The position numbers and the translations under genes are program-made. A stretch of DNA of 64,000 nt, from assembly GCA_024229275.1 (NCBI GenBank), contig JAAESQ010000672.1, positions 163 to 64,162 on the forward strand, written 5' to 3'. This DNA is from a bacterium (GTDB taxonomy: Bacteria > Acidobacteriota > Thermoanaerobaculia > Thermoanaerobaculales > Sulfomarinibacteraceae). Below the pieces are notes generated by a model. It was not told the origin of the DNA. It saw only the letters and a program-made list of their open reading frames with translations, and did no database searches. Shown piece by piece: positions 1 to 64,000 of the stretch (the stretch's first letter is position 1; every line of letters begins with the position of its first letter).

Positions 1-181
1 GCGCTTGGCAAGATCCAAGAAAGTCCGTCGATGTCTATCAGTACAGGTTGGGCCCATTTTGACCCTGAACACCACTCGTGCTTCGAAGAGTTACTTGCCG
101 AAGCTGACGCTGATATGTACAGCAGTAAGCGGGAGACGGGAAAAGCAAAAACAAGGAGTTAACCTCCTCACCGGCCACACC

Positions 182-1201
182 CTACTCGAACTCGGCGCAT
201 ACCTTGATCAGAGCAGCTGTGATTCCCTCCTCGGATTCAGAATGCCCTGCCTCCTCGACGATGAGAAGCTGCGAACTCGGAAGTGCCTGGTGAACCCTGT
301 AGGCGCTGAGAGGCGGCGCGGCCATGTCGTAGCGACCATTGATGATCGTAATCGGAATGCCGCTGAGCTTGCTGATGTCGTCGAGAATCTGATTTTCCTT
401 GAGAAAGTACCGGTTTTTCACGTAGTGGAGGTCGATGGATTGCATCGAGTTGTCGTCTGAGGCAAGCATCTTCTCGACATATGACGCGACAACCTCATCT
501 TTCATATGGAGCTTCATGAACTTGAGTTCATACGAAGCAAGTGCTCGTTTGGCCTGGTTTGCGAGGTCCTTGTCCTCGCCAGTAATTATCTCGTGAAGGT
601 AGTCAGGGTGGGCGCCTCTCTCCCTGTCGGGCAGCGTATGAAGGAGATCGTAGTATTCCTTGGGAAAGAAGAACCTGTTGCCAAGGTAGTGGTATTCGAG
701 TTCCTCTGTAGTGCCGAGAAATACTCCCCGGAGAATCATCCCCGCAACATTCTCTGGATAGGCTTCGGCGTAGGTCAGCGCAAGAGTAGAGCCCCACGAA
801 CCGCCAAAGACGAGCATCTCATCGAGATTAAGGTACTGACGAAGTTTTTCGATATCCTCAACCAGATTCTTTGTTGTGTTCTCTCGCAACTCACCCTTGG
901 GAACGGATTGACCAGAGCCTCGCTGATCGTGCAGCACGATGAAGTACTTCTCGGGATCAAAGTACTGCGCCAGTCGCGGGTAGCTTCCCGCACCCGGACC
1001 ACCGTGAAGAGCCATGACTGGCTTTCCTTCGGGATTACCGAGGCAGATGTAGAAAATCTTGTGCAACTCGCTGACCTCGAGATGGCCCTGTTCCACCAGG
1101 ACTGGGACAGGAAATAGCTCAGCTTTGTCGCTTGCCTCGAGAGCAGGGCAATGTGCGCAAAGGGGAAGAAAAGCGAGAAAGGTCAGGAGTCGGTGTCTCA
1201 T
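182..1201 (-). CDS. pip: Proline iminopeptidase (S33 alpha/beta hydrolase) with N-terminal signal-like peptide
   Basis: HGGPG, DQRGSG, GGSWG nucleophile elbow, GRYD, AGH motifs; AAGGAG RBS before ATG 1201; hydrophobic N-terminus. Confidence 0.9.
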   Translation of the reverse strand: MRHRLLTFLAFLPLCAHCPALEASDKAELFPVPVLVEQGHLEVSELHKIFYICLGNPEGKPVMALHGGPGAGSYPRLAQYFDPEKYFIVLHDQRGSGQSVPKGELRENTTKNLVEDIEKLRQYLNLDEMLVFGGSWGSTLALTYAEAYPENVAGMILRGVFLGTTEELEYHYLGNRFFFPKEYYDLLHTLPDRERGAHPDYLHEIITGEDKDLANQAKRALASYELKFMKLHMKDEVVASYVEKMLASDDNSMQSIDLHYVKNRYFLKENQILDDISKLSGIPITIINGRYDMAAPPLSAYRVHQALPSSQLLIVEEAGHSESEEGITAALIKVCAEFE

Positions 1202-1407
1202 TTGTCTGCTCCTTGCGCTCATCCCTCATCGAATAACGAATGTGCGTCTCCTCGACGCTCTGATGCTTTCGACCGATGATCTACCACGCCATTCTACAGA
1301 GGGTTTGCATCGGTGCTGAAGCCGTCTTCTGTGTGGCACCGGGCCTTCTCACAGGGGAAGAAACAAGCAACGTTGACAGTCGCTGGGTTGCCTGCGAGCA
1401 TGGAAGT

Positions 1408-1575
1408 ATGAAATGCTCTCATCACCTTTCGACACAGCCCTTTGCGACTATACTGACGGTGCTATTGACTGCTAGTGCGTTGACCTCGTGTGCGCCCGTC
1501 GACAAGCTTCGTTTTCCAGCATTTGCTGGTAATGATGAGGTGATTGCAGCAACCCTTGTGGGCGACTTCGACTAG
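1408..1575 (+). CDS. Short putative lipoprotein, possibly truncated (frame stays open past the TAG to 1737)
   Basis: MK start, hydrophobic stretch, lipobox LTSC; no recognisable family. Confidence 0.3.
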   Translation: MKCSHHLSTQPFATILTVLLTASALTSCAPVDKLRFPAFAGNDEVIAATLVGDFD

Positions 1576-1838
1576 GTCGGCAGTTTCCTGCCGGATGCCA
1601 AAAACAGCTACGTCGCTGTAGATCCCGATCATCATCGCTATTGGCTTCCATTGATCGAAGGATCGACGATGCTCTATGCCCATACGACACGACCACCGTT
1701 CGCAAATGCCCGGCACGCAAGCTTCCAGATCCCTTAACCCCGAATCAACAATATACCGCATTCAATCTAGAGGCTCGACGTGCTAGGCTCGACTCCGTGA
1801 AGAGGGGCGCTAAAGTTCTGTACTCATGGATCTTGTCA

Positions 1839-2714
1839 GTGAAAGGGCTGCGCGCCACGAGCGAGCAGATCGCTGTGAGGATTGCTCGGAGAACGACGCC
1901 GCGGGGGCGTGTGTCGTTATTCCGCCGGATGACCGCCAGTCTTCGGGCACTGCCTGACTTTGTCGTTGTCGGGGCTCAGCGTAGCGGCACTACCTCCCTC
2001 TACCTCTACCTCAAGCAACACCCACGAATCATCGCTGCCGTTCGCAAGGAGATTCACTTCTTCGAGCAGGACACCATCTACCGGCGTGGCCTGCGGTGGT
2101 ACCGTGCTAATTTCCCAATCAGATTGACTCTGCAGTTCGTGGGTAGCGGTGGCGGACGAGGTCTCTGTTTTGAGGCGACGCCTGGGTATCTGTTTCATCC
2201 TCACGCGATGCCGCGCCTTGCCGAGGTGTTGCCTGAAGCTCGCTTCATAGTCATCCTTCGCAATCCGGTAGACCGCGCCTATTCGAACTATCAGAAAGCC
2301 TTTCGCGATGGCAGGACAGACCTTAGCTTCGAGACAGAAGTAGACAGGGAGCTCACGGTGGGGACACGCGCTACCGAAGCGCCGCCGGAGGAACCTCCTG
2401 TGCGCCCGTTTCTGGGTCGAAGCCTCTATGCCGACCAGTTGCAGCGCATGTTCGAACATGTTTCGCGGGAGCGGGTACTGGTGCTCCAAAGCGAGCGACT
2501 CTTCTCGCACACTCAGGACGCGTTCGACGAACTTTGTGCGTTCCTCGGACTGCCGAGCTGCACCCTTTGCCACACCGACAACCGAACCTCCGGCGGCTAT
2601 TCATCGACCATGCCGCCGGAACTCCGCGAACGATTGGTTGACTACTTCGCACCCCAGGTGCAACGTTTGCAGAGTCTCCTTGAGGAGCCTTTCTCCTGGC
2701 CCGAGTGGCAGTAG
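1839..2714 (+). CDS. PAPS-dependent sulfotransferase (heparan-sulfate ST-like family); start uncertain
   Basis: PDFVVVGAQRSGTTSLY 5'-PSB loop, KEIHFF, EATPGY, LRNPVDRAYS 3'-PB motif. Confidence 0.88.
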   Translation: MKGLRATSEQIAVRIARRTTPRGRVSLFRRMTASLRALPDFVVVGAQRSGTTSLYLYLKQHPRIIAAVRKEIHFFEQDTIYRRGLRWYRANFPIRLTLQFVGSGGGRGLCFEATPGYLFHPHAMPRLAEVLPEARFIVILRNPVDRAYSNYQKAFRDGRTDLSFETEVDRELTVGTRATEAPPEEPPVRPFLGRSLYADQLQRMFEHVSRERVLVLQSERLFSHTQDAFDELCAFLGLPSCTLCHTDNRTSGGYSSTMPPELRERLVDYFAPQVQRLQSLLEEPFSWPEWQ

Positions 2715-2757
2715 GAGGCTTGCACACCCTGGAGAATCCGGTTCGTGACCTGGAATC

Positions 2758-4287
2758 CTACGACATAAAGAGCTTGTTGCTGGCGAAGCTCGGATCGCAG
2801 GTCAAACTGACTCCCAAACGGCGTAGCCCGCGTTCATCCCCAGGTGTGGGGAGGTGAGTCATGTGCAATTCGCAACCCCGCAACCTAGGTAGCTGCAACA
2901 TCGCTTGTTGGGCCGTAGGATTGGTGGTTGAGCTGATGCTCAAGGCGATCAACGACTCCTCCACGTTGAGGCTGATTGAATCCCGTCCAAGGAGATCTCT
3001 GCGCAGCGTCCTGATGGACTCGACCACCATAGGGCTGATGAGGTCAAGGTGCTCCGGGATGTTTGCCATCAGCTTGATGGCGTTGAGCACAAGCGCCGAA
3101 GCCGCATGCATCAGTGGGCTGTTATGGCCTGTAACGATTTCTCCCTGCGGCAGCGCCACTGCTGCACCGGTGAAAATCCCGCGGTGGCCCTTGTCGGCTT
3201 TCTGCTCAGCGACTGTTGCGGCATCGCGAGCGGGAACCACTACCATTCGATCCTCTGGTTTGAGGTCGAACTCTTCCATCAAAGTTTCAATCCGACGCAC
3301 CGCATCGCCGTCCTCGTTTCCCAGTGCCGCATCGCAGGCGTAACGGAAATAGCGACGCACGATCTCGCGCCGGCCAGCCTGTTGAGCCGCATCGTCGTCG
3401 CAGATGGCGAATCCTGCACGATTCACACCCATGTCAGTCGGAGACTGATACATCGATTGGCCCGTGATTCTTTCGAGTATGCGTTTCAGCAGGGGGAAGG
3501 CTTCGATGTCTCGATTGTAGTTGACGGCGCGTTCATCGTGGGCCTCGAGATGAAATGGATCGAACATGTTGACGTCGCGAAGTTCAGCAGTGGCGGCCTC
3601 GTATGCCGCGTTTACAGGATGGCGGAGGGGAAGGTTCCAGATTGGAAAAGTCTCGAACTTTGCATATCCGGCCTGTGCGCCGCGGCGGTGTTCGTGGTAG
3701 ACCTGTGAAAGGCATGTTCCCATCTTGCCGCTGTTCGGTCCCGGAGCGTTGACAACAACCAATGGTGCGTCTGTGTCTATGAACGAGTTGGCGCCGTAGC
3801 CCTCGTCGCTGACGACCCGCGCTACGTCGGCTGGATAGCCGGGGATCGGTCGGTGAGCATGTACTTGAACACCGCGTAGTTGGAGCTTGTTGCGAAACGC
3901 TTCCGCGGCTGGTTGGTCCTCGTATCGGGTGATCACCACGGCCCTGACTTCGAGCCCGCGCCCCCTCAAGTCATCGATGAGCTTGAACGTGTCGGCATCA
4001 TAGGTGATGCCGAAGTCGGCTCGCACCTTGCGTCGCTCGATGTCGCCGGCGTAGATGCACAGGATGATCTCCGTCTGACTGGCGAGTTGCTCCAGGAGGC
4101 GCATCTTGACGTTGGGATCGAAGCCCGGCAGAACTCGAGCCGCGTGGTAGTCGAACATCAACTTGCCACCAAACTCAAGGTAGAGCTTGCCACCCACTTG
4201 ACTCATCCGCTCCAGGATGGCTTCGCTCTGTTCGGCCAGATATCGCTCGTTGTCAAACGCCACCCCGTCCGCCTGCCCAACACCCAT
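2758..4287 (-). CDS. DUF1846 (UPF0371) family protein
   Basis: KLYLEFGGKL, HAARVLPGFDP, APGPNSGKM, YAKFETFPIWN, SPTDMGVN motifs; AGGAGG RBS. Confidence 0.88.
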   Translation of the reverse strand: MGVGQADGVAFDNERYLAEQSEAILERMSQVGGKLYLEFGGKLMFDYHAARVLPGFDPNVKMRLLEQLASQTEIILCIYAGDIERRKVRADFGITYDADTFKLIDDLRGRGLEVRAVVITRYEDQPAAEAFRNKLQLRGVQVHAHRPIPGYPADVARVVSDEGYGANSFIDTDAPLVVVNAPGPNSGKMGTCLSQVYHEHRRGAQAGYAKFETFPIWNLPLRHPVNAAYEAATAELRDVNMFDPFHLEAHDERAVNYNRDIEAFPLLKRILERITGQSMYQSPTDMGVNRAGFAICDDDAAQQAGRREIVRRYFRYACDAALGNEDGDAVRRIETLMEEFDLKPEDRMVVVPARDAATVAEQKADKGHRGIFTGAAVALPQGEIVTGHNSPLMHAASALVLNAIKLMANIPEHLDLISPMVVESIRTLRRDLLGRDSISLNVEESLIALSISSTTNPTAQQAMLQLPRLRGCELHMTHLPTPGDERGLRRLGVSLTCDPSFASNKLFMS

Positions 4288-4680
4288 CGATGCCTCCTCC
4301 TGAATGCAGCCAAGTCTTGACCGCAGGATAACAGGGCAAGCTGGGATTTTTCGGGTGCCGCGTGCATCTTCAGGGGAGAGGTTTATGGTCTCGGTGTTCT
4401 GGTTGCCTCCGAGGTCTTTCTACGCTTCGTATTCCGCGAGGCCGAGTCAGCGAATCCGGCTCCTGAGGGTTGGTTGGTGGTTTCTGTGTCAGCTTGCTGA
4501 GATCCAAAGGGACCGGGCGCGCGTTACTCAGTTCGGAGGCAGAATCTGAGGTGTACTGGGCGACAAATTGATGCCGGCAGCAGGTGATTGATATTGCTGC
4601 CATGTTGGAGGAGTTCATCGGGACAGCCATCCTTCGACCGAGGGCGGCATTTTTGTCCGTTTGTTATGCCGCACCCGTGC

Positions 4681-4708
4681 TTGAATTCCGCCTGCATGTC
4701 GTTACAAT
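4681..4708 (+). promoter_or_regulatory. Candidate sigma70 promoter of the pfa operon (TTGAAT-N16-TACAAT)
   Basis: Near-consensus -35/-10 hexamers about 130 nt upstream of ATG 4836. Confidence 0.45.
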
Positions 4709-4835
4709 TATTCGGCTTCGGGAGAGTGTCTTGCGGCATGCATGGCTGCGTGTTGCGTCGACGAACATCTTGAGGAAGAGCCCGCGAGCGGAGCGGGCAT
4801 TGGTTCAGAGCGTGCAGGCAATCGCCAAAAGGCGA

Positions 4836-6521
4836 ATGAGAGGCGGAAGTCTGGTTCATCCGAGCAAAGCCCATGCGCCCACCGATGCTGGGGCGACGCG
4901 ATCAGTTGTCGGTCGACTGCGGTCGGATTGCTGCAGTGTGCCTACGACTGGTCCTGAAGGCCTGAAGACAATCCAGCGGACGGATGCCCCTGCGTGGGTT
5001 GTGGCGACCGCCGATGGACACCGGTTGGTGGAGTGCGATGACGCCGAGCTGTTGGGCTCAACCGACGGTGGTGGCGTCCCAATTGTGGGATTGCTCCCGG
5101 CCTGCCCTCCTGAAAAAATGGGCGGCCCGGCCTTCCGCGAAGAGCACGGTCTTCGTTACGCCTATTACGCCGGCGCTATGGCAAACGGCATTGCTTCGCC
5201 TGAGGTTGTCGAAGCAGCAGGTAACAACGGTTTCCTGGGTTTCTTCGGCTCGGCTGGTTTGCCGCTGAAGGACATCGAGGCTGCTATCGACACCATAACG
5301 TCGCGCCTCGGATCTCAGCCGTTTGGCTTCAACCTCATCAACAACCTCAGTGAGCCGCAACTGGAAGAGGCGACGGTTGACCTCTACATTCGTCGCGGCA
5401 TTCATCTCATCGAGGCCGCGGCCTACCTTGACCTGACTCTCCCTCTGGTTCGCTACAGAATTCACGGCATCCACACCGACGCCTCAGGTCGAATAATCAC
5501 GCCCAACAAGATCATCGCCAAAGTTTCGCGCGAGGAAGTAGCTGCGAAGTTCTTCTCGCCCCCCCCAGAAGCACTCGTCAAGAAGCTTGTCGCTTCGGGC
5601 GACATCACGGCCCAACAGGCGGTCTTGGCGGCAGACATCCCAATGGCTCAGGATGTGACAGCTGAGGCCGATTCCGGTGGACACACTGATAATCGCCCGG
5701 CGATTACCCTGTTGCCCACACTTATGGCTCTCAGAGACCGTATCCACGCTGAGCACCGCTGTGAGCAGCGACCACGAGTTGGATTGGCGGGTGGGATATC
5801 TACACCAGCATCGGCGGCGGCCGCTTTCGCTATGGGAGCTGCCTACGTCGTCACAGGATCGGTCAATCAGGCTTGCATAGAGTCAGGTTCTTCCGACATC
5901 GTCCGCAAGATGCTCGCCGAGACACGCCAGGCTGATTTGGCGATGGCGCCCTCGGCCGACATGTTCGAGATGGGTGTCACTGTGCAGGTATTGAAGCGCG
6001 GCACGATGTTCTCTATGCGAGCTGCGAAACTCTACGAGCTCTACCAGACATATGGGGGGATCGACGAGATTCCGAACGACGTGAGAACGAAGATAGAGAA
6101 GACGATCTTCCGTGCATCACTTGAGGAAACCTGGCAAAACACGCGTAAGTTTTTCATGGAACGCGACGCGAGTCAGATCAACCGGGCTGAGAAAGAACCC
6201 AGGCATAGAATGGCGCTTGTTTTCAGATCGTATCTCGGTCTCGCATCGCAATGGGCAAACAACGGAGACCCCACACGCCAGATCGACTACCAAATATGGT
6301 GCGGCCCCGCGATGGGTGCCTTCAACGAATGGGTGCGCGGTTCCTTCCTCGAGGACACCTCAAATCGGAAGGTTGCCACAGTGGCTTTGAACATACTCCA
6401 CGGCGCGGCCGTCTCGGCACGGTGCAACATTCTCCGATGTATGGGCGTTTCCCTACCGTCCGGGATCGAGCACTTCGCGCCCGTAGAACCTAACCGTCTC
6501 AGGAGAAATGAAGTTGATTGA
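4836..6521 (+). CDS. pfaD: PfaD-family FMN-dependent enoyl reductase (PUFA synthase); start uncertain
   Basis: YYAGAMANGIAS, AKVSREEVA, AEADSGGHTDNRP, MAPSADMFEMGV, DYQIWCGPAMGAFN. Confidence 0.93.
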   Translation: MRGGSLVHPSKAHAPTDAGATRSVVGRLRSDCCSVPTTGPEGLKTIQRTDAPAWVVATADGHRLVECDDAELLGSTDGGGVPIVGLLPACPPEKMGGPAFREEHGLRYAYYAGAMANGIASPEVVEAAGNNGFLGFFGSAGLPLKDIEAAIDTITSRLGSQPFGFNLINNLSEPQLEEATVDLYIRRGIHLIEAAAYLDLTLPLVRYRIHGIHTDASGRIITPNKIIAKVSREEVAAKFFSPPPEALVKKLVASGDITAQQAVLAADIPMAQDVTAEADSGGHTDNRPAITLLPTLMALRDRIHAEHRCEQRPRVGLAGGISTPASAAAAFAMGAAYVVTGSVNQACIESGSSDIVRKMLAETRQADLAMAPSADMFEMGVTVQVLKRGTMFSMRAAKLYELYQTYGGIDEIPNDVRTKIEKTIFRASLEETWQNTRKFFMERDASQINRAEKEPRHRMALVFRSYLGLASQWANNGDPTRQIDYQIWCGPAMGAFNEWVRGSFLEDTSNRKVATVALNILHGAAVSARCNILRCMGVSLPSGIEHFAPVEPNRLRRNEVD

Positions 6522-9500
6522 GTCTGACCACACCAAAGGGCCTGATCAGAGGCTTGTGTCGGAGCCGATTGCCATAATCGGAATCGGATGCCTGTTTCCG
6601 AAAGCTGCCGATCTGCGGGCCTATTGGGCCAATATCGTCAGTGGCGTCGATGCCATCACAGATGTGCCGGAGACACACTGGCGCCGTTCGGACTACTACG
6701 CCGCCGATCCGAAGGCGCAAGATCGCACAACTGCAACTCGCGGTGGTTTCCTCCCGCCTATAGACTTCGATCCACTTGAGTTCGGAGTTCAGCCAAAGGT
6801 CATCGAAGCAACCGATTCGTCGCAGCTCCTTGGGATGTACGCTGCTGGTCGCGCCTTGAAGAACGCCGGCTATGGCCCGGACACGCAGTTCAATCGCGAT
6901 CGCGTAAGCGTGCTGCTTGGTGTGACGGGAGCCCTCGAATTGACGACCACCCTGGGTGCGCGGCTCGGGCATCCTCGATGGCGCGATGCACTGATGGATG
7001 CTGGTGTCGACGACGGAACAGCCGAAGACGTCATCAGCCGCATTTCCGAGTCCTACGTACCGTGGCAGGAGAACTCTTTCCCAGGTTTGTTGGGCAATGT
7101 CGTGGCCGGAAGGATCAGTAATTACCTTGACCTGGGTGGTACGAACTGTGTAGTTGACGCGGCATGCGCAAGTTCGCTCAGTGCGTTGCACCTCGCTGTG
7201 ATGGAACTCCAGACCGGTCGCTCAGACATGGTCGTCAGTGGCGGCGTCGACTCTTTCAATGACATTTTCATGTACACGTGTTTCAGCAAGACGCACGCGC
7301 TGTCGCCCTCAGGTGATGCCAGGCCGTTCGACGCCGATGGCGACGGCAGAATCGTGGGCGAAGGAATCGGCTTGATAGTGCTAAAACGGCTCCAGGATGC
7401 TGAGCGGGACAACGATCGCATCTATGCGGTCATCCGCTCGATCGGTACCTCGAGCGATGGCAAAGGCAACGCGATCTACGCGCCGAGCGCTGAAGGTCAG
7501 AAAAAGGCATTGCGCGATGCGTACGAACGGGCGGGAGTCACGCCCGACACGGTCGAACTTGTTGAGGCGCACGGCACCGGCACAAAGGTCGGCGACGCCG
7601 TTGAATTGAGTGCGTTGAAAGACGTCTATGGTGACGCTCCGAGTGGACCGTGGTGTGCCGTGGGTTCTGTGAAGTCGCAGATTGGCCACGCAAAAGCCGC
7701 AGCGGGAGCCGCTGGAATCATCAAAGTCGCGATGGCACTCCATCACAAGGTGCTGCCGCCCACGATCAAGGTGGAAGTGCCCATTGATGAACTCACACAG
7801 AAAGGCGCACCGTTCTACGTCAACAGCGCGGCGAGACCGTGGCTGCCGAATGCCGATCATCCACGTCGAGCCGCCGTCAGTGCCTTTGGATTTGGCGGTA
7901 GTAACTTCCACTGCGTTCTCGAAGAGCATTGTGATGAAAAGAAAGCCGCAGCATGGGACGGCAATGTAGAACTGGTGGCGTTCTCGGCCGATGGAATCGA
8001 AGGTCTCAAGGATGCTCTCCGCGAGATCGCCAAGGAAGCCTCGTGGGAGGATTTCGCCAGATGTGCCGCAGGCACGCGACTCCGGTTTGATAGTGGTCGA
8101 AGCCACCGTTTGTTGCTGGTCGCCACGCCAGACTGCGACCGCCCGGCACGTTTCTTGAAAGCAGCGACGATGCTCGACGAACAGGCCGACAAGATGGCCT
8201 GGAGTACTCCCGACGGCACCTGGTACGGCCGCGGCGACAGGCCCGGTAAGTTGGCCTTCGTTTTCCCTGGACAAGGCGCGCAATACGTGGGGATGTGCCG
8301 TGATTTGGCGTGCCGTTTCCCCGAGTTCCTTCAAGCACTCACTTTCGCGGATGCCGCCTCCGACGGGTTGACAGACGCCATGTATCCACCCGCTGCCTGG
8401 GATGCAGAAACTAAGGCTGCCCAGGACGCAACGCTTCGTGACACCAGAACTGCCCAGCCTGCCATCGGCGCTATCTCCTCGGGAGCACTCAGATTGCTTG
8501 CACGTTTTGGTGTAGCGCCCGATGCTGTCGCAGGTCACAGCTACGGTGAACTCGTCGCACTCAATGCCGCTGGCAGACTGGACGCCGATGCGCTCCGCCG
8601 CCTTTCAAAACTGCGTGGTGCCCTCATGCACGTTGATGAGGGAGACAAGGGTGGCATGATCGCAGTCACGAGTTCACCGGCGATGGCTGAAACCGTCATC
8701 CAAGAGGCGGGACTCAACCTTGTCATTGCCAACAAGAACGCCCCCGAACAGGTAGTTCTGTCAGGGGGGTCGGAAGAGATTCAGAAGGCCAAAGAGGCCT
8801 TTGTCGAACGCGATATTCGATGCACGGTCCTGGATGTCTCAGCTGCCTTCCACAGTGAATACGTCGCGGACGCCGCAGAGCCCCTCCTTGAGGCATTGAT
8901 CAACACCAAGATTTCTCCAGCAACGATTCCGGTCTTCGCGAACACGACTGCCGAGGAGTATCCGCTTCAGCCTGGGGACGCACGAGAGATACTTGCATTC
9001 CAACTGGCGAGACCAGTTGAATACGTCGAACTCATCGAAAACGTGTACGCCGCAGGTGTTCGTACGTTTCTCGAAGTAGGCCCCGGCGCTCGGCAGACAG
9101 GGCTGATCGCAAACATCCTCGCTGGTCGGAACCACTCAGCTCTTGCACTTGATTCCTCGTCGGGTAAGCGATCAGGTGTGGTCGATTTCGCGCGCTCTCT
9201 TGCCCAACTTGCAGCGCTTGGACATACCGTTGACCTCTCCTGTTGGAATGAAGGGTGTGCAGATGCCGAGGTACGCAAGCCAAAGTTGGTCGTCCCGATC
9301 AGCGGCGCTAACTATGCTGCACCCCGTGAGAAACGACCCCCCGCACCAAAACCTACTCCAGGAGCGACACGTTCCACCGAGTGCGTTTCCGAAGTAGCGC
9401 CGGCCGCCGCTCAGGCCATCCAAACTGTGCAAGCGAATATCATCGCTCTCCAGAAGATGCAGGAGCAAACCGCACGCCTTCACCAGCAGTTTCTTGATGG

Positions 9501-12500
9501 CCAGCAGGCTTCGGCAAGAGCACTGAGCGAGATGCTTGGAGGACGTCTGTCCACGGTGCCAGATGCTGAACCTCTTCCCGTTGTTGCCTCCGAAGCAACG
9601 GGAGTGCTGGAGCGAGCGCCTGAGAGTCCCGAGCCCGAGCCGATCCCGACCCCGGCTGCGGAAACATCAATGATCGAGACCATTCTGCTTGGGACCGTCG
9701 CCGACAAAACCGGCTACCCCGTCGATATGCTCGAACTTGATATGTCACTTGACTCTGACCTAGGAATCGATTCGATTAAACGCGTCGAGATTCTCTCAGA
9801 CCTGCAAGAGCAGTTGCCCGAAGCCCCGACGATCGAGGCGCATCACCTTGGCGAGTTGCAGACGCTGCGCCAAATTGTCGATCACCTGGCGGCTGGAGTC
9901 ACGGTTTCTCAACAGCCCGCTGCCTCAGCGCCCGTCCCCACCGCGGACGAGGGACCATCACAGATCGAGAGCATCCTGCTTGGAACAGTCGCCGACAAAA
10001 CCGGCTACCCCGTCGATATGCTCGAACTTGATATGTCACTTGACTCTGACCTAGGAATCGATTCAATCAAACGCGTCGAAATCCTCTCAGACCTGCAAGA
10101 GCAGTTGCCCGAGGCCCCGACGATCGAGGCACATCACCTTGGCGAGTTGCAGACACTGCGCCAAATTGTCGATCACCTGGCGGCTGGAGTGACGGTTTCT
10201 CAACAGCCCGGTGCCCCAGCTCCCATCCTTACTGCGAACGGAGAACCATCACACATTGAGAGCATCCTGCTCGGGACAGTTGCCGATAAGACTGGCTATC
10301 CCGTCGACATGCTCGAACTTGATATGTCACTCGATTCTGACCTAGGAATCGATTCGATCAAACGCGTCGAAATCCTCTCAGATCTGCAAGAGCAGTTGCC
10401 CGAAGCCCCGACGATCGAGTCGCATCACCTTGGCGAGTTGCAGACGCTGCGCCATATCGTTGATCATCTGACGCACGTAACGATTCTGCCAACGGTAGCT
10501 TCTGAGCCCGAACCGAAGCCAGTTCGCGAGGTGCCAACATCGAACAAAACGGTCGAACGACTCGTGCTCAGTATCGAGCCGATGGAGCTCGATTCGAACC
10601 GAGAATTGGCGAACATCGACAAGAGCGCACCGATCTGGATCACCAACGATGGCGCCGGTCTGGCGGTGGCGATACAGAGCCATCTCATAGACCTCGGTTA
10701 CAGCACCGAGTTGATCGCAATCGATCGCGAGAATCTCCTCAGCCCTCCGACAGAACTCGCAGGCCTCCTCATCGTGGCACCGCCCGAAGGCTCGGATGAC
10801 GCCTTCCTTTCTGACGCCTTCAGGGTTCTCCAGCAGGCCGAAGTCGGACTGCGAGGAACAGGTGCTGGTGCAGGAGCCGTCTTCGCTACTGTATCCCGCC
10901 TCGATGGATGCTTTGGACTCGGCGATGGCGCCTCCAACTGGAATCCGATTTGTGGCGGACTGGCAGGTCTGTCGAAAACGGCCCGCCTTGAGTGGCCTGA
11001 TGTGCGTTGCGTTGCACTCGATGTCGGCGATGATTTTCCCGGAGCGGAACAGGCTGCCGAAGCAGTCGTCGCCGAACTCTTTGTCACAGGATCCGCAGAG
11101 GTTGGTCTTTCAAACGGCCGCAGATGTGGGTTGCGTTTGGATCCCAACCCGCTTCCAACTGAGCAGATCGCAGAGGATGAACTGCCGGTAAAGGCCGGCG
11201 ATGTCGTCGTGGTGTCAGGCGGAGCCCGAGGCGTAACAGCCGAAGTCGCCGCGACCCTCGGTGAAGCCACTCAGGCAACGCTTGTGCTCTTGGGCCGCAG
11301 TTTGGAGCCGCACGACGAACCCGACTGGCTAGCATCGCTCACAGGCCAAGCTGAGATCAAGCGTGCAATAGTTCAGAATGACAGCGCAAACATCACACCG
11401 AAAGAACTCCAGCAGCAATACCAAGCCGTCAAAGCCAATCGCGAGATTGTACGAAACATCGAGCGCATGACGGTCGCCGGAGCAAAGGTGAAGTACTTCA
11501 GCGTCGATCTCCGCGACGCTGAAGCTGTTGCCACTGTCATTGCACACGCGCGGCAAGAATTCGGCCCGATCAAGGGCATTATTCACGGCGCTGGCGTGTT
11601 GGCCGATCGCTTGATCGCAGACAAAACGATGGAGCAGTTTGCCCATGTCTACTCGACGAAAGTCGGTGGGTTGCGAAGCCTACTCACAGCCACAGAGGTC
11701 GACGATTTGAGATTCATGGTGCTGTTCTCGTCATCGACTGGTCGCTTCGGTCGTACCGGGCAGATTGACTACTCGGTGGCCAATGAGGTGCTGAATCGGA
11801 CGGCTCAATCTGAATCGCGACGGAGACCGAACTGCCGCGTTGTTGCAGTGAACTGGGGTCCGTGGGATGGCGGAATGGTCACACCGGCCCTCAAAGGAGT
11901 CTTTGAAGCGGAGGGCATTGCGCTGATCGATCGCGAGGCTGGATCGCAGTATCTGCTTGGGGAGATCGCCAATCCTCGCGGTCCAGTAGAGGTCGTGCTT
12001 ATGGGCGGGCCGCTGCCGGTTAAGACCGACGCGGTCACTGAGTCACCCAAAACGCTGAAGCTTCCGGAGACGCTTGACAAGGCCTTTGAACTCGAACTGA
12101 ACGTCCGTAGTCATCCCTTCCTGAAATCGCACGTGCTCAACGGTCACACAGCACTGCCTGCGGCGATGACCATTGATTGGCTTGCCCACGGTGCAATGCA
12201 CGCCAATCTTGGCTTGCGTTTCCACGGTCTGAACGAACTCCGGGTTTTCAAGGGTGTGACGATCGAAGGGAACGAGACGGCCGCGTTGCGGATTCTCGCC
12301 GGTCCCGCACTTCAGAAAGGCGAGACCTACGCCGTTCCTGTTGAGATGCGCGGGACGGTATCGGGCAATCCCGATAGGCTGTTTGCTTCGGCCGAGGTGT
12401 TGCTTGCCGCCAGCTTGCCGCAAGGGACCGCCGCAATCGATGACACAGCCGGACATCCCTACCCTGACGACGACATTTATGGCAGCCTCCTTTTCCATGG

Positions 12501-12948
12501 GCCCGAGCTGCAATGCCTGAGTTCGGTGAAGTGTGGACCGAATGGCGTCATTTCCGCACTGGCCGCTCCTGGACCACCTCCCTCACAGTGGATGGACAAA
12601 CCCCTGCGGAGCGCATGGCTGGCGTCGCCACTCGCCATTGACGCCGGCTTCCAATTGATGTTGTTGTGGGGCTTTCAGCAGCAAAACGCAGGATCGCTCC
12701 CCAGCCGAGTTGGTGAGTACCGTCAGTTCAAGCGTTCATTCCCAAAAACAGGTGTACGCGTTGTCGTTCATATCACTGAGCACGATGAACACCGTTCGGT
12801 CGCACGGATCGAGTTCACAAATCCAACATCCGGCGAACTTGTCGCCAGGATGACTGATTGCGAATGCGTAATCGACGCGTCGCTGAATGAGGCGTTCAGG
12901 CGCAACACGCTTCGTCTGGAATCAATTAGCCAAGCCGGATCCAGATAG
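6508..12948 (+). CDS. pfaA: PfaA-like iterative type I PKS/PUFA synthase: KS-MAT-ACPx3-KR-DH
   Basis: KS DAACASS/EAHGTGT/GHAKAAAG; AT GHSYG and AFHS; three LGIDSIKRVEI ACPs; KR GGARGVT with YSVAN; C-terminal hot-dog DH (LFHGP); overlaps pfaD stop. Confidence 0.95.
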   Translation: MKLIESDHTKGPDQRLVSEPIAIIGIGCLFPKAADLRAYWANIVSGVDAITDVPETHWRRSDYYAADPKAQDRTTATRGGFLPPIDFDPLEFGVQPKVIEATDSSQLLGMYAAGRALKNAGYGPDTQFNRDRVSVLLGVTGALELTTTLGARLGHPRWRDALMDAGVDDGTAEDVISRISESYVPWQENSFPGLLGNVVAGRISNYLDLGGTNCVVDAACASSLSALHLAVMELQTGRSDMVVSGGVDSFNDIFMYTCFSKTHALSPSGDARPFDADGDGRIVGEGIGLIVLKRLQDAERDNDRIYAVIRSIGTSSDGKGNAIYAPSAEGQKKALRDAYERAGVTPDTVELVEAHGTGTKVGDAVELSALKDVYGDAPSGPWCAVGSVKSQIGHAKAAAGAAGIIKVAMALHHKVLPPTIKVEVPIDELTQKGAPFYVNSAARPWLPNADHPRRAAVSAFGFGGSNFHCVLEEHCDEKKAAAWDGNVELVAFSADGIEGLKDALREIAKEASWEDFARCAAGTRLRFDSGRSHRLLLVATPDCDRPARFLKAATMLDEQADKMAWSTPDGTWYGRGDRPGKLAFVFPGQGAQYVGMCRDLACRFPEFLQALTFADAASDGLTDAMYPPAAWDAETKAAQDATLRDTRTAQPAIGAISSGALRLLARFGVAPDAVAGHSYGELVALNAAGRLDADALRRLSKLRGALMHVDEGDKGGMIAVTSSPAMAETVIQEAGLNLVIANKNAPEQVVLSGGSEEIQKAKEAFVERDIRCTVLDVSAAFHSEYVADAAEPLLEALINTKISPATIPVFANTTAEEYPLQPGDAREILAFQLARPVEYVELIENVYAAGVRTFLEVGPGARQTGLIANILAGRNHSALALDSSSGKRSGVVDFARSLAQLAALGHTVDLSCWNEGCADAEVRKPKLVVPISGANYAAPREKRPPAPKPTPGATRSTECVSEVAPAAAQAIQTVQANIIALQKMQEQTARLHQQFLDGQQASARALSEMLGGRLSTVPDAEPLPVVASEATGVLERAPESPEPEPIPTPAAETSMIETILLGTVADKTGYPVDMLELDMSLDSDLGIDSIKRVEILSDLQEQLPEAPTIEAHHLGELQTLRQIVDHLAAGVTVSQQPAASAPVPTADEGPSQIESILLGTVADKTGYPVDMLELDMSLDSDLGIDSIKRVEILSDLQEQLPEAPTIEAHHLGELQTLRQIVDHLAAGVTVSQQPGAPAPILTANGEPSHIESILLGTVADKTGYPVDMLELDMSLDSDLGIDSIKRVEILSDLQEQLPEAPTIESHHLGELQTLRHIVDHLTHVTILPTVASEPEPKPVREVPTSNKTVERLVLSIEPMELDSNRELANIDKSAPIWITNDGAGLAVAIQSHLIDLGYSTELIAIDRENLLSPPTELAGLLIVAPPEGSDDAFLSDAFRVLQQAEVGLRGTGAGAGAVFATVSRLDGCFGLGDGASNWNPICGGLAGLSKTARLEWPDVRCVALDVGDDFPGAEQAAEAVVAELFVTGSAEVGLSNGRRCGLRLDPNPLPTEQIAEDELPVKAGDVVVVSGGARGVTAEVAATLGEATQATLVLLGRSLEPHDEPDWLASLTGQAEIKRAIVQNDSANITPKELQQQYQAVKANREIVRNIERMTVAGAKVKYFSVDLRDAEAVATVIAHARQEFGPIKGIIHGAGVLADRLIADKTMEQFAHVYSTKVGGLRSLLTATEVDDLRFMVLFSSSTGRFGRTGQIDYSVANEVLNRTAQSESRRRPNCRVVAVNWGPWDGGMVTPALKGVFEAEGIALIDREAGSQYLLGEIANPRGPVEVVLMGGPLPVKTDAVTESPKTLKLPETLDKAFELELNVRSHPFLKSHVLNGHTALPAAMTIDWLAHGAMHANLGLRFHGLNELRVFKGVTIEGNETAALRILAGPALQKGETYAVPVEMRGTVSGNPDRLFASAEVLLAASLPQGTAAIDDTAGHPYPDDDIYGSLLFHGPELQCLSSVKCGPNGVISALAAPGPPPSQWMDKPLRSAWLASPLAIDAGFQLMLLWGFQQQNAGSLPSRVGEYRQFKRSFPKTGVRVVVHITEHDEHRSVARIEFTNPTSGELVARMTDCECVIDASLNEAFRRNTLRLESISQAGSR
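9673..10470 (+). repeat. Three near-identical tandem ACP-coding units, 291-bp period
   Basis: Units begin at 9673, 9964 and 10255 with nearly identical DNA. Confidence 0.92.
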
Positions 12949-12949
12949 G

Positions 12950-15900
12950 ATGAGCGGCCATCGGTCCGTTGCCATCGTCGGCATCGGAGGAGTATTCCCC
13001 GAAGCGCCAGATCCGCAGACCCTATGGCGGAACATACTGAGCCGAACGAGCGCCGCTCGCGAGGTTCCATCGGGCCGATGGGAGCTTTCGCCGGAAGACG
13101 CCTATGACCCGCACCCGGCCATGCCGGACAAGGTCAGCTCGAAGCGGGCGTGCTTCGTTGATCCGTCGTCTTTCTCGATTGACACGACCCAACTCAATCT
13201 CTCGACTGAGCTTCTTGACGAACTCGATCCGCTCTTCCACCTGCTTCTCTATGCAGGCCAACAAGCCTTCGAGGACGCTGGCGCAGACGGGTGGGATCGT
13301 CGTCGGATCGGAGCAATCGTCGGGAATCTGGTTCTGCCGACAGATGCCTCTGCTGCACTTGCCCACGAAACGCTAGGACGAACCTTCGAGGAGATCGTAC
13401 GTCCTGATAGACCCTTGCAGGTACACCAAACACATCCACTGAACCGATATGTGGCCGGGTTGCCCGCGGGAATCCTGTCAAAAGCCCTGGAACTCGGAGG
13501 GGGCTGCCACACACTCGACGCAGCGTGTGCATCTTCGCTGTACGCGTTGAAGCTCGCAATCGATGAATTGACCTCACACCGAGCCGACGCCATGCTCGCA
13601 GGAGGCGTCTCACGGCCGTCTTCGCTCTATACGCAGATGGGCTTCTCCCAATTGACGGCGGTTTCTCCGTCGGGCACACCGTCACCGTTCGACGTCGATG
13701 GTGACGGACTCGTCGTCGGCGAAGGCGCCGGAGTATTCGTGCTCAAGCGAACAGAAGATGCTGTGCGCGACGGCGACCACATCTACGGTGTCATCCGCGG
13801 CATAGGGCTATCAAACGACGTAGGCGGTCGTTTATTGGCGCCGACCTCCGAAGGACAGCTTCGCGCGATGCGCGCTGCCTATAGACAGGCCGGTTGGAAT
13901 CCTACTGATGTCGATCTGGTCGAGTGCCACGCCACCGGAATTCCGATGGGCGATTCGGTTGAAATCGAGAGCCTTAAAGCCCTGTGGCTATGCGAGGACG
14001 GCACAAACAAACAGAGCGCGTATCCATGGAAGCCAGGCCAGTGCGTGATTGGATCGGTCAAGTCAAACGTTGGCCATCTGTTGACAGCTGCGGCCTCGGC
14101 AGCGTTGACCAAAGTGCTTTTCGCCCTGAAGGAAGAAACGCTGCCTCCGGCTGCGAACTTCACTCGAGCACATGAGGGTCTCGGCCTGGATGAGAGCCCT
14201 TTCCGCGTGCTGAAAGCCGGCGAGGTATGGGCGAAGCGCGACGACGCCACACCCCGAAGAGCCGCGATCAGTGCCTTCGGATTCGGCGGTATCAACGCTC
14301 ACGCACTGGTCGAGGAATGGCAGGTTCCTGGATCAAAACAGATCGCCGTGGAAGTAGTTCCGGCTACAGCGGCGGACGTAGCCATAGTTGGTCTGGATGC
14401 ACACTTCGGCCATTGGAAGGGACTGAAAGCCTTCCAGGAGCGAGTGCTCGGCGGCAGGTCCGATGAGGATTACTCTGAGGCCGGGCGATGCTGGGGAGTT
14501 GAGAGAAGTGCGTGGTTCAGTGAAGAAGGGCCTAGCGATCAGACTTTGTCGGGCCGGCGCATCAACAGCCTTTATGTGCCTCTCGATCGCTTCCGAATCC
14601 CTCCGAAAGAACTCAAGGAGATGCTGCCGCAGCAGCTATTGATGCTTGAAGTTGCATCCGGCGCTTGGCACGACGCCCAACTCGATGATGAAAGTGATAA
14701 CTCTGCGGGTGTTTTCATCGGGCTGGGATTCGACCTCAACGCAACAAACTTCCATCTCCGCTGGACGATGCCCAACAACGTACGTCGCTGGAGTCACGAT
14801 CTTTGCAGTGACGAGCTTGCTGACTGGACGTTTGCCCTGCGCGAAGCCGCGGGGCCGCCGCTGACGGCGAATCGAACGATGGGCGCTCTCGGCAGCGTTG
14901 TTGCCAGTCGCATTGCCCGCGAGCTTCGCCTTGGAGGCCCGAGCTTCACCATATCGAGTGAAGAGACCTCCGGCATCCATGCGCTCCGGGTGGCGGTCCA
15001 GGCACTGACAGATGGAGACATCGACGTCGCCCTCGCCGGGGCCGTTGATTTGGCTGGAGACATCCGAGCCGTCCTTTCGTCTCACGTGAGTAGGCCGTTC
15101 TCGGCATCCGGCACAGCTCGGCCGTTCGACGTATCAGCCGACGGTACATCTCTCGGCGAAGGCGCGGCAGCCCTCGTTCTCAAGCGGCTCGAAGATGCAC
15201 TTGCTGACGGCGATCGAGTCTATGGAGTCATTAAGGGAATCGGTAGCGCATCGGGAGGTGCGGCTGAGGCGCCATGTCCCGACGCCGAGACCAGCATGAA
15301 AGCGATGGAACGCGCCTACTCCCAGGCGCGGATCGATCCGGCGACAATCGGCTACATCGTTACAAACGGCAGTGGTTGCCCCACTGAAGATGCTGCAGAG
15401 GCCGAAGCTCTTGCAGCGTTCTTCCGATTTGATGATGGCCAGACCTGCGCGTTGGGTAGCGCGAAGAGCGACGTTGGCCACGCGGGAGCTGCGTCAGGCT
15501 TGGCGTCGGTCGTCAAGGCGTGTTTGAGCCTGTACCAGGAGATCATTCCGCCGCTGCGCGGCTTTGAGAATCCGAGATCCGAGTTCCTCGTCGGTGACTG
15601 CTCGTTCTTCATGCCCTCATCGCCGAGGTTCTGGCTCCATGATAGTGGGAACGGGCCGCGACGAGCCGCAGCTCACACGTTCAGCATCGACGGCAACTGT
15701 GCGCATGTTGTGCTCGAAGGCCTCGAGTCCGAACACCAGTCGAAGCGCATCTTGCCTGCGACAGCTGCCTCAATCGAACACTCGAAACGCCGACCGCTGG
15801 GGGCTCCCAACGAGGCCTTGTTTGTAGTCTCGGGCGATACTCATCCCCAGCTCATCGACGGGTTGACCGAATTGGCCGAGTTTGCCGGAATTGATTCCCA

Positions 15901-18900
15901 CTCCTCGCATGACGCAGTCGGCAACCTGGCCCGCCGGTGGTGGCGGCGCCGAGGGGCTGATGTCGGCCACGATCTCGCTGTGGCACTCATCGCTAGGAAC
16001 ACGACCGAGCTGATCGAACAGGCAAATTTCGCGCGCGAGTCTATTTCGCGATCACCAAACGACCGGATAAGCGGCGCTGACCCAAAGCCGTTTGCGCGCG
16101 ATCGGGTTTTCTACAGCGCCAAACCATTTGGGCGTAGTACCGACCCCTCCGGCCAACTCGCGTTCGTGTTTCCCGGCTCGGGCAATCAATATGCTGACAT
16201 GGGCCGCGATTTGTTTGTGCGATGGCCCGAAACACTACGCCAACAGCAAGCCGAGAATCTGCGTCTGGCAGGCCAGTTTCGGCCGGATCGTTTTTGGAAC
16301 CATGATGCGTGGACAGAAGAAACTCTGAACGAGACGCTTGCCGACCACAATGCGATGATTCTCGGACAAGTGGCGCTGGGCACGGCCGTGAGCCAGCTCA
16401 TGCAAAGCTTCGGTGTCTCACCCGACGCCGTGATTGGCTACAGCCTTGGTGAAACGGCCGGACTTTTCTCTTTGCGTGCCTGGACCAATCGCGACGAGAT
16501 GCTCCAGCGCATCGAATCGTCGACCCTGTTCACCGACGAGCTTGCCGGCGACTTCAACGCTGCTCGCAGAACATGGAACTTGCCACCCAACGAAATCGTG
16601 GACTGGGTTCTCGGTGTGATAGACCGGCCAATCTCAGTGCTGAAGCGCGCACTCAAGGACCGCAAGAGGGCCTATGCTCTCATCGCCAACACTCCGCACG
16701 AAAGCGTTGTTGGCGGCGCGCGGGGGGTCGTCAAGGATCTTGTTAACGAACTCAAGTGCGAGTTCATCCCCGTCAAGGGAGTCACCGCAGCCCACTGCGA
16801 GATTGTGAAGGCGGTCGAACGGCCGTACCGTGATCTCCATGTTTTTGAAGTGACGCCACCCGAGGGAGTCGAGTTCTACAGCGGTGCTTGGGCTAGGCCC
16901 TATCAGGTGACGAGCGACAGTGCGGCCGACGCGATCCTCGCCCACGCCCTTCACGGTGTGGACTACTGCAAGACGATCGAAGCGGCCTACAAACGGGGTG
17001 TGCGGATATTTCTCGAACTCGGGCCAGGAGCGTCGTGTAGCCGCATGATCAGCAGGATCCTCGACGATCGTCCTCACGTTGCGAGGTCGGTCTGTATGTC
17101 CGACCGCGATGCCACATCGCTCATCCTTCGCGGGCTGGGCCAACTCGTTGCTGAGCGCGTCGAGGTCGATCTTGACTCGCTCTACTCAGACCATGAGCCG
17201 CTTGAATCCTGCGACCAGACAAATGCCTCGCCCACACTGAGCGTGCCCATCGGCGGCGATCCGTTCTGCGTACCGAAGCCGCCTGCGCCGGCCCAAACCA
17301 CGTCAGCCGAGAGCGTTCCCAATAAAGTGGCATCGGCGAAACTCCCTGACCTGCCAACAGTTGATCCGACATCTGTCGCATCAGACACAATGGCTCTTGT
17401 GAATCAGATTGCGCAGACCGAGATGGCGAGAGCCGACGCGCACGAGGCGTTTCTAAAGGCATCAGCCGAGATCGAAAAGGCGATGTTGGAGGCAGTCGCC
17501 ATCCAAAAGTCGATGCTTGGAGTACCCGGTGCGGATCTTTCGGATAGCTCCCTGCGGATGACTGAGGTGCAGTCCACTGCGTCGTCCGTCTTCCTCACGC
17601 GCGAGCAATGTATGGAGTTTGCCGTAGGCCGGGTCGGAAATGTCTTTGGGCCTGAGTTCGCAGAGGTCGATACGTATCCGACACGTGTGAGACTGCCTGA
17701 CGACCCGCTCATGTTGGTCCACCGAGTGATCGCAATCGAAGGCGAGCCAAAGTCGCTCGGCAGCGGTCGCATCGTCACTGAGCACGACGTCGCACCAGAT
17801 GTCTGGCATCTCGACGGTGGAAGCGCGCCGACCTGTATCGCAGTTGAAGCAGGTCAGGCCGACCTGATGTTGTCGGGCTATCTCGGCATCGATTTCAAGG
17901 GCCGAGGTCTGGCTGTGTATCGCCTGCTCGACGCCGACATCACCTTCCACCGTCATCTGCCCGTTCCGGGTGAGACCATCCGCTACGACATCCGAATCGA
18001 AGAGTTCTTCGTCCACAACGGCACCTGGTTCTTCCGCTTCCAGTACGACGGTATGGTCGCTGGCCAGCCGCTCATGACCATGCGGAACGGTTGCGCAGGC
18101 TTCTTCACCGAAGAGGAACTCGCAGCTGGGCGCGGCATCGTTGAGACAAAACTCGACACTGCTCCGACCGCCGGTAAAAGGCCCGACGATTGGGAGGATC
18201 TCGTTTCGATGGCTGTGGAGGCCTACGACGAAGAACAGCTCGATGCGCTCCGATCGGGCGATCTCGCCGCGTGCTTCGGTCCTCAGTTTGACGGGCTGAC
18301 GCTCGGGCCCAACCAGCGCCTACCGGGTGGCGACATGACGCTTGTTCACCGTGTGATCGAACTCGATCCGAGTGGTGGTCGCTTCGGCCTCGGTTGCATA
18401 CGTGCTGAAGCCGACATCCGCCCCGATGACTGGTTCCTCACCTGCCACTTCGTCGATGACAAAGTAATGCCCGGCACGTTGATGTTCGAGTGCTGCATGC
18501 ACACGATGAGGGTCTTTCTGCTGCGGATGGGTTGGATCACGGAAGATGAGAGCGGCGCTTACGAACCGATCTCGGGCGTCAAGAGTCGCCTGAAATGTAG
18601 AGGGCAAGTACTCGACACGACAGCCGTCGTCACCTATGAAGTCGCTATCAAAGAATTGGGCTACGGCCCCGAGCCATATGCGATAGCCGATGCCAAGATG
18701 TTCGCCGACGGCCGGCATATTGTCGGAATCGAAGATATGTCGATCCGCTTCACCGGTCTTAGCCGCGAGCAACTCACTGCGCTTTGGAGTAGCCGAGAAA
18801 GTGGGAGCGTTGAACCGAAGCCTGCGATCTACGATCGCGACAGCATCCTCGCATTCGCGGTCGGCAAACCGTCAGAGGCGTTCGGCGACAGGTACGAAGT

Positions 18901-19909
18901 TTTCGACAATGATCGCGTGATCGCACGGCTGCCCGGCCCTCCCTACGCTTTCATCGATCGCATCACCAGAGTGCAGGGCGAACCGTGGAATATGATCCCA
19001 GGCGGCGTGGCGGAGGCGCAGTACGAGATCCCACCAGATGCGTGGTACTTCGGCGCCAACCGTCAAGCCGACATGCCTTTCGCCGTGCTGCTCGAAGTTG
19101 CCCTCCAGCCGTGCGGTTGGCTCGCGGCATATGTCGGTTCGGCACTGACGAGCGACACCGATCTCAGCTTCCGCAACCTCGGTGGTGATGCCGTGCAATA
19201 CCTTCGGGTCCTGCTCGACACCGGTTTGTTGACCACCACCGCGAAGCTCACGAGCGTGTCGAACTCGGCCGGCATGATCATCCAGAACTACGATATGGAG
19301 ATTCAGTGTTCAACCGGAACCGTCTACAGAGGCAAGACCAGCTTTGGTTTCTTCTCGAAGGAGGCTCTTGCTCAGCAGGTTGGCGTTCAGGGCGCGCAAC
19401 GCTACCAACCGAGCAGTGACGAGATCGAACGTGGGAGAAGCTCCGACTACCCGATAAGCGCACCGTTTCCCGAGCAACAACTGCGCATGATCGAGAGCAT
19501 TGAACTGTTCGTTTCAGATGGCGGACCCAATGGGCTGGGCTTCATCCGTGGCATCAAGAAAGTCGATCCGGACGAGTGGTTCTTTAAGGCACATTTTCAC
19601 CAGGATCCCGTCATGCCGGGTTCGCTCGGTCTTGAAGCATTCAATCAACTGCTCAAAGTCGCTGCGTGCGATCGCTGGGGGACTGCCACTGACACCGAGA
19701 TGACGACCGTTGCCGTAGGAGAGGGCCACACGTGGGCCTATCGGGGCCAAGTAGTTCCATCCAACGGGAAGGTGACCGTGGAGGCAACCGTTACGTCGAT
19801 AGACGACAAACGGCGAATGATTCGTGCCGATGGTTTCTTGGTCGTCGACGGCAAGGTGATCTACAAGATGACGGACTTCACACTCGAGATGCGCGTGGTC
19901 GGCAGATGA
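12950..19909 (+). CDS. pfaBC: PfaBC fusion (Pfa3-like): KS-CLF-AT-FabA-type DH domains
   Basis: KS DAACASS/ECHATG/GHLLTAAA; second KS lacks the catalytic Cys (SSEETSG, chain-length factor); AT GYSLG; two FabA motifs CHFVDDKVMPG and AHFHQDPVMPGSLG; starts 1 nt after pfaA stop. Confidence 0.93.
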   Translation: MSGHRSVAIVGIGGVFPEAPDPQTLWRNILSRTSAAREVPSGRWELSPEDAYDPHPAMPDKVSSKRACFVDPSSFSIDTTQLNLSTELLDELDPLFHLLLYAGQQAFEDAGADGWDRRRIGAIVGNLVLPTDASAALAHETLGRTFEEIVRPDRPLQVHQTHPLNRYVAGLPAGILSKALELGGGCHTLDAACASSLYALKLAIDELTSHRADAMLAGGVSRPSSLYTQMGFSQLTAVSPSGTPSPFDVDGDGLVVGEGAGVFVLKRTEDAVRDGDHIYGVIRGIGLSNDVGGRLLAPTSEGQLRAMRAAYRQAGWNPTDVDLVECHATGIPMGDSVEIESLKALWLCEDGTNKQSAYPWKPGQCVIGSVKSNVGHLLTAAASAALTKVLFALKEETLPPAANFTRAHEGLGLDESPFRVLKAGEVWAKRDDATPRRAAISAFGFGGINAHALVEEWQVPGSKQIAVEVVPATAADVAIVGLDAHFGHWKGLKAFQERVLGGRSDEDYSEAGRCWGVERSAWFSEEGPSDQTLSGRRINSLYVPLDRFRIPPKELKEMLPQQLLMLEVASGAWHDAQLDDESDNSAGVFIGLGFDLNATNFHLRWTMPNNVRRWSHDLCSDELADWTFALREAAGPPLTANRTMGALGSVVASRIARELRLGGPSFTISSEETSGIHALRVAVQALTDGDIDVALAGAVDLAGDIRAVLSSHVSRPFSASGTARPFDVSADGTSLGEGAAALVLKRLEDALADGDRVYGVIKGIGSASGGAAEAPCPDAETSMKAMERAYSQARIDPATIGYIVTNGSGCPTEDAAEAEALAAFFRFDDGQTCALGSAKSDVGHAGAASGLASVVKACLSLYQEIIPPLRGFENPRSEFLVGDCSFFMPSSPRFWLHDSGNGPRRAAAHTFSIDGNCAHVVLEGLESEHQSKRILPATAASIEHSKRRPLGAPNEALFVVSGDTHPQLIDGLTELAEFAGIDSHSSHDAVGNLARRWWRRRGADVGHDLAVALIARNTTELIEQANFARESISRSPNDRISGADPKPFARDRVFYSAKPFGRSTDPSGQLAFVFPGSGNQYADMGRDLFVRWPETLRQQQAENLRLAGQFRPDRFWNHDAWTEETLNETLADHNAMILGQVALGTAVSQLMQSFGVSPDAVIGYSLGETAGLFSLRAWTNRDEMLQRIESSTLFTDELAGDFNAARRTWNLPPNEIVDWVLGVIDRPISVLKRALKDRKRAYALIANTPHESVVGGARGVVKDLVNELKCEFIPVKGVTAAHCEIVKAVERPYRDLHVFEVTPPEGVEFYSGAWARPYQVTSDSAADAILAHALHGVDYCKTIEAAYKRGVRIFLELGPGASCSRMISRILDDRPHVARSVCMSDRDATSLILRGLGQLVAERVEVDLDSLYSDHEPLESCDQTNASPTLSVPIGGDPFCVPKPPAPAQTTSAESVPNKVASAKLPDLPTVDPTSVASDTMALVNQIAQTEMARADAHEAFLKASAEIEKAMLEAVAIQKSMLGVPGADLSDSSLRMTEVQSTASSVFLTREQCMEFAVGRVGNVFGPEFAEVDTYPTRVRLPDDPLMLVHRVIAIEGEPKSLGSGRIVTEHDVAPDVWHLDGGSAPTCIAVEAGQADLMLSGYLGIDFKGRGLAVYRLLDADITFHRHLPVPGETIRYDIRIEEFFVHNGTWFFRFQYDGMVAGQPLMTMRNGCAGFFTEEELAAGRGIVETKLDTAPTAGKRPDDWEDLVSMAVEAYDEEQLDALRSGDLAACFGPQFDGLTLGPNQRLPGGDMTLVHRVIELDPSGGRFGLGCIRAEADIRPDDWFLTCHFVDDKVMPGTLMFECCMHTMRVFLLRMGWITEDESGAYEPISGVKSRLKCRGQVLDTTAVVTYEVAIKELGYGPEPYAIADAKMFADGRHIVGIEDMSIRFTGLSREQLTALWSSRESGSVEPKPAIYDRDSILAFAVGKPSEAFGDRYEVFDNDRVIARLPGPPYAFIDRITRVQGEPWNMIPGGVAEAQYEIPPDAWYFGANRQADMPFAVLLEVALQPCGWLAAYVGSALTSDTDLSFRNLGGDAVQYLRVLLDTGLLTTTAKLTSVSNSAGMIIQNYDMEIQCSTGTVYRGKTSFGFFSKEALAQQVGVQGAQRYQPSSDEIERGRSSDYPISAPFPEQQLRMIESIELFVSDGGPNGLGFIRGIKKVDPDEWFFKAHFHQDPVMPGSLGLEAFNQLLKVAACDRWGTATDTEMTTVAVGEGHTWAYRGQVVPSNGKVTVEATVTSIDDKRRMIRADGFLVVDGKVIYKMTDFTLEMRVVGR

Positions 19910-20955
19910 AGTATTCGAAGGTCTTCATCGAAGCTATCGCCTATGAACTCGCTCCGGTCGTCGTGAGTTCGGAGGAACTCGAGGAGCGTCTCGAGCCCCT
20001 CTACCAAGAACTACACATGTCGGGGGGGCAACTCGAGGCTCTGACCGGTATCGAGGAGCGCCGCTGGTGGCACGAGGGCTACGCCCTGTCGGATGGAGCG
20101 ATTGCAGCGGCCGGCAAAGCGATCAACGCTTCTCGTGTGGGTGTCGATGAGATCGAGGCTGTAGTGTATACCGGCGTCGGTCGCGAGCATTTTGAGCCGG
20201 CAACAGCCTGCCGCGTGGCCGACGAGTTGGGTGTCGCTCCAACTGCTGTCATTCACGACATCAGCAATGCCTGCCTTGGGATGCTCAGCGGAATAGTCGA
20301 TGTTGCCAACCGAATCGAGCTGGGCCAACTGCGCGCCGGCCTTGTTGTTTCGTGTGAAACAGCCAGAGACATTGTCGAGGAGGCCATCCGCTGCATGTTG
20401 GAAAGCCAGACAATGGAGCTTTTCGCTTCGTCAGTGGCGACATTGACGGGAGGTTCCGGCGCAGCGGCGATTTTGTTGACCGACGGATCGTTTGGCCCAC
20501 CGATTTCGAAGAGAAAGAAACTCCTCGGCGGCTGCATTCAGGCCGCCCCGAAACACCATGGACTCTGCCGGTGGGGGATGACACCCAGAGGCCTCCGAAC
20601 TTTCAAAGAAACGATGAGAACTGACGCGCCTTCGGTGATGAAATATGGCGTTGAATTGGGCGTTCGAACATGGCTCGCGTTTCTCGACGAACTTGGTTGG
20701 ACGCCTGACGATGTCGACAAAGTAATCTGCCACCAAGTCGGATCCTCGAATCAAACAGCGGTCCTCGAAGCGATGGACATTCCGCTCGAGAAGGACTTCG
20801 CGACGTACCCCTACCTCGGAAACATCGGTACTGTATCGCTGCCGCTTACAGCTGCTTTGGCCGACGAACGCGGCTTCCTTCGCCCTGGTGACCGCGTTGG
20901 TTTTCTCGGAATCGGTAGCGGACTCAACTGCATGATGCTGGGCGTGGAATGGTAA
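19906..20955 (+). CDS. oleA: OleA-type thiolase-fold condensing enzyme (3-oxoacyl-ACP synthase III family)
   Basis: FEPATA (OleA catalytic Glu region), SNACLG, TLTGGSGA, CHQVG, LGNIG, GIGSGLNC; ATGA overlap with pfaBC. Confidence 0.85.
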   Translation: MKYSKVFIEAIAYELAPVVVSSEELEERLEPLYQELHMSGGQLEALTGIEERRWWHEGYALSDGAIAAAGKAINASRVGVDEIEAVVYTGVGREHFEPATACRVADELGVAPTAVIHDISNACLGMLSGIVDVANRIELGQLRAGLVVSCETARDIVEEAIRCMLESQTMELFASSVATLTGGSGAAAILLTDGSFGPPISKRKKLLGGCIQAAPKHHGLCRWGMTPRGLRTFKETMRTDAPSVMKYGVELGVRTWLAFLDELGWTPDDVDKVICHQVGSSNQTAVLEAMDIPLEKDFATYPYLGNIGTVSLPLTAALADERGFLRPGDRVGFLGIGSGLNCMMLGVEW

Positions 20956-20996
20956 AAGAACGGCTTCTCTTGTCGAAGCCGAGCTGATCCATCAAC

Positions 20997-21027
20997 AGAA
21001 AGCGGGACACCCGAACGGGCGTCCCGC
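20997..21027. terminator. GC-rich hairpin between the convergent oleA and selenoprotein genes
   Basis: GCGGGACACCCG-AA-CGGGCGTCCCGC; followed by TTTCTGTT on the minus strand. Confidence 0.65.
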
Positions 21028-21048
21028 GAATGATCACTCTGAAATGTC

Positions 21049-22386
21049 CTAGCTGTCGAGTAGCGTCAGGAGTTCACCTTCGAGCTTCTCCGCGTCCCCG
21101 TCATTCCAGCCGAGGTGGTGGTACATAACTCGACCCTGGCGATCAATGAGGAACGAGGTTGGAAAGCCCTCTACCCTGAATACCTGGCTGACGACGTCGG
21201 CCTCGTCTTCACCCGTTTCAACGCACGTGAATCCAAGTCCTTCTTGTTGGATGAACTCCATCGCCCTTTCAGTCTCTCGCCTAGACTCGATTGCGATGAC
21301 CTCAAAGCCCTGATCTCGATACTTCTCCCAGAGTGACTGCAGTCGTGGCAACTCCACGAGGCAGCCACCTCAACCGGGGTTCCAGAACGCGATCATGATG
21401 ACCTTATCTGCCATCGAGGAAAGGCTCACCATTTCGCCGGCATAGTTGGGAAGTGTGAAATCATCGACCTTCTTCGCGATCTGCTGTCGAGCCGTCGACA
21501 GATAAGCGTCAAATCCATCCACCCTACCGTTGATCCCGATATACGCCTGCTCGAGATCATGCAGTGCGGTCTCGGAGTGTCCCATCACTGCATCGTGGAC
21601 AAGAAGTTTGGCTGCGCGCTCAGGTCTTCCGAGCAGGAGTTCGGCCTGGCCCCAGTACCGGTTGATCGGTGTTTCCGGCACACCGACATAGTTCGTCGAC
21701 GGCTCGATGGTCGCCGCATGTTCGAAAACCCGCTGCGCCTCTTCGAGTTGCCCGAGATGAGTCAAAGCTCCTCCCTGATAGGCAAGGGACCAAGCTCTGC
21801 GGCGATTGACCGCATGCTTGACTTCCCCATCGCTGAAGTCGTCCTCGGGGTAGTCGCCACGGAAGGTTTCTTCGGTTGCGAATAAAACCATCGCGGTTGA
21901 GTGTTCGAGCATCAACTGCCACGCGTCTGCTTTTGCCGCAGCTTCAACAATATCGAGATGATCGACGAATCGGAGTGTGCGGTGCGCTGCGATCTCTTCG
22001 GCAATCGAACGCAGATCTATTGGATTTCCCTCACTGGCGGCCAGTTCGTGGACCAGGAGGCCAACCTCGAAGCGTAGCTCGGGGTTTTGAATCTGACGCC
22101 AGACGTTCTCTGCGAATTCTCGCGTTCCCCCGAGATCATCGAGCTTGTGCCGGCGAAAGTAGATCGCGTCACGCAAGGCGCTCACACCCTCAGAGTAATC
22201 GGGATATTCGCCCACAAAACTCTCGAGGATCAGCAACTGCTCAGCAGGATCTTCGAGCGGAGCCAGCGTCTCGCGCATGTTCTTGTATGCGGTCTCAACT
22301 GGCAATGGGGTAACGCCCTCCGGGGTGCAGTGAGTTGTTGCTAGAACTCCGAATACTAGCGCTATCAAGGGGCCGCGAATATGCAT
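21049..22386 (-). CDS. Selenocysteine-containing TlpA/redoxin lipoprotein with helical TPR-like N-terminal region (UGA at 21370-21372 read as Sec; about 445 aa)
   Basis: ORFs 21370..22419 and 21049..21357 are in frame across a single TGA: IAFWNPG-U-GGC-LVELPRLQ...GFPTSFLIDRQG is a thioredoxin fold with UxxC and cis-Pro motif; lipoprotein-like signal ending ATTHC; RBS before ATG 22386. Confidence 0.85.
21333..21368 (-). promoter_or_regulatory. Bacterial SECIS-like hairpin
   Basis: mRNA: UGA-G-GUGGCUGC-C-UCGUGG-AGUUG-CCACGA-CU-GCAGUCAC; 8-bp and 6-bp stems, apical loop begins 16 nt after UGA and has G at position 2. Confidence 0.8.
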
Positions 22387-22515
22387 CACACCTTCCCTCC
22401 CGGACAATTCATCGTCCACCTAGATATGACACCGGCAGGCGGCAAAACGTTGCCAAATTCTTTTGCGGGCTCGATGGTTTCTGCGCTCTGATGCCTAAGA
22501 ATTTCGCAGGGTCTC

Positions 22516-22557
22516 TTGACCGAGGTCAAGGTGGCGAGGTGTCTGTGCACATACGAT
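22516..22557 (+). promoter_or_regulatory. FNR/CRP-family box TTGAC-N4-GTCAA with TACGAT -10 element (class II geometry)
   Basis: Palindrome 22516-22529 is centred at -41.5 if TACGAT 22552-22557 is the -10 hexamer. Confidence 0.6.
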
Positions 22558-22598
22558 AGGGGATGGAAGAAGGCTCTAGTCGTAGGGAGGGCAGGTTG

Positions 22599-23825
22599 AT
22601 GTTGAGACATACACATATCTTTGTAATAGTGCCGGTCCTAGTACTCATGGCCGGGGCGGCGTTTGCGGTGGAGTCCGAGTGTGAGGATTGCCACGCCAAG
22701 CTGACTCCGATGATCGTCAAAGATTTCAACCGAGGAGTCATGTCCGAATCCATGGGCTGCGCCGACTGTCATGGCGAGGGTCATACAGGGATGGAAGACG
22801 CCGACAAGGCGGAGTTGCCCACGATTGCAACCTGCCAGGCGTGCCACGAAGACCAAGCGCAGCGCTACATTGCTGGTAAGCACGCCAAGGGCTCGTTGGC
22901 GGTGCACGCTCTGCCGTTCTCGCATGGCCAGCCCGATGCCTTCATCGCGGGTCAACGCGGTTGTGGTGGATGCCACACCATGGGTCTTGCCACACAGGAG
23001 GATCGAAAGACTCCCTCTAGGGAGTATTACAAGTACGGCATGGACTGCCAGAACTGCCATACGCGACATGCCTTTTCGGTCGCGGAGGCCCGTGAGCCTG
23101 AGGCCTGTCAGACCTGCCACCAGGGCTTCGACCACCCGCAATGGGAAATGTGGTCGACTTCCAAGCATGGTGTGGCCTACCTCCTGGATCGCGAGGCAAA
23201 ACGTGGTCCGACATGCCAGACCTGTCACATGCCGGATGGTGACCACTTCGTGCGCACGCCTTGGGGCTTCCTTGGCGTTCGGCTTCCAGAAGACGACGAG
23301 GAGTGGATGGGCTATCGCACCACAATTCTCATGGGGCTTGGCGTGCTTGACGCCGAAGGACAGCCGACGCCGCTGCTCGAGATCGTCAAGATCGGCGATC
23401 TCGCACGCCTCGATGCCGAGACTTTCAATGCAGAGCGTAAGCGCATCACCGACACTTGTGGACAATGCCATTCGAAGAGCTTCTGGGAAGCCAACATCAA
23501 CGCTGCCGACGAAATGCTGAAAGAGGCCGACAAGATCTTTGCCGAAGCCATCAATATCGTTGCCGGCTTGCGAAAAGACGGCGTGATCAAGGTCAAGGAG
23601 GGCGAAGGTGTATATCCGCAGTTGCTTTCCTTCTACGAAGTCGATACCGCTGTAGAACAGCACCTCTACGACATATTCATGGATTACCGTATGAAAACCT
23701 TCCAGGGCGCTTTCCATATCAACCCTGACTACACGACCTGGTATGGCTACGCCAAGATGAAACAGGCGCTTGCCGAAATCAAAGAACTGGACCATCAGAT
23801 GAGGGCGGCGGCCTCTGACGGCTGA
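22599..23825 (+). CDS. Periplasmic octaheme cytochrome c, hydroxylamine oxidoreductase (HAO) family
   Basis: Signal peptide (AFA); 8 CxxCH motifs; CHTRHAFS, GFDHPQWE, HINPDY..WYG motifs; GGGAGG RBS. Confidence 0.85.
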   Translation: MLRHTHIFVIVPVLVLMAGAAFAVESECEDCHAKLTPMIVKDFNRGVMSESMGCADCHGEGHTGMEDADKAELPTIATCQACHEDQAQRYIAGKHAKGSLAVHALPFSHGQPDAFIAGQRGCGGCHTMGLATQEDRKTPSREYYKYGMDCQNCHTRHAFSVAEAREPEACQTCHQGFDHPQWEMWSTSKHGVAYLLDREAKRGPTCQTCHMPDGDHFVRTPWGFLGVRLPEDDEEWMGYRTTILMGLGVLDAEGQPTPLLEIVKIGDLARLDAETFNAERKRITDTCGQCHSKSFWEANINAADEMLKEADKIFAEAINIVAGLRKDGVIKVKEGEGVYPQLLSFYEVDTAVEQHLYDIFMDYRMKTFQGAFHINPDYTTWYGYAKMKQALAEIKELDHQMRAAASDG

Positions 23826-23896
23826 TCGTCAACGCTGTGTGAATTGACGCCGGGGGGCGTCGGCGAGGGGAGAGGTGCGAATCCGGGGCTGTGATT

Positions 23897-23943
23897 GTGG
23901 CTGTTGGCAGTCGAATGGGCTGCCGACGGCCACCTCTTTTTTT
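23897..23943 (+). terminator. Rho-independent terminator after the octaheme gene
   Basis: 16-bp stem GTGGCTGTTGGCAGTC / GGCTGCCGACGGCCAC (with GU pairs) followed by CTCTTTTTTT. Confidence 0.75.
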
Positions 23944-24194
23944 AGGGAGGGGGTGACAGCGGGAGGGTGCGTAGGCGCGCGACTTTCGCGCGCCCCCAGC
24001 GCCAATGAACTTGGGAGAGGCGTTTGGTCGCTGTTCGCCTCGGGGGTTGCGGACAGAGGCAGAAGCAGATGGCAGATTCAGGGTCCAGAATGCACAAGTG
24101 TCCCCGGTCCCAGATTAGGCAATGCTGAAGACCCCGCAGTATTCAAGAAACGTCACAGCTATAATTCCCTGTGCGAGGGATCGCTGGGGGGATA

Positions 24195-26234
24195 TTGGCT
24201 GAGGGGACCTGGTACACAACAGGTTGTCCGCGCAACTGCTACAGCACGTGCAGTATGCGGGTGGAGGTGCGAGACGGTCAGCTTCGGCGAATCGAGGCGA
24301 ATCCGGACAATCTTGCAACTCCTGAGGGTGTTTGCCTGAAAGGCCTGGCCTACATTGAACGAGTCAACGATCCGGATCGACTCCTGCATCCGCTGGGTCG
24401 CAACTCCAGCGGTCGGCTGCAGCAAATCTCCTGGGATGAAGCCCTAGATCGAATTTGCGCCAAGTTGGCGGCTCTGCAGGCCGAACCTCAATCGGTGATG
24501 GCCTACACCGGCAGTGGCACCAAGGGACTTCTCAACGATGTCACCTGGGCCTTCTGGCGCCTGTACGGGGGATACACGACGAGCTACGGTGACCTCTGCT
24601 GGCCAGCCGGACTCGAAGCTACTCGATTGACGCTCGGCGACAATCGGCACTCGGCGCCTTGGGATCTCGCCAACGCCAGGCTGATCGTGTTCTGGGGCAA
24701 GAATCCAGCCGAAACCAATATTCATCAGATGCGCTTTGTTGAGCAGGCGGTTGAGAACGGTGCAAAGCTCGTCGTCATAGACCCGAGACGCACGGAGACA
24801 TCCCAAGGCGCGGACCTTCTGATTCAACCAAAACCCGGAACGGATGGTGCACTGGCGCTCGGCATCGCCAACCAACTCTTTCAGGAGAACCTAGTACAAC
24901 GCGATTTTGTCGAGCGGCACGTGCATGGGCACGAAGCATTTGCCGAACTCGCTGCGGAGTTTCCACTCGAGCGAGCCGCCGAGATCACTGGCGTACCAGC
25001 GCCGTTTATCCGCGAGCTAGCAGATCTTCTGGGCTCCGTGGAACCGGCCACAATCTGCGCCGGTTTCGGTATGCAGCGTTATACCAACAGTGGCCAGACC
25101 ATGCGTGCCATTCTCGCCCTACTCGCTCTGACCGGAAATATCGGTCGCGCCGGCGCGGGATGGGTCTACGCCAATCTCCAAAGCCAAGTGTTTGCACCGG
25201 TTAAGGACCCATTTGCATTTTATCCACCGGAACAAGCGGACGGCGTCGCCCGAGTCAGTGTTTCAACCTCACGCCTTGGTGAGGACATGATGCGCCAGGC
25301 AGACCCCCGCCTGCGCATGATCTGGGTAGAGCGTGGAAATCCCTTGACCCAGAACCCGCACACCGCTCGTGTGGCCGAGGCATTTCGTAGCCTTGAGTTT
25401 CGGGTCGTGGTCGATCAGTTCCTCACCGACACGGCGCGCGAGGCTGACATCGTGCTCCCGGCCAAGACGATGTTCGAGCAGAGCGATGTGATCAACGCCT
25501 ACTGGCATCCGTACATTCAGCTCAAACAGAAGATGATCGAACCACCGGGTGAGGTGAAACCAGAGAGTGAGGTCTACTGGTTGTTGGCCGAGCGGCTTGG
25601 ATTCGAGCCAGGAGAAGTGGCTTCGAAGATCCCTGGGGCAAGCGAGGCTGAAGTCGATGCGTACCTGGAGCGCCGGCTGCAAGCGATTCCAGGACTGACA
25701 CTTGATCGCCTGCGACAGGGTCCGATCGAAGTCCCCGGACACGAGGTCGTGGCGTGGTCCGACCTGGAATTCGCGACACCGACAGGCAAGATAGAGCTCG
25801 CTTCGACCGAAGCCTCGACGCGTTGGGGAGTCGCCGAACTGCCGCGCTGGGAGCCTCCAGAGGAGGTTGAGTCCAGCACATCTCCCATCAGGTTGCTCAC
25901 ACCCAACACAAAGAACCGAATCCACAGTCAGTTTGGTAATTTGCCGTCGATTCGCGAACTCGAGGACGAGGCTGTCATACACGTGTCTCCTGCCGATGCG
26001 GAATCACGAGGCATTGAAAGTGGCGACAGAGTCCAGGTAATCAACGATCGTGGCGCACTCGAGTTCACCGTAGCTCTCGATGTAAGCCTTCGATCCGGAT
26101 GTGCCTGGGTGACGAACGGCTGGTGGCGTCGGCGGGGTGGTTCGGTGAACGAGCTCTCACTGGGGCGAGAAACCGACATGGGTCATGGCGCGGCATTTCA
26201 CGACAATCTCGTCGAGATCGTGAAACTGCCGTGA
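24195..26234 (+). CDS. Molybdopterin (bis-MGD) oxidoreductase catalytic subunit, no Tat signal
   Basis: CPRNCYSTC...C 4Fe-4S motif, WGKNP, IDPRRTET, PGTDGALA, DQFLTDTA.ADIVLPA, C-terminal MGD-binding domain; TATAAT at 24160-24165. Confidence 0.9.
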   Translation: MAEGTWYTTGCPRNCYSTCSMRVEVRDGQLRRIEANPDNLATPEGVCLKGLAYIERVNDPDRLLHPLGRNSSGRLQQISWDEALDRICAKLAALQAEPQSVMAYTGSGTKGLLNDVTWAFWRLYGGYTTSYGDLCWPAGLEATRLTLGDNRHSAPWDLANARLIVFWGKNPAETNIHQMRFVEQAVENGAKLVVIDPRRTETSQGADLLIQPKPGTDGALALGIANQLFQENLVQRDFVERHVHGHEAFAELAAEFPLERAAEITGVPAPFIRELADLLGSVEPATICAGFGMQRYTNSGQTMRAILALLALTGNIGRAGAGWVYANLQSQVFAPVKDPFAFYPPEQADGVARVSVSTSRLGEDMMRQADPRLRMIWVERGNPLTQNPHTARVAEAFRSLEFRVVVDQFLTDTAREADIVLPAKTMFEQSDVINAYWHPYIQLKQKMIEPPGEVKPESEVYWLLAERLGFEPGEVASKIPGASEAEVDAYLERRLQAIPGLTLDRLRQGPIEVPGHEVVAWSDLEFATPTGKIELASTEASTRWGVAELPRWEPPEEVESSTSPIRLLTPNTKNRIHSQFGNLPSIRELEDEAVIHVSPADAESRGIESGDRVQVINDRGALEFTVALDVSLRSGCAWVTNGWWRRRGGSVNELSLGRETDMGHGAAFHDNLVEIVKLP

Positions 26235-27562
26235 GCCGTCACAGCTTTACCCTAGACCTCAACCGGTGCACTGGATGTTCTGCGTGCCGTCTCGCGTGTA
26301 CGATCGAAAACCAGATCGAGCCTGCGCGGGCGTGGCGAACGGTCTACACCTTCAATAGCACGAACGATGCAGCGATTGGCGTTCACCATCTCTCACTAGC
26401 TTGCAATCACTGCGAACAGCCATCCTGTCTCAAAGCCTGTCCGGCAAAAGCATATCGGCGAGATGAAGAGACCGGCGCCGTGCTGTTGGATCGTGAACTC
26501 TGTCTGGGCTGTCGCTACTGCAGCTGGGTCTGTCCCTACGGTGCGCCGCACTGGGACGCCGAGTGCGGGGTGATGGACAAATGCACGTTCTGCGTCGACC
26601 GCTTACGGGAGGGGAAAGATCCCGCATGCGTCGCCGCGTGTCCGGTCGATGCGTTGGGAGTTGAAGACTGGATCTGCAGGGAGTCAGAACAGAATCGATG
26701 CGCTGGATTCCCGGACACAGGAATCGGACCCGCGATCGCGATTTGCCAGCGGCGTAGCGGCGTCGAGCCTCCGCGGATGAGTTCGAAGCATGGACGCCTT
26801 CAATCCAAAGCGAGACAGCCTCTCCCTGGACTATTTCAGCTTGTTTCGGAGTGGAGTTTGCTTGTATTTTCGCTGGTGGCCATCCTGCTGGTTGGAGCCT
26901 TCACATCATCTGTGGCGTCGGGATCAAGTGTTTGGCTCATTCCTTTTGCCCTCGCTGGAATTGCGGCTCTCGGTATCAGCATTTCCCATCTCGGCAATCC
27001 GCGGAATCTCCTTCGAGCGGGCCTCAATTTGAGAACGTCTTGGGTGAGCCGCGAAATTGTCCTGTTCTCACTCTTCTTCTGGGGAGCGATTGGACTCGCG
27101 GCTGTTCCAAGCGTGCATGCGACGGCGAGATGGGTTCTGGCGGCGGTTGGGATCGCTTCGCTGGTTGCGATGGACATGGTCTACCAGGTGAGAGGTCAGC
27201 GGATTCGCGCCGTGCCGCACAGCGCGATGGCTACGCTGAGCTTCGTTCTGGTCATAGGCGTACTCACGGCTTCTTGGCCGCTGGTCTTTGCTGCGATCGG
27301 GGTCAAGGCCATCCTCTATGGCCTCCGCCGCGTGCACGGCCCGCGCGAAGGCTGGATTATGCGATCGTTTCTACCCATCCACCGAGTCGGTGTCGGATTC
27401 GTCGTGCCACTGGTTGTCTGGGGAGTGACGGCTCAGCTCCTGCATCCTATGGCGATCCTGGCTCTCGTCGTGGGGGAAGTTCTCGATCGCGCCGAGTTCT
27501 ACGCAGAGCTCCAGTTCCTCGAGCCAAACCTTCAGATCGAAAGAGATCTTAAAAAAACTTAG
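26231..27562 (+). CDS. Fused DmsB-like 4x[4Fe-4S] electron-transfer subunit and DmsC-like membrane anchor
   Basis: CTGCSAC, CNHCEQPSC..ACP, CLGCRYC..VCP, KCTFC..C..ACP, then multiple TM helices with SHLG and SWVSRE; GTGA overlap with upstream gene. Confidence 0.88.
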   Translation: MSRHSFTLDLNRCTGCSACRLACTIENQIEPARAWRTVYTFNSTNDAAIGVHHLSLACNHCEQPSCLKACPAKAYRRDEETGAVLLDRELCLGCRYCSWVCPYGAPHWDAECGVMDKCTFCVDRLREGKDPACVAACPVDALGVEDWICRESEQNRCAGFPDTGIGPAIAICQRRSGVEPPRMSSKHGRLQSKARQPLPGLFQLVSEWSLLVFSLVAILLVGAFTSSVASGSSVWLIPFALAGIAALGISISHLGNPRNLLRAGLNLRTSWVSREIVLFSLFFWGAIGLAAVPSVHATARWVLAAVGIASLVAMDMVYQVRGQRIRAVPHSAMATLSFVLVIGVLTASWPLVFAAIGVKAILYGLRRVHGPREGWIMRSFLPIHRVGVGFVVPLVVWGVTAQLLHPMAILALVVGEVLDRAEFYAELQFLEPNLQIERDLKKT

Positions 27563-27654
27563 TAAAGCATACGAGTTGAAAGTCTTTCCGGCAGGAGTAG
27601 GCTGAGGGAAGCCTGCAACGGGGAACCATCCAGTAGGCCAACCGGGAGGTGAAT

Positions 27655-28908
27655 ATGTCGCAAAGAAGCCTGATTGTCTTTGGGCTGGTGCTGGCGATTG
27701 CAGTGCCGGGTGCCACTCAGGAGGAACCGCTGGCGTTGACCGGCGCAACAATTCTGACTGTCACGCAAGGGACGATCGAGAATGGAACGGTGCTGATCCA
27801 TGACGGAAAGCTGGCGGCTCTGGGAGCGAATGTCAGCGTTCCGGATGGCGCACGCGTGATCGACGTCAACGGTCGCTTTGTGATGCCCGGCATTATTGAT
27901 GCGCACAGCCACATCGCACTCGGCCGCGAAATCAATGAAATGACGTCTCCGCTGACACCGCAAGTCAACATGGCGGATGCCCTCGTGCTCGACGATCTCG
28001 CGATCTATCGCGCACTGGCTGGGGGTGTGACCGCAACCAAATTGATGCATGGCTCAGCGAACGTTATCGGCGGTGTGAACATCACTGTCAAGCTCAATCG
28101 AGCCTCGACAATTGAAGGAATGCGGATCGCAGATGCACGACCACAGATCAAGATGGCCTTGGGTGAGAACCCGATGCGACTCTATGGCAGCAAGAACCTG
28201 AGCCCCGCAACCCGGCCCGCGGAATTCGCCTTGATGCGTCAGATTTTCTTCGATGCCCAGGCCTACACGGCGAAGTGGAAGAGTTATGAAGATAAGGTTG
28301 AAAAGGGCGAGGAAGCAAAGCCGCCAAAGCGAGATCTGAAACTCGATACGCTTGCAGCCGTGCTCGCCGGAGAGATAGCGATCGACTGTCATGCCTACGT
28401 AGCTCAAGAGATTCTCACGCTACTTCGCGTCGTGGATGAGTTCAATCTTCCGTTGGTGGCGATCAGTCACGGACTCGATGCTTACAAGGTGCGCGACAAG
28501 ATCGCGGGTCGTGGCATCAGTCTGCTGACTCACACCGACTGGTGGGGATACAAATGGGAGGCCTACGACTCAATTCCCTATGGACCGGAGATGCTGATGC
28601 GGGCCGGCATCAACACGGCGATCGTCAGCGACAGCGGCGACGTCATGCGTCGCCTCAACCGAGAGGTTGCCAAGCTGCAGAGCTACAGCGAATTGAGCGA
28701 CGACGAAGCTCTGGCGATGATCACGATCAACGCTGCGCGCGCCCTCGAGGTAGAGCACCGAACGGGTTCTCTTGAGGTCGGTAAAGACGCTGACATCGCA
28801 GTGTTTGAGAACCATCCCCTGAGCGGCACAGCAAAATGCGTGCTGACGCTCGTCGACGGCGAGGTGCTCTTCGATGCAGCACATCCCGACAATTCGATGG
28901 TTCGATAG
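27655..28908 (+). CDS. Secreted metal-dependent amidohydrolase
   Basis: Signal peptide; MPGIIDAHSH, KMALGENP, SDS, TINAA..L, GSLEVGKDAD. Confidence 0.88.
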   Translation: MSQRSLIVFGLVLAIAVPGATQEEPLALTGATILTVTQGTIENGTVLIHDGKLAALGANVSVPDGARVIDVNGRFVMPGIIDAHSHIALGREINEMTSPLTPQVNMADALVLDDLAIYRALAGGVTATKLMHGSANVIGGVNITVKLNRASTIEGMRIADARPQIKMALGENPMRLYGSKNLSPATRPAEFALMRQIFFDAQAYTAKWKSYEDKVEKGEEAKPPKRDLKLDTLAAVLAGEIAIDCHAYVAQEILTLLRVVDEFNLPLVAISHGLDAYKVRDKIAGRGISLLTHTDWWGYKWEAYDSIPYGPEMLMRAGINTAIVSDSGDVMRRLNREVAKLQSYSELSDDEALAMITINAARALEVEHRTGSLEVGKDADIAVFENHPLSGTAKCVLTLVDGEVLFDAAHPDNSMVR

Positions 28909-28920
28909 GGAGGTGACACG

Positions 28921-30192
28921 ATGAAAACAGCATTTCTCACATCAATCGTTTCCATTTTGCTACTCACTTCGGCCGCCGCGGCGCCAGGGGATTCGACGGC
29001 GATCGTCGGCGGCAAGATCGTCATTGGCGACGGCACGGTGATCGACGGCGGAACGGTGGTCATCAGCGGTGATCGAATCGTCACCGTCAGCGCAGATCCG
29101 GACGTCCCAAGCTCGGCAACAATCATCGACGCGACCGGCAAAGAGGTTTGGCCCGGACTCATTGATCCCTACACCACGCTCGGGCTTGTCGAAGTCAGCT
29201 CGGACCGGATGAACAACGATGCCAATGAACGGACCTCGACGAATACTGCACAACTGCGTGCGCTCGACGGAATCAATCCCGACGCTGAGCCAATCGCAGT
29301 GACTCGAATCGCGGGGGTCACAACGGTTCTGGTGTCCCCAGGAGACAGGAATCCGATCAACGGACAGGCCCTGGTGATCAACCTGTTAGGTCGCTCCGTA
29401 GATGACATGGTTGTCGGTGGAGCAGAGGCTCTTGTTGTTAATTTTTCTTCGACGCGCGATGGCAAATACCCGAGTACTCGTCCGGGCACTGTGGCGATGA
29501 TTCGGCAGACGTTGTATGACGCGAAGGCCTACGGTGAAGCAAAGAAGGCACCGAAGAAGGACAAGGATGACGCGGATTCGGATCGAAAGGAAACGCAAAA
29601 GACTGACCTGGCCAACGAGACGCTGTTGCGAGCGCTGTCGGGCGAATTGCCCGTCGTCGCGAGGGCGCCGCAGGCGAGAGACATTCGAAATGCGCTTGCC
29701 GTGGCCAAGGAGTTCGATCTCGATCTGATTCTGTACGACACGCGCGAAGCATGGAAGGTTCTCGAAGACATCAAGGCAGCCAAGGTGCCAGTTTTATTGA
29801 AGAACACGTTCGATCAGCCCTCGGATCGTGAGCAGTACGACCGCTACTATGCGCTTGCAGGATTGCTTGCTGAGAACGGCATTGAGTTTGCGTTCACGAC
29901 CGGCTCGAATCACAACGTGAGGCAGTTACCGGATCATGCAGCGATGGCAATTACCTACGGCCTCGACGAGGAGACGGCGATGCGTGCCGTGGCGTTGAAC
30001 TCCGCTGGAATTTTCGGAATTGACGAAAGCCACGGAAGTCTTACCGAGGGTAAGGTTGCCAACGTCGTGATCTGGGACGGCAGCCCGTTCGACCTCAGAA
30101 GCAAGCCGACGGCAGTGTTCATCGATGGCGAAGAGATCAAACTCGAGAGCCGGCAGGAGAGGCTTCGGGATCGGTTCACTGAACTTGAATGA
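28921..30192 (+). CDS. Secreted amidohydrolase-family paralogue lacking the HxH metal motif
   Basis: Signal peptide; PGLIDPYTTLG in place of PGxIDxHxH; GSLTEGKVAN. Confidence 0.82.
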   Translation: MKTAFLTSIVSILLLTSAAAAPGDSTAIVGGKIVIGDGTVIDGGTVVISGDRIVTVSADPDVPSSATIIDATGKEVWPGLIDPYTTLGLVEVSSDRMNNDANERTSTNTAQLRALDGINPDAEPIAVTRIAGVTTVLVSPGDRNPINGQALVINLLGRSVDDMVVGGAEALVVNFSSTRDGKYPSTRPGTVAMIRQTLYDAKAYGEAKKAPKKDKDDADSDRKETQKTDLANETLLRALSGELPVVARAPQARDIRNALAVAKEFDLDLILYDTREAWKVLEDIKAAKVPVLLKNTFDQPSDREQYDRYYALAGLLAENGIEFAFTTGSNHNVRQLPDHAAMAITYGLDEETAMRAVALNSAGIFGIDESHGSLTEGKVANVVIWDGSPFDLRSKPTAVFIDGEEIKLESRQERLRDRFTELE

Positions 30193-30209
30193 GTGAAATA
30201 GCGCCGGTA

Positions 30210-30234
30210 CGGACGCGGACGACATCCGCGTCCG
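30210..30234. terminator. Hairpin between convergent genes
   Basis: CGGACGCGGA-CGACA-TCCGCGTCCG perfect 10-bp stem, no clear U-tract. Confidence 0.5.
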
Positions 30235-30285
30235 ACGGCTCTGCAGGAGACAGCCTGGTTATAGTGAGCAGCTTTGGTGCGCCTG

Positions 30286-31374
30286 CTACGGCCAGCGATA
30301 GGTGAACGCGTTGATGTTCATCCCGGCGCCGACCGATGCGAAGACAACGACGTCGTCCGTAGTCAGTTTCTGGCCATCCATCTGACCACGCACGATAAGG
30401 TCTAACATCGTCGGTACCGTCGCTACCGAGCTGTTGCCAAGCCACGAAATGGTCATCGGCATTATGCGCTCCGGTATTTCACGCACATCGTAGAGACGGA
30501 AAAGTCGCTTGAGAATAGCTTCGTCCATCTTCGCGTTGGCTTGGTGCAACAAAACCCGACTGACGTTGCTGAGGGTCAATTCGGCCTTGTCGAGGCAGTC
30601 CTTCACAAGGCCCGGGACGTTCGTCAGGGCGTAGTTGTAAAGCTTGCGGCCAAACATTTTGAGAAACAGAGTGTCTTCCGCATACTCGGGATCGTAGGAC
30701 GTTCCCATCCACAATAGCTTTGCGTGGTCGATCGTATCCGAGCGCGCAGCGTGGGAGAGGATACCGATGTTCTGACTTGATTCCTGTGCTTCGAGCACCA
30801 CGGCGCCCGCACCATCCGAGTAGATCATGCTGTCTCGATCATGCGGATCCGAGACTCGCGAAAGTGTCTCCGCACCGATCACCAGTGCTGATGAGGCATC
30901 ACCTGACCGGAGAAAGTAGTCTGCCTGAATCACGCCTTGCACCCACCCCGGACATCCGAACGGCAAGTCGTAGGCGACACAGTACGGATTGGCGATGCCG
31001 AGCTTCTGCTTGACCCTGGCTGCAAGACTCGGGACGAAGTCCGAACGCCGGTTATCGGCCCGTACGTCACCGAAGTTGTGCGCAACGATAATGTAGTCAA
31101 GCTCTTCACGATCAAGGCCGGATGACTCAATAGCCTCTTCGGCCGCGAGGTGCGCTATGTCAGAAGTCAGGAGATCGTCCGACACATAGCGGCGCTCCCT
31201 GATCTCCGTAATTTCTTCAAACTTCTGGGTGATGCGTTCGTTGTCACCCTCAAACGGTTGATCATAGTCAGCAAAGAATCGGTTTTTGTGAAAACTGCTG
31301 TTCGGTACTGTCTCCGTCGGGATATAACTCCCGGTCCCTTTGATCACAGTACGTCGGGTCCCTTGTTGATTCAC
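30286..31374 (-). CDS. fabH: 3-oxoacyl-ACP synthase III (FabH family)
   Basis: GTGSYIP, PFGCPGW (catalytic Cys), HQAN, GNSSVAT, SVGAG; GGAGG RBS. Confidence 0.88.
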   Translation of the reverse strand: MNQQGTRRTVIKGTGSYIPTETVPNSSFHKNRFFADYDQPFEGDNERITQKFEEITEIRERRYVSDDLLTSDIAHLAAEEAIESSGLDREELDYIIVAHNFGDVRADNRRSDFVPSLAARVKQKLGIANPYCVAYDLPFGCPGWVQGVIQADYFLRSGDASSALVIGAETLSRVSDPHDRDSMIYSDGAGAVVLEAQESSQNIGILSHAARSDTIDHAKLLWMGTSYDPEYAEDTLFLKMFGRKLYNYALTNVPGLVKDCLDKAELTLSNVSRVLLHQANAKMDEAILKRLFRLYDVREIPERIMPMTISWLGNSSVATVPTMLDLIVRGQMDGQKLTTDDVVVFASVGAGMNINAFTYRWP

Positions 31375-31557
31375 CGTGGTGGCCTCCAGTACCTGGCCTC
31401 GTCGAAATACGGGCGCCCGACATGGGTATTGTCGGACGCCCGCTACTCGAGCGAGGACTCATGGTACCACCAGGTTCCTCGGACACCATGCCTTTGCCGA
31501 ACTGAAGTCGGAGTTTACTGGCATTGGCGGAACCTTGGGTTCGCTGTAGTGAGACCC

Positions 31558-31812
31558 TCAGGCTCGGGCTGAGCGGTTCCAGATCCGCTCATAGTCGTCT
31601 CGGACGCCTTGGTCTACCCACTTCCAGTCGACGGCAAGGACATATCCGTCGCCATCGCAGATATTGCAGGTAATCCACGACCCGGCTCCACAACCCGAGG
31701 GCACAGCTCCGCTTCCATCGCAGAGCCAGCACGATTCGAAGTTGGCCGGGACGTTGGCGGCAAGAATTTCTCCTCGCTCATTCAGGACCGATATTTGAGT
31801 CTTGAAGGACAT
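31558..31812 (-). CDS. Small protein with one DnaJ-type zinc-finger pair (CxxCxGxG x2)
   Basis: CWLCDGSG and CNICDGDG; GGGAGG RBS before ATG. Confidence 0.6.
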   Translation of the reverse strand: MSFKTQISVLNERGEILAANVPANFESCWLCDGSGAVPSGCGAGSWITCNICDGDGYVLAVDWKWVDQGVRDDYERIWNRSARA

Positions 31813-32139
31813 CGCTCAACCTCCCTTGCTGGCTCGATCGTTGGTAGATGCCGACCGTGGTCGGTCGACCGGCGGTTAGTTCTTATACGTTCAAACTCCG
31901 TGCCGGATTTCATACCCGAGTTAGAACCGGCTAAACCGTGAAAATGCCGTAATAGGTCAGATCTGCACTCCAGTGCTTCCCAAGTAGCGTCCAAAATTGA
32001 GGACAGACTCATGCTGACCGACTCGATTCCCAGAGCTTACTCATTGAAAATCCATGTCCTATGCAGAAGATGCGCTCCCCGCCCGAAGGTGATACAACAC
32101 CAACACCGAGCGCTGCTCGGAACCTATCCCGGAGGACCC

Positions 32140-34431
32140 ATGATCGAAAACCGAGCATCCCGTCTCATACTCACCCTATTCTCACTGGTATTCGTGATCT
32201 CTTCTCCGGCCACTGCTGAAAACCAAGCTCCTGACATGCTGACTATCGATGCCTTGTTCGCGACTGAGGATTTTGACGGCGAGTCGGCGCCGGATCTCAA
32301 ATGGGTCGGCGACGGCGCTCACTATGTAGTCCTCGAACCCCTTACTGGCGACGAAGAGGGACACGAACTTGCGATCTACAACGCCTCTACCGGCCTCAGG
32401 GAGGTTCTGGTTGCGTCACCCTCGTTCTATCCCTCGGGCTCCGACAATCCGCTCGACATCGAAAGCTACACAATTGACTATGAAGACAACCGTCTTCTAC
32501 TCTTCGCCAACGCGGAGCGTGTGTGGCGTCGCAAGACTCGTGGGGACTACTGGCTTCTTAACCTCGACTCTGGCCAACTAAGCCAGCTGGGCGCCGCCTT
32601 TCCACCCTCCAGTCTCATGTTTGCAAAGCTGTCTCCGAACGGTGCGCTCGCCGCCTACGTCAGCGACAACAATCTGGTACTGGAAGACGTCGCGACCGGC
32701 AAAACTACAAGACTGACTACCGACGGATCCTCCACGATCATCAACGGAACCTTCGACTGGGTCTACGAGGAGGAACTCGGCCTCCGCGACGGCTTTCGCT
32801 GGAGCCCCGATGGAAAACGGATCGCATTCTGGCGCCTCGATTCGAAGGACGTGCCGGAGTACACAATCGCCAACTACACAGACTCAAACTACCCGGACGT
32901 CAAACGGTTTGGATACCCAAAAGTCGGACAGTCGAACTCTACCGCGACAGTTGGTGTGGTCGAAGTCGAGACCGGCGAGACGATCTGGTTTGAACTTCCC
33001 GGGCGCCCCGAGTTCGAATACATCGCCCGCATGGCCTGGGCGAAAAATTCAACCGAGGTTCTTGTTCAACAACTGGATCGCCGGCAGCAAGTAAATCGGG
33101 TTTCGCTCTGCGAGAAAACCTTTGGAAAGTGCAGCGAGGTTCTCACAGAACGTGACTCAGCTTGGGTCGAAACACACGATGAACCGATCTGGACCAAGGA
33201 CGGCGAGTCCTTCCTGTGGCTGAGCGAACGCGATGGGCACCAGCATTTGTACGATATCTCACGTGACGGCAGCCGGACGAAACTGCTCACACCAGGCAAC
33301 TACGATGTCATTGACCTGATCAAAGTCGACACCACGGCAAACCGCGCCTTCTTCACCGCCTCACCCGACAATCCGACCCAGCGCTATCTCTACCAGGTCG
33401 ATCTCAATGGTGGTGGCAAGGTGCGGCGTCTGTCTCCGGCTGGCCTAAGAGGCACTCACAGCTATGATGTCGCCCCAGCGGCAGGTCTCGCGATTCACAC
33501 ATTCTCGTCCCTGACCGAGCCTCCGGTCATCAGTGTCGTTTCGCTGCCGGATCACCAACAGCTCAGATTGCTGATCGACAACCACGATCTCAGGGAGCGT
33601 CTACAGCAGCTGAAACAACCAGCCACCGAGTTCTTCAGGGTCAAGATCGACCAAGATATCGAACTCGACGGCTGGTGTCTCAAACCTTCATCCTTTGACC
33701 CCAGCCAGCGCTATCCGGTCCTCGTCTACGTCTACGGGGAACCCGCCGGCCAAACGGTGCTCGATCGTTGGGGAAGGGGGTCTGGTCCACTTTGGTATTG
33801 GATGCTCACCCAACACGGATACGTCGTCCTCAGCGTTGACAACCGCGGCACGCCGGCGCCACGCGGACGCGAGTGGCGTAAATCGGTGTACGGTCAGATC
33901 GGAATCCTGGCCTCAGAGGATCAGGCAGCTGCGATCAACGCTCTGGCTGCGCGCTGGCGTTGGATAGATCGTGAGCGCATGGCCATCTGGGGGTGGAGTG
34001 GCGGCGGCTCCATGACTCTGAATATGATGCTGCGCTACCCAGGTCTTTTCGCCGCCGGCATGTCCGTGGCGCCGGTTGCCGATCAACGCCTCTACGACAC
34101 CATCTACCAGGAGCGCTACATGGGTCTGCTCGACGAGAATCTCGAGGGCTACATCCAGGGTTCTCCAGTCACCTTCGCGCATCAACTCGAAGGCAAGCTC
34201 CTACTAGTCCACGGCACGGGCGATGACAACGTGCACTCGCAGAACACCGAGGTCATGGTCAACGAACTCATCAAGCACAACAAGCAGTTCTCAATGATGC
34301 TCTACCCCAACCGAAGCCACTCTATCCGGGAGGGCGAGAACACCAGCAGGCATCTCAGGCAGATGTTGACCGATTTCCTGATGACCCACGTCCCGCCAGG
34401 ACCCAAGCCACAGCACACACCAGATCCGTAG
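32140..34431 (+). CDS. Dipeptidyl peptidase IV (S9B), secreted
   Basis: Signal peptide; [35 protein letters not shown] catalytic His; GGAGG RBS. Confidence 0.93.
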
Positions 34432-34655
34432 CACCGCAGCGGTTTTGGATCGGGCCTCACCTGTGGAGGCAGCCTCAACCTACCACCATCTTCTTCGCGC
34501 TCTTGGCGGCTTCGCGTTTCAATAAGGCCAACAACTTGGTGTGCGCGATCGACCCGAGCCACAGGCGGCTCGTGGATCTTGGATCTGTGGAATTTGATGT
34601 TGAGATCTCATCTTGTACTCTTGGACAGACATCAACTCGAAGCAGGAGAACCAAA

Positions 34656-36608
<1,953 letters not shown>

Positions 36609-36623
36609 TAGAGAACGAATTGA

Positions 36624-36741
36624 ACCGCTAGGCGCACAAGGTACGCGAAGAGCACGCAAAGCTGGAACCTGTGGTTGTACTCGGACACCGAAATTGCCCG
36701 TGACCGAATACAACCCCTTGGTGCTCTTGGCGTTTGGCGGT
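36624..36741. repeat. Long imperfect intergenic inverted repeat
   Basis: ACCGCTAGGCGC.. pairs with ..GCGTTTGGCGGT; inner GGTTGTACTCGG pairs with CCGAATACAACC. Confidence 0.5.
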
Positions 36742-36793
36742 CTAGAACGCACCACCCGGCGAAGATAGACCTTCAACCCGAGCCACCTCGGAT

Positions 36794-37549
36794 TCAGTGA
36801 CCCTGCTTCCGGGCGATGAAGAAGACGTAGCCGTAGGCGTCGCCATCGGTCTTGAAAATCTCGATCTCGGCGTCGTGCATCTTTACGACTTCAAGGCGGA
36901 CCGGATCGTTGGCGTATTCGACTCGCAGCTCGTCGAGGCGCTCCTGCATTGGCGCGTAGTAGTCATCCCACCATGCGGATGCGTCGAGTGCGAAGTGTCC
37001 CTCATTCTCGAAACCAGCATCGGCGATACGCATCAGATTCGCTTCGATCGTTGTGATCGCAGGATACTCAGAATTCCAGAATGTCTGCACTCTTTCACCC
37101 GGTCTATCGAGCAGCCATGTGGCCTCGGTGAAGGCAAGGCGTCCTCCCGGTTGCAACAGAGTCTGCCAGTACTCGAGTGCTGCCTCGATTCCTATGCAAT
37201 AGGCCGCTCCTTCTGACCAGATAAGATCAAACTGTTCACCGCGAAAGGGCAGAAGCGACATATCGCCTCCAAGCACTCGTAGTACGGCTTTGTCGCTTTC
37301 TCCGATACACCGCAGAAACGGCAGGTGATTGTCGACAGCTACGATGCGTGCATCTGGCATCGCATCGGCAAGATCGCGTGTCTGTGCTCCCGGGCCACAG
37401 CCAAGATCCAGAACACGAGGCGCGGTAGGAAGATCCACGATCATCGACAACGCTCGTCGGGTGGCTTCCTGCGAACCCGGCCCCTCTCGAGGGAGGTCAC
37501 TGTGGATCCGGAAGAATGCCTGCTGTACGGCCGGGTCTTGGAAGTCCAT
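36794..37549 (-). CDS. Class I SAM-dependent methyltransferase
   Basis: LPREGPGS, VLDLGCGPG, FDLIWSEGA; AGGAG RBS. Confidence 0.88.
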   Translation of the reverse strand: MDFQDPAVQQAFFRIHSDLPREGPGSQEATRRALSMIVDLPTAPRVLDLGCGPGAQTRDLADAMPDARIVAVDNHLPFLRCIGESDKAVLRVLGGDMSLLPFRGEQFDLIWSEGAAYCIGIEAALEYWQTLLQPGGRLAFTEATWLLDRPGERVQTFWNSEYPAITTIEANLMRIADAGFENEGHFALDASAWWDDYYAPMQERLDELRVEYANDPVRLEVVKMHDAEIEIFKTDGDAYGYVFFIARKQGH

Positions 37550-37695
37550 TCGGTTCTCCTGTTCCAGCACCGAATGTTCGCACGAAACCTCTTGCTCTGC
37601 GCACCAATACACTGCTTCGTGCCTATACTGTGCGTGTTCTACGCGCTTGCGACCTCTTTCAAGCGTTAGGGCAACAACCCAACAAGGAGCGAACC

Positions 37696-38877
37696 ATGCT
37701 CATCCAAGAGAAGGTCAACCAGGCAAAACAACTTCTGGAAGAATTCACTATCGATTGCTGGATCACGTTTGTGCGGGAGAGTCAGCTCAATGGCGACCCA
37801 ATCCTTCCGTACCTTGTATCTGCGGATGTAACGTGGCACTCAGCTTTCATCGTCAGTCGCTCCGGCGAAACCCGTGCCATCGTCGGTCTCTATGACCAGA
37901 AGACCGTCGAAGACACTGGCGCTTGGGATCAGGTCGACAGCTTTGTCGAGGGCGTCAAAGCGCCGTTCATCTCCTACATGCGCGAACTCAATCCGTCGTC
38001 AATAGCCGTCAACTACTCGGTCGACAGCGAGATCTGCGACGGTATCACTCACGGCATGCTGCTGACCCTCCAGGAACTGTTGGGAGAGATCGGCATGGCT
38101 AACCGGTTGATTTCAGCCGAGCCGATCGTCTCGGCTCTGCGTGAGCGCAAGACCGAGAGCGAACTTGACGCCATCCGCGCCGCCATTCAGAACACCGAGG
38201 AGATCTTCGACCTCGTCACGCCGTTCATCAAGCCCGGACGAACCGAGAAAGAGATCGCTGCCTTCATGAAGGCCGAAGTCGAAAGGCGAGGTCTCGAACT
38301 GTCGTGGGAAGAGATGGTGTGTCCCGCTGTCTTCACCGGTCCCGCCACAGCCGGGGCCCACTACGAACCGACCGATCGCGAAGTCGAACGCGGCCACATT
38401 CTCAATATGGACTTCGGCGTCCGCGTTGATGGCTACTGTTCCGATATGCAACGCACTTTCTACATCCTCAAGGAGGGTGAGACGGCAGCGCCCGCTGACG
38501 TACTCGACGGCTTCGACACTATCGTCAAAGCCGTCACTGATTCGTTCAACGCGATGCATCCTGGCGCGGTAGCGAAAGACATCGACAAAGTAGCCCGCGA
38601 CGTTGTCGTGGACGGCGGCTACGATGAGTTTCCACACGCTCTCGGCCACCAGGTCGGTCGCTTCTCCCACGATGGAACGGCCATCCTCGGCCCGATGTGG
38701 GAGAAGTACAGGAGCAAGCCCCTGCGCAAACTTGAACAGGACATGGTCTTCACGATCGAACCCCGACTCACCGTGGAGGACCGAGGCGTCGCGACAATCG
38801 AGGAGATGGTGGTGATCACCTCGGACGGGGCCGATTTTCTATCTCACCAACAGACCGAGATCATCCTGATCGGCTGA
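37696..38877 (+). CDS. Xaa-Pro aminopeptidase/dipeptidase (M24B)
   Basis: DFG..YCSD, HALGH, IEP, IEE metal ligands; AAGGAG RBS. Confidence 0.9.
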   Translation: MLIQEKVNQAKQLLEEFTIDCWITFVRESQLNGDPILPYLVSADVTWHSAFIVSRSGETRAIVGLYDQKTVEDTGAWDQVDSFVEGVKAPFISYMRELNPSSIAVNYSVDSEICDGITHGMLLTLQELLGEIGMANRLISAEPIVSALRERKTESELDAIRAAIQNTEEIFDLVTPFIKPGRTEKEIAAFMKAEVERRGLELSWEEMVCPAVFTGPATAGAHYEPTDREVERGHILNMDFGVRVDGYCSDMQRTFYILKEGETAAPADVLDGFDTIVKAVTDSFNAMHPGAVAKDIDKVARDVVVDGGYDEFPHALGHQVGRFSHDGTAILGPMWEKYRSKPLRKLEQDMVFTIEPRLTVEDRGVATIEEMVVITSDGADFLSHQQTEIILIG

Positions 38878-38889
38878 TTGGAGACCAAC

Positions 38890-40230
38890 ATGGGGCGCAC
38901 GTTGTTACTCGATTCTTCACATCGCCTGCCTATCCCGCTGGCCATTGCCTTCCTAGCCATCAGTATCCTTACAGGGGCCTGTACGTGCTCCTCACCCTCC
39001 GCCTCCGACGCTTCGTCTCTGGCAACTCGCCTCGCCGCAGCACTACCCTCAGCGACCGTTGAGGATCGCGAGCCAGAGCCTCCTTTTGTTGCCGAATGCG
39101 CGGTCATTCTCAAACAACCACTCGACCACGCAGACCCGGAAGGCCCTCAGTTCGATCAACGCATTGTGGTCTCCGAGATCAATCCCGACCACCCTGTGGT
39201 TTTGATCACGGAGGGCTATGCGTTCGGCAAGAACTACACCCGCGAGCTGGCTGAGGTCCTGGACGCCAACCAGGTGCGCGTCGAGCATCGTTTCTTCGGA
39301 GAATCCAAACCGGAGGACACCGATTGGCAGTATCTTCACATCGATCAGGCGGTACAGGACTACCACCGCATCGTCGAGCTGTTCAAGCCGCTGCTGCCCG
39401 GACCGTGGGTGTCCACGGGGTGGAGCAAGGGTGGCCAAACCTCCCTGGCGTATCGCAAGGCTTTCCCCGACGACGTGGCCGCAACCGTGGCCTATGACGC
39501 GCCGATCAACCTTGCCGTCGAAGATCCCAGGATCGATGCTTTCTTTGACACCGTCGGAACGCCGGAGTGCCGGCAGAGGCTCATCGAGTTTCAGCGCACC
39601 GTCCTCTCACGCAAAGACGAGATCATGGCGCGTTTTGAGTGGTATGCACGCGGCAGAGGCTACACCTACTCGATCGGTGAGGAGAAGGCGCTCGAGTACA
39701 TCGTGCTTGAGTACCCGTTCTCGTTCTGGCAGTACGAGAAGATCGACTGCACCACGATCCCGAGTTCGAGAGCCGGCGCAGACGCTGTTCTCGAACACCT
39801 CATAGAGGTCGTGTCCTTCAGATCCTACGCCGACCGATCGATGGATTCTGCATCCATGTACCAGTTCGTGACTCAGCTCGGCTACTACGGCTATGTCACT
39901 AAGAACGTTGCAGATTTGCTCAATTCGGAAGCCTACCCCAACTCTGCTTACGCGCCTCAGGATGTCTCTATGGACTTCGATCCCGAACCAATGTTCGAGC
40001 TTCAATCGTGGCTTTTCACCCAAGGCCACCGAATTCTCTATATCTACGGCGGCCTCGATCCGTGGTCTGCGCCAGCTGTGGTCGCAAAAGGCGATGTCGA
40101 CGCCAGAACTGAGTTCCTGGAGGACGGTAACCACTTCACCTTCCTGCGCTCCTTCTCTGAGCCACGCCAAAGCGAAATGGTCGATCTCATTACCAACTGG
40201 CTCGCAACCCCGTCTGAATCGGTCAACTAG
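38890..40230 (+). CDS. S28/S37 (PS-10, tripeptidyl aminopeptidase-like) serine peptidase, probable lipoprotein
   Basis: QPLDH, EHRFFGES, GWSKGG, GGLDPW, GNH; lipobox TGAC. Confidence 0.82.
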   Translation: MGRTLLLDSSHRLPIPLAIAFLAISILTGACTCSSPSASDASSLATRLAAALPSATVEDREPEPPFVAECAVILKQPLDHADPEGPQFDQRIVVSEINPDHPVVLITEGYAFGKNYTRELAEVLDANQVRVEHRFFGESKPEDTDWQYLHIDQAVQDYHRIVELFKPLLPGPWVSTGWSKGGQTSLAYRKAFPDDVAATVAYDAPINLAVEDPRIDAFFDTVGTPECRQRLIEFQRTVLSRKDEIMARFEWYARGRGYTYSIGEEKALEYIVLEYPFSFWQYEKIDCTTIPSSRAGADAVLEHLIEVVSFRSYADRSMDSASMYQFVTQLGYYGYVTKNVADLLNSEAYPNSAYAPQDVSMDFDPEPMFELQSWLFTQGHRILYIYGGLDPWSAPAVVAKGDVDARTEFLEDGNHFTFLRSFSEPRQSEMVDLITNWLATPSESVN

Positions 40231-41284
40231 CACCATTAGCGGATGGGTAACAGCCCAAGAACCTGAAATCGACGGCCATCTCCTGGACTCCGTCGAGTAC
40301 TCGTCGCACTCTGGGTTCTTGATCTGAACCTTCGAAGTCTAGAAAGAATGAGTAGTTGTCAGGATCAGAACGCAATGGGATCGAAGCAATACGGGTGAGA
40401 TTGATGCTTGCATCGGCGAAGAGCCGAAGCATGCCGAAAAGCTGACCTGACTCGTGTGCAGTCACCAACACGATCGAACACTTGTTACCGTCGATAACTG
40501 GCTTTCGAGCCAGCATCAGAAAGCGCGTGTTATTCGACGCGTCGTCTTCGATGGCTGTAGCAAGAGCCTCAAGACCATAGAGTTCCGACGCCAGTGAACT
40601 GGAGATAGCTGCTGCTGCGCGTGGCCGATCTTTTGCGATCATCTTGGCAGCGCCGGCGGTGTCATAAAAGGGACGAGCCTCGAGTTCATGTTTGGCCAGG
40701 AATCCGCGGCATTGGGCCAGGGCCTGTGGGTGCGAATAGACGACGCGAATGTCACGCAGATCCATACCGGCTCGAGCCAACAGGTTGTGATGTACCGGCA
40801 GCCTTGCTTCCCCGACGACATTCAGTTCGGTCGTCGTCAGGAGATCGTTGACCTGCGTGACAGCACCCTCAAGAGAGTTCTCGACCGGCACGACTCCAAG
40901 GTCGAAAGCTCCCTCAGCGACGCCACGGAACACGTTAGCGAACTCGAAACATGGAATGTATGCGGCTCCAGGAACTAGGCGCCGCGAAGCCTCTTCGCTG
41001 TACGCACCGTGCTCGCCCTGAAAGGCAACCAACCGTTCTCCTCTCTCCTGGAGGTCCTTGCTCTGGGAAATGATCTCCTCAAATAAACGCTCGGCAAAAG
41101 CTGGCTCGACCAGTGCCAAACTCGACCGCATCGCCCGATTGAGGACGACCTCCTCACGGCTGCGATCCGTCGGCCCCTTCTTGAAGCGGCGGGCGCGTAA
41201 GCCCAGCTCCATTCTCTCTTCCAGAAGAGCGAGAAGTTCGAGGTCAATCTCATCGATGCGCTGGCGGATGTTCTCAATTGCCAT
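40223..41284 (-). CDS. pheA: Bifunctional chorismate mutase/prephenate dehydratase (P-protein)
   Basis: IRQRIDEID CM domain, FQGEHGAYSE, PVENSLEG, SHPQALAQC, NNTRF, ACT domain. Confidence 0.95.
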   Translation of the reverse strand: MAIENIRQRIDEIDLELLALLEERMELGLRARRFKKGPTDRSREEVVLNRAMRSSLALVEPAFAERLFEEIISQSKDLQERGERLVAFQGEHGAYSEEASRRLVPGAAYIPCFEFANVFRGVAEGAFDLGVVPVENSLEGAVTQVNDLLTTTELNVVGEARLPVHHNLLARAGMDLRDIRVVYSHPQALAQCRGFLAKHELEARPFYDTAGAAKMIAKDRPRAAAAISSSLASELYGLEALATAIEDDASNNTRFLMLARKPVIDGNKCSIVLVTAHESGQLFGMLRLFADASINLTRIASIPLRSDPDNYSFFLDFEGSDQEPRVRRVLDGVQEMAVDFRFLGCYPSANGAS

Positions 41285-41314
41285 TTTGGTGTTCCTGTCC
41301 TTCCGTGTTTGGGC

Positions 41315-41346
41315 AATAAAAAAGCCCCGCACCTATGGTGCGGGGC
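41315..41346 (-). terminator. Attenuator terminator upstream of pheA
   Basis: GCCCCGCACC-ATA-GGTGCGGGGC followed by TTTTTTATT, ending about 30 nt before the pheA ATG. Confidence 0.85.
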
Positions 41347-41367
41347 CGTACTGCGATTTCGCGCTGT

Positions 41368-41484
41368 CTAGATCGGCGGGCCGCACCCTGCTATGTATTT
41401 CGTAAAGCTAAAGAAACGACCAAAGCTATCGCTGGACTGCGCCAGGGCATTATCAGGGTCCAGCACACGAGCGGGCACGATCAT
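41368..41484 (-). CDS. pheA leader peptide, 38 aa: MIVPARVLDPDNALAQSSDSFGRFFSFTKYIAGCGPPI
   Basis: 4 Phe codons in 7 positions plus a Tyr; overlaps the antiterminator strand GGTGCGG; too short for the ORF track. Confidence 0.72.
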   Translation of the reverse strand: MIVPARVLDPDNALAQSSDSFGRFFSFTKYIAGCGPPI

Positions 41485-41490
41485 CGGCGC

Positions 41491-41519
41491 AGTCTAGGCG
41501 CCAACAACACATCTGTCAA
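41491..41519 (-). promoter_or_regulatory. Sigma70 promoter TTGACA-N17-TAGACT for the leader-pheA transcript
   Basis: Consensus -35, 17-nt spacer, -10 ending 6 nt before the leader ATG. Confidence 0.75.
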
Positions 41520-41623
41520 ATGAATGAGGGGTCGAAAAGCACGCGAATGCGTTAGGATACTGGGTGGCAATGAGCCATTGGACTCTCTGTGGGAGTCCAA
41601 TACACTTGGAGGAATTGCGGGCC

Positions 41624-42850
41624 ATGAAGAACCTTGTGCTGATCGGACTTCTGATTGCGGCAATCTCGTTGATGTCCATAGGTTGCCCGACTGAGACGAA
41701 ACCTGCGGCCAACTCGACTGACCAGGGTGGGCTGCTACTCGCGTTGGCGACCTTCACTGACGGTCCGGATGGACCCAAGCCGGAGCCCGCCACACTGGCG
41801 ATTCTCACACCCAGCCCAATTCAATGGAAGTACACCTCGGTTCAGGACCCGGAGAGCAACGTCTTGCACAAAGCCATGGTTTGCGATCTCGGAGACGGAC
41901 ACGGCGAGGGAATACTAACCGCCGGTGGAACTGCTGCAGCCATCAAACTGTGGTCGTCGCCCACAGAGGTTACAACCCTGTGGCAGGCCGATTTCGGCGG
42001 CAAGTTCTCACGCATGCGTGATGTCGAGGTTGCCGACGTGTCCGGCGACGGACGCCCAAACGTTGTCGTCGCCACTCACGACCAAGGGGTTGTGGCCGTC
42101 ATACAACCAAATAGCGACGGCGGATTCGACGTCGAAGAGCTCGACCGCGAGGTCGACACCATCGTCCATGAAGTCGAGGTCGGTGATCTCGATGCGGATG
42201 GAACGATCGAGATCTACGCCACTCCCAGCCAGCCCAATCGACTCGACGGCACGGACCAGGCAGGTTTTGTCGTTCGCTATGTTCCAGCTCAAGGTGAGGG
42301 TCGTACGGTCGTTGCCGACCTCGGCGATCGGCACGCCAAAGAGATCCTCGTGGAGGATCTTGACGGCGATGGCACCGACGAGCTTTACGTCGCGGTTGAG
42401 GCTGTCTCATACGGATACGCCGAGATCCTGCGATTCGACGCGACGACTGCTCCTGACGCCGGAGTTCGGGTTGCAACACTTGAAGACAAGCTTTGCCGCT
42501 GCCTCACCGCGGGCGATCTCGATGGCGACGGACGCAAGGAGCTTGTCGCCACGACCCACAAAAGCGGCGCTTGGTTGTACAGACCACCTACTTCGGAAGA
42601 TGGCGACGAGTGGTCTAGCGAGCTAATAGATGCGAATTCATCCGGTTTTGAGCACGCCTCGATCGTCGCCGATCTCGACGGCGACGGCATCTCCGAACTC
42701 TACGTTGCCAACGATGACGGCGGTGAAGTCAATCGCTACACCTGGAAAGACGGCGCTGCTGTCAAGGAGACAATCTACGTTTACCCAGAAGGCATGACCG
42801 GTTTCACATGGAACATCATGCCAATGCCGAAAGGATTTGTATTCGAGTAG
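41624..42850 (+). CDS. FG-GAP/VCBS-repeat beta-propeller lipoprotein
   Basis: Lipobox SIGC; repeated DxDGDG Ca-binding motifs (DVSGDG, DLDADG, DLDGDG x3). Confidence 0.85.
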   Translation: MKNLVLIGLLIAAISLMSIGCPTETKPAANSTDQGGLLLALATFTDGPDGPKPEPATLAILTPSPIQWKYTSVQDPESNVLHKAMVCDLGDGHGEGILTAGGTAAAIKLWSSPTEVTTLWQADFGGKFSRMRDVEVADVSGDGRPNVVVATHDQGVVAVIQPNSDGGFDVEELDREVDTIVHEVEVGDLDADGTIEIYATPSQPNRLDGTDQAGFVVRYVPAQGEGRTVVADLGDRHAKEILVEDLDGDGTDELYVAVEAVSYGYAEILRFDATTAPDAGVRVATLEDKLCRCLTAGDLDGDGRKELVATTHKSGAWLYRPPTSEDGDEWSSELIDANSSGFEHASIVADLDGDGISELYVANDDGGEVNRYTWKDGAAVKETIYVYPEGMTGFTWNIMPMPKGFVFE

Positions 42851-43127
42851 GTGAAGGGTGAAGGGTGAAGGGTGAAGGGTGAAGAAAAGTACCACCCTTT
42901 GGCAGAATGTATCGGGAGCGAGCAGCCCGCAAACCTAGAGGTTCCCTGGCGCTTCGAAGCGAAGGACGCCCCACGCGTCGTAAATCCTGGCGATATTGGT
43001 GGCTTCGGCTCGATTTGCTAAAAATCACTTAGCTTGGTAGGCAGGAGCAACGCGAAACCGAGAGGCTGAGAGGTGAGACTGGTGGAGAGTTGGCCTGCTT
43101 CACCCCTTCACTCTTCACGCTTCACAC
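42851..43127. repeat. Heptamer tandem array (GTGAAGG x about 5) and an inverted degenerate array (CTTCAC x4) flanking about 210 bp
   Basis: Arrays at 42851-42884 and about 43098-43127 are reverse complements. Confidence 0.75.
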
Positions 43128-43132
43128 ACAAG

Positions 43133-43161
43133 AAAAGGGCGGGCTAAAAAAGCCCGCCCTT
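43133..43161 (-). terminator. Rho-independent terminator of korAB
   Basis: GGGCGGGCT-loop-AGCCCGCCC followed by TTTTCTT on the minus strand. Confidence 0.8.
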
Positions 43162-43182
43162 GATGTGTTCATTGCTCGTCAA

Positions 43183-44061
43183 TCACAGATCGGGAAAGAA
43201 GCCCTCCAGGATCTCCTTCGTCGATGGCGCCGGCTTGCCGTCCATCGAGACTTCCTTCATCCGGTCGAGCTGCTCGACCAATGTTGGTGTCTGCACTTCG
43301 TACAACACGCCGGCGGTAAGAACGTCCGTTTCGCGTGTGTACTTCAGCGCGTTTGCGCGACGTGTCGGATCGTGATCCTCCGGAAGATAGGTGAGCTTCT
43401 CCTTCATCTCTTTGAACTGACCATCACCGAGCCACGTGATGCACGGTGACATGACGTTGAGAAAAGAGAAGCCGTTGTGGCTGATGGCTTGGGTCACGAG
43501 CTCAACCAGGCCTTTCATGTCGCCCGAGAAACCGCGCCCGACCCAGGTTGCACCAGTCGACAGGGCGAGTTCGCACGGATCCACCGAAGGCTCTGGGTTA
43601 CCCCAGTACGTCGACTTCGTCTTGTTGCCAGTCGGCGTTGTCGGTGCGGCTTGACCCTTGGTCAGGCCGTAGATCTCGTTGTCCATCAGGATGTAGGTGA
43701 TATCCAGATTGCGTCGAGCCGTATGGATGAGATGGTTGCCACCAATGGCGAGGCCATCGCCGTCGCCGCCGACCGCGATTACCGTCAGCTCGGGACGCGC
43801 CACCTTGACTCCCGTGGCCAGGGGCAGAGCGCGACCATGAACGCCGTTGAACCCGTAGGTGTCGACATACCCGGGCAGACGAGAAGAACAGCCGATACCG
43901 GACAGGATGACGGTGTTCCATGGCTCGATCTGCAGCTTGACCATCGCACGGTAGAGCGCGCTGACGACGCCGAAGTCGCCGCAGCCAGGGCACCACACCG
44001 GCTTCAGATCAGACTTATAGTCCTTGACCTTGAACTCGGTTTTCATGGTTTCGGTGCTCAT
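43183..44061 (-). CDS. korB: 2-oxoacid:ferredoxin oxidoreductase beta subunit
   Basis: WCPGCGDFG, SGIGCS, HGRALP, GGDGD TPP motif, DNEIYGLTKGQ. Confidence 0.93.
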   Translation of the reverse strand: MSTETMKTEFKVKDYKSDLKPVWCPGCGDFGVVSALYRAMVKLQIEPWNTVILSGIGCSSRLPGYVDTYGFNGVHGRALPLATGVKVARPELTVIAVGGDGDGLAIGGNHLIHTARRNLDITYILMDNEIYGLTKGQAAPTTPTGNKTKSTYWGNPEPSVDPCELALSTGATWVGRGFSGDMKGLVELVTQAISHNGFSFLNVMSPCITWLGDGQFKEMKEKLTYLPEDHDPTRRANALKYTRETDVLTAGVLYEVQTPTLVEQLDRMKEVSMDGKPAPSTKEILEGFFPDL

Positions 44062-45833
44062 ACCAGAACCTCCCGCCTGAGGGCGCCCATCTCGAGCACC
44101 TTCTTAACCTTATCCTCAACCTCACCGACTGTGAGGTTCTTGCCGCCAGACCGCTTGTACACGTACGTGTGGCCTTCAGGCAGCTCGAGGAAGGTGCGTA
44201 GGTATTTGTAGAACTGCGCCGAGTAGCTGAGTTCCACCACGATGATCTCCTTGCAGCTCGAAACGAACTCCTGGAACTCGTGGTAGGGGAATGGGTAGAG
44301 CAGTTGTGGCACGAAAGCGGCTACTTTCTCGCCGCGTCCATTGGCCTTGAGCACGGCCTCCTTGACCGGACCCTTTGATGAACCCCAGCAAATGATGCCG
44401 ACATCCGCTCGCTCGGCTCCATAGCGGCGCACGAAGCTGTAGTTCGCGCGGACCTGACGAAGCTTGCGATAGCGCTTGTCGTTCATCTTCTCGTGCACGA
44501 GATACATTGAGGACGGTTTACCGAACTCGTCGTGCTCGAGACCGTTGGTCTGGTACTCGCCGCCCTTCATTCCAGGCCACGTCATCGGGGAGATGCCCGA
44601 TCTTGTGTCCTTGTAGCGCTTGTAGTTATCAAGTTCACCAATGCTCGGCACTTGGCGCCCGGTGACATCGTGATCGAGCGTGAGCATAGACAGCGTTTCG
44701 CGCCGTTGAGCGATGAACTGATCGGACAGAACAATGACCGGTACCTGCGCTTCTTCAGCGATGTTGAAGGCAGCAACCGTCGCGTGGAAGCAATCCTCCA
44801 CATCGGCTGGAGCGAGCACAACACGCGGAGCATCACCGTGGGAGCCCCAAAGAGCCTGCCACAGGTCTGATTGCTCACTCTTGGTGGGCAATCCCGTCGA
44901 CGGTCCGCCACGCTGCACGTCAATGATCACCGCGGGAATCTCGGCCATGGAGGCCAATCCCAACATTTCGGTCATGAGAGCGAGGCCCGGACCAGATGTC
45001 GCCGTCATTGACTTCACTCCGGCAAAGGAGCCGCCGATTACGGCTCCGATGGCCGAGAGCTCGTCTTCTGTCTGAACGAGGTAGCCGCCTGTCTTTGGCA
45101 TCCACTCGGACAGATAGTGAAGAATCTCAGACGATGGAGTGATCGGATAGCCGGCAAAAAACTTACAGCCGGCATGGAGCGCACCAACGGCCGAAGCTTC
45201 GTTGCCCGACATCAGCAACATCGGTTCCGACTCGACATACTGCATGCGTTTGCCGGTGGCGTGCTCGGCGAGCTTTACTGCATACTCGCTACCCGCGTCG
45301 AAGCCCTTGAGATTGACCTCGAGGACTTCCTTCTTCTTCTTGGCAAACCTCTTGATCACAGCTTTTCTCAACTGCTCCTTCGGAAGCTTGAAGAGTTCGC
45401 AGAGCAGACCCAGAGTAACGATGTTCTTCGCCAGGGTCGTGCCCGCCGCCTCCTTGGCAAGCTCGATGAAGGGAACGGGGACAAAGCGAACATCGGAGTT
45501 TCCGAGATCCACGTCCTCGAGGGGAGTTGTATCTGACTCTTCGTAGAGGACGACCGCATCCGAGGCCGCGATGATCTCCCCCCTGAAGCGTCCAAAATCG
45601 CTCCAGTTGAAAACCACCAACACCTCGATTTGATCGCCCTGGGCGAAGATGGGATCGGCACTCACACGGACCGTGCACGAGGATTCGCCTCCTCGAATTT
45701 GTGGGCCGTAGGCCTCGACCTTCATGACATGAAGTCCATGACTCGCACCGGCTTGTGCGATCATGTCTCCCATTGTGATAACACCATCACCGCCCGAACC
45801 AACCATGGCTAGGGTGAGATCCCGAACCGGCAT
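44058..45833 (-). CDS. korA: 2-oxoacid:ferredoxin oxidoreductase alpha subunit (gamma-alpha fusion)
   Basis: GSGGDG, QIRGGES, AGYPITPSSE, TATSGPG, QRGGPSTGLPTK. Confidence 0.93.
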   Translation of the reverse strand: MPVRDLTLAMVGSGGDGVITMGDMIAQAGASHGLHVMKVEAYGPQIRGGESSCTVRVSADPIFAQGDQIEVLVVFNWSDFGRFRGEIIAASDAVVLYEESDTTPLEDVDLGNSDVRFVPVPFIELAKEAAGTTLAKNIVTLGLLCELFKLPKEQLRKAVIKRFAKKKKEVLEVNLKGFDAGSEYAVKLAEHATGKRMQYVESEPMLLMSGNEASAVGALHAGCKFFAGYPITPSSEILHYLSEWMPKTGGYLVQTEDELSAIGAVIGGSFAGVKSMTATSGPGLALMTEMLGLASMAEIPAVIIDVQRGGPSTGLPTKSEQSDLWQALWGSHGDAPRVVLAPADVEDCFHATVAAFNIAEEAQVPVIVLSDQFIAQRRETLSMLTLDHDVTGRQVPSIGELDNYKRYKDTRSGISPMTWPGMKGGEYQTNGLEHDEFGKPSSMYLVHEKMNDKRYRKLRQVRANYSFVRRYGAERADVGIICWGSSKGPVKEAVLKANGRGEKVAAFVPQLLYPFPYHEFQEFVSSCKEIIVVELSYSAQFYKYLRTFLELPEGHTYVYKRSGGKNLTVGEVEDKVKKVLEMGALRREVLV

Positions 45834-45875
45834 GCTCAGTGTCCTCCCTTCGCGGCATAGTGCCGCATTGCGAGA

Positions 45876-45893
45876 TTGTGAACCTGTTCACGT
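45876..45893. promoter_or_regulatory. Rex-like operator TTGTGAA-CCTG-TTCACGT upstream of korA
   Basis: Matches 12 of 14 specified positions of TTGTGAA-N4-TTCACAA, about 45 nt before the ATG. Confidence 0.55.
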
Positions 45894-46012
45894 GAAAAGT
45901 CCATTAGGTTTGACAATCGAATTGCATTATTTTCGTGAAGCATTCAAGAACTCTTCAGAGCACTGCACAAAGCACCCTGCAGAAATACTCTCGACCACCC
46001 AAAAGGCTGCTT

Positions 46013-47308
46013 TTACGAAGCGAACTCCCTTTTATCCGTAGGCACCGACGACGGGTCATTCTCACTTGGCTTGTGGGCAATAATGGAGAAGTCCCGAGGC
46101 CCATTGAGGTGCTCGTCGAGCTTCTGAATGACCTCTCGGAGACGCTCATCCAATGGTTGTCCTGAATCGACCTCCAACCCGAGGGCTGCCTCGAGTCGCT
46201 GATCGTCCGGAAACGGATGAAGCAGTTCCACACGATCGACAACGAAACCCGCAGCAACGAGGAACAGACGCAAGGTTTCCGCCGGTAGTGGACGAATGTG
46301 AGTCGGATCCAGCCAAAACTCATTGGCGCCGACCCTGAGAGTGTTCGGATTCGGGCTCTCGATCAAAATCACGCCGCCCGGCCTCAATATTCTCCTCGCC
46401 TCATTCAGAGTGAGCACGAGCTGGCGTGTGCTGAGGTGCTCGAACACATGAATTGCAGTGACGGATCCCAAGCTACCATCGCTCTCAGTGTGAATCGCGT
46501 CAATAAGATCACCCTCGACGACTTGCAGACCACGACGACGGGCCGCAGCGGCGGTCGCCGGATCGTGTTCCACACCTCTGCTGCTGACCCCCGCTTCGCG
46601 CAGGAGTAGGAGAAGCTCGCCGCGACCACAACCAAGATCGAGTACTGGGGCGGCATCCTTGAGTAGGTCGAGATACGGCCGAAGGCGATGCTGGATTTCT
46701 GACTCTGATCCCCTGAGTTTGCGAAACAGATCAGCATGGACTTCGGTCATCGCCTCAGCGAGGTTTTCTTCTGAAACGCCTTCAGAAGACGGCAACGGCA
46801 GCGGCTCTCGGGCCGCGACCCTTTCGAGTAGCGAGGCGTTCTCCTCGATTTGCCTCGTAAGCCGATCGATCAACGCATCGATTCGACCAACTGCGGCCGG
46901 CACAACGGCTCCACGGATTCGTGCCAGTTCCTCAACCTGACGCTCGAGATTCTCTTCAACGGCGCCGAGGCGATGCTCGACCGGCGGGATCCGATCCGCC
47001 TGCAGGCGTTGAATCTCTCTCTCGGCGCCCTGCAACTCTGCGTGAACGCTATGCAGATGAGCCTCAACCGCGTCGAAGCGCTTGTCGGCCTTCACCCGAG
47101 CCTCGAAAGCCGCTTCTTCCTTGATGCGGCTTTGGGCGATGATCTGCTCGTGACGATCCAGGCCCGCATGAAGTTCGTTGAGCTGTTTCACGATTCGCCA
47201 AGGCAATAATGAGAGAAGGGCCTTCGCCATCTTGTGGTGCAGGCCCTTCTTCGAAACCGGTTTGTTTGCTCGGCTCGCTATCGGATCGACAGGTTCAGTG
47301 TCGCTCAC
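46013..47308 (-). CDS. Class I SAM methyltransferase with long N-terminal coiled coil (glycan chain-terminator-like)
   Basis: Heptad-rich N-terminal half; LRGSE, VLDLGCGRGE, HVFEHL, ESPNP, FWLDPTHIRP. Confidence 0.8.
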   Translation of the reverse strand: MSDTEPVDPIASRANKPVSKKGLHHKMAKALLSLLPWRIVKQLNELHAGLDRHEQIIAQSRIKEEAAFEARVKADKRFDAVEAHLHSVHAELQGAEREIQRLQADRIPPVEHRLGAVEENLERQVEELARIRGAVVPAAVGRIDALIDRLTRQIEENASLLERVAAREPLPLPSSEGVSEENLAEAMTEVHADLFRKLRGSESEIQHRLRPYLDLLKDAAPVLDLGCGRGELLLLLREAGVSSRGVEHDPATAAAARRRGLQVVEGDLIDAIHTESDGSLGSVTAIHVFEHLSTRQLVLTLNEARRILRPGGVILIESPNPNTLRVGANEFWLDPTHIRPLPAETLRLFLVAAGFVVDRVELLHPFPDDQRLEAALGLEVDSGQPLDERLREVIQKLDEHLNGPRDFSIIAHKPSENDPSSVPTDKREFAS

Positions 47309-47399
47309 GTCCCCTCCGAGTCCGGATGGTTCGTTGGATCGAGGTCAGACCTTCGAAAAAAGCCTTGGCGTGCGACAGTCGTTGACACTGTCAGAATTC

Positions 47400-47933
47400 C
47401 TATGCTTCTTCAGCCGGCTCCTCAGTATCGACGACAACGTCACTGCTCTGGGCTGTCGGCTCCTCTTCGGTCTCCTCGACGTATTTCTCACCCGGTCGAA
47501 CAACGGTCAATGGCAGGACAACGCGAACATCGCGATGAATATGGACATTGACGTCAAACTTTCCGAGTTCCTTGATCGGGTTCTCCAACTGGACCCGACG
47601 ACGATCGATCTCAAAGCCCTTCTCGGCGAGCTCCCGCGCGATATCCGCAGAAGTTACCGAACCGAAGAGAACGTCTTTCTCTCCGGCTCGTCGCTCGAAG
47701 TTGAGCGACACGCCGTGGAGACTTGCGGCAACCTTCTCAGCGGCTGAGTGTCGCTTGAGATCCATCTCTTCCCAATTCGCCTGGTCCTGCTCGAATTGCC
47801 GACGGTTGCCTGGCGAATCCGGATAGGCAAAGCCTTTCGGAATGAGAAAGTTGCGAGCGTAACCGGGACGAACGGTAACCGAGTCACCGCGCTCTCCCAG
47901 GTGTTCTACATGGTCGTTCAATATCACTTTCAT
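47400..47933 (-). CDS. rplI: 50S ribosomal protein L9
   Basis: MKVIL..LG..GD.V.VRPGYARNFLIP, LFGSVT, PIKELG. Confidence 0.96.
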   Translation of the reverse strand: MKVILNDHVEHLGERGDSVTVRPGYARNFLIPKGFAYPDSPGNRRQFEQDQANWEEMDLKRHSAAEKVAASLHGVSLNFERRAGEKDVLFGSVTSADIARELAEKGFEIDRRRVQLENPIKELGKFDVNVHIHRDVRVVLPLTVVRPGEKYVEETEEEPTAQSSDVVVDTEEPAEEA

Positions 47934-48940
47934 GAGTTTCCTCCGCCTGTGTCCTTCCGAGGTCTGAGCCGATAGAAGCTGTCTACGATACCCAGCGCTG
48001 CAACCACAACGGGTATTGGCATTCGAAGACAGAGCAGGCCAAGTCCCCAACGGACAAACCACCCACGCCCAACCCAGCGCGCAAGGTGGGCCCGGATAAT
48101 AGCCAATCCGTGAGCGAAATACAAGATCATGACTGTCATCAGCAGGTTGATTGCGATCCAGCGCGGCGTTCCATCCAACAATAGGGTCCCGACGCCGGTT
48201 GCCACAAAGGCCCACGGAAGCATTTCGTCGCTCGAATACTCCTCAAACGCCACGGCAGGAACCTTGAGACCCAGAATTGCCAATCGAGGGCGCACCCAGA
48301 ACAAAATCAACACAAGGTAGCCTATTGGCACGCTAGGCATGATCCATTTGAGAGAGGCCTCGAGTCGGTCGATTTCCCGGTAGAGTTCAGCCTTGGGAAC
48401 GCCTGCGCTACCGGACATCTCGGCAATCTCGTCGAACGGACCTTGCATTACGGCAGCAGTGTAAGTGAGGGGATCTTCCGGAAGGGCCATCAACGCCACT
48501 ACAAGTAGGCTAAGTGCTGCCATGAACGCACTGTTAAGCGCAATCCAACGTCCTTGACTCCATCCGTATCGAGACCACGCCTCGACACTGACCGCAGGGA
48601 TGACCACAACGAACAGGTATGCCCCCAAGATCACAGCCCACGTGGCCCCTCCACCAGCGAGAATAACCACAATCAAGCCCGCTACGACCCAACTCCAGGC
48701 CATTGCAGTCGTTCGCCCGGCAGGCACCTGCTGCAGCACTGGAATCAGAGCGAGCGGAGCGACAAGCAGTCCAAATCCGGGCAGCACGACAAGGCTGGCT
48801 GCAAGAGCCAACGACGCCACACCCGCCACGCCGGCACTGAGCCGGCGAGGAGGGGGCTTCACCGATTCTCGGTGTTCGAGTTCAGCCTGAGGCTGGGCGT
48901 CTGGTTCCACTGTGGCGGCCCTTCGTCGGTGGCTGGTCAA
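47930..48940 (-). CDS. DUF2232 (YybS-like) membrane protein
   Basis: Multiple TM helices, GLAII and LGIVDSFYRLR C-terminus, typical position between rpsR and rplI. Confidence 0.8.
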   Translation of the reverse strand: MTSHRRRAATVEPDAQPQAELEHRESVKPPPRRLSAGVAGVASLALAASLVVLPGFGLLVAPLALIPVLQQVPAGRTTAMAWSWVVAGLIVVILAGGGATWAVILGAYLFVVVIPAVSVEAWSRYGWSQGRWIALNSAFMAALSLLVVALMALPEDPLTYTAAVMQGPFDEIAEMSGSAGVPKAELYREIDRLEASLKWIMPSVPIGYLVLILFWVRPRLAILGLKVPAVAFEEYSSDEMLPWAFVATGVGTLLLDGTPRWIAINLLMTVMILYFAHGLAIIRAHLARWVGRGWFVRWGLGLLCLRMPIPVVVAALGIVDSFYRLRPRKDTGGGNS

Positions 48941-48967
48941 CGAATCCCGCTGCCGACGAATCGGCTC

Positions 48968-49201
48968 CTACTCACCCACGTAGGGAAGCAGCGCCATGTG
49001 TCGCGCTCGCTTGATGGCGCGTGCGAGCTTGTGTTGAAACGCCGGTCGCGTCCCTGTCACTCGACGGGGCAGGATCTTCCCGTTGGTCGGCGTGTACTCA
49101 CGCAGAAGGTCCATGTTCTTGTAGTCGATGTAGTGGATTTTCTCGACCGTGAAGCGGCAAATTTTGACTCGGCGACGAAACTTTCTCTTCTGATGACCCA
49201 T
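48968..49201 (-). CDS. rpsR: 30S ribosomal protein S18
   Basis: [28 protein letters not shown]. Confidence 0.97.
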
Positions 49202-49213
49202 CGCTTCTACTCC

Positions 49214-49603
49214 CTAGCTGCTGGCGTCATCGGCCTTGGCTTTTGCCTCGGCCTTCGCCGCCTTCTTGGCAGCCTTCGCCTGCAGTAGGCGATCCGTTTT
49301 CTGTTGACGCTTCATCTCACGATCCAGATTCAGAATCAGCGACCGCATTACAACATCGTTCGTCCGCAGTTCGAAATTGAGATCGGTCAGTGCCTGTCCG
49401 TCAACCTCAAACTTCCAGAAGTGGTAGACGCCGTAAGTCCTCTTCTTGATCGGATAGGCGAGACGTCGACGACCCCTGGCATCCTTTTCTACGACGATTC
49501 CTTTGCGATCGGTGATGACTTTTTCGAGGCGATCCAGAGCGGTTGCTTCGTCGTCTGGTCCTGCCTCGGGGTCCATCATGACCCCCAGCTCGTACAGTGG
49601 CAT
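49214..49603 (-). CDS. rpsF: 30S ribosomal protein S6
   Basis: YEL, GRRRLAYPIKK, G.Y, VMRSLI. Confidence 0.95.
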   Translation of the reverse strand: MPLYELGVMMDPEAGPDDEATALDRLEKVITDRKGIVVEKDARGRRRLAYPIKKRTYGVYHFWKFEVDGQALTDLNFELRTNDVVMRSLILNLDREMKRQQKTDRLLQAKAAKKAAKAEAKAKADDASS

Positions 49604-49685
49604 TGTTTCCTCCTCTCGGCCTTCGGCCCCAATCTCGCTGGATGGGGGCGAGGAGCTGGTTCCTCCCCGGTCAGACCGGGAGCCG
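49604..49685 (-). promoter_or_regulatory. Structured rpsF 5' leader, candidate S6:S18 autoregulatory element
   Basis: CTCCTC can pair with the GAGGAG Shine-Dalgarno; several small hairpins and C-rich tract. Confidence 0.45.
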
Positions 49686-49751
49686 GTATTGTACTCGAAA
49701 GCTCTCGAAAGGCAAGCGTTTGCTCTTCAGTGGCCTTCAGTCCACACAAGT

Positions 49752-50807
49752 TCACCGCAACCCGGATGGATATCCATCCGGTGGGTGGTCGTAATCAACG
49801 CCGGATTCCCCTTCAATGACGTTTCCCATCGGGAAGCCCGGGCAGTCATTCTCGCGCAACGTTTTCAACACGCGCTCCAAGTGTTTGGCCTCGACGATGA
49901 GGACCATTCCGACTCCAAGATTGAAGGTTCGCCACAAATCGTTCTCTGGAACACGCCCTTTTTCGGCCAGGAGACGGAACACCGCCGGCACATCCCAGGC
50001 GCCGACTTTGACCACAGCGCGACAGTTGTCTGGCATGACCCTGGGGAGGTTATCTGTGATCCCTCCGCCCGTGATATGCGCGATGCCGCGAACAAGCCGA
50101 GCCTCTATCAACGGCCAAACCGGTTCGAGATAGCACTTGTGAACCGCCAGCAACTCCTCACCGACACTGCGCCCAAGTTCCGGCACCTGATCGTCAACTG
50201 AGTATCCGAGCTTGTCTAGGAGCACCAACCGCGCTAGCGAGTAACCGTTGGTGTGCAATCCTGTTGACGGCAAACCAACGAGAATGTTGCCCGGACGAAC
50301 TTGAGAGCCATCGAGAAGCTTTTTGCGGTCTGCAATACCAACGATGAATCCGGCAAGGTCGTACTCTTCGTCGGAATAGAAGCCCGGCATTTCAGCAGTC
50401 TCTCCACCGAGTAAGGCCACGCCTGCCTCACGACATGCTGTGGCAACGCCACCAATGACCTCAGCTGCCATCCCCGGTTCGAGCTGGCCGGTCGCAAGAT
50501 AGTCGAGAAAGAAAAGGGGACGGGCGCCCTGCACCAGAATGTCGTTGATGCAATGATTCACGAGATCCTGCCCCACCGTTCCATGACGCCCAGTGAGAAA
50601 AGCGACCTTGAGCTTGGTGCCGACTCCGTCGGCTGAAGCCACCATGATCGGTTCTTTCAAATCCTTCGGCACTCGGAACATCCCCCCGAACGCGCCTTGG
50701 TCGGAGAGAACGCCATCTGTGTAGGTGGCACGCACAAGGTTCTTGACTCCCTCCAACGCTTTGTCCTGAGCATCGATATCGACTCCGGCCTCACGATAGG
50801 TGGTCAC
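49752..50807 (-). CDS. purM: Phosphoribosylformylglycinamidine cyclo-ligase (AIR synthetase)
   Basis: YREAGVDI, DGVGTK, LGGETAEMPG, GLHTNGYSL, HITGGG, TFNLGVGM; GGAGG RBS before GTG 50807. Confidence 0.96.
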   Translation of the reverse strand: MTTYREAGVDIDAQDKALEGVKNLVRATYTDGVLSDQGAFGGMFRVPKDLKEPIMVASADGVGTKLKVAFLTGRHGTVGQDLVNHCINDILVQGARPLFFLDYLATGQLEPGMAAEVIGGVATACREAGVALLGGETAEMPGFYSDEEYDLAGFIVGIADRKKLLDGSQVRPGNILVGLPSTGLHTNGYSLARLVLLDKLGYSVDDQVPELGRSVGEELLAVHKCYLEPVWPLIEARLVRGIAHITGGGITDNLPRVMPDNCRAVVKVGAWDVPAVFRLLAEKGRVPENDLWRTFNLGVGMVLIVEAKHLERVLKTLRENDCPGFPMGNVIEGESGVDYDHPPDGYPSGLR

Positions 50808-50992
50808 TGGGCCCTCCATTTCCGGCGCTTGCCTGATCCAAAACACAACTCTATACGCCGTACTTTCCTGGGCCGTCACCATAGCCTTTGGTGCGATTCG
50901 AGACAAGTAAGAGTCGACTTTATGTCCGTGAATCGCTGACTTCGAGAACTCCGCACTGGCGTAGAACGCACGTTCTTGATACAAACTGGTCC

Positions 50993-53900
50993 ATGAAGGT
51001 GATTCACCTCTTTCGCTATCCTGGTCTCGATCAACCAACCCTCAACCGATTGCTCGCTAGTACGAGAGCCCGAGTGTCGGCCGCGATCCAGGCCATTGAC
51101 TCGGAATTCTGCTTCAACGTCCAGCTCTCGCGCGACCTGCAATCAGATGAGCTGGATGTGCTGCGCTGGCTACTCAGCGAGACCTTCGACCCAGACGGCT
51201 TCGGCGAAACGTCTCTCCTCGAGGCCAAGGGCGATCCAATTCTCGAGGTCGGTCCAATTCTCGAGGTCGGTCCACGTCTCTCATTCTCGACGGCCTGGTC
51301 GACCAATGCCGTCGCCGTATGCCATGCGTGTGGGCTCGATGCCGTAGTCCGCATCGAACGTTCGCGGCGCTATCTGGTGCAAGCAACGAAAGACCTGAAT
51401 GGCACGCAGCAAGGCGCGCTTCTCGGTCTTCTTCACGATCGGATGACTGAGTGTGTCTATACGTCAGAGCTGTCCGACTTTGACCCCGGTGTGGAACCGG
51501 AGAACGTTCGAGCCGTACCCATCCTCAGCGAAGGCCGCGCGGCCCTTGAGGCCATCGATCGCGAAATGGGCCTCGCCTTCGACGAGTGGGATCTCGAGTA
51601 CTACACAAAACTGTTCCGCGACACCATTGGCAGAAATCCCACCTCGGTGGAGTGCTTTGACATCGCGCAGTCAAACAGCGAACACTCACGGCACTGGTTC
51701 TTCAAAGGGCGCCTGATCATCGACGGAGTCGAAGCTCAAAAACACCTTATCGCGCTCGTCACTGAGCCTCTCGAGGTAAACCGCAACAACTCCATTATCG
51801 CTTTTACCGACAACTCCAGCTCGATTCGAGGCTATGTGGTGAGAACGATGTCCCCACAGACCATCGGGATCCCAGGCCCCCTCGCACCTCAGGACCTCAA
51901 TCTCGATGTTCTTCTGACCGCAGAAACGCACAATTTCCCGTCGGGAGTCGCACCCTTTCCAGGCGCTGAGACCGGAACCGGTGGACGCCTCAGAGACACC
52001 CACGCAACCGGTCGCGGTTCATTGTTCGGCGCCGGCACGGCCGCCTATAGCGTCGGCAATCTCCACATTCCCGGCTACAAGCTCCCCTGGGAAGACGAGA
52101 GCTTCCTCTACCCACCTAACCTCGCCCCGCCACTGCAGATCGAAATCGAAGCTTCGAACGGCGCCTCAGACTACGGCAACAAGTTTGGCGAACCCGTAGT
52201 CCAAGGATTCACTCGCTCATGCGGCCTTCGATTGCCGGGCGGCGAACGGCGAGAGTGGATCAAACCGATCATGTTTTCAGGCGGCATCGGACAGATGGAT
52301 GCCCGTCACGCCACGAAAGGAAGTCCAAAACCCGGCATGCTGGTCATCAAGATCGGTGGCCCGGCGTATCGCATCGGCATGGGCGGCGGCGCCGCATCAA
52401 GCATGGTGCAGGGTGAGAACGCCGCCGAATTGGATTTCAACGCCGTCCAACGCGGTGATGCAGAGATGGAACAGAAGCTCAATCGCGTCATCCGAGCCTG
52501 CTGTGAACTAGGTGAGGACAATCCCATCGTCTCCATTCACGATCAGGGAGCGGGCGGCAACTGCAATGTCCTCAAAGAAATAGTCGAACCTGAAGGAGCG
52601 CGAATCGAGATTCGAGATGTGCTGCTCGGCGATGCAACTCTCTCGGTTCTTGAGATCTGGGGCGCCGAGTACCAGGAGAACGATGCACTTCTTATCCAGC
52701 CCCAACATCGAGAGTTGTTCGGGAATCTGTGCAGGCGGGAAAAAGTACCGTGGTCAGTGGTCGGCGAGATCACCGGCGACGGGCGTATCGTGGTTCACGA
52801 CGCATCGGACGATAGTACGCCGGTGAATCTCGAACTGAATCATGTACTCGGCGACATGCCGCAGAAGACTTTCGATCTAGCCCGGGTAGCACCACAACTC
52901 GAGCCACTAACTCTTCCTGAGGGCACGACAGCAGCCATGGCTCTAGATCGTGTATTGCGCCTTATCTCGGTCGGATCGAAACGCTTTCTGACAACCAAGG
53001 TCGATCGAGCTGTGACCGGCCTGATTGCACGCCAGCAATGCGCCGGGCCATTGCAGCTAACCGTTGCCGACGTTGCCGTTATCGCTCAGAGTCATCTCGC
53101 GACCACTGGTGCGGCTACGGCTATCGGGGAGCAGCCGCTCAAGGGCCTGGTTGACCCTGCGGCAATGGCCAGGATGAGCGTCGGCGAAGCCCTGACCAAT
53201 TTGGTGTGGGCGAGGGTGAGCGCGCTGCCTGACGTTCGCTGTTCGGCTAACTGGATGTGGGCAGCCAAGCTCGAGGGAGAAGGCGCTGCCCTTCATGACG
53301 CGCTCGTCGCTATGAAAGATCTAATGATCGAGCTTGGGATTGCGGTCGACGGCGGTAAGGACAGTCTGTCAATGGCGGCTCTCGCACCGACAGCAGATGG
53401 TTCGTCCGAGACGGTCAAAGCGCCGGGAGCGTTAGTCGTTTCGGCATATGTCACATGCCCCGATATTCGACAGACCGTAACTCCGGATCTCGAACTCGGC
53501 GACCGCGGTCGCCTGCTTTACCTCGACCTCGGCAGAGGCAAGTATCGTCTCGGCGGCTCGGCTCTAGCCCAGGTCTACAACCAGGTCGGCAACAGCTCAC
53601 CGGATGTCGAGGATGCGGGGCTTCTTGCCAGAGCGTTCGACGCTGTGCAGTTACTGATCGCTGATGGCGTCATAACTGCCGGACATGACCGATCGGATGG
53701 CGGTCTTGTGACGTGCCTTCTGGAGATGGCTTTCGCCGGCAATTGCGGAATTGACGTCGACATTCCAGCTGAAGCGTCACTTGATCCTCTTGACGTACTT
53801 TTCGCTGAAGAACTCGGACTCGTGATCGAGGTCGACAAGGCCGCCGTAGATACCGTCAGTGCCGCGTTTGCCCATGCTGAGGTGCCGTGCATCGCAATCG

Positions 53901-54940
53901 GCCGAGTCACGACGCAACCGACGATCAAACTCCGGATATCCGGACGCGAGGTGCTAACTGAGGTCATGCCTGCGCTACGCGATGTGTGGGAGGCTACTTC
54001 TTTCGAACTCGACCGCCTGCAGGCTGAGCCGGAATGTGTGGACCAGGAAATGCGTGATCTCCCACATCGTACCGGACCCTCATTCGGTCTCAGTTTTGAT
54101 CCCGCCCCTACACCCCCTGCGCTGCTCTCAGCTGAGAACAAACCTCGTGTCGCCGTGCTTCGTGAAGAAGGGTCCAACAGCGACCGCGAGATGGCTGCCG
54201 CATTCTGGATGGCCGGCTTCGAACCCTGGGACCTCACGATGAGCGACCTGGTCGCGGGGCGCGTCACCCTCGATGACTTTCGCGGCCTCACCATGGTCGG
54301 TGGATTCAGCTACGCTGACGTCTTGGACTCGGCCAAGGGCTGGGCAGGTACGATCCGTTTCAATCAATCGGTATGGTCACAGTTCGAGGATTTCTACGGC
54401 CGTTCGGACACCTTCAGTTTCGGAGTCTGCAACGGCTGCCAGCTCTTGGCGCTCCTCGGCTGGGTGCCTTGGCGGGGTGTCCCCGATTCCGATCAACCCC
54501 GTTTCATCCGTAACGCCTCAGGACGCTTCGAATCACGCTTCGCCACCGTGCGTATTCTTGAGAGCCCCGCCATCATGCTGAAGGGCATGGCCGGTTCCAC
54601 TCTCGGCCTTTGGGTGCAACATGGTGAGGGCCGAGCATACTTTCCCGAGAGGAGCATCCTCGACGAGGCGCTGGCCAACCAACTGGCACCTGTACGCTTC
54701 GTCGATGATGAAGGATGCATCACCGAGGCCTATCCGGCGAATCCTAACGGTTCGGCTGAAGGGATCACCGCACTATGCTCGCGCGATGGTCGACACCTGG
54801 CGATCATGCCTCATCCCGACCGAACCTTCATGAAGTGGCAGTGGGGGTGGATGCCGCCTGCTTGGCGCCGTGAACTGCCCGTCTCTCCGTGGTTGAGAAT
54901 GTTTCAGAATGCGAGAGCATGGTGTGAGGGAACGGAGTGA
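50993..54940 (+). CDS. purL: Large single-chain phosphoribosylformylglycinamidine synthase
   Basis: NSEHSRH, ETHNFP, KPIMFSGG, HDQGAGG, DGGKDSLSM, glutaminase GVCNGCQ and MPHPDR. Confidence 0.96.
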   Translation: MKVIHLFRYPGLDQPTLNRLLASTRARVSAAIQAIDSEFCFNVQLSRDLQSDELDVLRWLLSETFDPDGFGETSLLEAKGDPILEVGPILEVGPRLSFSTAWSTNAVAVCHACGLDAVVRIERSRRYLVQATKDLNGTQQGALLGLLHDRMTECVYTSELSDFDPGVEPENVRAVPILSEGRAALEAIDREMGLAFDEWDLEYYTKLFRDTIGRNPTSVECFDIAQSNSEHSRHWFFKGRLIIDGVEAQKHLIALVTEPLEVNRNNSIIAFTDNSSSIRGYVVRTMSPQTIGIPGPLAPQDLNLDVLLTAETHNFPSGVAPFPGAETGTGGRLRDTHATGRGSLFGAGTAAYSVGNLHIPGYKLPWEDESFLYPPNLAPPLQIEIEASNGASDYGNKFGEPVVQGFTRSCGLRLPGGERREWIKPIMFSGGIGQMDARHATKGSPKPGMLVIKIGGPAYRIGMGGGAASSMVQGENAAELDFNAVQRGDAEMEQKLNRVIRACCELGEDNPIVSIHDQGAGGNCNVLKEIVEPEGARIEIRDVLLGDATLSVLEIWGAEYQENDALLIQPQHRELFGNLCRREKVPWSVVGEITGDGRIVVHDASDDSTPVNLELNHVLGDMPQKTFDLARVAPQLEPLTLPEGTTAAMALDRVLRLISVGSKRFLTTKVDRAVTGLIARQQCAGPLQLTVADVAVIAQSHLATTGAATAIGEQPLKGLVDPAAMARMSVGEALTNLVWARVSALPDVRCSANWMWAAKLEGEGAALHDALVAMKDLMIELGIAVDGGKDSLSMAALAPTADGSSETVKAPGALVVSAYVTCPDIRQTVTPDLELGDRGRLLYLDLGRGKYRLGGSALAQVYNQVGNSSPDVEDAGLLARAFDAVQLLIADGVITAGHDRSDGGLVTCLLEMAFAGNCGIDVDIPAEASLDPLDVLFAEELGLVIEVDKAAVDTVSAAFAHAEVPCIAIGRVTTQPTIKLRISGREVLTEVMPALRDVWEATSFELDRLQAEPECVDQEMRDLPHRTGPSFGLSFDPAPTPPALLSAENKPRVAVLREEGSNSDREMAAAFWMAGFEPWDLTMSDLVAGRVTLDDFRGLTMVGGFSYADVLDSAKGWAGTIRFNQSVWSQFEDFYGRSDTFSFGVCNGCQLLALLGWVPWRGVPDSDQPRFIRNASGRFESRFATVRILESPAIMLKGMAGSTLGLWVQHGEGRAYFPERSILDEALANQLAPVRFVDDEGCITEAYPANPNGSAEGITALCSRDGRHLAIMPHPDRTFMKWQWGWMPPAWRRELPVSPWLRMFQNARAWCEGTE
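51236..51274 (+). repeat. Perfect 18-bp in-frame tandem duplication in purL
   Basis: CCAATTCTCGAGGTCGGT x2 + CCA, giving PILEVG-PILEVG-P. Confidence 0.9.
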
Positions 54941-55217
54941 GAGAAGGAGTACAAGCGCATCTGAACAACGAACGTAGGCGGTTGTAAGCTAATCGTCCCC
55001 CGCAGTCCGTGCTCGAGATCGATCACTCAGCGCCAAGGTTCACCGTAACGGTAGATTCTGCCAGTGCTTTTCCCGTGCGGTACCAGCCACGGTTTTTCGC
55101 ACTCGCGGACTTCTATGAGGGAGGGCAGAACAACTGTCGAAAAACCAGAGCCAGGTACGCGCCGCCGCACGGTAGATGCTCCCAACGCGCCTCGAGCCCC
55201 CAATTTCTATTTGGTGT

Positions 55218-56027
55218 TCAACGTTTTCGACGAGTCGATAGCGGCACTGGGTGAGTTTCGACGCGTAGGTCACCGTCCAAGGCTGCCACGCGCAACATGT
55301 CGCTCCGCGTCACGGCATGCACCGGAACAGTTTCCGAAACCGTTTCGGCAAGCGCCTGTTCGGCAAGATCGACACGGTTGTTCTCAGCTGACAGATGGAG
55401 GCCGACCAGAATCCGTACATCGGGCATACTCAAGCGGTCCAAAGCCTCTGCCGTCTGGTGGTTTCCAAGGTGACCGTGGCGCGAGGCAATCCTCTGTTTC
55501 AAAGGCCACGGATATGGTCCATGACGCAGCAGATCTGCGTCATGATTGGTCTCAACGAGTAGCCAGTCGCAGCCAGCTAAGCGCTGCTCAAGTAGCGGAG
55601 TGAAGACTCCAGTGTCGGTCACCACTCCGACGCGCCGGCGTCCGTCAGTGAAGACGAAACACACCGGCTCGCGGGCGTCGTGGCTTGTCGCAACCGGCAG
55701 TACACTGACGCCACCGATGAGAAGCTCCTTCCCCGAACTCAGCTCGCCACCCCCGCTGGTTCGCGCCGAGAGCTTGGACCACGTTCCAGCTGTTGCCCAC
55801 ACAGGAGTTGGATCCCGTTTGACGAGGACCTCAAGGCCTCGCACATGGTCGCTGTGTTCGTGGCTAACGAGAATCGCATCGACTTCGTCGATCGATCTTC
55901 CAAAGTGGGCGAGTCGACGACGAATCTGGGTCGCTGAAACCCCGGCGTCGATCAAAATCGAAGTTTCATTGAAACAGACTAGGGCAGAATTGCCACTCGA
56001 TCCCGAGGCGAGGACTAAAACCTCCAA
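55218..56027 (-). CDS. MBL-fold metallo-hydrolase (YycJ/WalJ-like)
   Basis: LASGSSGN, SHEHSDH, SHDA, TDTG, ETNHD, GHLGN, HLSAENN. Confidence 0.9.
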   Translation of the reverse strand: MEVLVLASGSSGNSALVCFNETSILIDAGVSATQIRRRLAHFGRSIDEVDAILVSHEHSDHVRGLEVLVKRDPTPVWATAGTWSKLSARTSGGGELSSGKELLIGGVSVLPVATSHDAREPVCFVFTDGRRRVGVVTDTGVFTPLLEQRLAGCDWLLVETNHDADLLRHGPYPWPLKQRIASRHGHLGNHQTAEALDRLSMPDVRILVGLHLSAENNRVDLAEQALAETVSETVPVHAVTRSDMLRVAALDGDLRVETHPVPLSTRRKR

Positions 56028-56030
56028 CGT

Positions 56031-56477
56031 CTATCTGCCCGTCGAGCCGAAGCCGCCGTCTCCGCGATCGGAGGAATCTGCTGACACCACCTCATGGAAT
56101 GCAGCACGCTGAACCGGCGCGAGTACGAGCTGGGCAATGCGTTCACCACGCTTGATGGTCACAGATTCCCTGCCGAGATTGATCAGAATGACCTTAACCT
56201 CACCGCGATAATCTGAGTCAATGGTGCCGGGAGCATTGACCAGTGCTATGCCATATTTCAAAGCCAAGCCGGACCGTGGCCTCACCTGGGCTTCGTAACC
56301 CTCGGGAATCTCGAAAACCAAGCCAGTAGGTACCGCCGCTCGGTCGCCGTTCTCGAGAATGAGGTCATCCACGACGGCAGCGCACAGGTCGGCGCCGGCT
56401 GCACCCGCGCTGGCGTACCTCGGTAGCGACAGTCCCTCCGCATGTGGAAGTCGCACTACGTTTATGTCGAGGATCAT
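56031..56477 (-). CDS. dut: dUTP diphosphatase
   Basis: [37 protein letters not shown]. Confidence 0.97.
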
Positions 56478-57712
56478 GCAACACGCTCCACGAAACCCTC
56501 AGGGGCGGCCACAGCAGACGCCATCTGGTCAAGGTCTAGAATTCGCCGAGACAGACCCGCAACCTCATCTCGCGTGACGGCGTTGATCTCGGCGGCGGTT
56601 TGTTCGAAGTCAAAACTGCGGCCACGCTCGAGCAACTCAGAGACCTCGAGCGCACACAATCCGTCGGTCGTTTCGGCATCCATCGCAAGGCCTCGACGTA
56701 GGCCTTCCTTCGCGATATCGACTTCTTCTTTGCTCGGACCATGGCACGCGAGTCGGCGAATTTCTTCACAAACAACTCTTTGCGCATTGTCGAATACCGT
56801 CGGAGAGCAGGTCCATCCCACCTCGAGCAGCCCACCCAGGGACCGCGCGACGGGGTTGGACCAGATGTCGTACGTCAGACCTTCGCCTTCACGGAGGCGC
56901 TGGAAAAGGCGGCTCGACGCTCCCGACCCAAGGACTCTATTGAGAAGGATCAAGGTCATTCCTGCAGGATCCGATGAGGACAAACCTTCAAAGGCCAGCC
57001 GTACATGAACTTGGTCTGTGATGCTCCGCGTTTGCCAGAGCCTCCGCCCTGCCCAGGTGATTGGCGGAAGTGACGGACGCAATGGAGGAGAAGCAAGTGG
57101 CAAACGGGCGGTCAGTTGCACGAGGTCCACCGGATCAACGTCGCCGACGACCGCAACCAGAAGATTCCCCGGTTGAATCAGAGAGCGGTGGTGGTGCCGC
57201 ATTCTCTCAGCCGAAAGACTCTCGAGGGAATCCTCGCTGCCGATGATCGGTCGCGCGAGCGGGTGGTCTCCCCATGCGGCTGTGAGAACAGCTTCCTCAA
57301 CCTGCTCAACTGGATCATCTTGGATCAGCTGTAACTCGGCAAGGATAACCCTGCGTTCAAGTTCGAGGTCCACCGCCGCGAAAGTCGGTTCGAGAATCGC
57401 GTCGGAGATCAGGTCGATCGCCGATCCAACAGCATCTCGCGTTGTTTGCACCGTGAGACCCATCATCTCGGCGCCTGTCCACGCGTCCACTCCACCGCCA
57501 AGACGATCCATGGTCTCAGCTAACGAGCGCCTGTCTCGGCTTCCACATTGACGCAATGTGAGGTGCTCAATCATGTGAGTGGCACCCGCCAGTGACTGTG
57601 GATCATGGGCCGCTCCACGCAAACTCCAGAGCCCGACCGTCACGCCGTGCCGGTTTGGCAATCGGCGCACAATAAGGCTCGAGCCTGCGTTGAAAACAGA
57701 GATCCTGCCCAT
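56474..57712 (-). CDS. M16 family (pitrilysin-like) zinc peptidase
   Basis: HMIEH inverted zincin motif, [23 protein letters not shown]. Confidence 0.88.
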
Positions 57713-57755
57713 CTCAGCCGCGGAGTGTACTACACGAACAGAACGACGACGACAC

Positions 57756-58529
57756 TTACCGGAATGGCGTAACTTTGGGTGGTTGATTGCCCCCACTGCC
57801 ACCGCCGATGCCTGTACCGGAGCCTGTACCGGTGCCAATACCAGTACCTGTCCCTGTCCCTGTACCGGTGCCTGTTCCGGTACCGGTGCCAGTACCCGAT
57901 CCTGTACCCGCGCCGCCTGTCTGCTGGTCCTGCGGCCGATACACGAACTTCCACTCAGTGCATTCCGATAAACCTTCGTAGACACGCATGGTTGGCAATG
58001 GGCCGCAGTTCGTTGGCTCCACGCCGATGATCGGGCCCCTCTTCTGCTCTGCCCCGCCGCTGAACATTGACCCACTTTGAGGCCGTGGCGTCGGCGTGGG
58101 AGTCGGCGTCGGCAAACCGGTTTTCGGGTTTCGGCGTTTTCTCTTGCCGTCTTGACCAACAAAGATGGGTTCCCAGTCAAGCTCGCCGGTGAAGGGATTC
58201 GTGTACTTCTTTCGAATCACCTTAGGATCCGCCTCCCAGATCTCTTTCATCGTGACCGGGAGGCGACCGTACTTCTTCTGATACAGGCGAATTGCCTCGG
58301 CATATTGCAGGCCACGAAAGATGACCTCAGCCTCTCGATCTCGCTGCATTGTGCGCGAGGCTTGCTGGAATGCAGCACCCATCATGATCGCCATCACCAT
58401 CAGGATGATGACAAACGCCACCATGGTATATCCGTTCTCGGCAGACGTTCTTGATGAGCAAGTCTGTGTGGGGTTCAAATCACTCAATCCAGAGCGCTCC
58501 TTCCAGCGGCAGGGCTCAAACTCTGGCAC
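57756..58529 (-). CDS. Minor pseudopilin (GspK/PilX-like, no Glu at +5) with PT and GT low-complexity tracts; start may be about 58487
   Basis: G|YTMVAFVIIL prepilin-like helix, REAE, IRKKYTNP. Confidence 0.72.
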   Translation of the reverse strand: MPEFEPCRWKERSGLSDLNPTQTCSSRTSAENGYTMVAFVIILMVMAIMMGAAFQQASRTMQRDREAEVIFRGLQYAEAIRLYQKKYGRLPVTMKEIWEADPKVIRKKYTNPFTGELDWEPIFVGQDGKRKRRNPKTGLPTPTPTPTPRPQSGSMFSGGAEQKRGPIIGVEPTNCGPLPTMRVYEGLSECTEWKFVYRPQDQQTGGAGTGSGTGTGTGTGTGTGTGTGTGIGTGTGSGTGIGGGSGGNQPPKVTPFR

Positions 58530-58532
58530 TGA

Positions 58533-58997
58533 TCAAAACTCGGAGTACGCTTGGCCGTCGAGGAAGTTTCCCTCAGCATTGGAGTGGACGTCTTGGATGC
58601 CAGGGCCTCCACCCATCTCGTCAATCGGTTGCAGATCTTCCTCATCTTCCGCCGTGGGATGGACAACTACCCAGTCCGCCTCCCCGGTTATCGGGTCTTT
58701 GGGAACCTGCCTCAGGTAGCCGCGATCTTCAAGCTCGTCCAAAGATGCCGGGTAATGACCATGGTCCGCAAGATACTGGTCAATGCACGATCGCATGGTG
58801 AAGAGATCCTCCTTGAGAACGGCCTCCTTTGCGCGTCGCGGCGCCTCCCGCATCGCGGGCAGCGCGATGGTCGCGAGAATCGAGATGATGGCAATGACGA
58901 TCAGGAGTTCAATGAGGGTGAATCCTCTCGCATTCGACCGCCTGCCGGACCGTGCCATGCACTGTATAAACCTGATCCTTGTCATAGTACTTACCAA
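58533..58997 (-). CDS. Type II secretion/type IV pilus pseudopilin (GspG-like)
   Basis: G|FTLIELLIVIAII N-methylation motif; YLRQVPKDP. Confidence 0.88.
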   Translation of the reverse strand: MVSTMTRIRFIQCMARSGRRSNARGFTLIELLIVIAIISILATIALPAMREAPRRAKEAVLKEDLFTMRSCIDQYLADHGHYPASLDELEDRGYLRQVPKDPITGEADWVVVHPTAEDEEDLQPIDEMGGGPGIQDVHSNAEGNFLDGQAYSEF

Positions 58998-59464
58998 TCT
59001 ATGTACTCGGTTCCATCTATGGCAACAGCCTCCGACGTCGAATAGACGTCATAGACGTTCTCACCACCCCACCCAGTGCTGTCCCAGTCGTCCTGATAGC
59101 TGCGCAGCCCCCATTCCTGGGAGTCAGTCATCGGATCTCGCGGAATGCGGCGTAAGAACCGATACTTCGTTTTTTGACCGACGAGTTGGACACCCTCGAC
59201 CAACTCTTCGAGAGTCTCTGGGTATCCTTCACCGCCGAGCGTAACCGGGATCATGCCGGAATCGGAGAGTCGCTTGTATTCGTCGATTGCTGTCCGCATT
59301 TGGCGCAACGCCAATCTCAACTCGATCTCTTTGTGACGTTTGACGTTGAACTTAGCTATCGGCATCGCCATCCCTGCGAGAAGCGCAATGAGCGCCGCAA
59401 CCATCACCATCTCGGCGAGAGTGAATCCACGCTCAGAGCGATGGTGCAAACGGACGACACTCAT
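58991..59464 (-). CDS. Type II secretion/type IV pilus pseudopilin (GspG-like)
   Basis: G|FTLAEMV motif; FLRRIPRDPMT, VYDVYS. Confidence 0.88.
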   Translation of the reverse strand: MSVVRLHHRSERGFTLAEMVMVAALIALLAGMAMPIAKFNVKRHKEIELRLALRQMRTAIDEYKRLSDSGMIPVTLGGEGYPETLEELVEGVQLVGQKTKYRFLRRIPRDPMTDSQEWGLRSYQDDWDSTGWGGENVYDVYSTSEAVAIDGTEYIDW

Positions 59465-61884
59465 CTCAAAGGCTCCACCGTGCGCTTCTCATCGAGCACC
59501 ACGACAGCGCCGTCTGAGGTCGCAACGCCTGCGGTATGGCCGTCTTCTAAGTGCGCTCCACCTGAACTCAGAATGAGTCCGGATGGTCCACTGCCGATTC
59601 CTCGCATGCGAAGGGTTGCGAGTACTTGTGGGAGAGCGCCTGGCCGAGCTATCCACGCCTCGAGCTGCAGCCAACCACGAGTCGGCTCCAGCTTGTGGTC
59701 AAGCAGGGTCAAGGCGTCAGTTGGTTCAATCGCTTCGATCTCGATGCGATCAGGGTCGAACGAAATGCCAAGCGGCAACATCTGGACTCCGTCAGCTGCG
59801 ATGGAGACAAGGTCTACTTCGACGACCTCGCCAGGCTCGATCGTAACAATCCCAGGGTCAAGCCGAATCTGAATCGGCATCGTACGCCCGCGCTCAATGT
59901 CTTGCTCGGCAGTCGGAACTGTCGCGTTGAGCGCTGCAGTGTCAGCAACTTCATTTGCATCTAGAAGATCAACACCTTCAGAGGGAAAAGATTGTCCACT
60001 TATGGCTCTCCCACTCGGTCTCGGGACCAATTCCTCGCCTCTGGACTCCTGGCGCTGTGGTTCCTCACGGGGCGGCGTAGCCGTCGGTTGCTGCCGCCTA
60101 TTGTCACGCGGTTGCCGGCGAATAGGCTGGGCATCAAACGGTCCGCGCCTACCGGCGCCTGACTGGACCCGTGGCGAGGCGCCGTGAAAAGAGATTCTAC
60201 TCTCAGTGCCAACCCAGACCGGCGCCAGATCCTCTTCCTGAATATCCGGGAAGCGGACGATGTGCGGAGTTAGAGTCAGCACCAGATCAGTTCGCTTGAC
60301 AGTCTCGGCTTTGTTGGTGAAGAGGCGACCCAGCAGAGGAATATCGGAGAGCAGTGGAGTTTTGACGATCCCCACCGTCTTGTCGTTGCGGAAGAGGCCG
60401 GCGAGCAGGCTCGTCTCACCATCCTGCAGTCGTATCACTGTTGTGATGGTCCGTGTCCCGATCGTCACAGCGCTCTGCTGGGGACCGACACTGACTTCCT
60501 CCCCGAGGTTAGAGACTTCGACAGTTAGATTCATCGTCACCTCACGGTTGTGATGAACCCGCGGTTCGACATCGATCTTGATGCCGATGTCCTGGTACTG
60601 GAACGACGTGATCGGCACGACGTTACCGCCGATTGAGTTCCCGGTGTTGAAGCTGGTAACCGGGATCGGGACCTTGTCACCGATGTGAAGCTGCGCTTTC
60701 TCACCTTCGGTGACCCGCAACTGCGGTTGTGCAAGTACCTCTGCCTCGCCCGATGTCTTGACGAGATTAATAATCACGCTCGGAACGTTGATGAACCAGT
60801 TGCTACGTGTAATGTTCTTGAAGTCGTCGAGGCCCAAAAACCCTGCAGGGGCATCTGGGTTGACCGCAGCGGTGTCGAGTCCCAGGGTGTAGCTGTACGT
60901 CGACAGGGTCGCGCCAAGATTCGAAGTGTTGGAAGAGGCAATGAGCAGCAGCTCAACATCGACGAGAAGTTCGGCCTTCGCCTTGTCGCTGATCTCGATG
61001 AGCTTCTCCGCGATCGCAACCTTGTCGGCGGTATCACGCAGGGTAATTGAGTTGAGCTGTTCGTTGGTCGCCAGGCGGCGCGCTTCGATGAGGCTCCGCA
61101 GGAGTTTGTCAACATCCTTGACATCGGCGTTGGAGAGGAAAAACGTCTTGATGACGAGGTCCTCATACTCTCGCCGGTTCTGCGGCGTATCCTCGACGAT
61201 GATGATCGTACCGCTGTCGAAGACCTTGTAAAAGTGACCGGCGGCCTGCATCACCAACTCGAGAGCCTGTTCGGCTGTGACCTCGGTCAGCTCGATCGAG
61301 AGCTTGTTGTCCTTCAATTTCGGGTCGAAGAGTGCGTTGAAACCGTAGGCCTTGCCGATCGCGCGATAGATCTCTTTGAGCGGTTTTGCCTTAGGAAAGT
61401 TGAGGGTTATTTCTTCATTCGACTTGGGATCGAGCACCGGCGGTTTGACTTTGAGTTCACGTGCCCGCTCCTTCATCTCTTTCAAAGTATCTGCGCCACC
61501 CGGTTGAGACAAGATAGCGATCTCTGCCCGAAGATCTTCAAGCACCTGAGCGGCAAACTGATGTGTCGGATCAAGCTGAACAGCCATCCGCAACTCATCA
61601 CGGGCTGCTATCACCTGACCGAGGTCGATCAGAGCATTGCCGCGACGGAAATGATCTTGCGCGGCTTTCTGTCGCGCACGAGTGAGTTCCATGCGGAACT
61701 GGACGTTGTCCGGATCCGAGGCCAAAGCTTCCAGGTAGTAGTAGACTGCGGCATCCCAGTTGCGATGCGCGACTGCATCCTCACCCTTGCCGGCGGCCCG
61801 CTGTGATGCGCAGCCCAATGCCGCCAGACAGAGTCCAGCGAGCACGGTCCGCAAGAACACACTATTTCTCTGCCAACGCTTCAC
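59461..61884 (-). CDS. Secretin (GspD/PilQ family) lipoprotein with N-terminal TPR and C-terminal cohesin-like domain
   Basis: Lipobox ALGC; TPR helices; LAQPQLR..GEKA..HIGDKVPI, DGETSLLAGL, PLLSDIPLLGRLF, LTPHIV. Confidence 0.9.
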   Translation of the reverse strand: MKRWQRNSVFLRTVLAGLCLAALGCASQRAAGKGEDAVAHRNWDAAVYYYLEALASDPDNVQFRMELTRARQKAAQDHFRRGNALIDLGQVIAARDELRMAVQLDPTHQFAAQVLEDLRAEIAILSQPGGADTLKEMKERARELKVKPPVLDPKSNEEITLNFPKAKPLKEIYRAIGKAYGFNALFDPKLKDNKLSIELTEVTAEQALELVMQAAGHFYKVFDSGTIIIVEDTPQNRREYEDLVIKTFFLSNADVKDVDKLLRSLIEARRLATNEQLNSITLRDTADKVAIAEKLIEISDKAKAELLVDVELLLIASSNTSNLGATLSTYSYTLGLDTAAVNPDAPAGFLGLDDFKNITRSNWFINVPSVIINLVKTSGEAEVLAQPQLRVTEGEKAQLHIGDKVPIPVTSFNTGNSIGGNVVPITSFQYQDIGIKIDVEPRVHHNREVTMNLTVEVSNLGEEVSVGPQQSAVTIGTRTITTVIRLQDGETSLLAGLFRNDKTVGIVKTPLLSDIPLLGRLFTNKAETVKRTDLVLTLTPHIVRFPDIQEEDLAPVWVGTESRISFHGASPRVQSGAGRRGPFDAQPIRRQPRDNRRQQPTATPPREEPQRQESRGEELVPRPSGRAISGQSFPSEGVDLLDANEVADTAALNATVPTAEQDIERGRTMPIQIRLDPGIVTIEPGEVVEVDLVSIAADGVQMLPLGISFDPDRIEIEAIEPTDALTLLDHKLEPTRGWLQLEAWIARPGALPQVLATLRMRGIGSGPSGLILSSGGAHLEDGHTAGVATSDGAVVVLDEKRTVEPLR

Positions 61885-62455
61885 GAGTTGTTACCCCCTC
61901 GGGATAGCCCACGTAACCTATCTCTACGGAGTCGTAGTGAACCTCTCGCAGGATGAAGGTCTGTTTGTCTCTACTGTCGTTCATCACATCGCCGATAACG
62001 GCAATTTCGATTTCCTCACCGTTGCGAAACACCGCCACACGAGACCGGTCGGGTCCCAGGTACCCCAGGTAGAGACGATCGAACTTTGGCGGCGGCATCG
62101 GGAGTTTCTTGCCGTTGTGGTTGATCGTCCGTGGTGTCGGAGTGGGCAAAATGGATCGAGTCGGCACCGGCGGGCGCGTCGGGCGCGGTGTTAGATTCGG
62201 GGTTGGCGTCGGTGGTGGACCGTACGCGAAGGGATTCCTGTCCGATTCAGTGAGGTCTGCAACGGGAGTACCGAGCAGCAACGGCAACAACTCCGGGACC
62301 TCTCGCGAGTCATAGGTGACCAATTCACCTCGGCCCTGCCCCGACGCTGTATCTCCTCGACGCATAATTCTCACACCAGCCCACAACACGAGAACGCCGA
62401 TCAGCAAACCTATCAGCACCAACGTTCGCCGCGGAAGCTTTTGTACTCTAGCCAT
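61862..62455 (-). CDS. Membrane-anchored Pro/Thr-rich assembly protein (PilP-like position)
   Basis: N-terminal TM, RNPF motif, PT-rich linker, operon position. Confidence 0.6.
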   Translation of the reverse strand: MARVQKLPRRTLVLIGLLIGVLVLWAGVRIMRRGDTASGQGRGELVTYDSREVPELLPLLLGTPVADLTESDRNPFAYGPPPTPTPNLTPRPTRPPVPTRSILPTPTPRTINHNGKKLPMPPPKFDRLYLGYLGPDRSRVAVFRNGEEIEIAVIGDVMNDSRDKQTFILREVHYDSVEIGYVGYPEGVTTREALAEK

Positions 62456-63056
62456 CCAGGTCTCCCGCTGCGATTCGAGCCATCATTTCCTGGTCCACTT
62501 GAGAGAGGTAGGTGGATATCACTATCGAGATCCGGAGATCGTTCGTTGCCAGTTCTTCGTCGCCGGCAAAGCTTATTCTCTCAACGATCAGAAACTCCGG
62601 GCTCCCCTGCAGTGCACCAAGCATCTTCTGAATCTGATCGTAGCGTCCGTTGATGGCGAACGTCACTTGGAACTTAGTCAGGCGAACATTCTCAAGCTCT
62701 TCCGCCGAGTATGCGAACCTATCCGGCAGCAACCCGGCGCTGCGGGTTGCAGATCCAACCGCACGAAGGATACGAGTGAGCCGCTCACCAAGATCGCCGA
62801 ACACATTGTCTCGGAGGTGTTGAAGCTCGGCCTCGACCTTATCGACGGCAACTCTCTGCTCCTCCGTCTCCAGTCGCAGACCACCCAACCGTTCGACCTC
62901 AGAGCGAAGCTCTTCAAGTTGAGATCGAAGCTGACCGGCTCGCCCTAACGATTCAGATGACTGCCAAATGAAAAGACCGATCATGGTGACACACAACCCG
63001 ATTGCCGGAAGCCACAGGGCAACAAGGCGACGCCAGCTCGAGTCTGTGCCCATCAT
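62448..63056 (-). CDS. PilO/GspM-like inner-membrane assembly protein
   Basis: TM, coiled coil, G.YDQI ferredoxin-like C-terminal domain; operon position. Confidence 0.75.
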   Translation of the reverse strand: MMGTDSSWRRLVALWLPAIGLCVTMIGLFIWQSSESLGRAGQLRSQLEELRSEVERLGGLRLETEEQRVAVDKVEAELQHLRDNVFGDLGERLTRILRAVGSATRSAGLLPDRFAYSAEELENVRLTKFQVTFAINGRYDQIQKMLGALQGSPEFLIVERISFAGDEELATNDLRISIVISTYLSQVDQEMMARIAAGDLDG

Positions 63057-63625
63057 GGCCTCTCCTCCCCGGCCAGGTATCGAACTCGCAGCGTGAACTC
63101 GTAGATTCCTCGATCCGACCCCTCCGGCCAGATCTCGTTATTTGGCACAGGATCCGAGAAATCCTGGTTCTCGATCAAGTTCTCCAACAGAAGGAGCATT
63201 GCATCGCGGGATCGGGCCAATCCACTGATCGCAAGCTGAACCTCTGCATCGTTGACAGACGGGGCGATGCGCGTCAACCGAACGTCTCGCGGCAACACTT
63301 CCTCGATGTCACGCAGGAGAACAAGCCATGAAAAACCCTGCTGTCTGAGAACGATATTGAGTTCAGATACCTGCAGCCTGAGCCCTCTCCACGAGACCTG
63401 GTCCAGTTGGCCAACATCAGCTCTCAGCTCCCCCTCGATCACTCTCTGTTCGGCCTCCAACTTCACACGTTCGCTGAGTTTTTCGCCATGCTGTCTGTTC
63501 CCACTCAGGTAGGCGTGGATGTTGAACCCCAGGAAGATCACTGCGAGCGTCAACGCGCCGATCGTGACTAACCAAACGGGGCGCGCATTGAGAAACGGTT
63601 GCGAAGCCAGGTTAGGAATTCTCAT
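63053..63625 (-). CDS. PilN-like assembly protein
   Basis: NLASQPF start, TM, coiled coil, SW..LL..IE..LP.DVRLT. Confidence 0.78.
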   Translation of the reverse strand: MRIPNLASQPFLNARPVWLVTIGALTLAVIFLGFNIHAYLSGNRQHGEKLSERVKLEAEQRVIEGELRADVGQLDQVSWRGLRLQVSELNIVLRQQGFSWLVLLRDIEEVLPRDVRLTRIAPSVNDAEVQLAISGLARSRDAMLLLLENLIENQDFSDPVPNNEIWPEGSDRGIYEFTLRVRYLAGEERP

Positions 63626-64000
63626 TCCGAAGTCTCCTGGCCAACGATCGCTAACGCCGCCGCGCTTCTCACCTTGCCCAGAGCGGCATACCACTCCTCG
63701 TGCTGCAGCGCCACCTGCTCCTCTTCGATCTTTGCGCCTTCGCATTGCAGCCACCAAGAACGGAGTTGCTCTTCGGCATCTTGGCAGCTCAGCGTAACCT
63801 TGATCTGTGCAGGAGAGTTGAGTTCATTCTGGACATAGGACCACATCAGCTGGAGTTCACGTTCGAGATGGGGCCCGGTGAGGCCATCGGTGGGCAGTGG
63901 TTTCATGCGTACCAACAGCGCGCTTCCGCCGACACTGAGTAGAAAAGAAACGAAGGTCTCTTCGGACTGCACATACAGATGCGGGTCGGTCGCGTCGTGA
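63622..64000 (-). CDS. C-terminal part of a PilM/GspL-like protein, truncated by the window edge
   Basis: Open frame to the edge; stop overlaps the pilN-like ATG; operon position only. Confidence 0.45.
   Translation of the reverse strand, partial: HDATDPHLYVQSEETFVSFLLSVGGSALLVRMKPLPTDGLTGPHLERELQLMWSYVQNELNSPAQIKVTLSCQDAEEQLRSWWLQCEGAKIEEEQVALQHEEWYAALGKVRSAAALAIVGQETSE

Follow-up and report, generated by a model that had tools for sequence, protein, structure and literature searches.

Evidence for UGA-encoded selenocysteine in a TlpA-like redoxin with a TPR-like helical domain, a predicted lipoprotein of Acidobacteriota

ResA, CcmG (DsbE) and TlpA are CxxC reductases that act outside the cytoplasm in the maturation of cytochrome c and CuA. 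Redoxins with selenocysteine (Sec) as the first residue of a UxxC motif have also been catalogued. The available part of the 2026 review of the prokaryotic selenoproteome (PMC13188914) describes a Prx-like thiol:disulfide oxidoreductase (PF00578) and a thiol:disulfide interchange protein (PF13098), together with a Redoxin family protein (PF08534) and a UGC-type TlpA family. Some of the UxxC thioredoxin-fold families were introduced in PMC1088965 and PMC1794560, to go by the accessible portions of those papers. According to these partial texts, the catalogued proteins share with the one described here the position of Sec, first in UxxC, a bSECIS element right after the UGA, the existence of Cys homologues and the Pfam families to which they belong. 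As UxxC selenoproteins of TlpA, redoxin and Prx-like folds already stand in the catalogue (PMC13188914, in its available part), the kind of protein is known. What may be new is a two-domain lipoprotein layout, a taxonomic home and a near-exclusive use of Sec. The descriptions of the catalogued UxxC families, in the portions available, mention no TPR-like N-terminal domain, lipoprotein signal or Acidobacteriota. The words 'Acidobacteri', 'lipoprotein', 'periplasm', 'TPR' and 'signal peptide' are missing from the same partial text of PMC13188914, one of whose entries may already be this exact family. A literature search found nothing linking selenocysteine with Thermoanaerobaculia, and another on selenoprotein with tetratricopeptide, thioredoxin-like or bacterial SECIS returned, to judge from the papers as listed, nothing describing a TPR-plus-Sec-redoxin layout.

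The window, by which we mean the whole 64,000-nucleotide stretch of DNA analysed, belongs to a fragmented MAG, 1695 contigs adding up to 8.65 Mb, whose contamination is 6.5%. The window's list of open reading frames includes one at 21370..22419(-), whose translation ends in KVIMIAFWNPG and is followed by TGA. Past the TGA the same frame of the (-) strand continues as GGCLVELPRLQSLWEKY... and stays open as far as a TAG at 21051-21049. The earlier note, made from the letters of the window alone, had seen two ORFs in one frame, split by a TGA at the first Cys of a thioredoxin CxxC, and a product of about 445 residues. The coordinates and motif were correct, and the read-through frame is indeed 445 aa long, with orthologues of 440-445 aa. 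We hold it very probable, from sequence comparison, that 22386..21049 (-) is one gene for a 445-residue selenoprotein: a TlpA-like redoxin, predicted to be exported and lipid-anchored, with Sec339 in its active site and a helical N-terminal domain. The coding sequence (21049..22386, (-)) would consist of 445 codons and the TAG stop (21051-21049), its single in-frame TGA (21370..21372, (-)) being read as selenocysteine, U339. The active-site motif U-G-G-C (U339 and C342; 21361..21372, (-)) has the context FWNPG-U-GGC-LVELP. The start codon is likely the ATG at 22386, which gives 445 aa with U339 and C342, and a putative Shine-Dalgarno-like purine-rich tract, GGGAGGGAAGG (22391..22401, (-)), lies 4 nt 5' of it. 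Downstream of the TGA, no start codon has a ribosome site that stands out. Gene finders shorten such a gene because its selenocysteine codon is an in-frame TGA.

The protein begins with a predicted signal peptide, MHIRGPLIALVFGVLATTH, followed by Cys20 at the lipobox position (22327..22386, (-)). This Cys is invariant in 19/19 orthologues, most of which have a canonical lipobox, L-[AG]-[AG]-C, before it (e.g. LLGA-C, AIG-C). The proposal that the protein is a lipoprotein gains from this invariance but fits the window copy less well, since its box, ATTH-C, has a His at -1 that is atypical against [LVI][ASTVI][GAS]C. We infer export and lipid anchoring at Cys20.

A helical domain had been expected ahead of the redoxin, and the models contain one. 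In the full-length AlphaFold2 model (19 orthologues; pLDDT 91.2, pTM 0.84), whose signal region is disordered, residues 30-303 form a TPR-like all-helical domain of 16 helices and about 275 residues (21478..22299, (-)), with pLDDT 91-95. Modelled alone it reached a pLDDT of 95.4, and Foldseek matched it to generic TPR solenoids only, at TM 0.3-0.48, with no specific relative in the structure search. The sequence matches are similarly faint, Pfam TPR_2 scoring 21.8 bits (cut-off 27) and TPR_14 21.2 bits (cut-off 23.5), both sub-threshold. The language-model (Atlas) neighbours of the protein are TPR clusters only, with a recognition score under the usual level.

The rest of the protein, residues 311-445 (21052..21456, (-)), is a TlpA/ResA/DsbE-like redoxin domain of thioredoxin fold by both Pfam and Foldseek. 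The class of TlpA-like redoxins is taken here as Pfam AhpC-TSA, Redoxin and Thioredoxin_8, with cd02966. All three Pfam families match residues 315-445, at 62.6 bits (cut-off 26), 50.6 bits (26.6) and 42.8 bits (27) respectively. As these matches run across the TGA, they place it at the first Cys of the CxxC, with Cys342 as the second. The AlphaFold2 model puts U339-C342 at the N-terminus of helix 1 (340-359), U339 coming just ahead of it, within a thioredoxin fold of residues 311-444. The expected cis-Pro, P409, lies in GFPTSF(LID) (codon 21160..21162, (-)) and is invariant in 19/19 orthologues. In Foldseek the domain superposes, at TMt ~0.9, on DsbE from Chlorobium (3gl3), ResA (1st9) and others, and also on StoA and the pneumococcal lipoprotein Etrx2.

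The protein is thus alike in fold to ResA, CcmG (DsbE) and TlpA (TMt ~0.9 to 3gl3 and 1st9), and like them it would be extracytoplasmic and membrane-tethered, this last being predicted for the window protein; its genome also holds a gene for a DsbD/CcdA-type partner. It differs from them in having Sec for Cys, a G-G dipeptide, an extra helical domain of 275 residues and a predicted lipid anchor in place of a transmembrane helix. NCBIfam scores are also far below threshold: the best model, ResA (NF002854), gives 72.2 bits against a cut-off of 170, TlpA (NF047696) 45.8 against 230 and DsbE (TIGR00385) 41.4 against 123, and no NCBIfam model reaches its cut-off for the read-through protein. Such scores do not support orthology to a characterised reductase. 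Another parallel is NF041054, the WAxxUGC family, also a selenoprotein that resembles ResA/TlpA and has extra sequence at its N-terminus. It is a different family: its motif is UGC, whereas the window protein has U-x-x-C (UGGC), and the match scores 36 bits where 300 would be required.

These likenesses suggest how the protein might work. Comparison strongly supports that Sec339 replaces the N-terminal, nucleophilic Cys of the CxxC in the TlpA/ResA/DsbE-like domain. The protein would be exported through the Sec translocon and lipid-anchored at Cys20, facing the periplasm, where the TPR-like helical domain may hold a protein substrate. The selenolate would then attack a disulfide or an oxidised sulfur of that substrate, Cys342 would resolve the resulting selenenylsulfide, and the oxidised U-x-x-C might be re-reduced by a DsbD/CcdA-type membrane electron carrier. 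A DsbD_TM gene was found in the window's genome. In cells short of selenium or SelB, ribosomes would terminate at the UGA, and only the 338-residue helical lipoprotein would be made.

The main functional rival accepts the selenoprotein and makes it a periplasmic Sec peroxidase, acting on peroxide or sulfenic acids and not as a protein disulfide reductase. The strongest Pfam match is to AhpC-TSA, and Sec is typical of peroxide-reducing enzymes in the account given by the available text of PMC13188914. However, the peroxiredoxin motif PxxxTxxC/U is absent; the alignment instead reads FWFP-T-U-G-G-C, with the Thr adjoining Sec (P-T-U-G-G-C). The resolving Cys stands at CxxC spacing, which is the thioredoxin arrangement, and both the structure search and NCBIfam bring up DsbE, ResA and TlpA as nearest, not peroxiredoxins. 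A peroxidase role is therefore unlikely in our judgement.

A second rival keeps the thiol-disulfide chemistry and narrows its target. The protein might be a cytochrome c maturation factor in which an apocytochrome reductase of the CcmG/ResA kind is fused to a TPR chaperone for apocytochromes like CcmI/CycH; CcmI has a TPR domain of this sort. The likeness to ResA, the top NCBIfam match at 72 bits, and a divergent multihaem cytochrome c gene adjoining in the window (22563-23825) suggest such a role. Yet the ResA, DsbE and TlpA models all score well under their cut-offs, the structure search gave the N-terminal domain no specific relative, the cytochrome gene is a neighbour in 0/100 other loci, and ccm or res genes were seen next to none of the loci. 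We regard this reading as improbable.

The wider neighbourhood adds little. The genes around the window copy, for a KAS III, the multihaem cytochrome c, a molybdopterin oxidoreductase and an Fe-S protein, recur in 0/100 other loci. Two genes do recur, an arfB-like gene (39/100 loci) and an mtnA-like gene (39/100). They were considered as a functional link and set aside, being read as lineage synteny. As far as the sequences go, gene neighbourhood is uninformative on function.

The case for Sec itself rests on comparison. A six-frame search found an orthologue in 19/40 related genomes, and the assembly to which the window belongs yielded one further copy (G000:C134 = L124). Each of these orthologues has exactly one in-frame TGA in its translation, and all 20 loci share its column. 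A scan of one genome per GTDB species added 80 loci, 80/80 with TGA at the Sec column. The scan pattern starts at the second Cys, so its hits are independent of the Sec codon. The window, the second copy in its assembly, the 19 loci from relatives and the 80 from the scan make 101 loci, which correspond to 87 distinct genes, some contigs having been reached twice. TGA stands at the identical column in 101/101. The stop at this column is always TGA and never TAA or TAG, across 101 loci from several phyla. The family consensus is FWFPT-U-G-G-C-R-V-E-L-P-R-L, and the window copy falls in a subgroup with WNPx-U.

The 103-115 codons 3' of the TGA are the best-conserved part of the protein. Over 104 codons in 49 distinct sequences, the first, second and third codon positions differed pairwise by 0.25, 0.21 and 0.47, and the median dN/dS was 0.31 (144 pairs of the same sequences), a value to be read with dS near saturation. 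Judged by these substitution patterns, the sequence after the TGA evolves as coding sequence. The second Cys of the motif, C342, is invariant, as is P409 in the orthologues.

Database records give a different picture of the gene. A word-indexed search returned 15 close proteins, including the window's own, all of 302-339 aa and reaching no further than the first 66-74% of the query. When 1.84 billion representatives were searched with a profile, 438 matches were better than 1e-30. Among the best 150 of these, 122 end at profile position 336/337, the residue before the TGA, and the other 28 run past it. The earlier note had expected pipelines to split the gene or call it a pseudogene; what they do is truncate it. 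The databases list it almost only in this form of about 338 residues.

The 28 longer matches include 16 that looked two-domain, which were fetched; the other 12, long multi-redoxin proteins, were left out. In 15/16 of the fetched full-length relatives the Sec column holds a CxxC (CGPC, CIGC, CAFC and others), and a single one, P0168, has lost the motif. With CxxC in 15/16, the family has the pairing of Cys and Sec forms by which a Sec site is recognised. Neither the 101 loci nor the 16 fetched relatives have Trp there. The comparison with homologues that the earlier note had called for thus came out on the side of Sec, the column being TGA in the loci and Cys in the relatives. Sec forms far outnumber Cys forms among the close relatives, and in a quick tree one Cys form, P0028, is the sister of the window protein (SH-aLRT 99), within the Sec-form clade. 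Cys-type TPR-plus-redoxin proteins from metagenomes (e.g. P0028, P0033, P0044, P0019 and P0020) have the same two-domain layout as the window protein and differ from it in having CxxC for UxxC; all are uncharacterised. The JGI names for P0019 and P0020 are TPR repeat protein and thiol-disulfide isomerase. The suggestion that the architecture might be undescribed was therefore only partly right, as the two-domain Cys forms are public and UxxC selenoproteins of the TlpA/redoxin type are catalogued.

It could be argued that the TGA is a true stop. The gene would then make a helical lipoprotein of 338 residues, and the redoxin stretch would be either a gene of its own or a remnant in decay. Gene-finder calls agree with this, as do the lengths of the 15/15 close proteins and the 122 of the best 150 profile matches that end at the TGA; the want of a start codon with a clear ribosome site downstream may be counted on the same side. 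A remnant, however, would not be expected to keep an open and conserved frame in 101/101 loci over several phyla, with coding-type substitution and an invariant catalytic Cys and cis-Pro, nor would a plain terminator be TGA in every locus. The full-length Cys relatives and the covariation of the hairpin described below argue the same way. A true stop is very improbable, and read-through to a 445-residue selenoprotein remains our interpretation.

A hairpin follows the codon. Folding 66 nt around the UGA gave a structure of -24.2 kcal/mol that begins 0-1 nt 3' of the UGA, with its loop starting 16 nt after the UGA and a G at loop position 2. This putative bSECIS hairpin (21332..21369, (-)) is built of a lower stem of 9 bp, then a bulged C and an upper stem of 6 bp (21343-21359 including the loop) with the apical loop AGUUG. 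The geometry is as the earlier note had described it, a two-stem hairpin at the UGA with its loop 16 nt away and G at position 2. The published bSECIS model, according to the Fig. 2 legend of PMC13188914 as available, has a loop of 3-9 nt, an upper stem of 4-16 bp, G at loop position 1 or 2, a UGA-to-loop distance of 16-37 nt and an MFE <= -7.5 kcal/mol. The window hairpin, with its 5-nt loop AGUUG, 6 bp, 16 nt and -24.2 kcal/mol, lies within all of these limits as stated in that partial source. The fold of the single sequence is unremarkable, with z = -1.41 and 17/200 shuffles folding equally well. A scan of positions 20900-22600 against Rfam at E <= 10 found no SECIS family, its single match being a chance snoRNA at E = 2.6.

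It is the comparison that marks the hairpin as more than chance, through the conservation of the TGA, the pairing of the upper stem and the compensatory changes. All six upper-stem pairs are standard in 85/85 distinct 66-mers; the lower stem is less conserved, with 56-100% paired. In 20 sequences the covariation score was 0.118 against 0.070 in shuffles, 0/500 of which scored as high, and 3/12 stem pairs had changed on both sides. Compensatory changes were found at 3/6 upper-stem pairs. One is a perfect linkage over the 85 distinct sequences, Val-GUG going with Pro-CCA (76) and Ala-GCG with Pro-CCG (9). Between GUG/CCA and GCG/CCG, an amino-acid replacement on one side is offset by a synonymous change on the other. 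The window copy itself has a double change from G-C to U-A, in which Arg CGC becomes Leu CUC and the partner codon CGC becomes CGA, and another single sequence has one from C-G to U-A.

The hairpin also appears in the choice of codons. The genes that carry it average 64% G+C. Their loop Leu codon is UUG in 78 and UUA in 7 of 85, whereas UUG and UUA together make up 8.3% of the 4105 Leu codons elsewhere in the same genes. The hairpin's Pro codon is CCA in 76/85, against 12% elsewhere in them. The earlier note had proposed a check with a SECIS predictor; the element lies within the bSECIS constraints of PMC13188914, as given in its available part, covaries and forces rare codons. Here is a clean example from nature of RNA structure dictating codon choice within a gene: the hairpin is fully conserved and the rare codons are forced.

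The machinery for Sec insertion, which the earlier note had wished to see in the genome, is all there. The genome contains selB (355 bits) and selA (482 bits), both above cut-off. It also has selD (366 bits, above cut-off), itself with one in-frame TGA, a second selD fragment, and a tRNA-Sec (70.6 bits, likewise above cut-off) that ARAGORN calls tRNA-SeC (anticodon tca, UCA). The sel genes sit on contigs other than the window's, in a MAG with 6.5% contamination. Among the genomes sampled of the order selA is above cut-off in 39/41, which is consistent with Sec use. This leaves no Sec-lacking contrast group, so that a test of co-occurrence between selA and the gene is uninformative. Taken with the conserved TGA, the Cys relatives and the covarying hairpin, the decoding of codon 339 in this TlpA-like redoxin as Sec, directed by SelB and SECIS, is strongly supported, as far as sequences can support it.

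That the TGA encodes an ordinary amino acid such as Trp or Gly in a variant code, which would also leave the frame open, is scarcely credible, as TGA terminates this same gene in 29/100 loci whose gene end was reached and so is no general sense codon in these organisms, bounds other ORFs of the window, is replaced by Cys in the relatives that lack it, and here has a structured element after it and a complete Sec system in the genome.

Two sequencing runs bear on the letter itself. The contig of run X1 agrees with the window at the TGA and may be the source of this DNA. No difference is listed where pieces of run X2 reach the TGA, none of them spanning it by 31 letters on both sides. As X1 may be the source and the X2 pieces do not bridge the TGA, neither is taken as independent read support. 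Two other runs, presumed to be RNA from the same sample, yielded no pieces of this stretch.

If the interpretation as a selenoprotein is right, it has consequences for the records. The family is stored as hypothetical proteins of ~338 aa that lack the catalytic domain, and this concerns at least 122 clusters (50% identity). No NCBIfam model lets pipelines mend them; a family model that allows for Sec as an exception would put hundreds of records right. The protein would also add an exported, membrane-anchored thiol-disulfide selenoenzyme, as predicted, to the selenoproteome of Acidobacteriota, a phylum unmentioned in the available text of PMC13188914. That text has Cys forms outnumbering Sec forms for nearly all selenoenzymes. 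The large excess of Sec forms here is the reverse of the pattern it describes.

It is possible, and we put this forward tentatively, that the family is absent from every catalogue. It would then be a near-obligate Sec family, a lipid-anchored periplasmic TPR-like substrate cradle joined to a UxxC redoxin, widespread in Thermoanaerobaculia and Holophagae, present also in Latescibacterota, Krumholzibacteriia and a Fibrobacteraceae MAG, often with two paralogues per genome, and with a UGA that might act as a selenium-dependent switch between scaffold alone and full enzyme.

By their record titles, the 80 loci of the GTDB scan are mostly from Acidobacteriota (Thermoanaerobaculia/Thermoanaerobaculales, Candidatus Sulfomarinibacteraceae and Holophagae). 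A few come from Latescibacterota, Krumholzibacteriia and one Fibrobacteraceae MAG, and single MAGs labelled Methylomirabilota and Chondromyces may be binning errors. Two copies of the gene occur in four MAGs and in the window's own assembly.

The window's assembly (G000) carries a second copy of the selenoprotein gene, at C134:3654-4886 on the minus strand (locus L124, G000:C134:2400-6100). This copy is a paralogue of the gene in the window, about 40% identical to it, with an active site of the FWFPT-U-GGC type and a TAA stop codon. Two copies are also found in four other MAGs, as the locus pairs L044/L113, L070/L122, L063/L123 and L097/L101. One full-length relative, P0168 (453 aa), has S-Q-G-V-A in place of the U/CxxC motif and is presumably a redox-dead member of the family.

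One contig from the unrelated sequencing run X2 agrees with the window between position 21341 and the TGA (21372) and then runs on into sequence that encodes ...AFWFPT. This contig is therefore from a relative or paralogue that has the same conserved SECIS segment.

The selD gene of the window's assembly (L010, G000:C999:11580-15506) itself contains one in-frame TGA, so the selenophosphate synthetase that it encodes probably contains Sec. Contig C1047 of the same assembly carries a second selD fragment, and the tRNA-Sec gene is in L016 (G000:C773:17477-20571), with a divergent tRNA-Ala(GGC) gene about 200 bp away. In related genomes, five further redoxin-domain matches have one in-frame TGA each: G003:C14:3085-3378, G034:C10:95487-95873, G019:C2:1265747-1266025, G039:C39:17778-18152 and G030:C19:2935-3333. 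These may be additional, different thioredoxin-fold selenoproteins in this order.

Within the window, the selenoprotein gene is divergent from a gene set on the plus strand encoding a multihaem cytochrome c (420 aa, 22563-23825), a molybdopterin oxidoreductase in which no in-frame TGA was seen (687 aa, 24171-26234) and a 4Fe-4S dicluster protein (26099-27562). Together these are likely to form a respiratory module, and the set is not conserved beside orthologues of the selenoprotein gene. The window also holds a plus-strand pair of giant genes (6508-12948 and 12887-19909) whose domain sets, KS-AT-ACP-KR and KS-KS-AT-FabA-FabA, are laid out as in a PUFA-synthase-like (pfaA/pfaC) polyketide system, and two KAS III-like genes, at 19732-20955 on the plus strand and 30286-31374 on the minus strand.

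Among the 100 selenoprotein gene loci outside the window (L025-L124), 39 have a small RF-1-domain gene, an arfB-like peptidyl-tRNA hydrolase, directly downstream, and 39 have an mtnA-like (IF-2B family) gene upstream. This arrangement probably reflects lineage synteny. A release-factor-like gene adjoining a gene that recodes UGA is a curious pairing.
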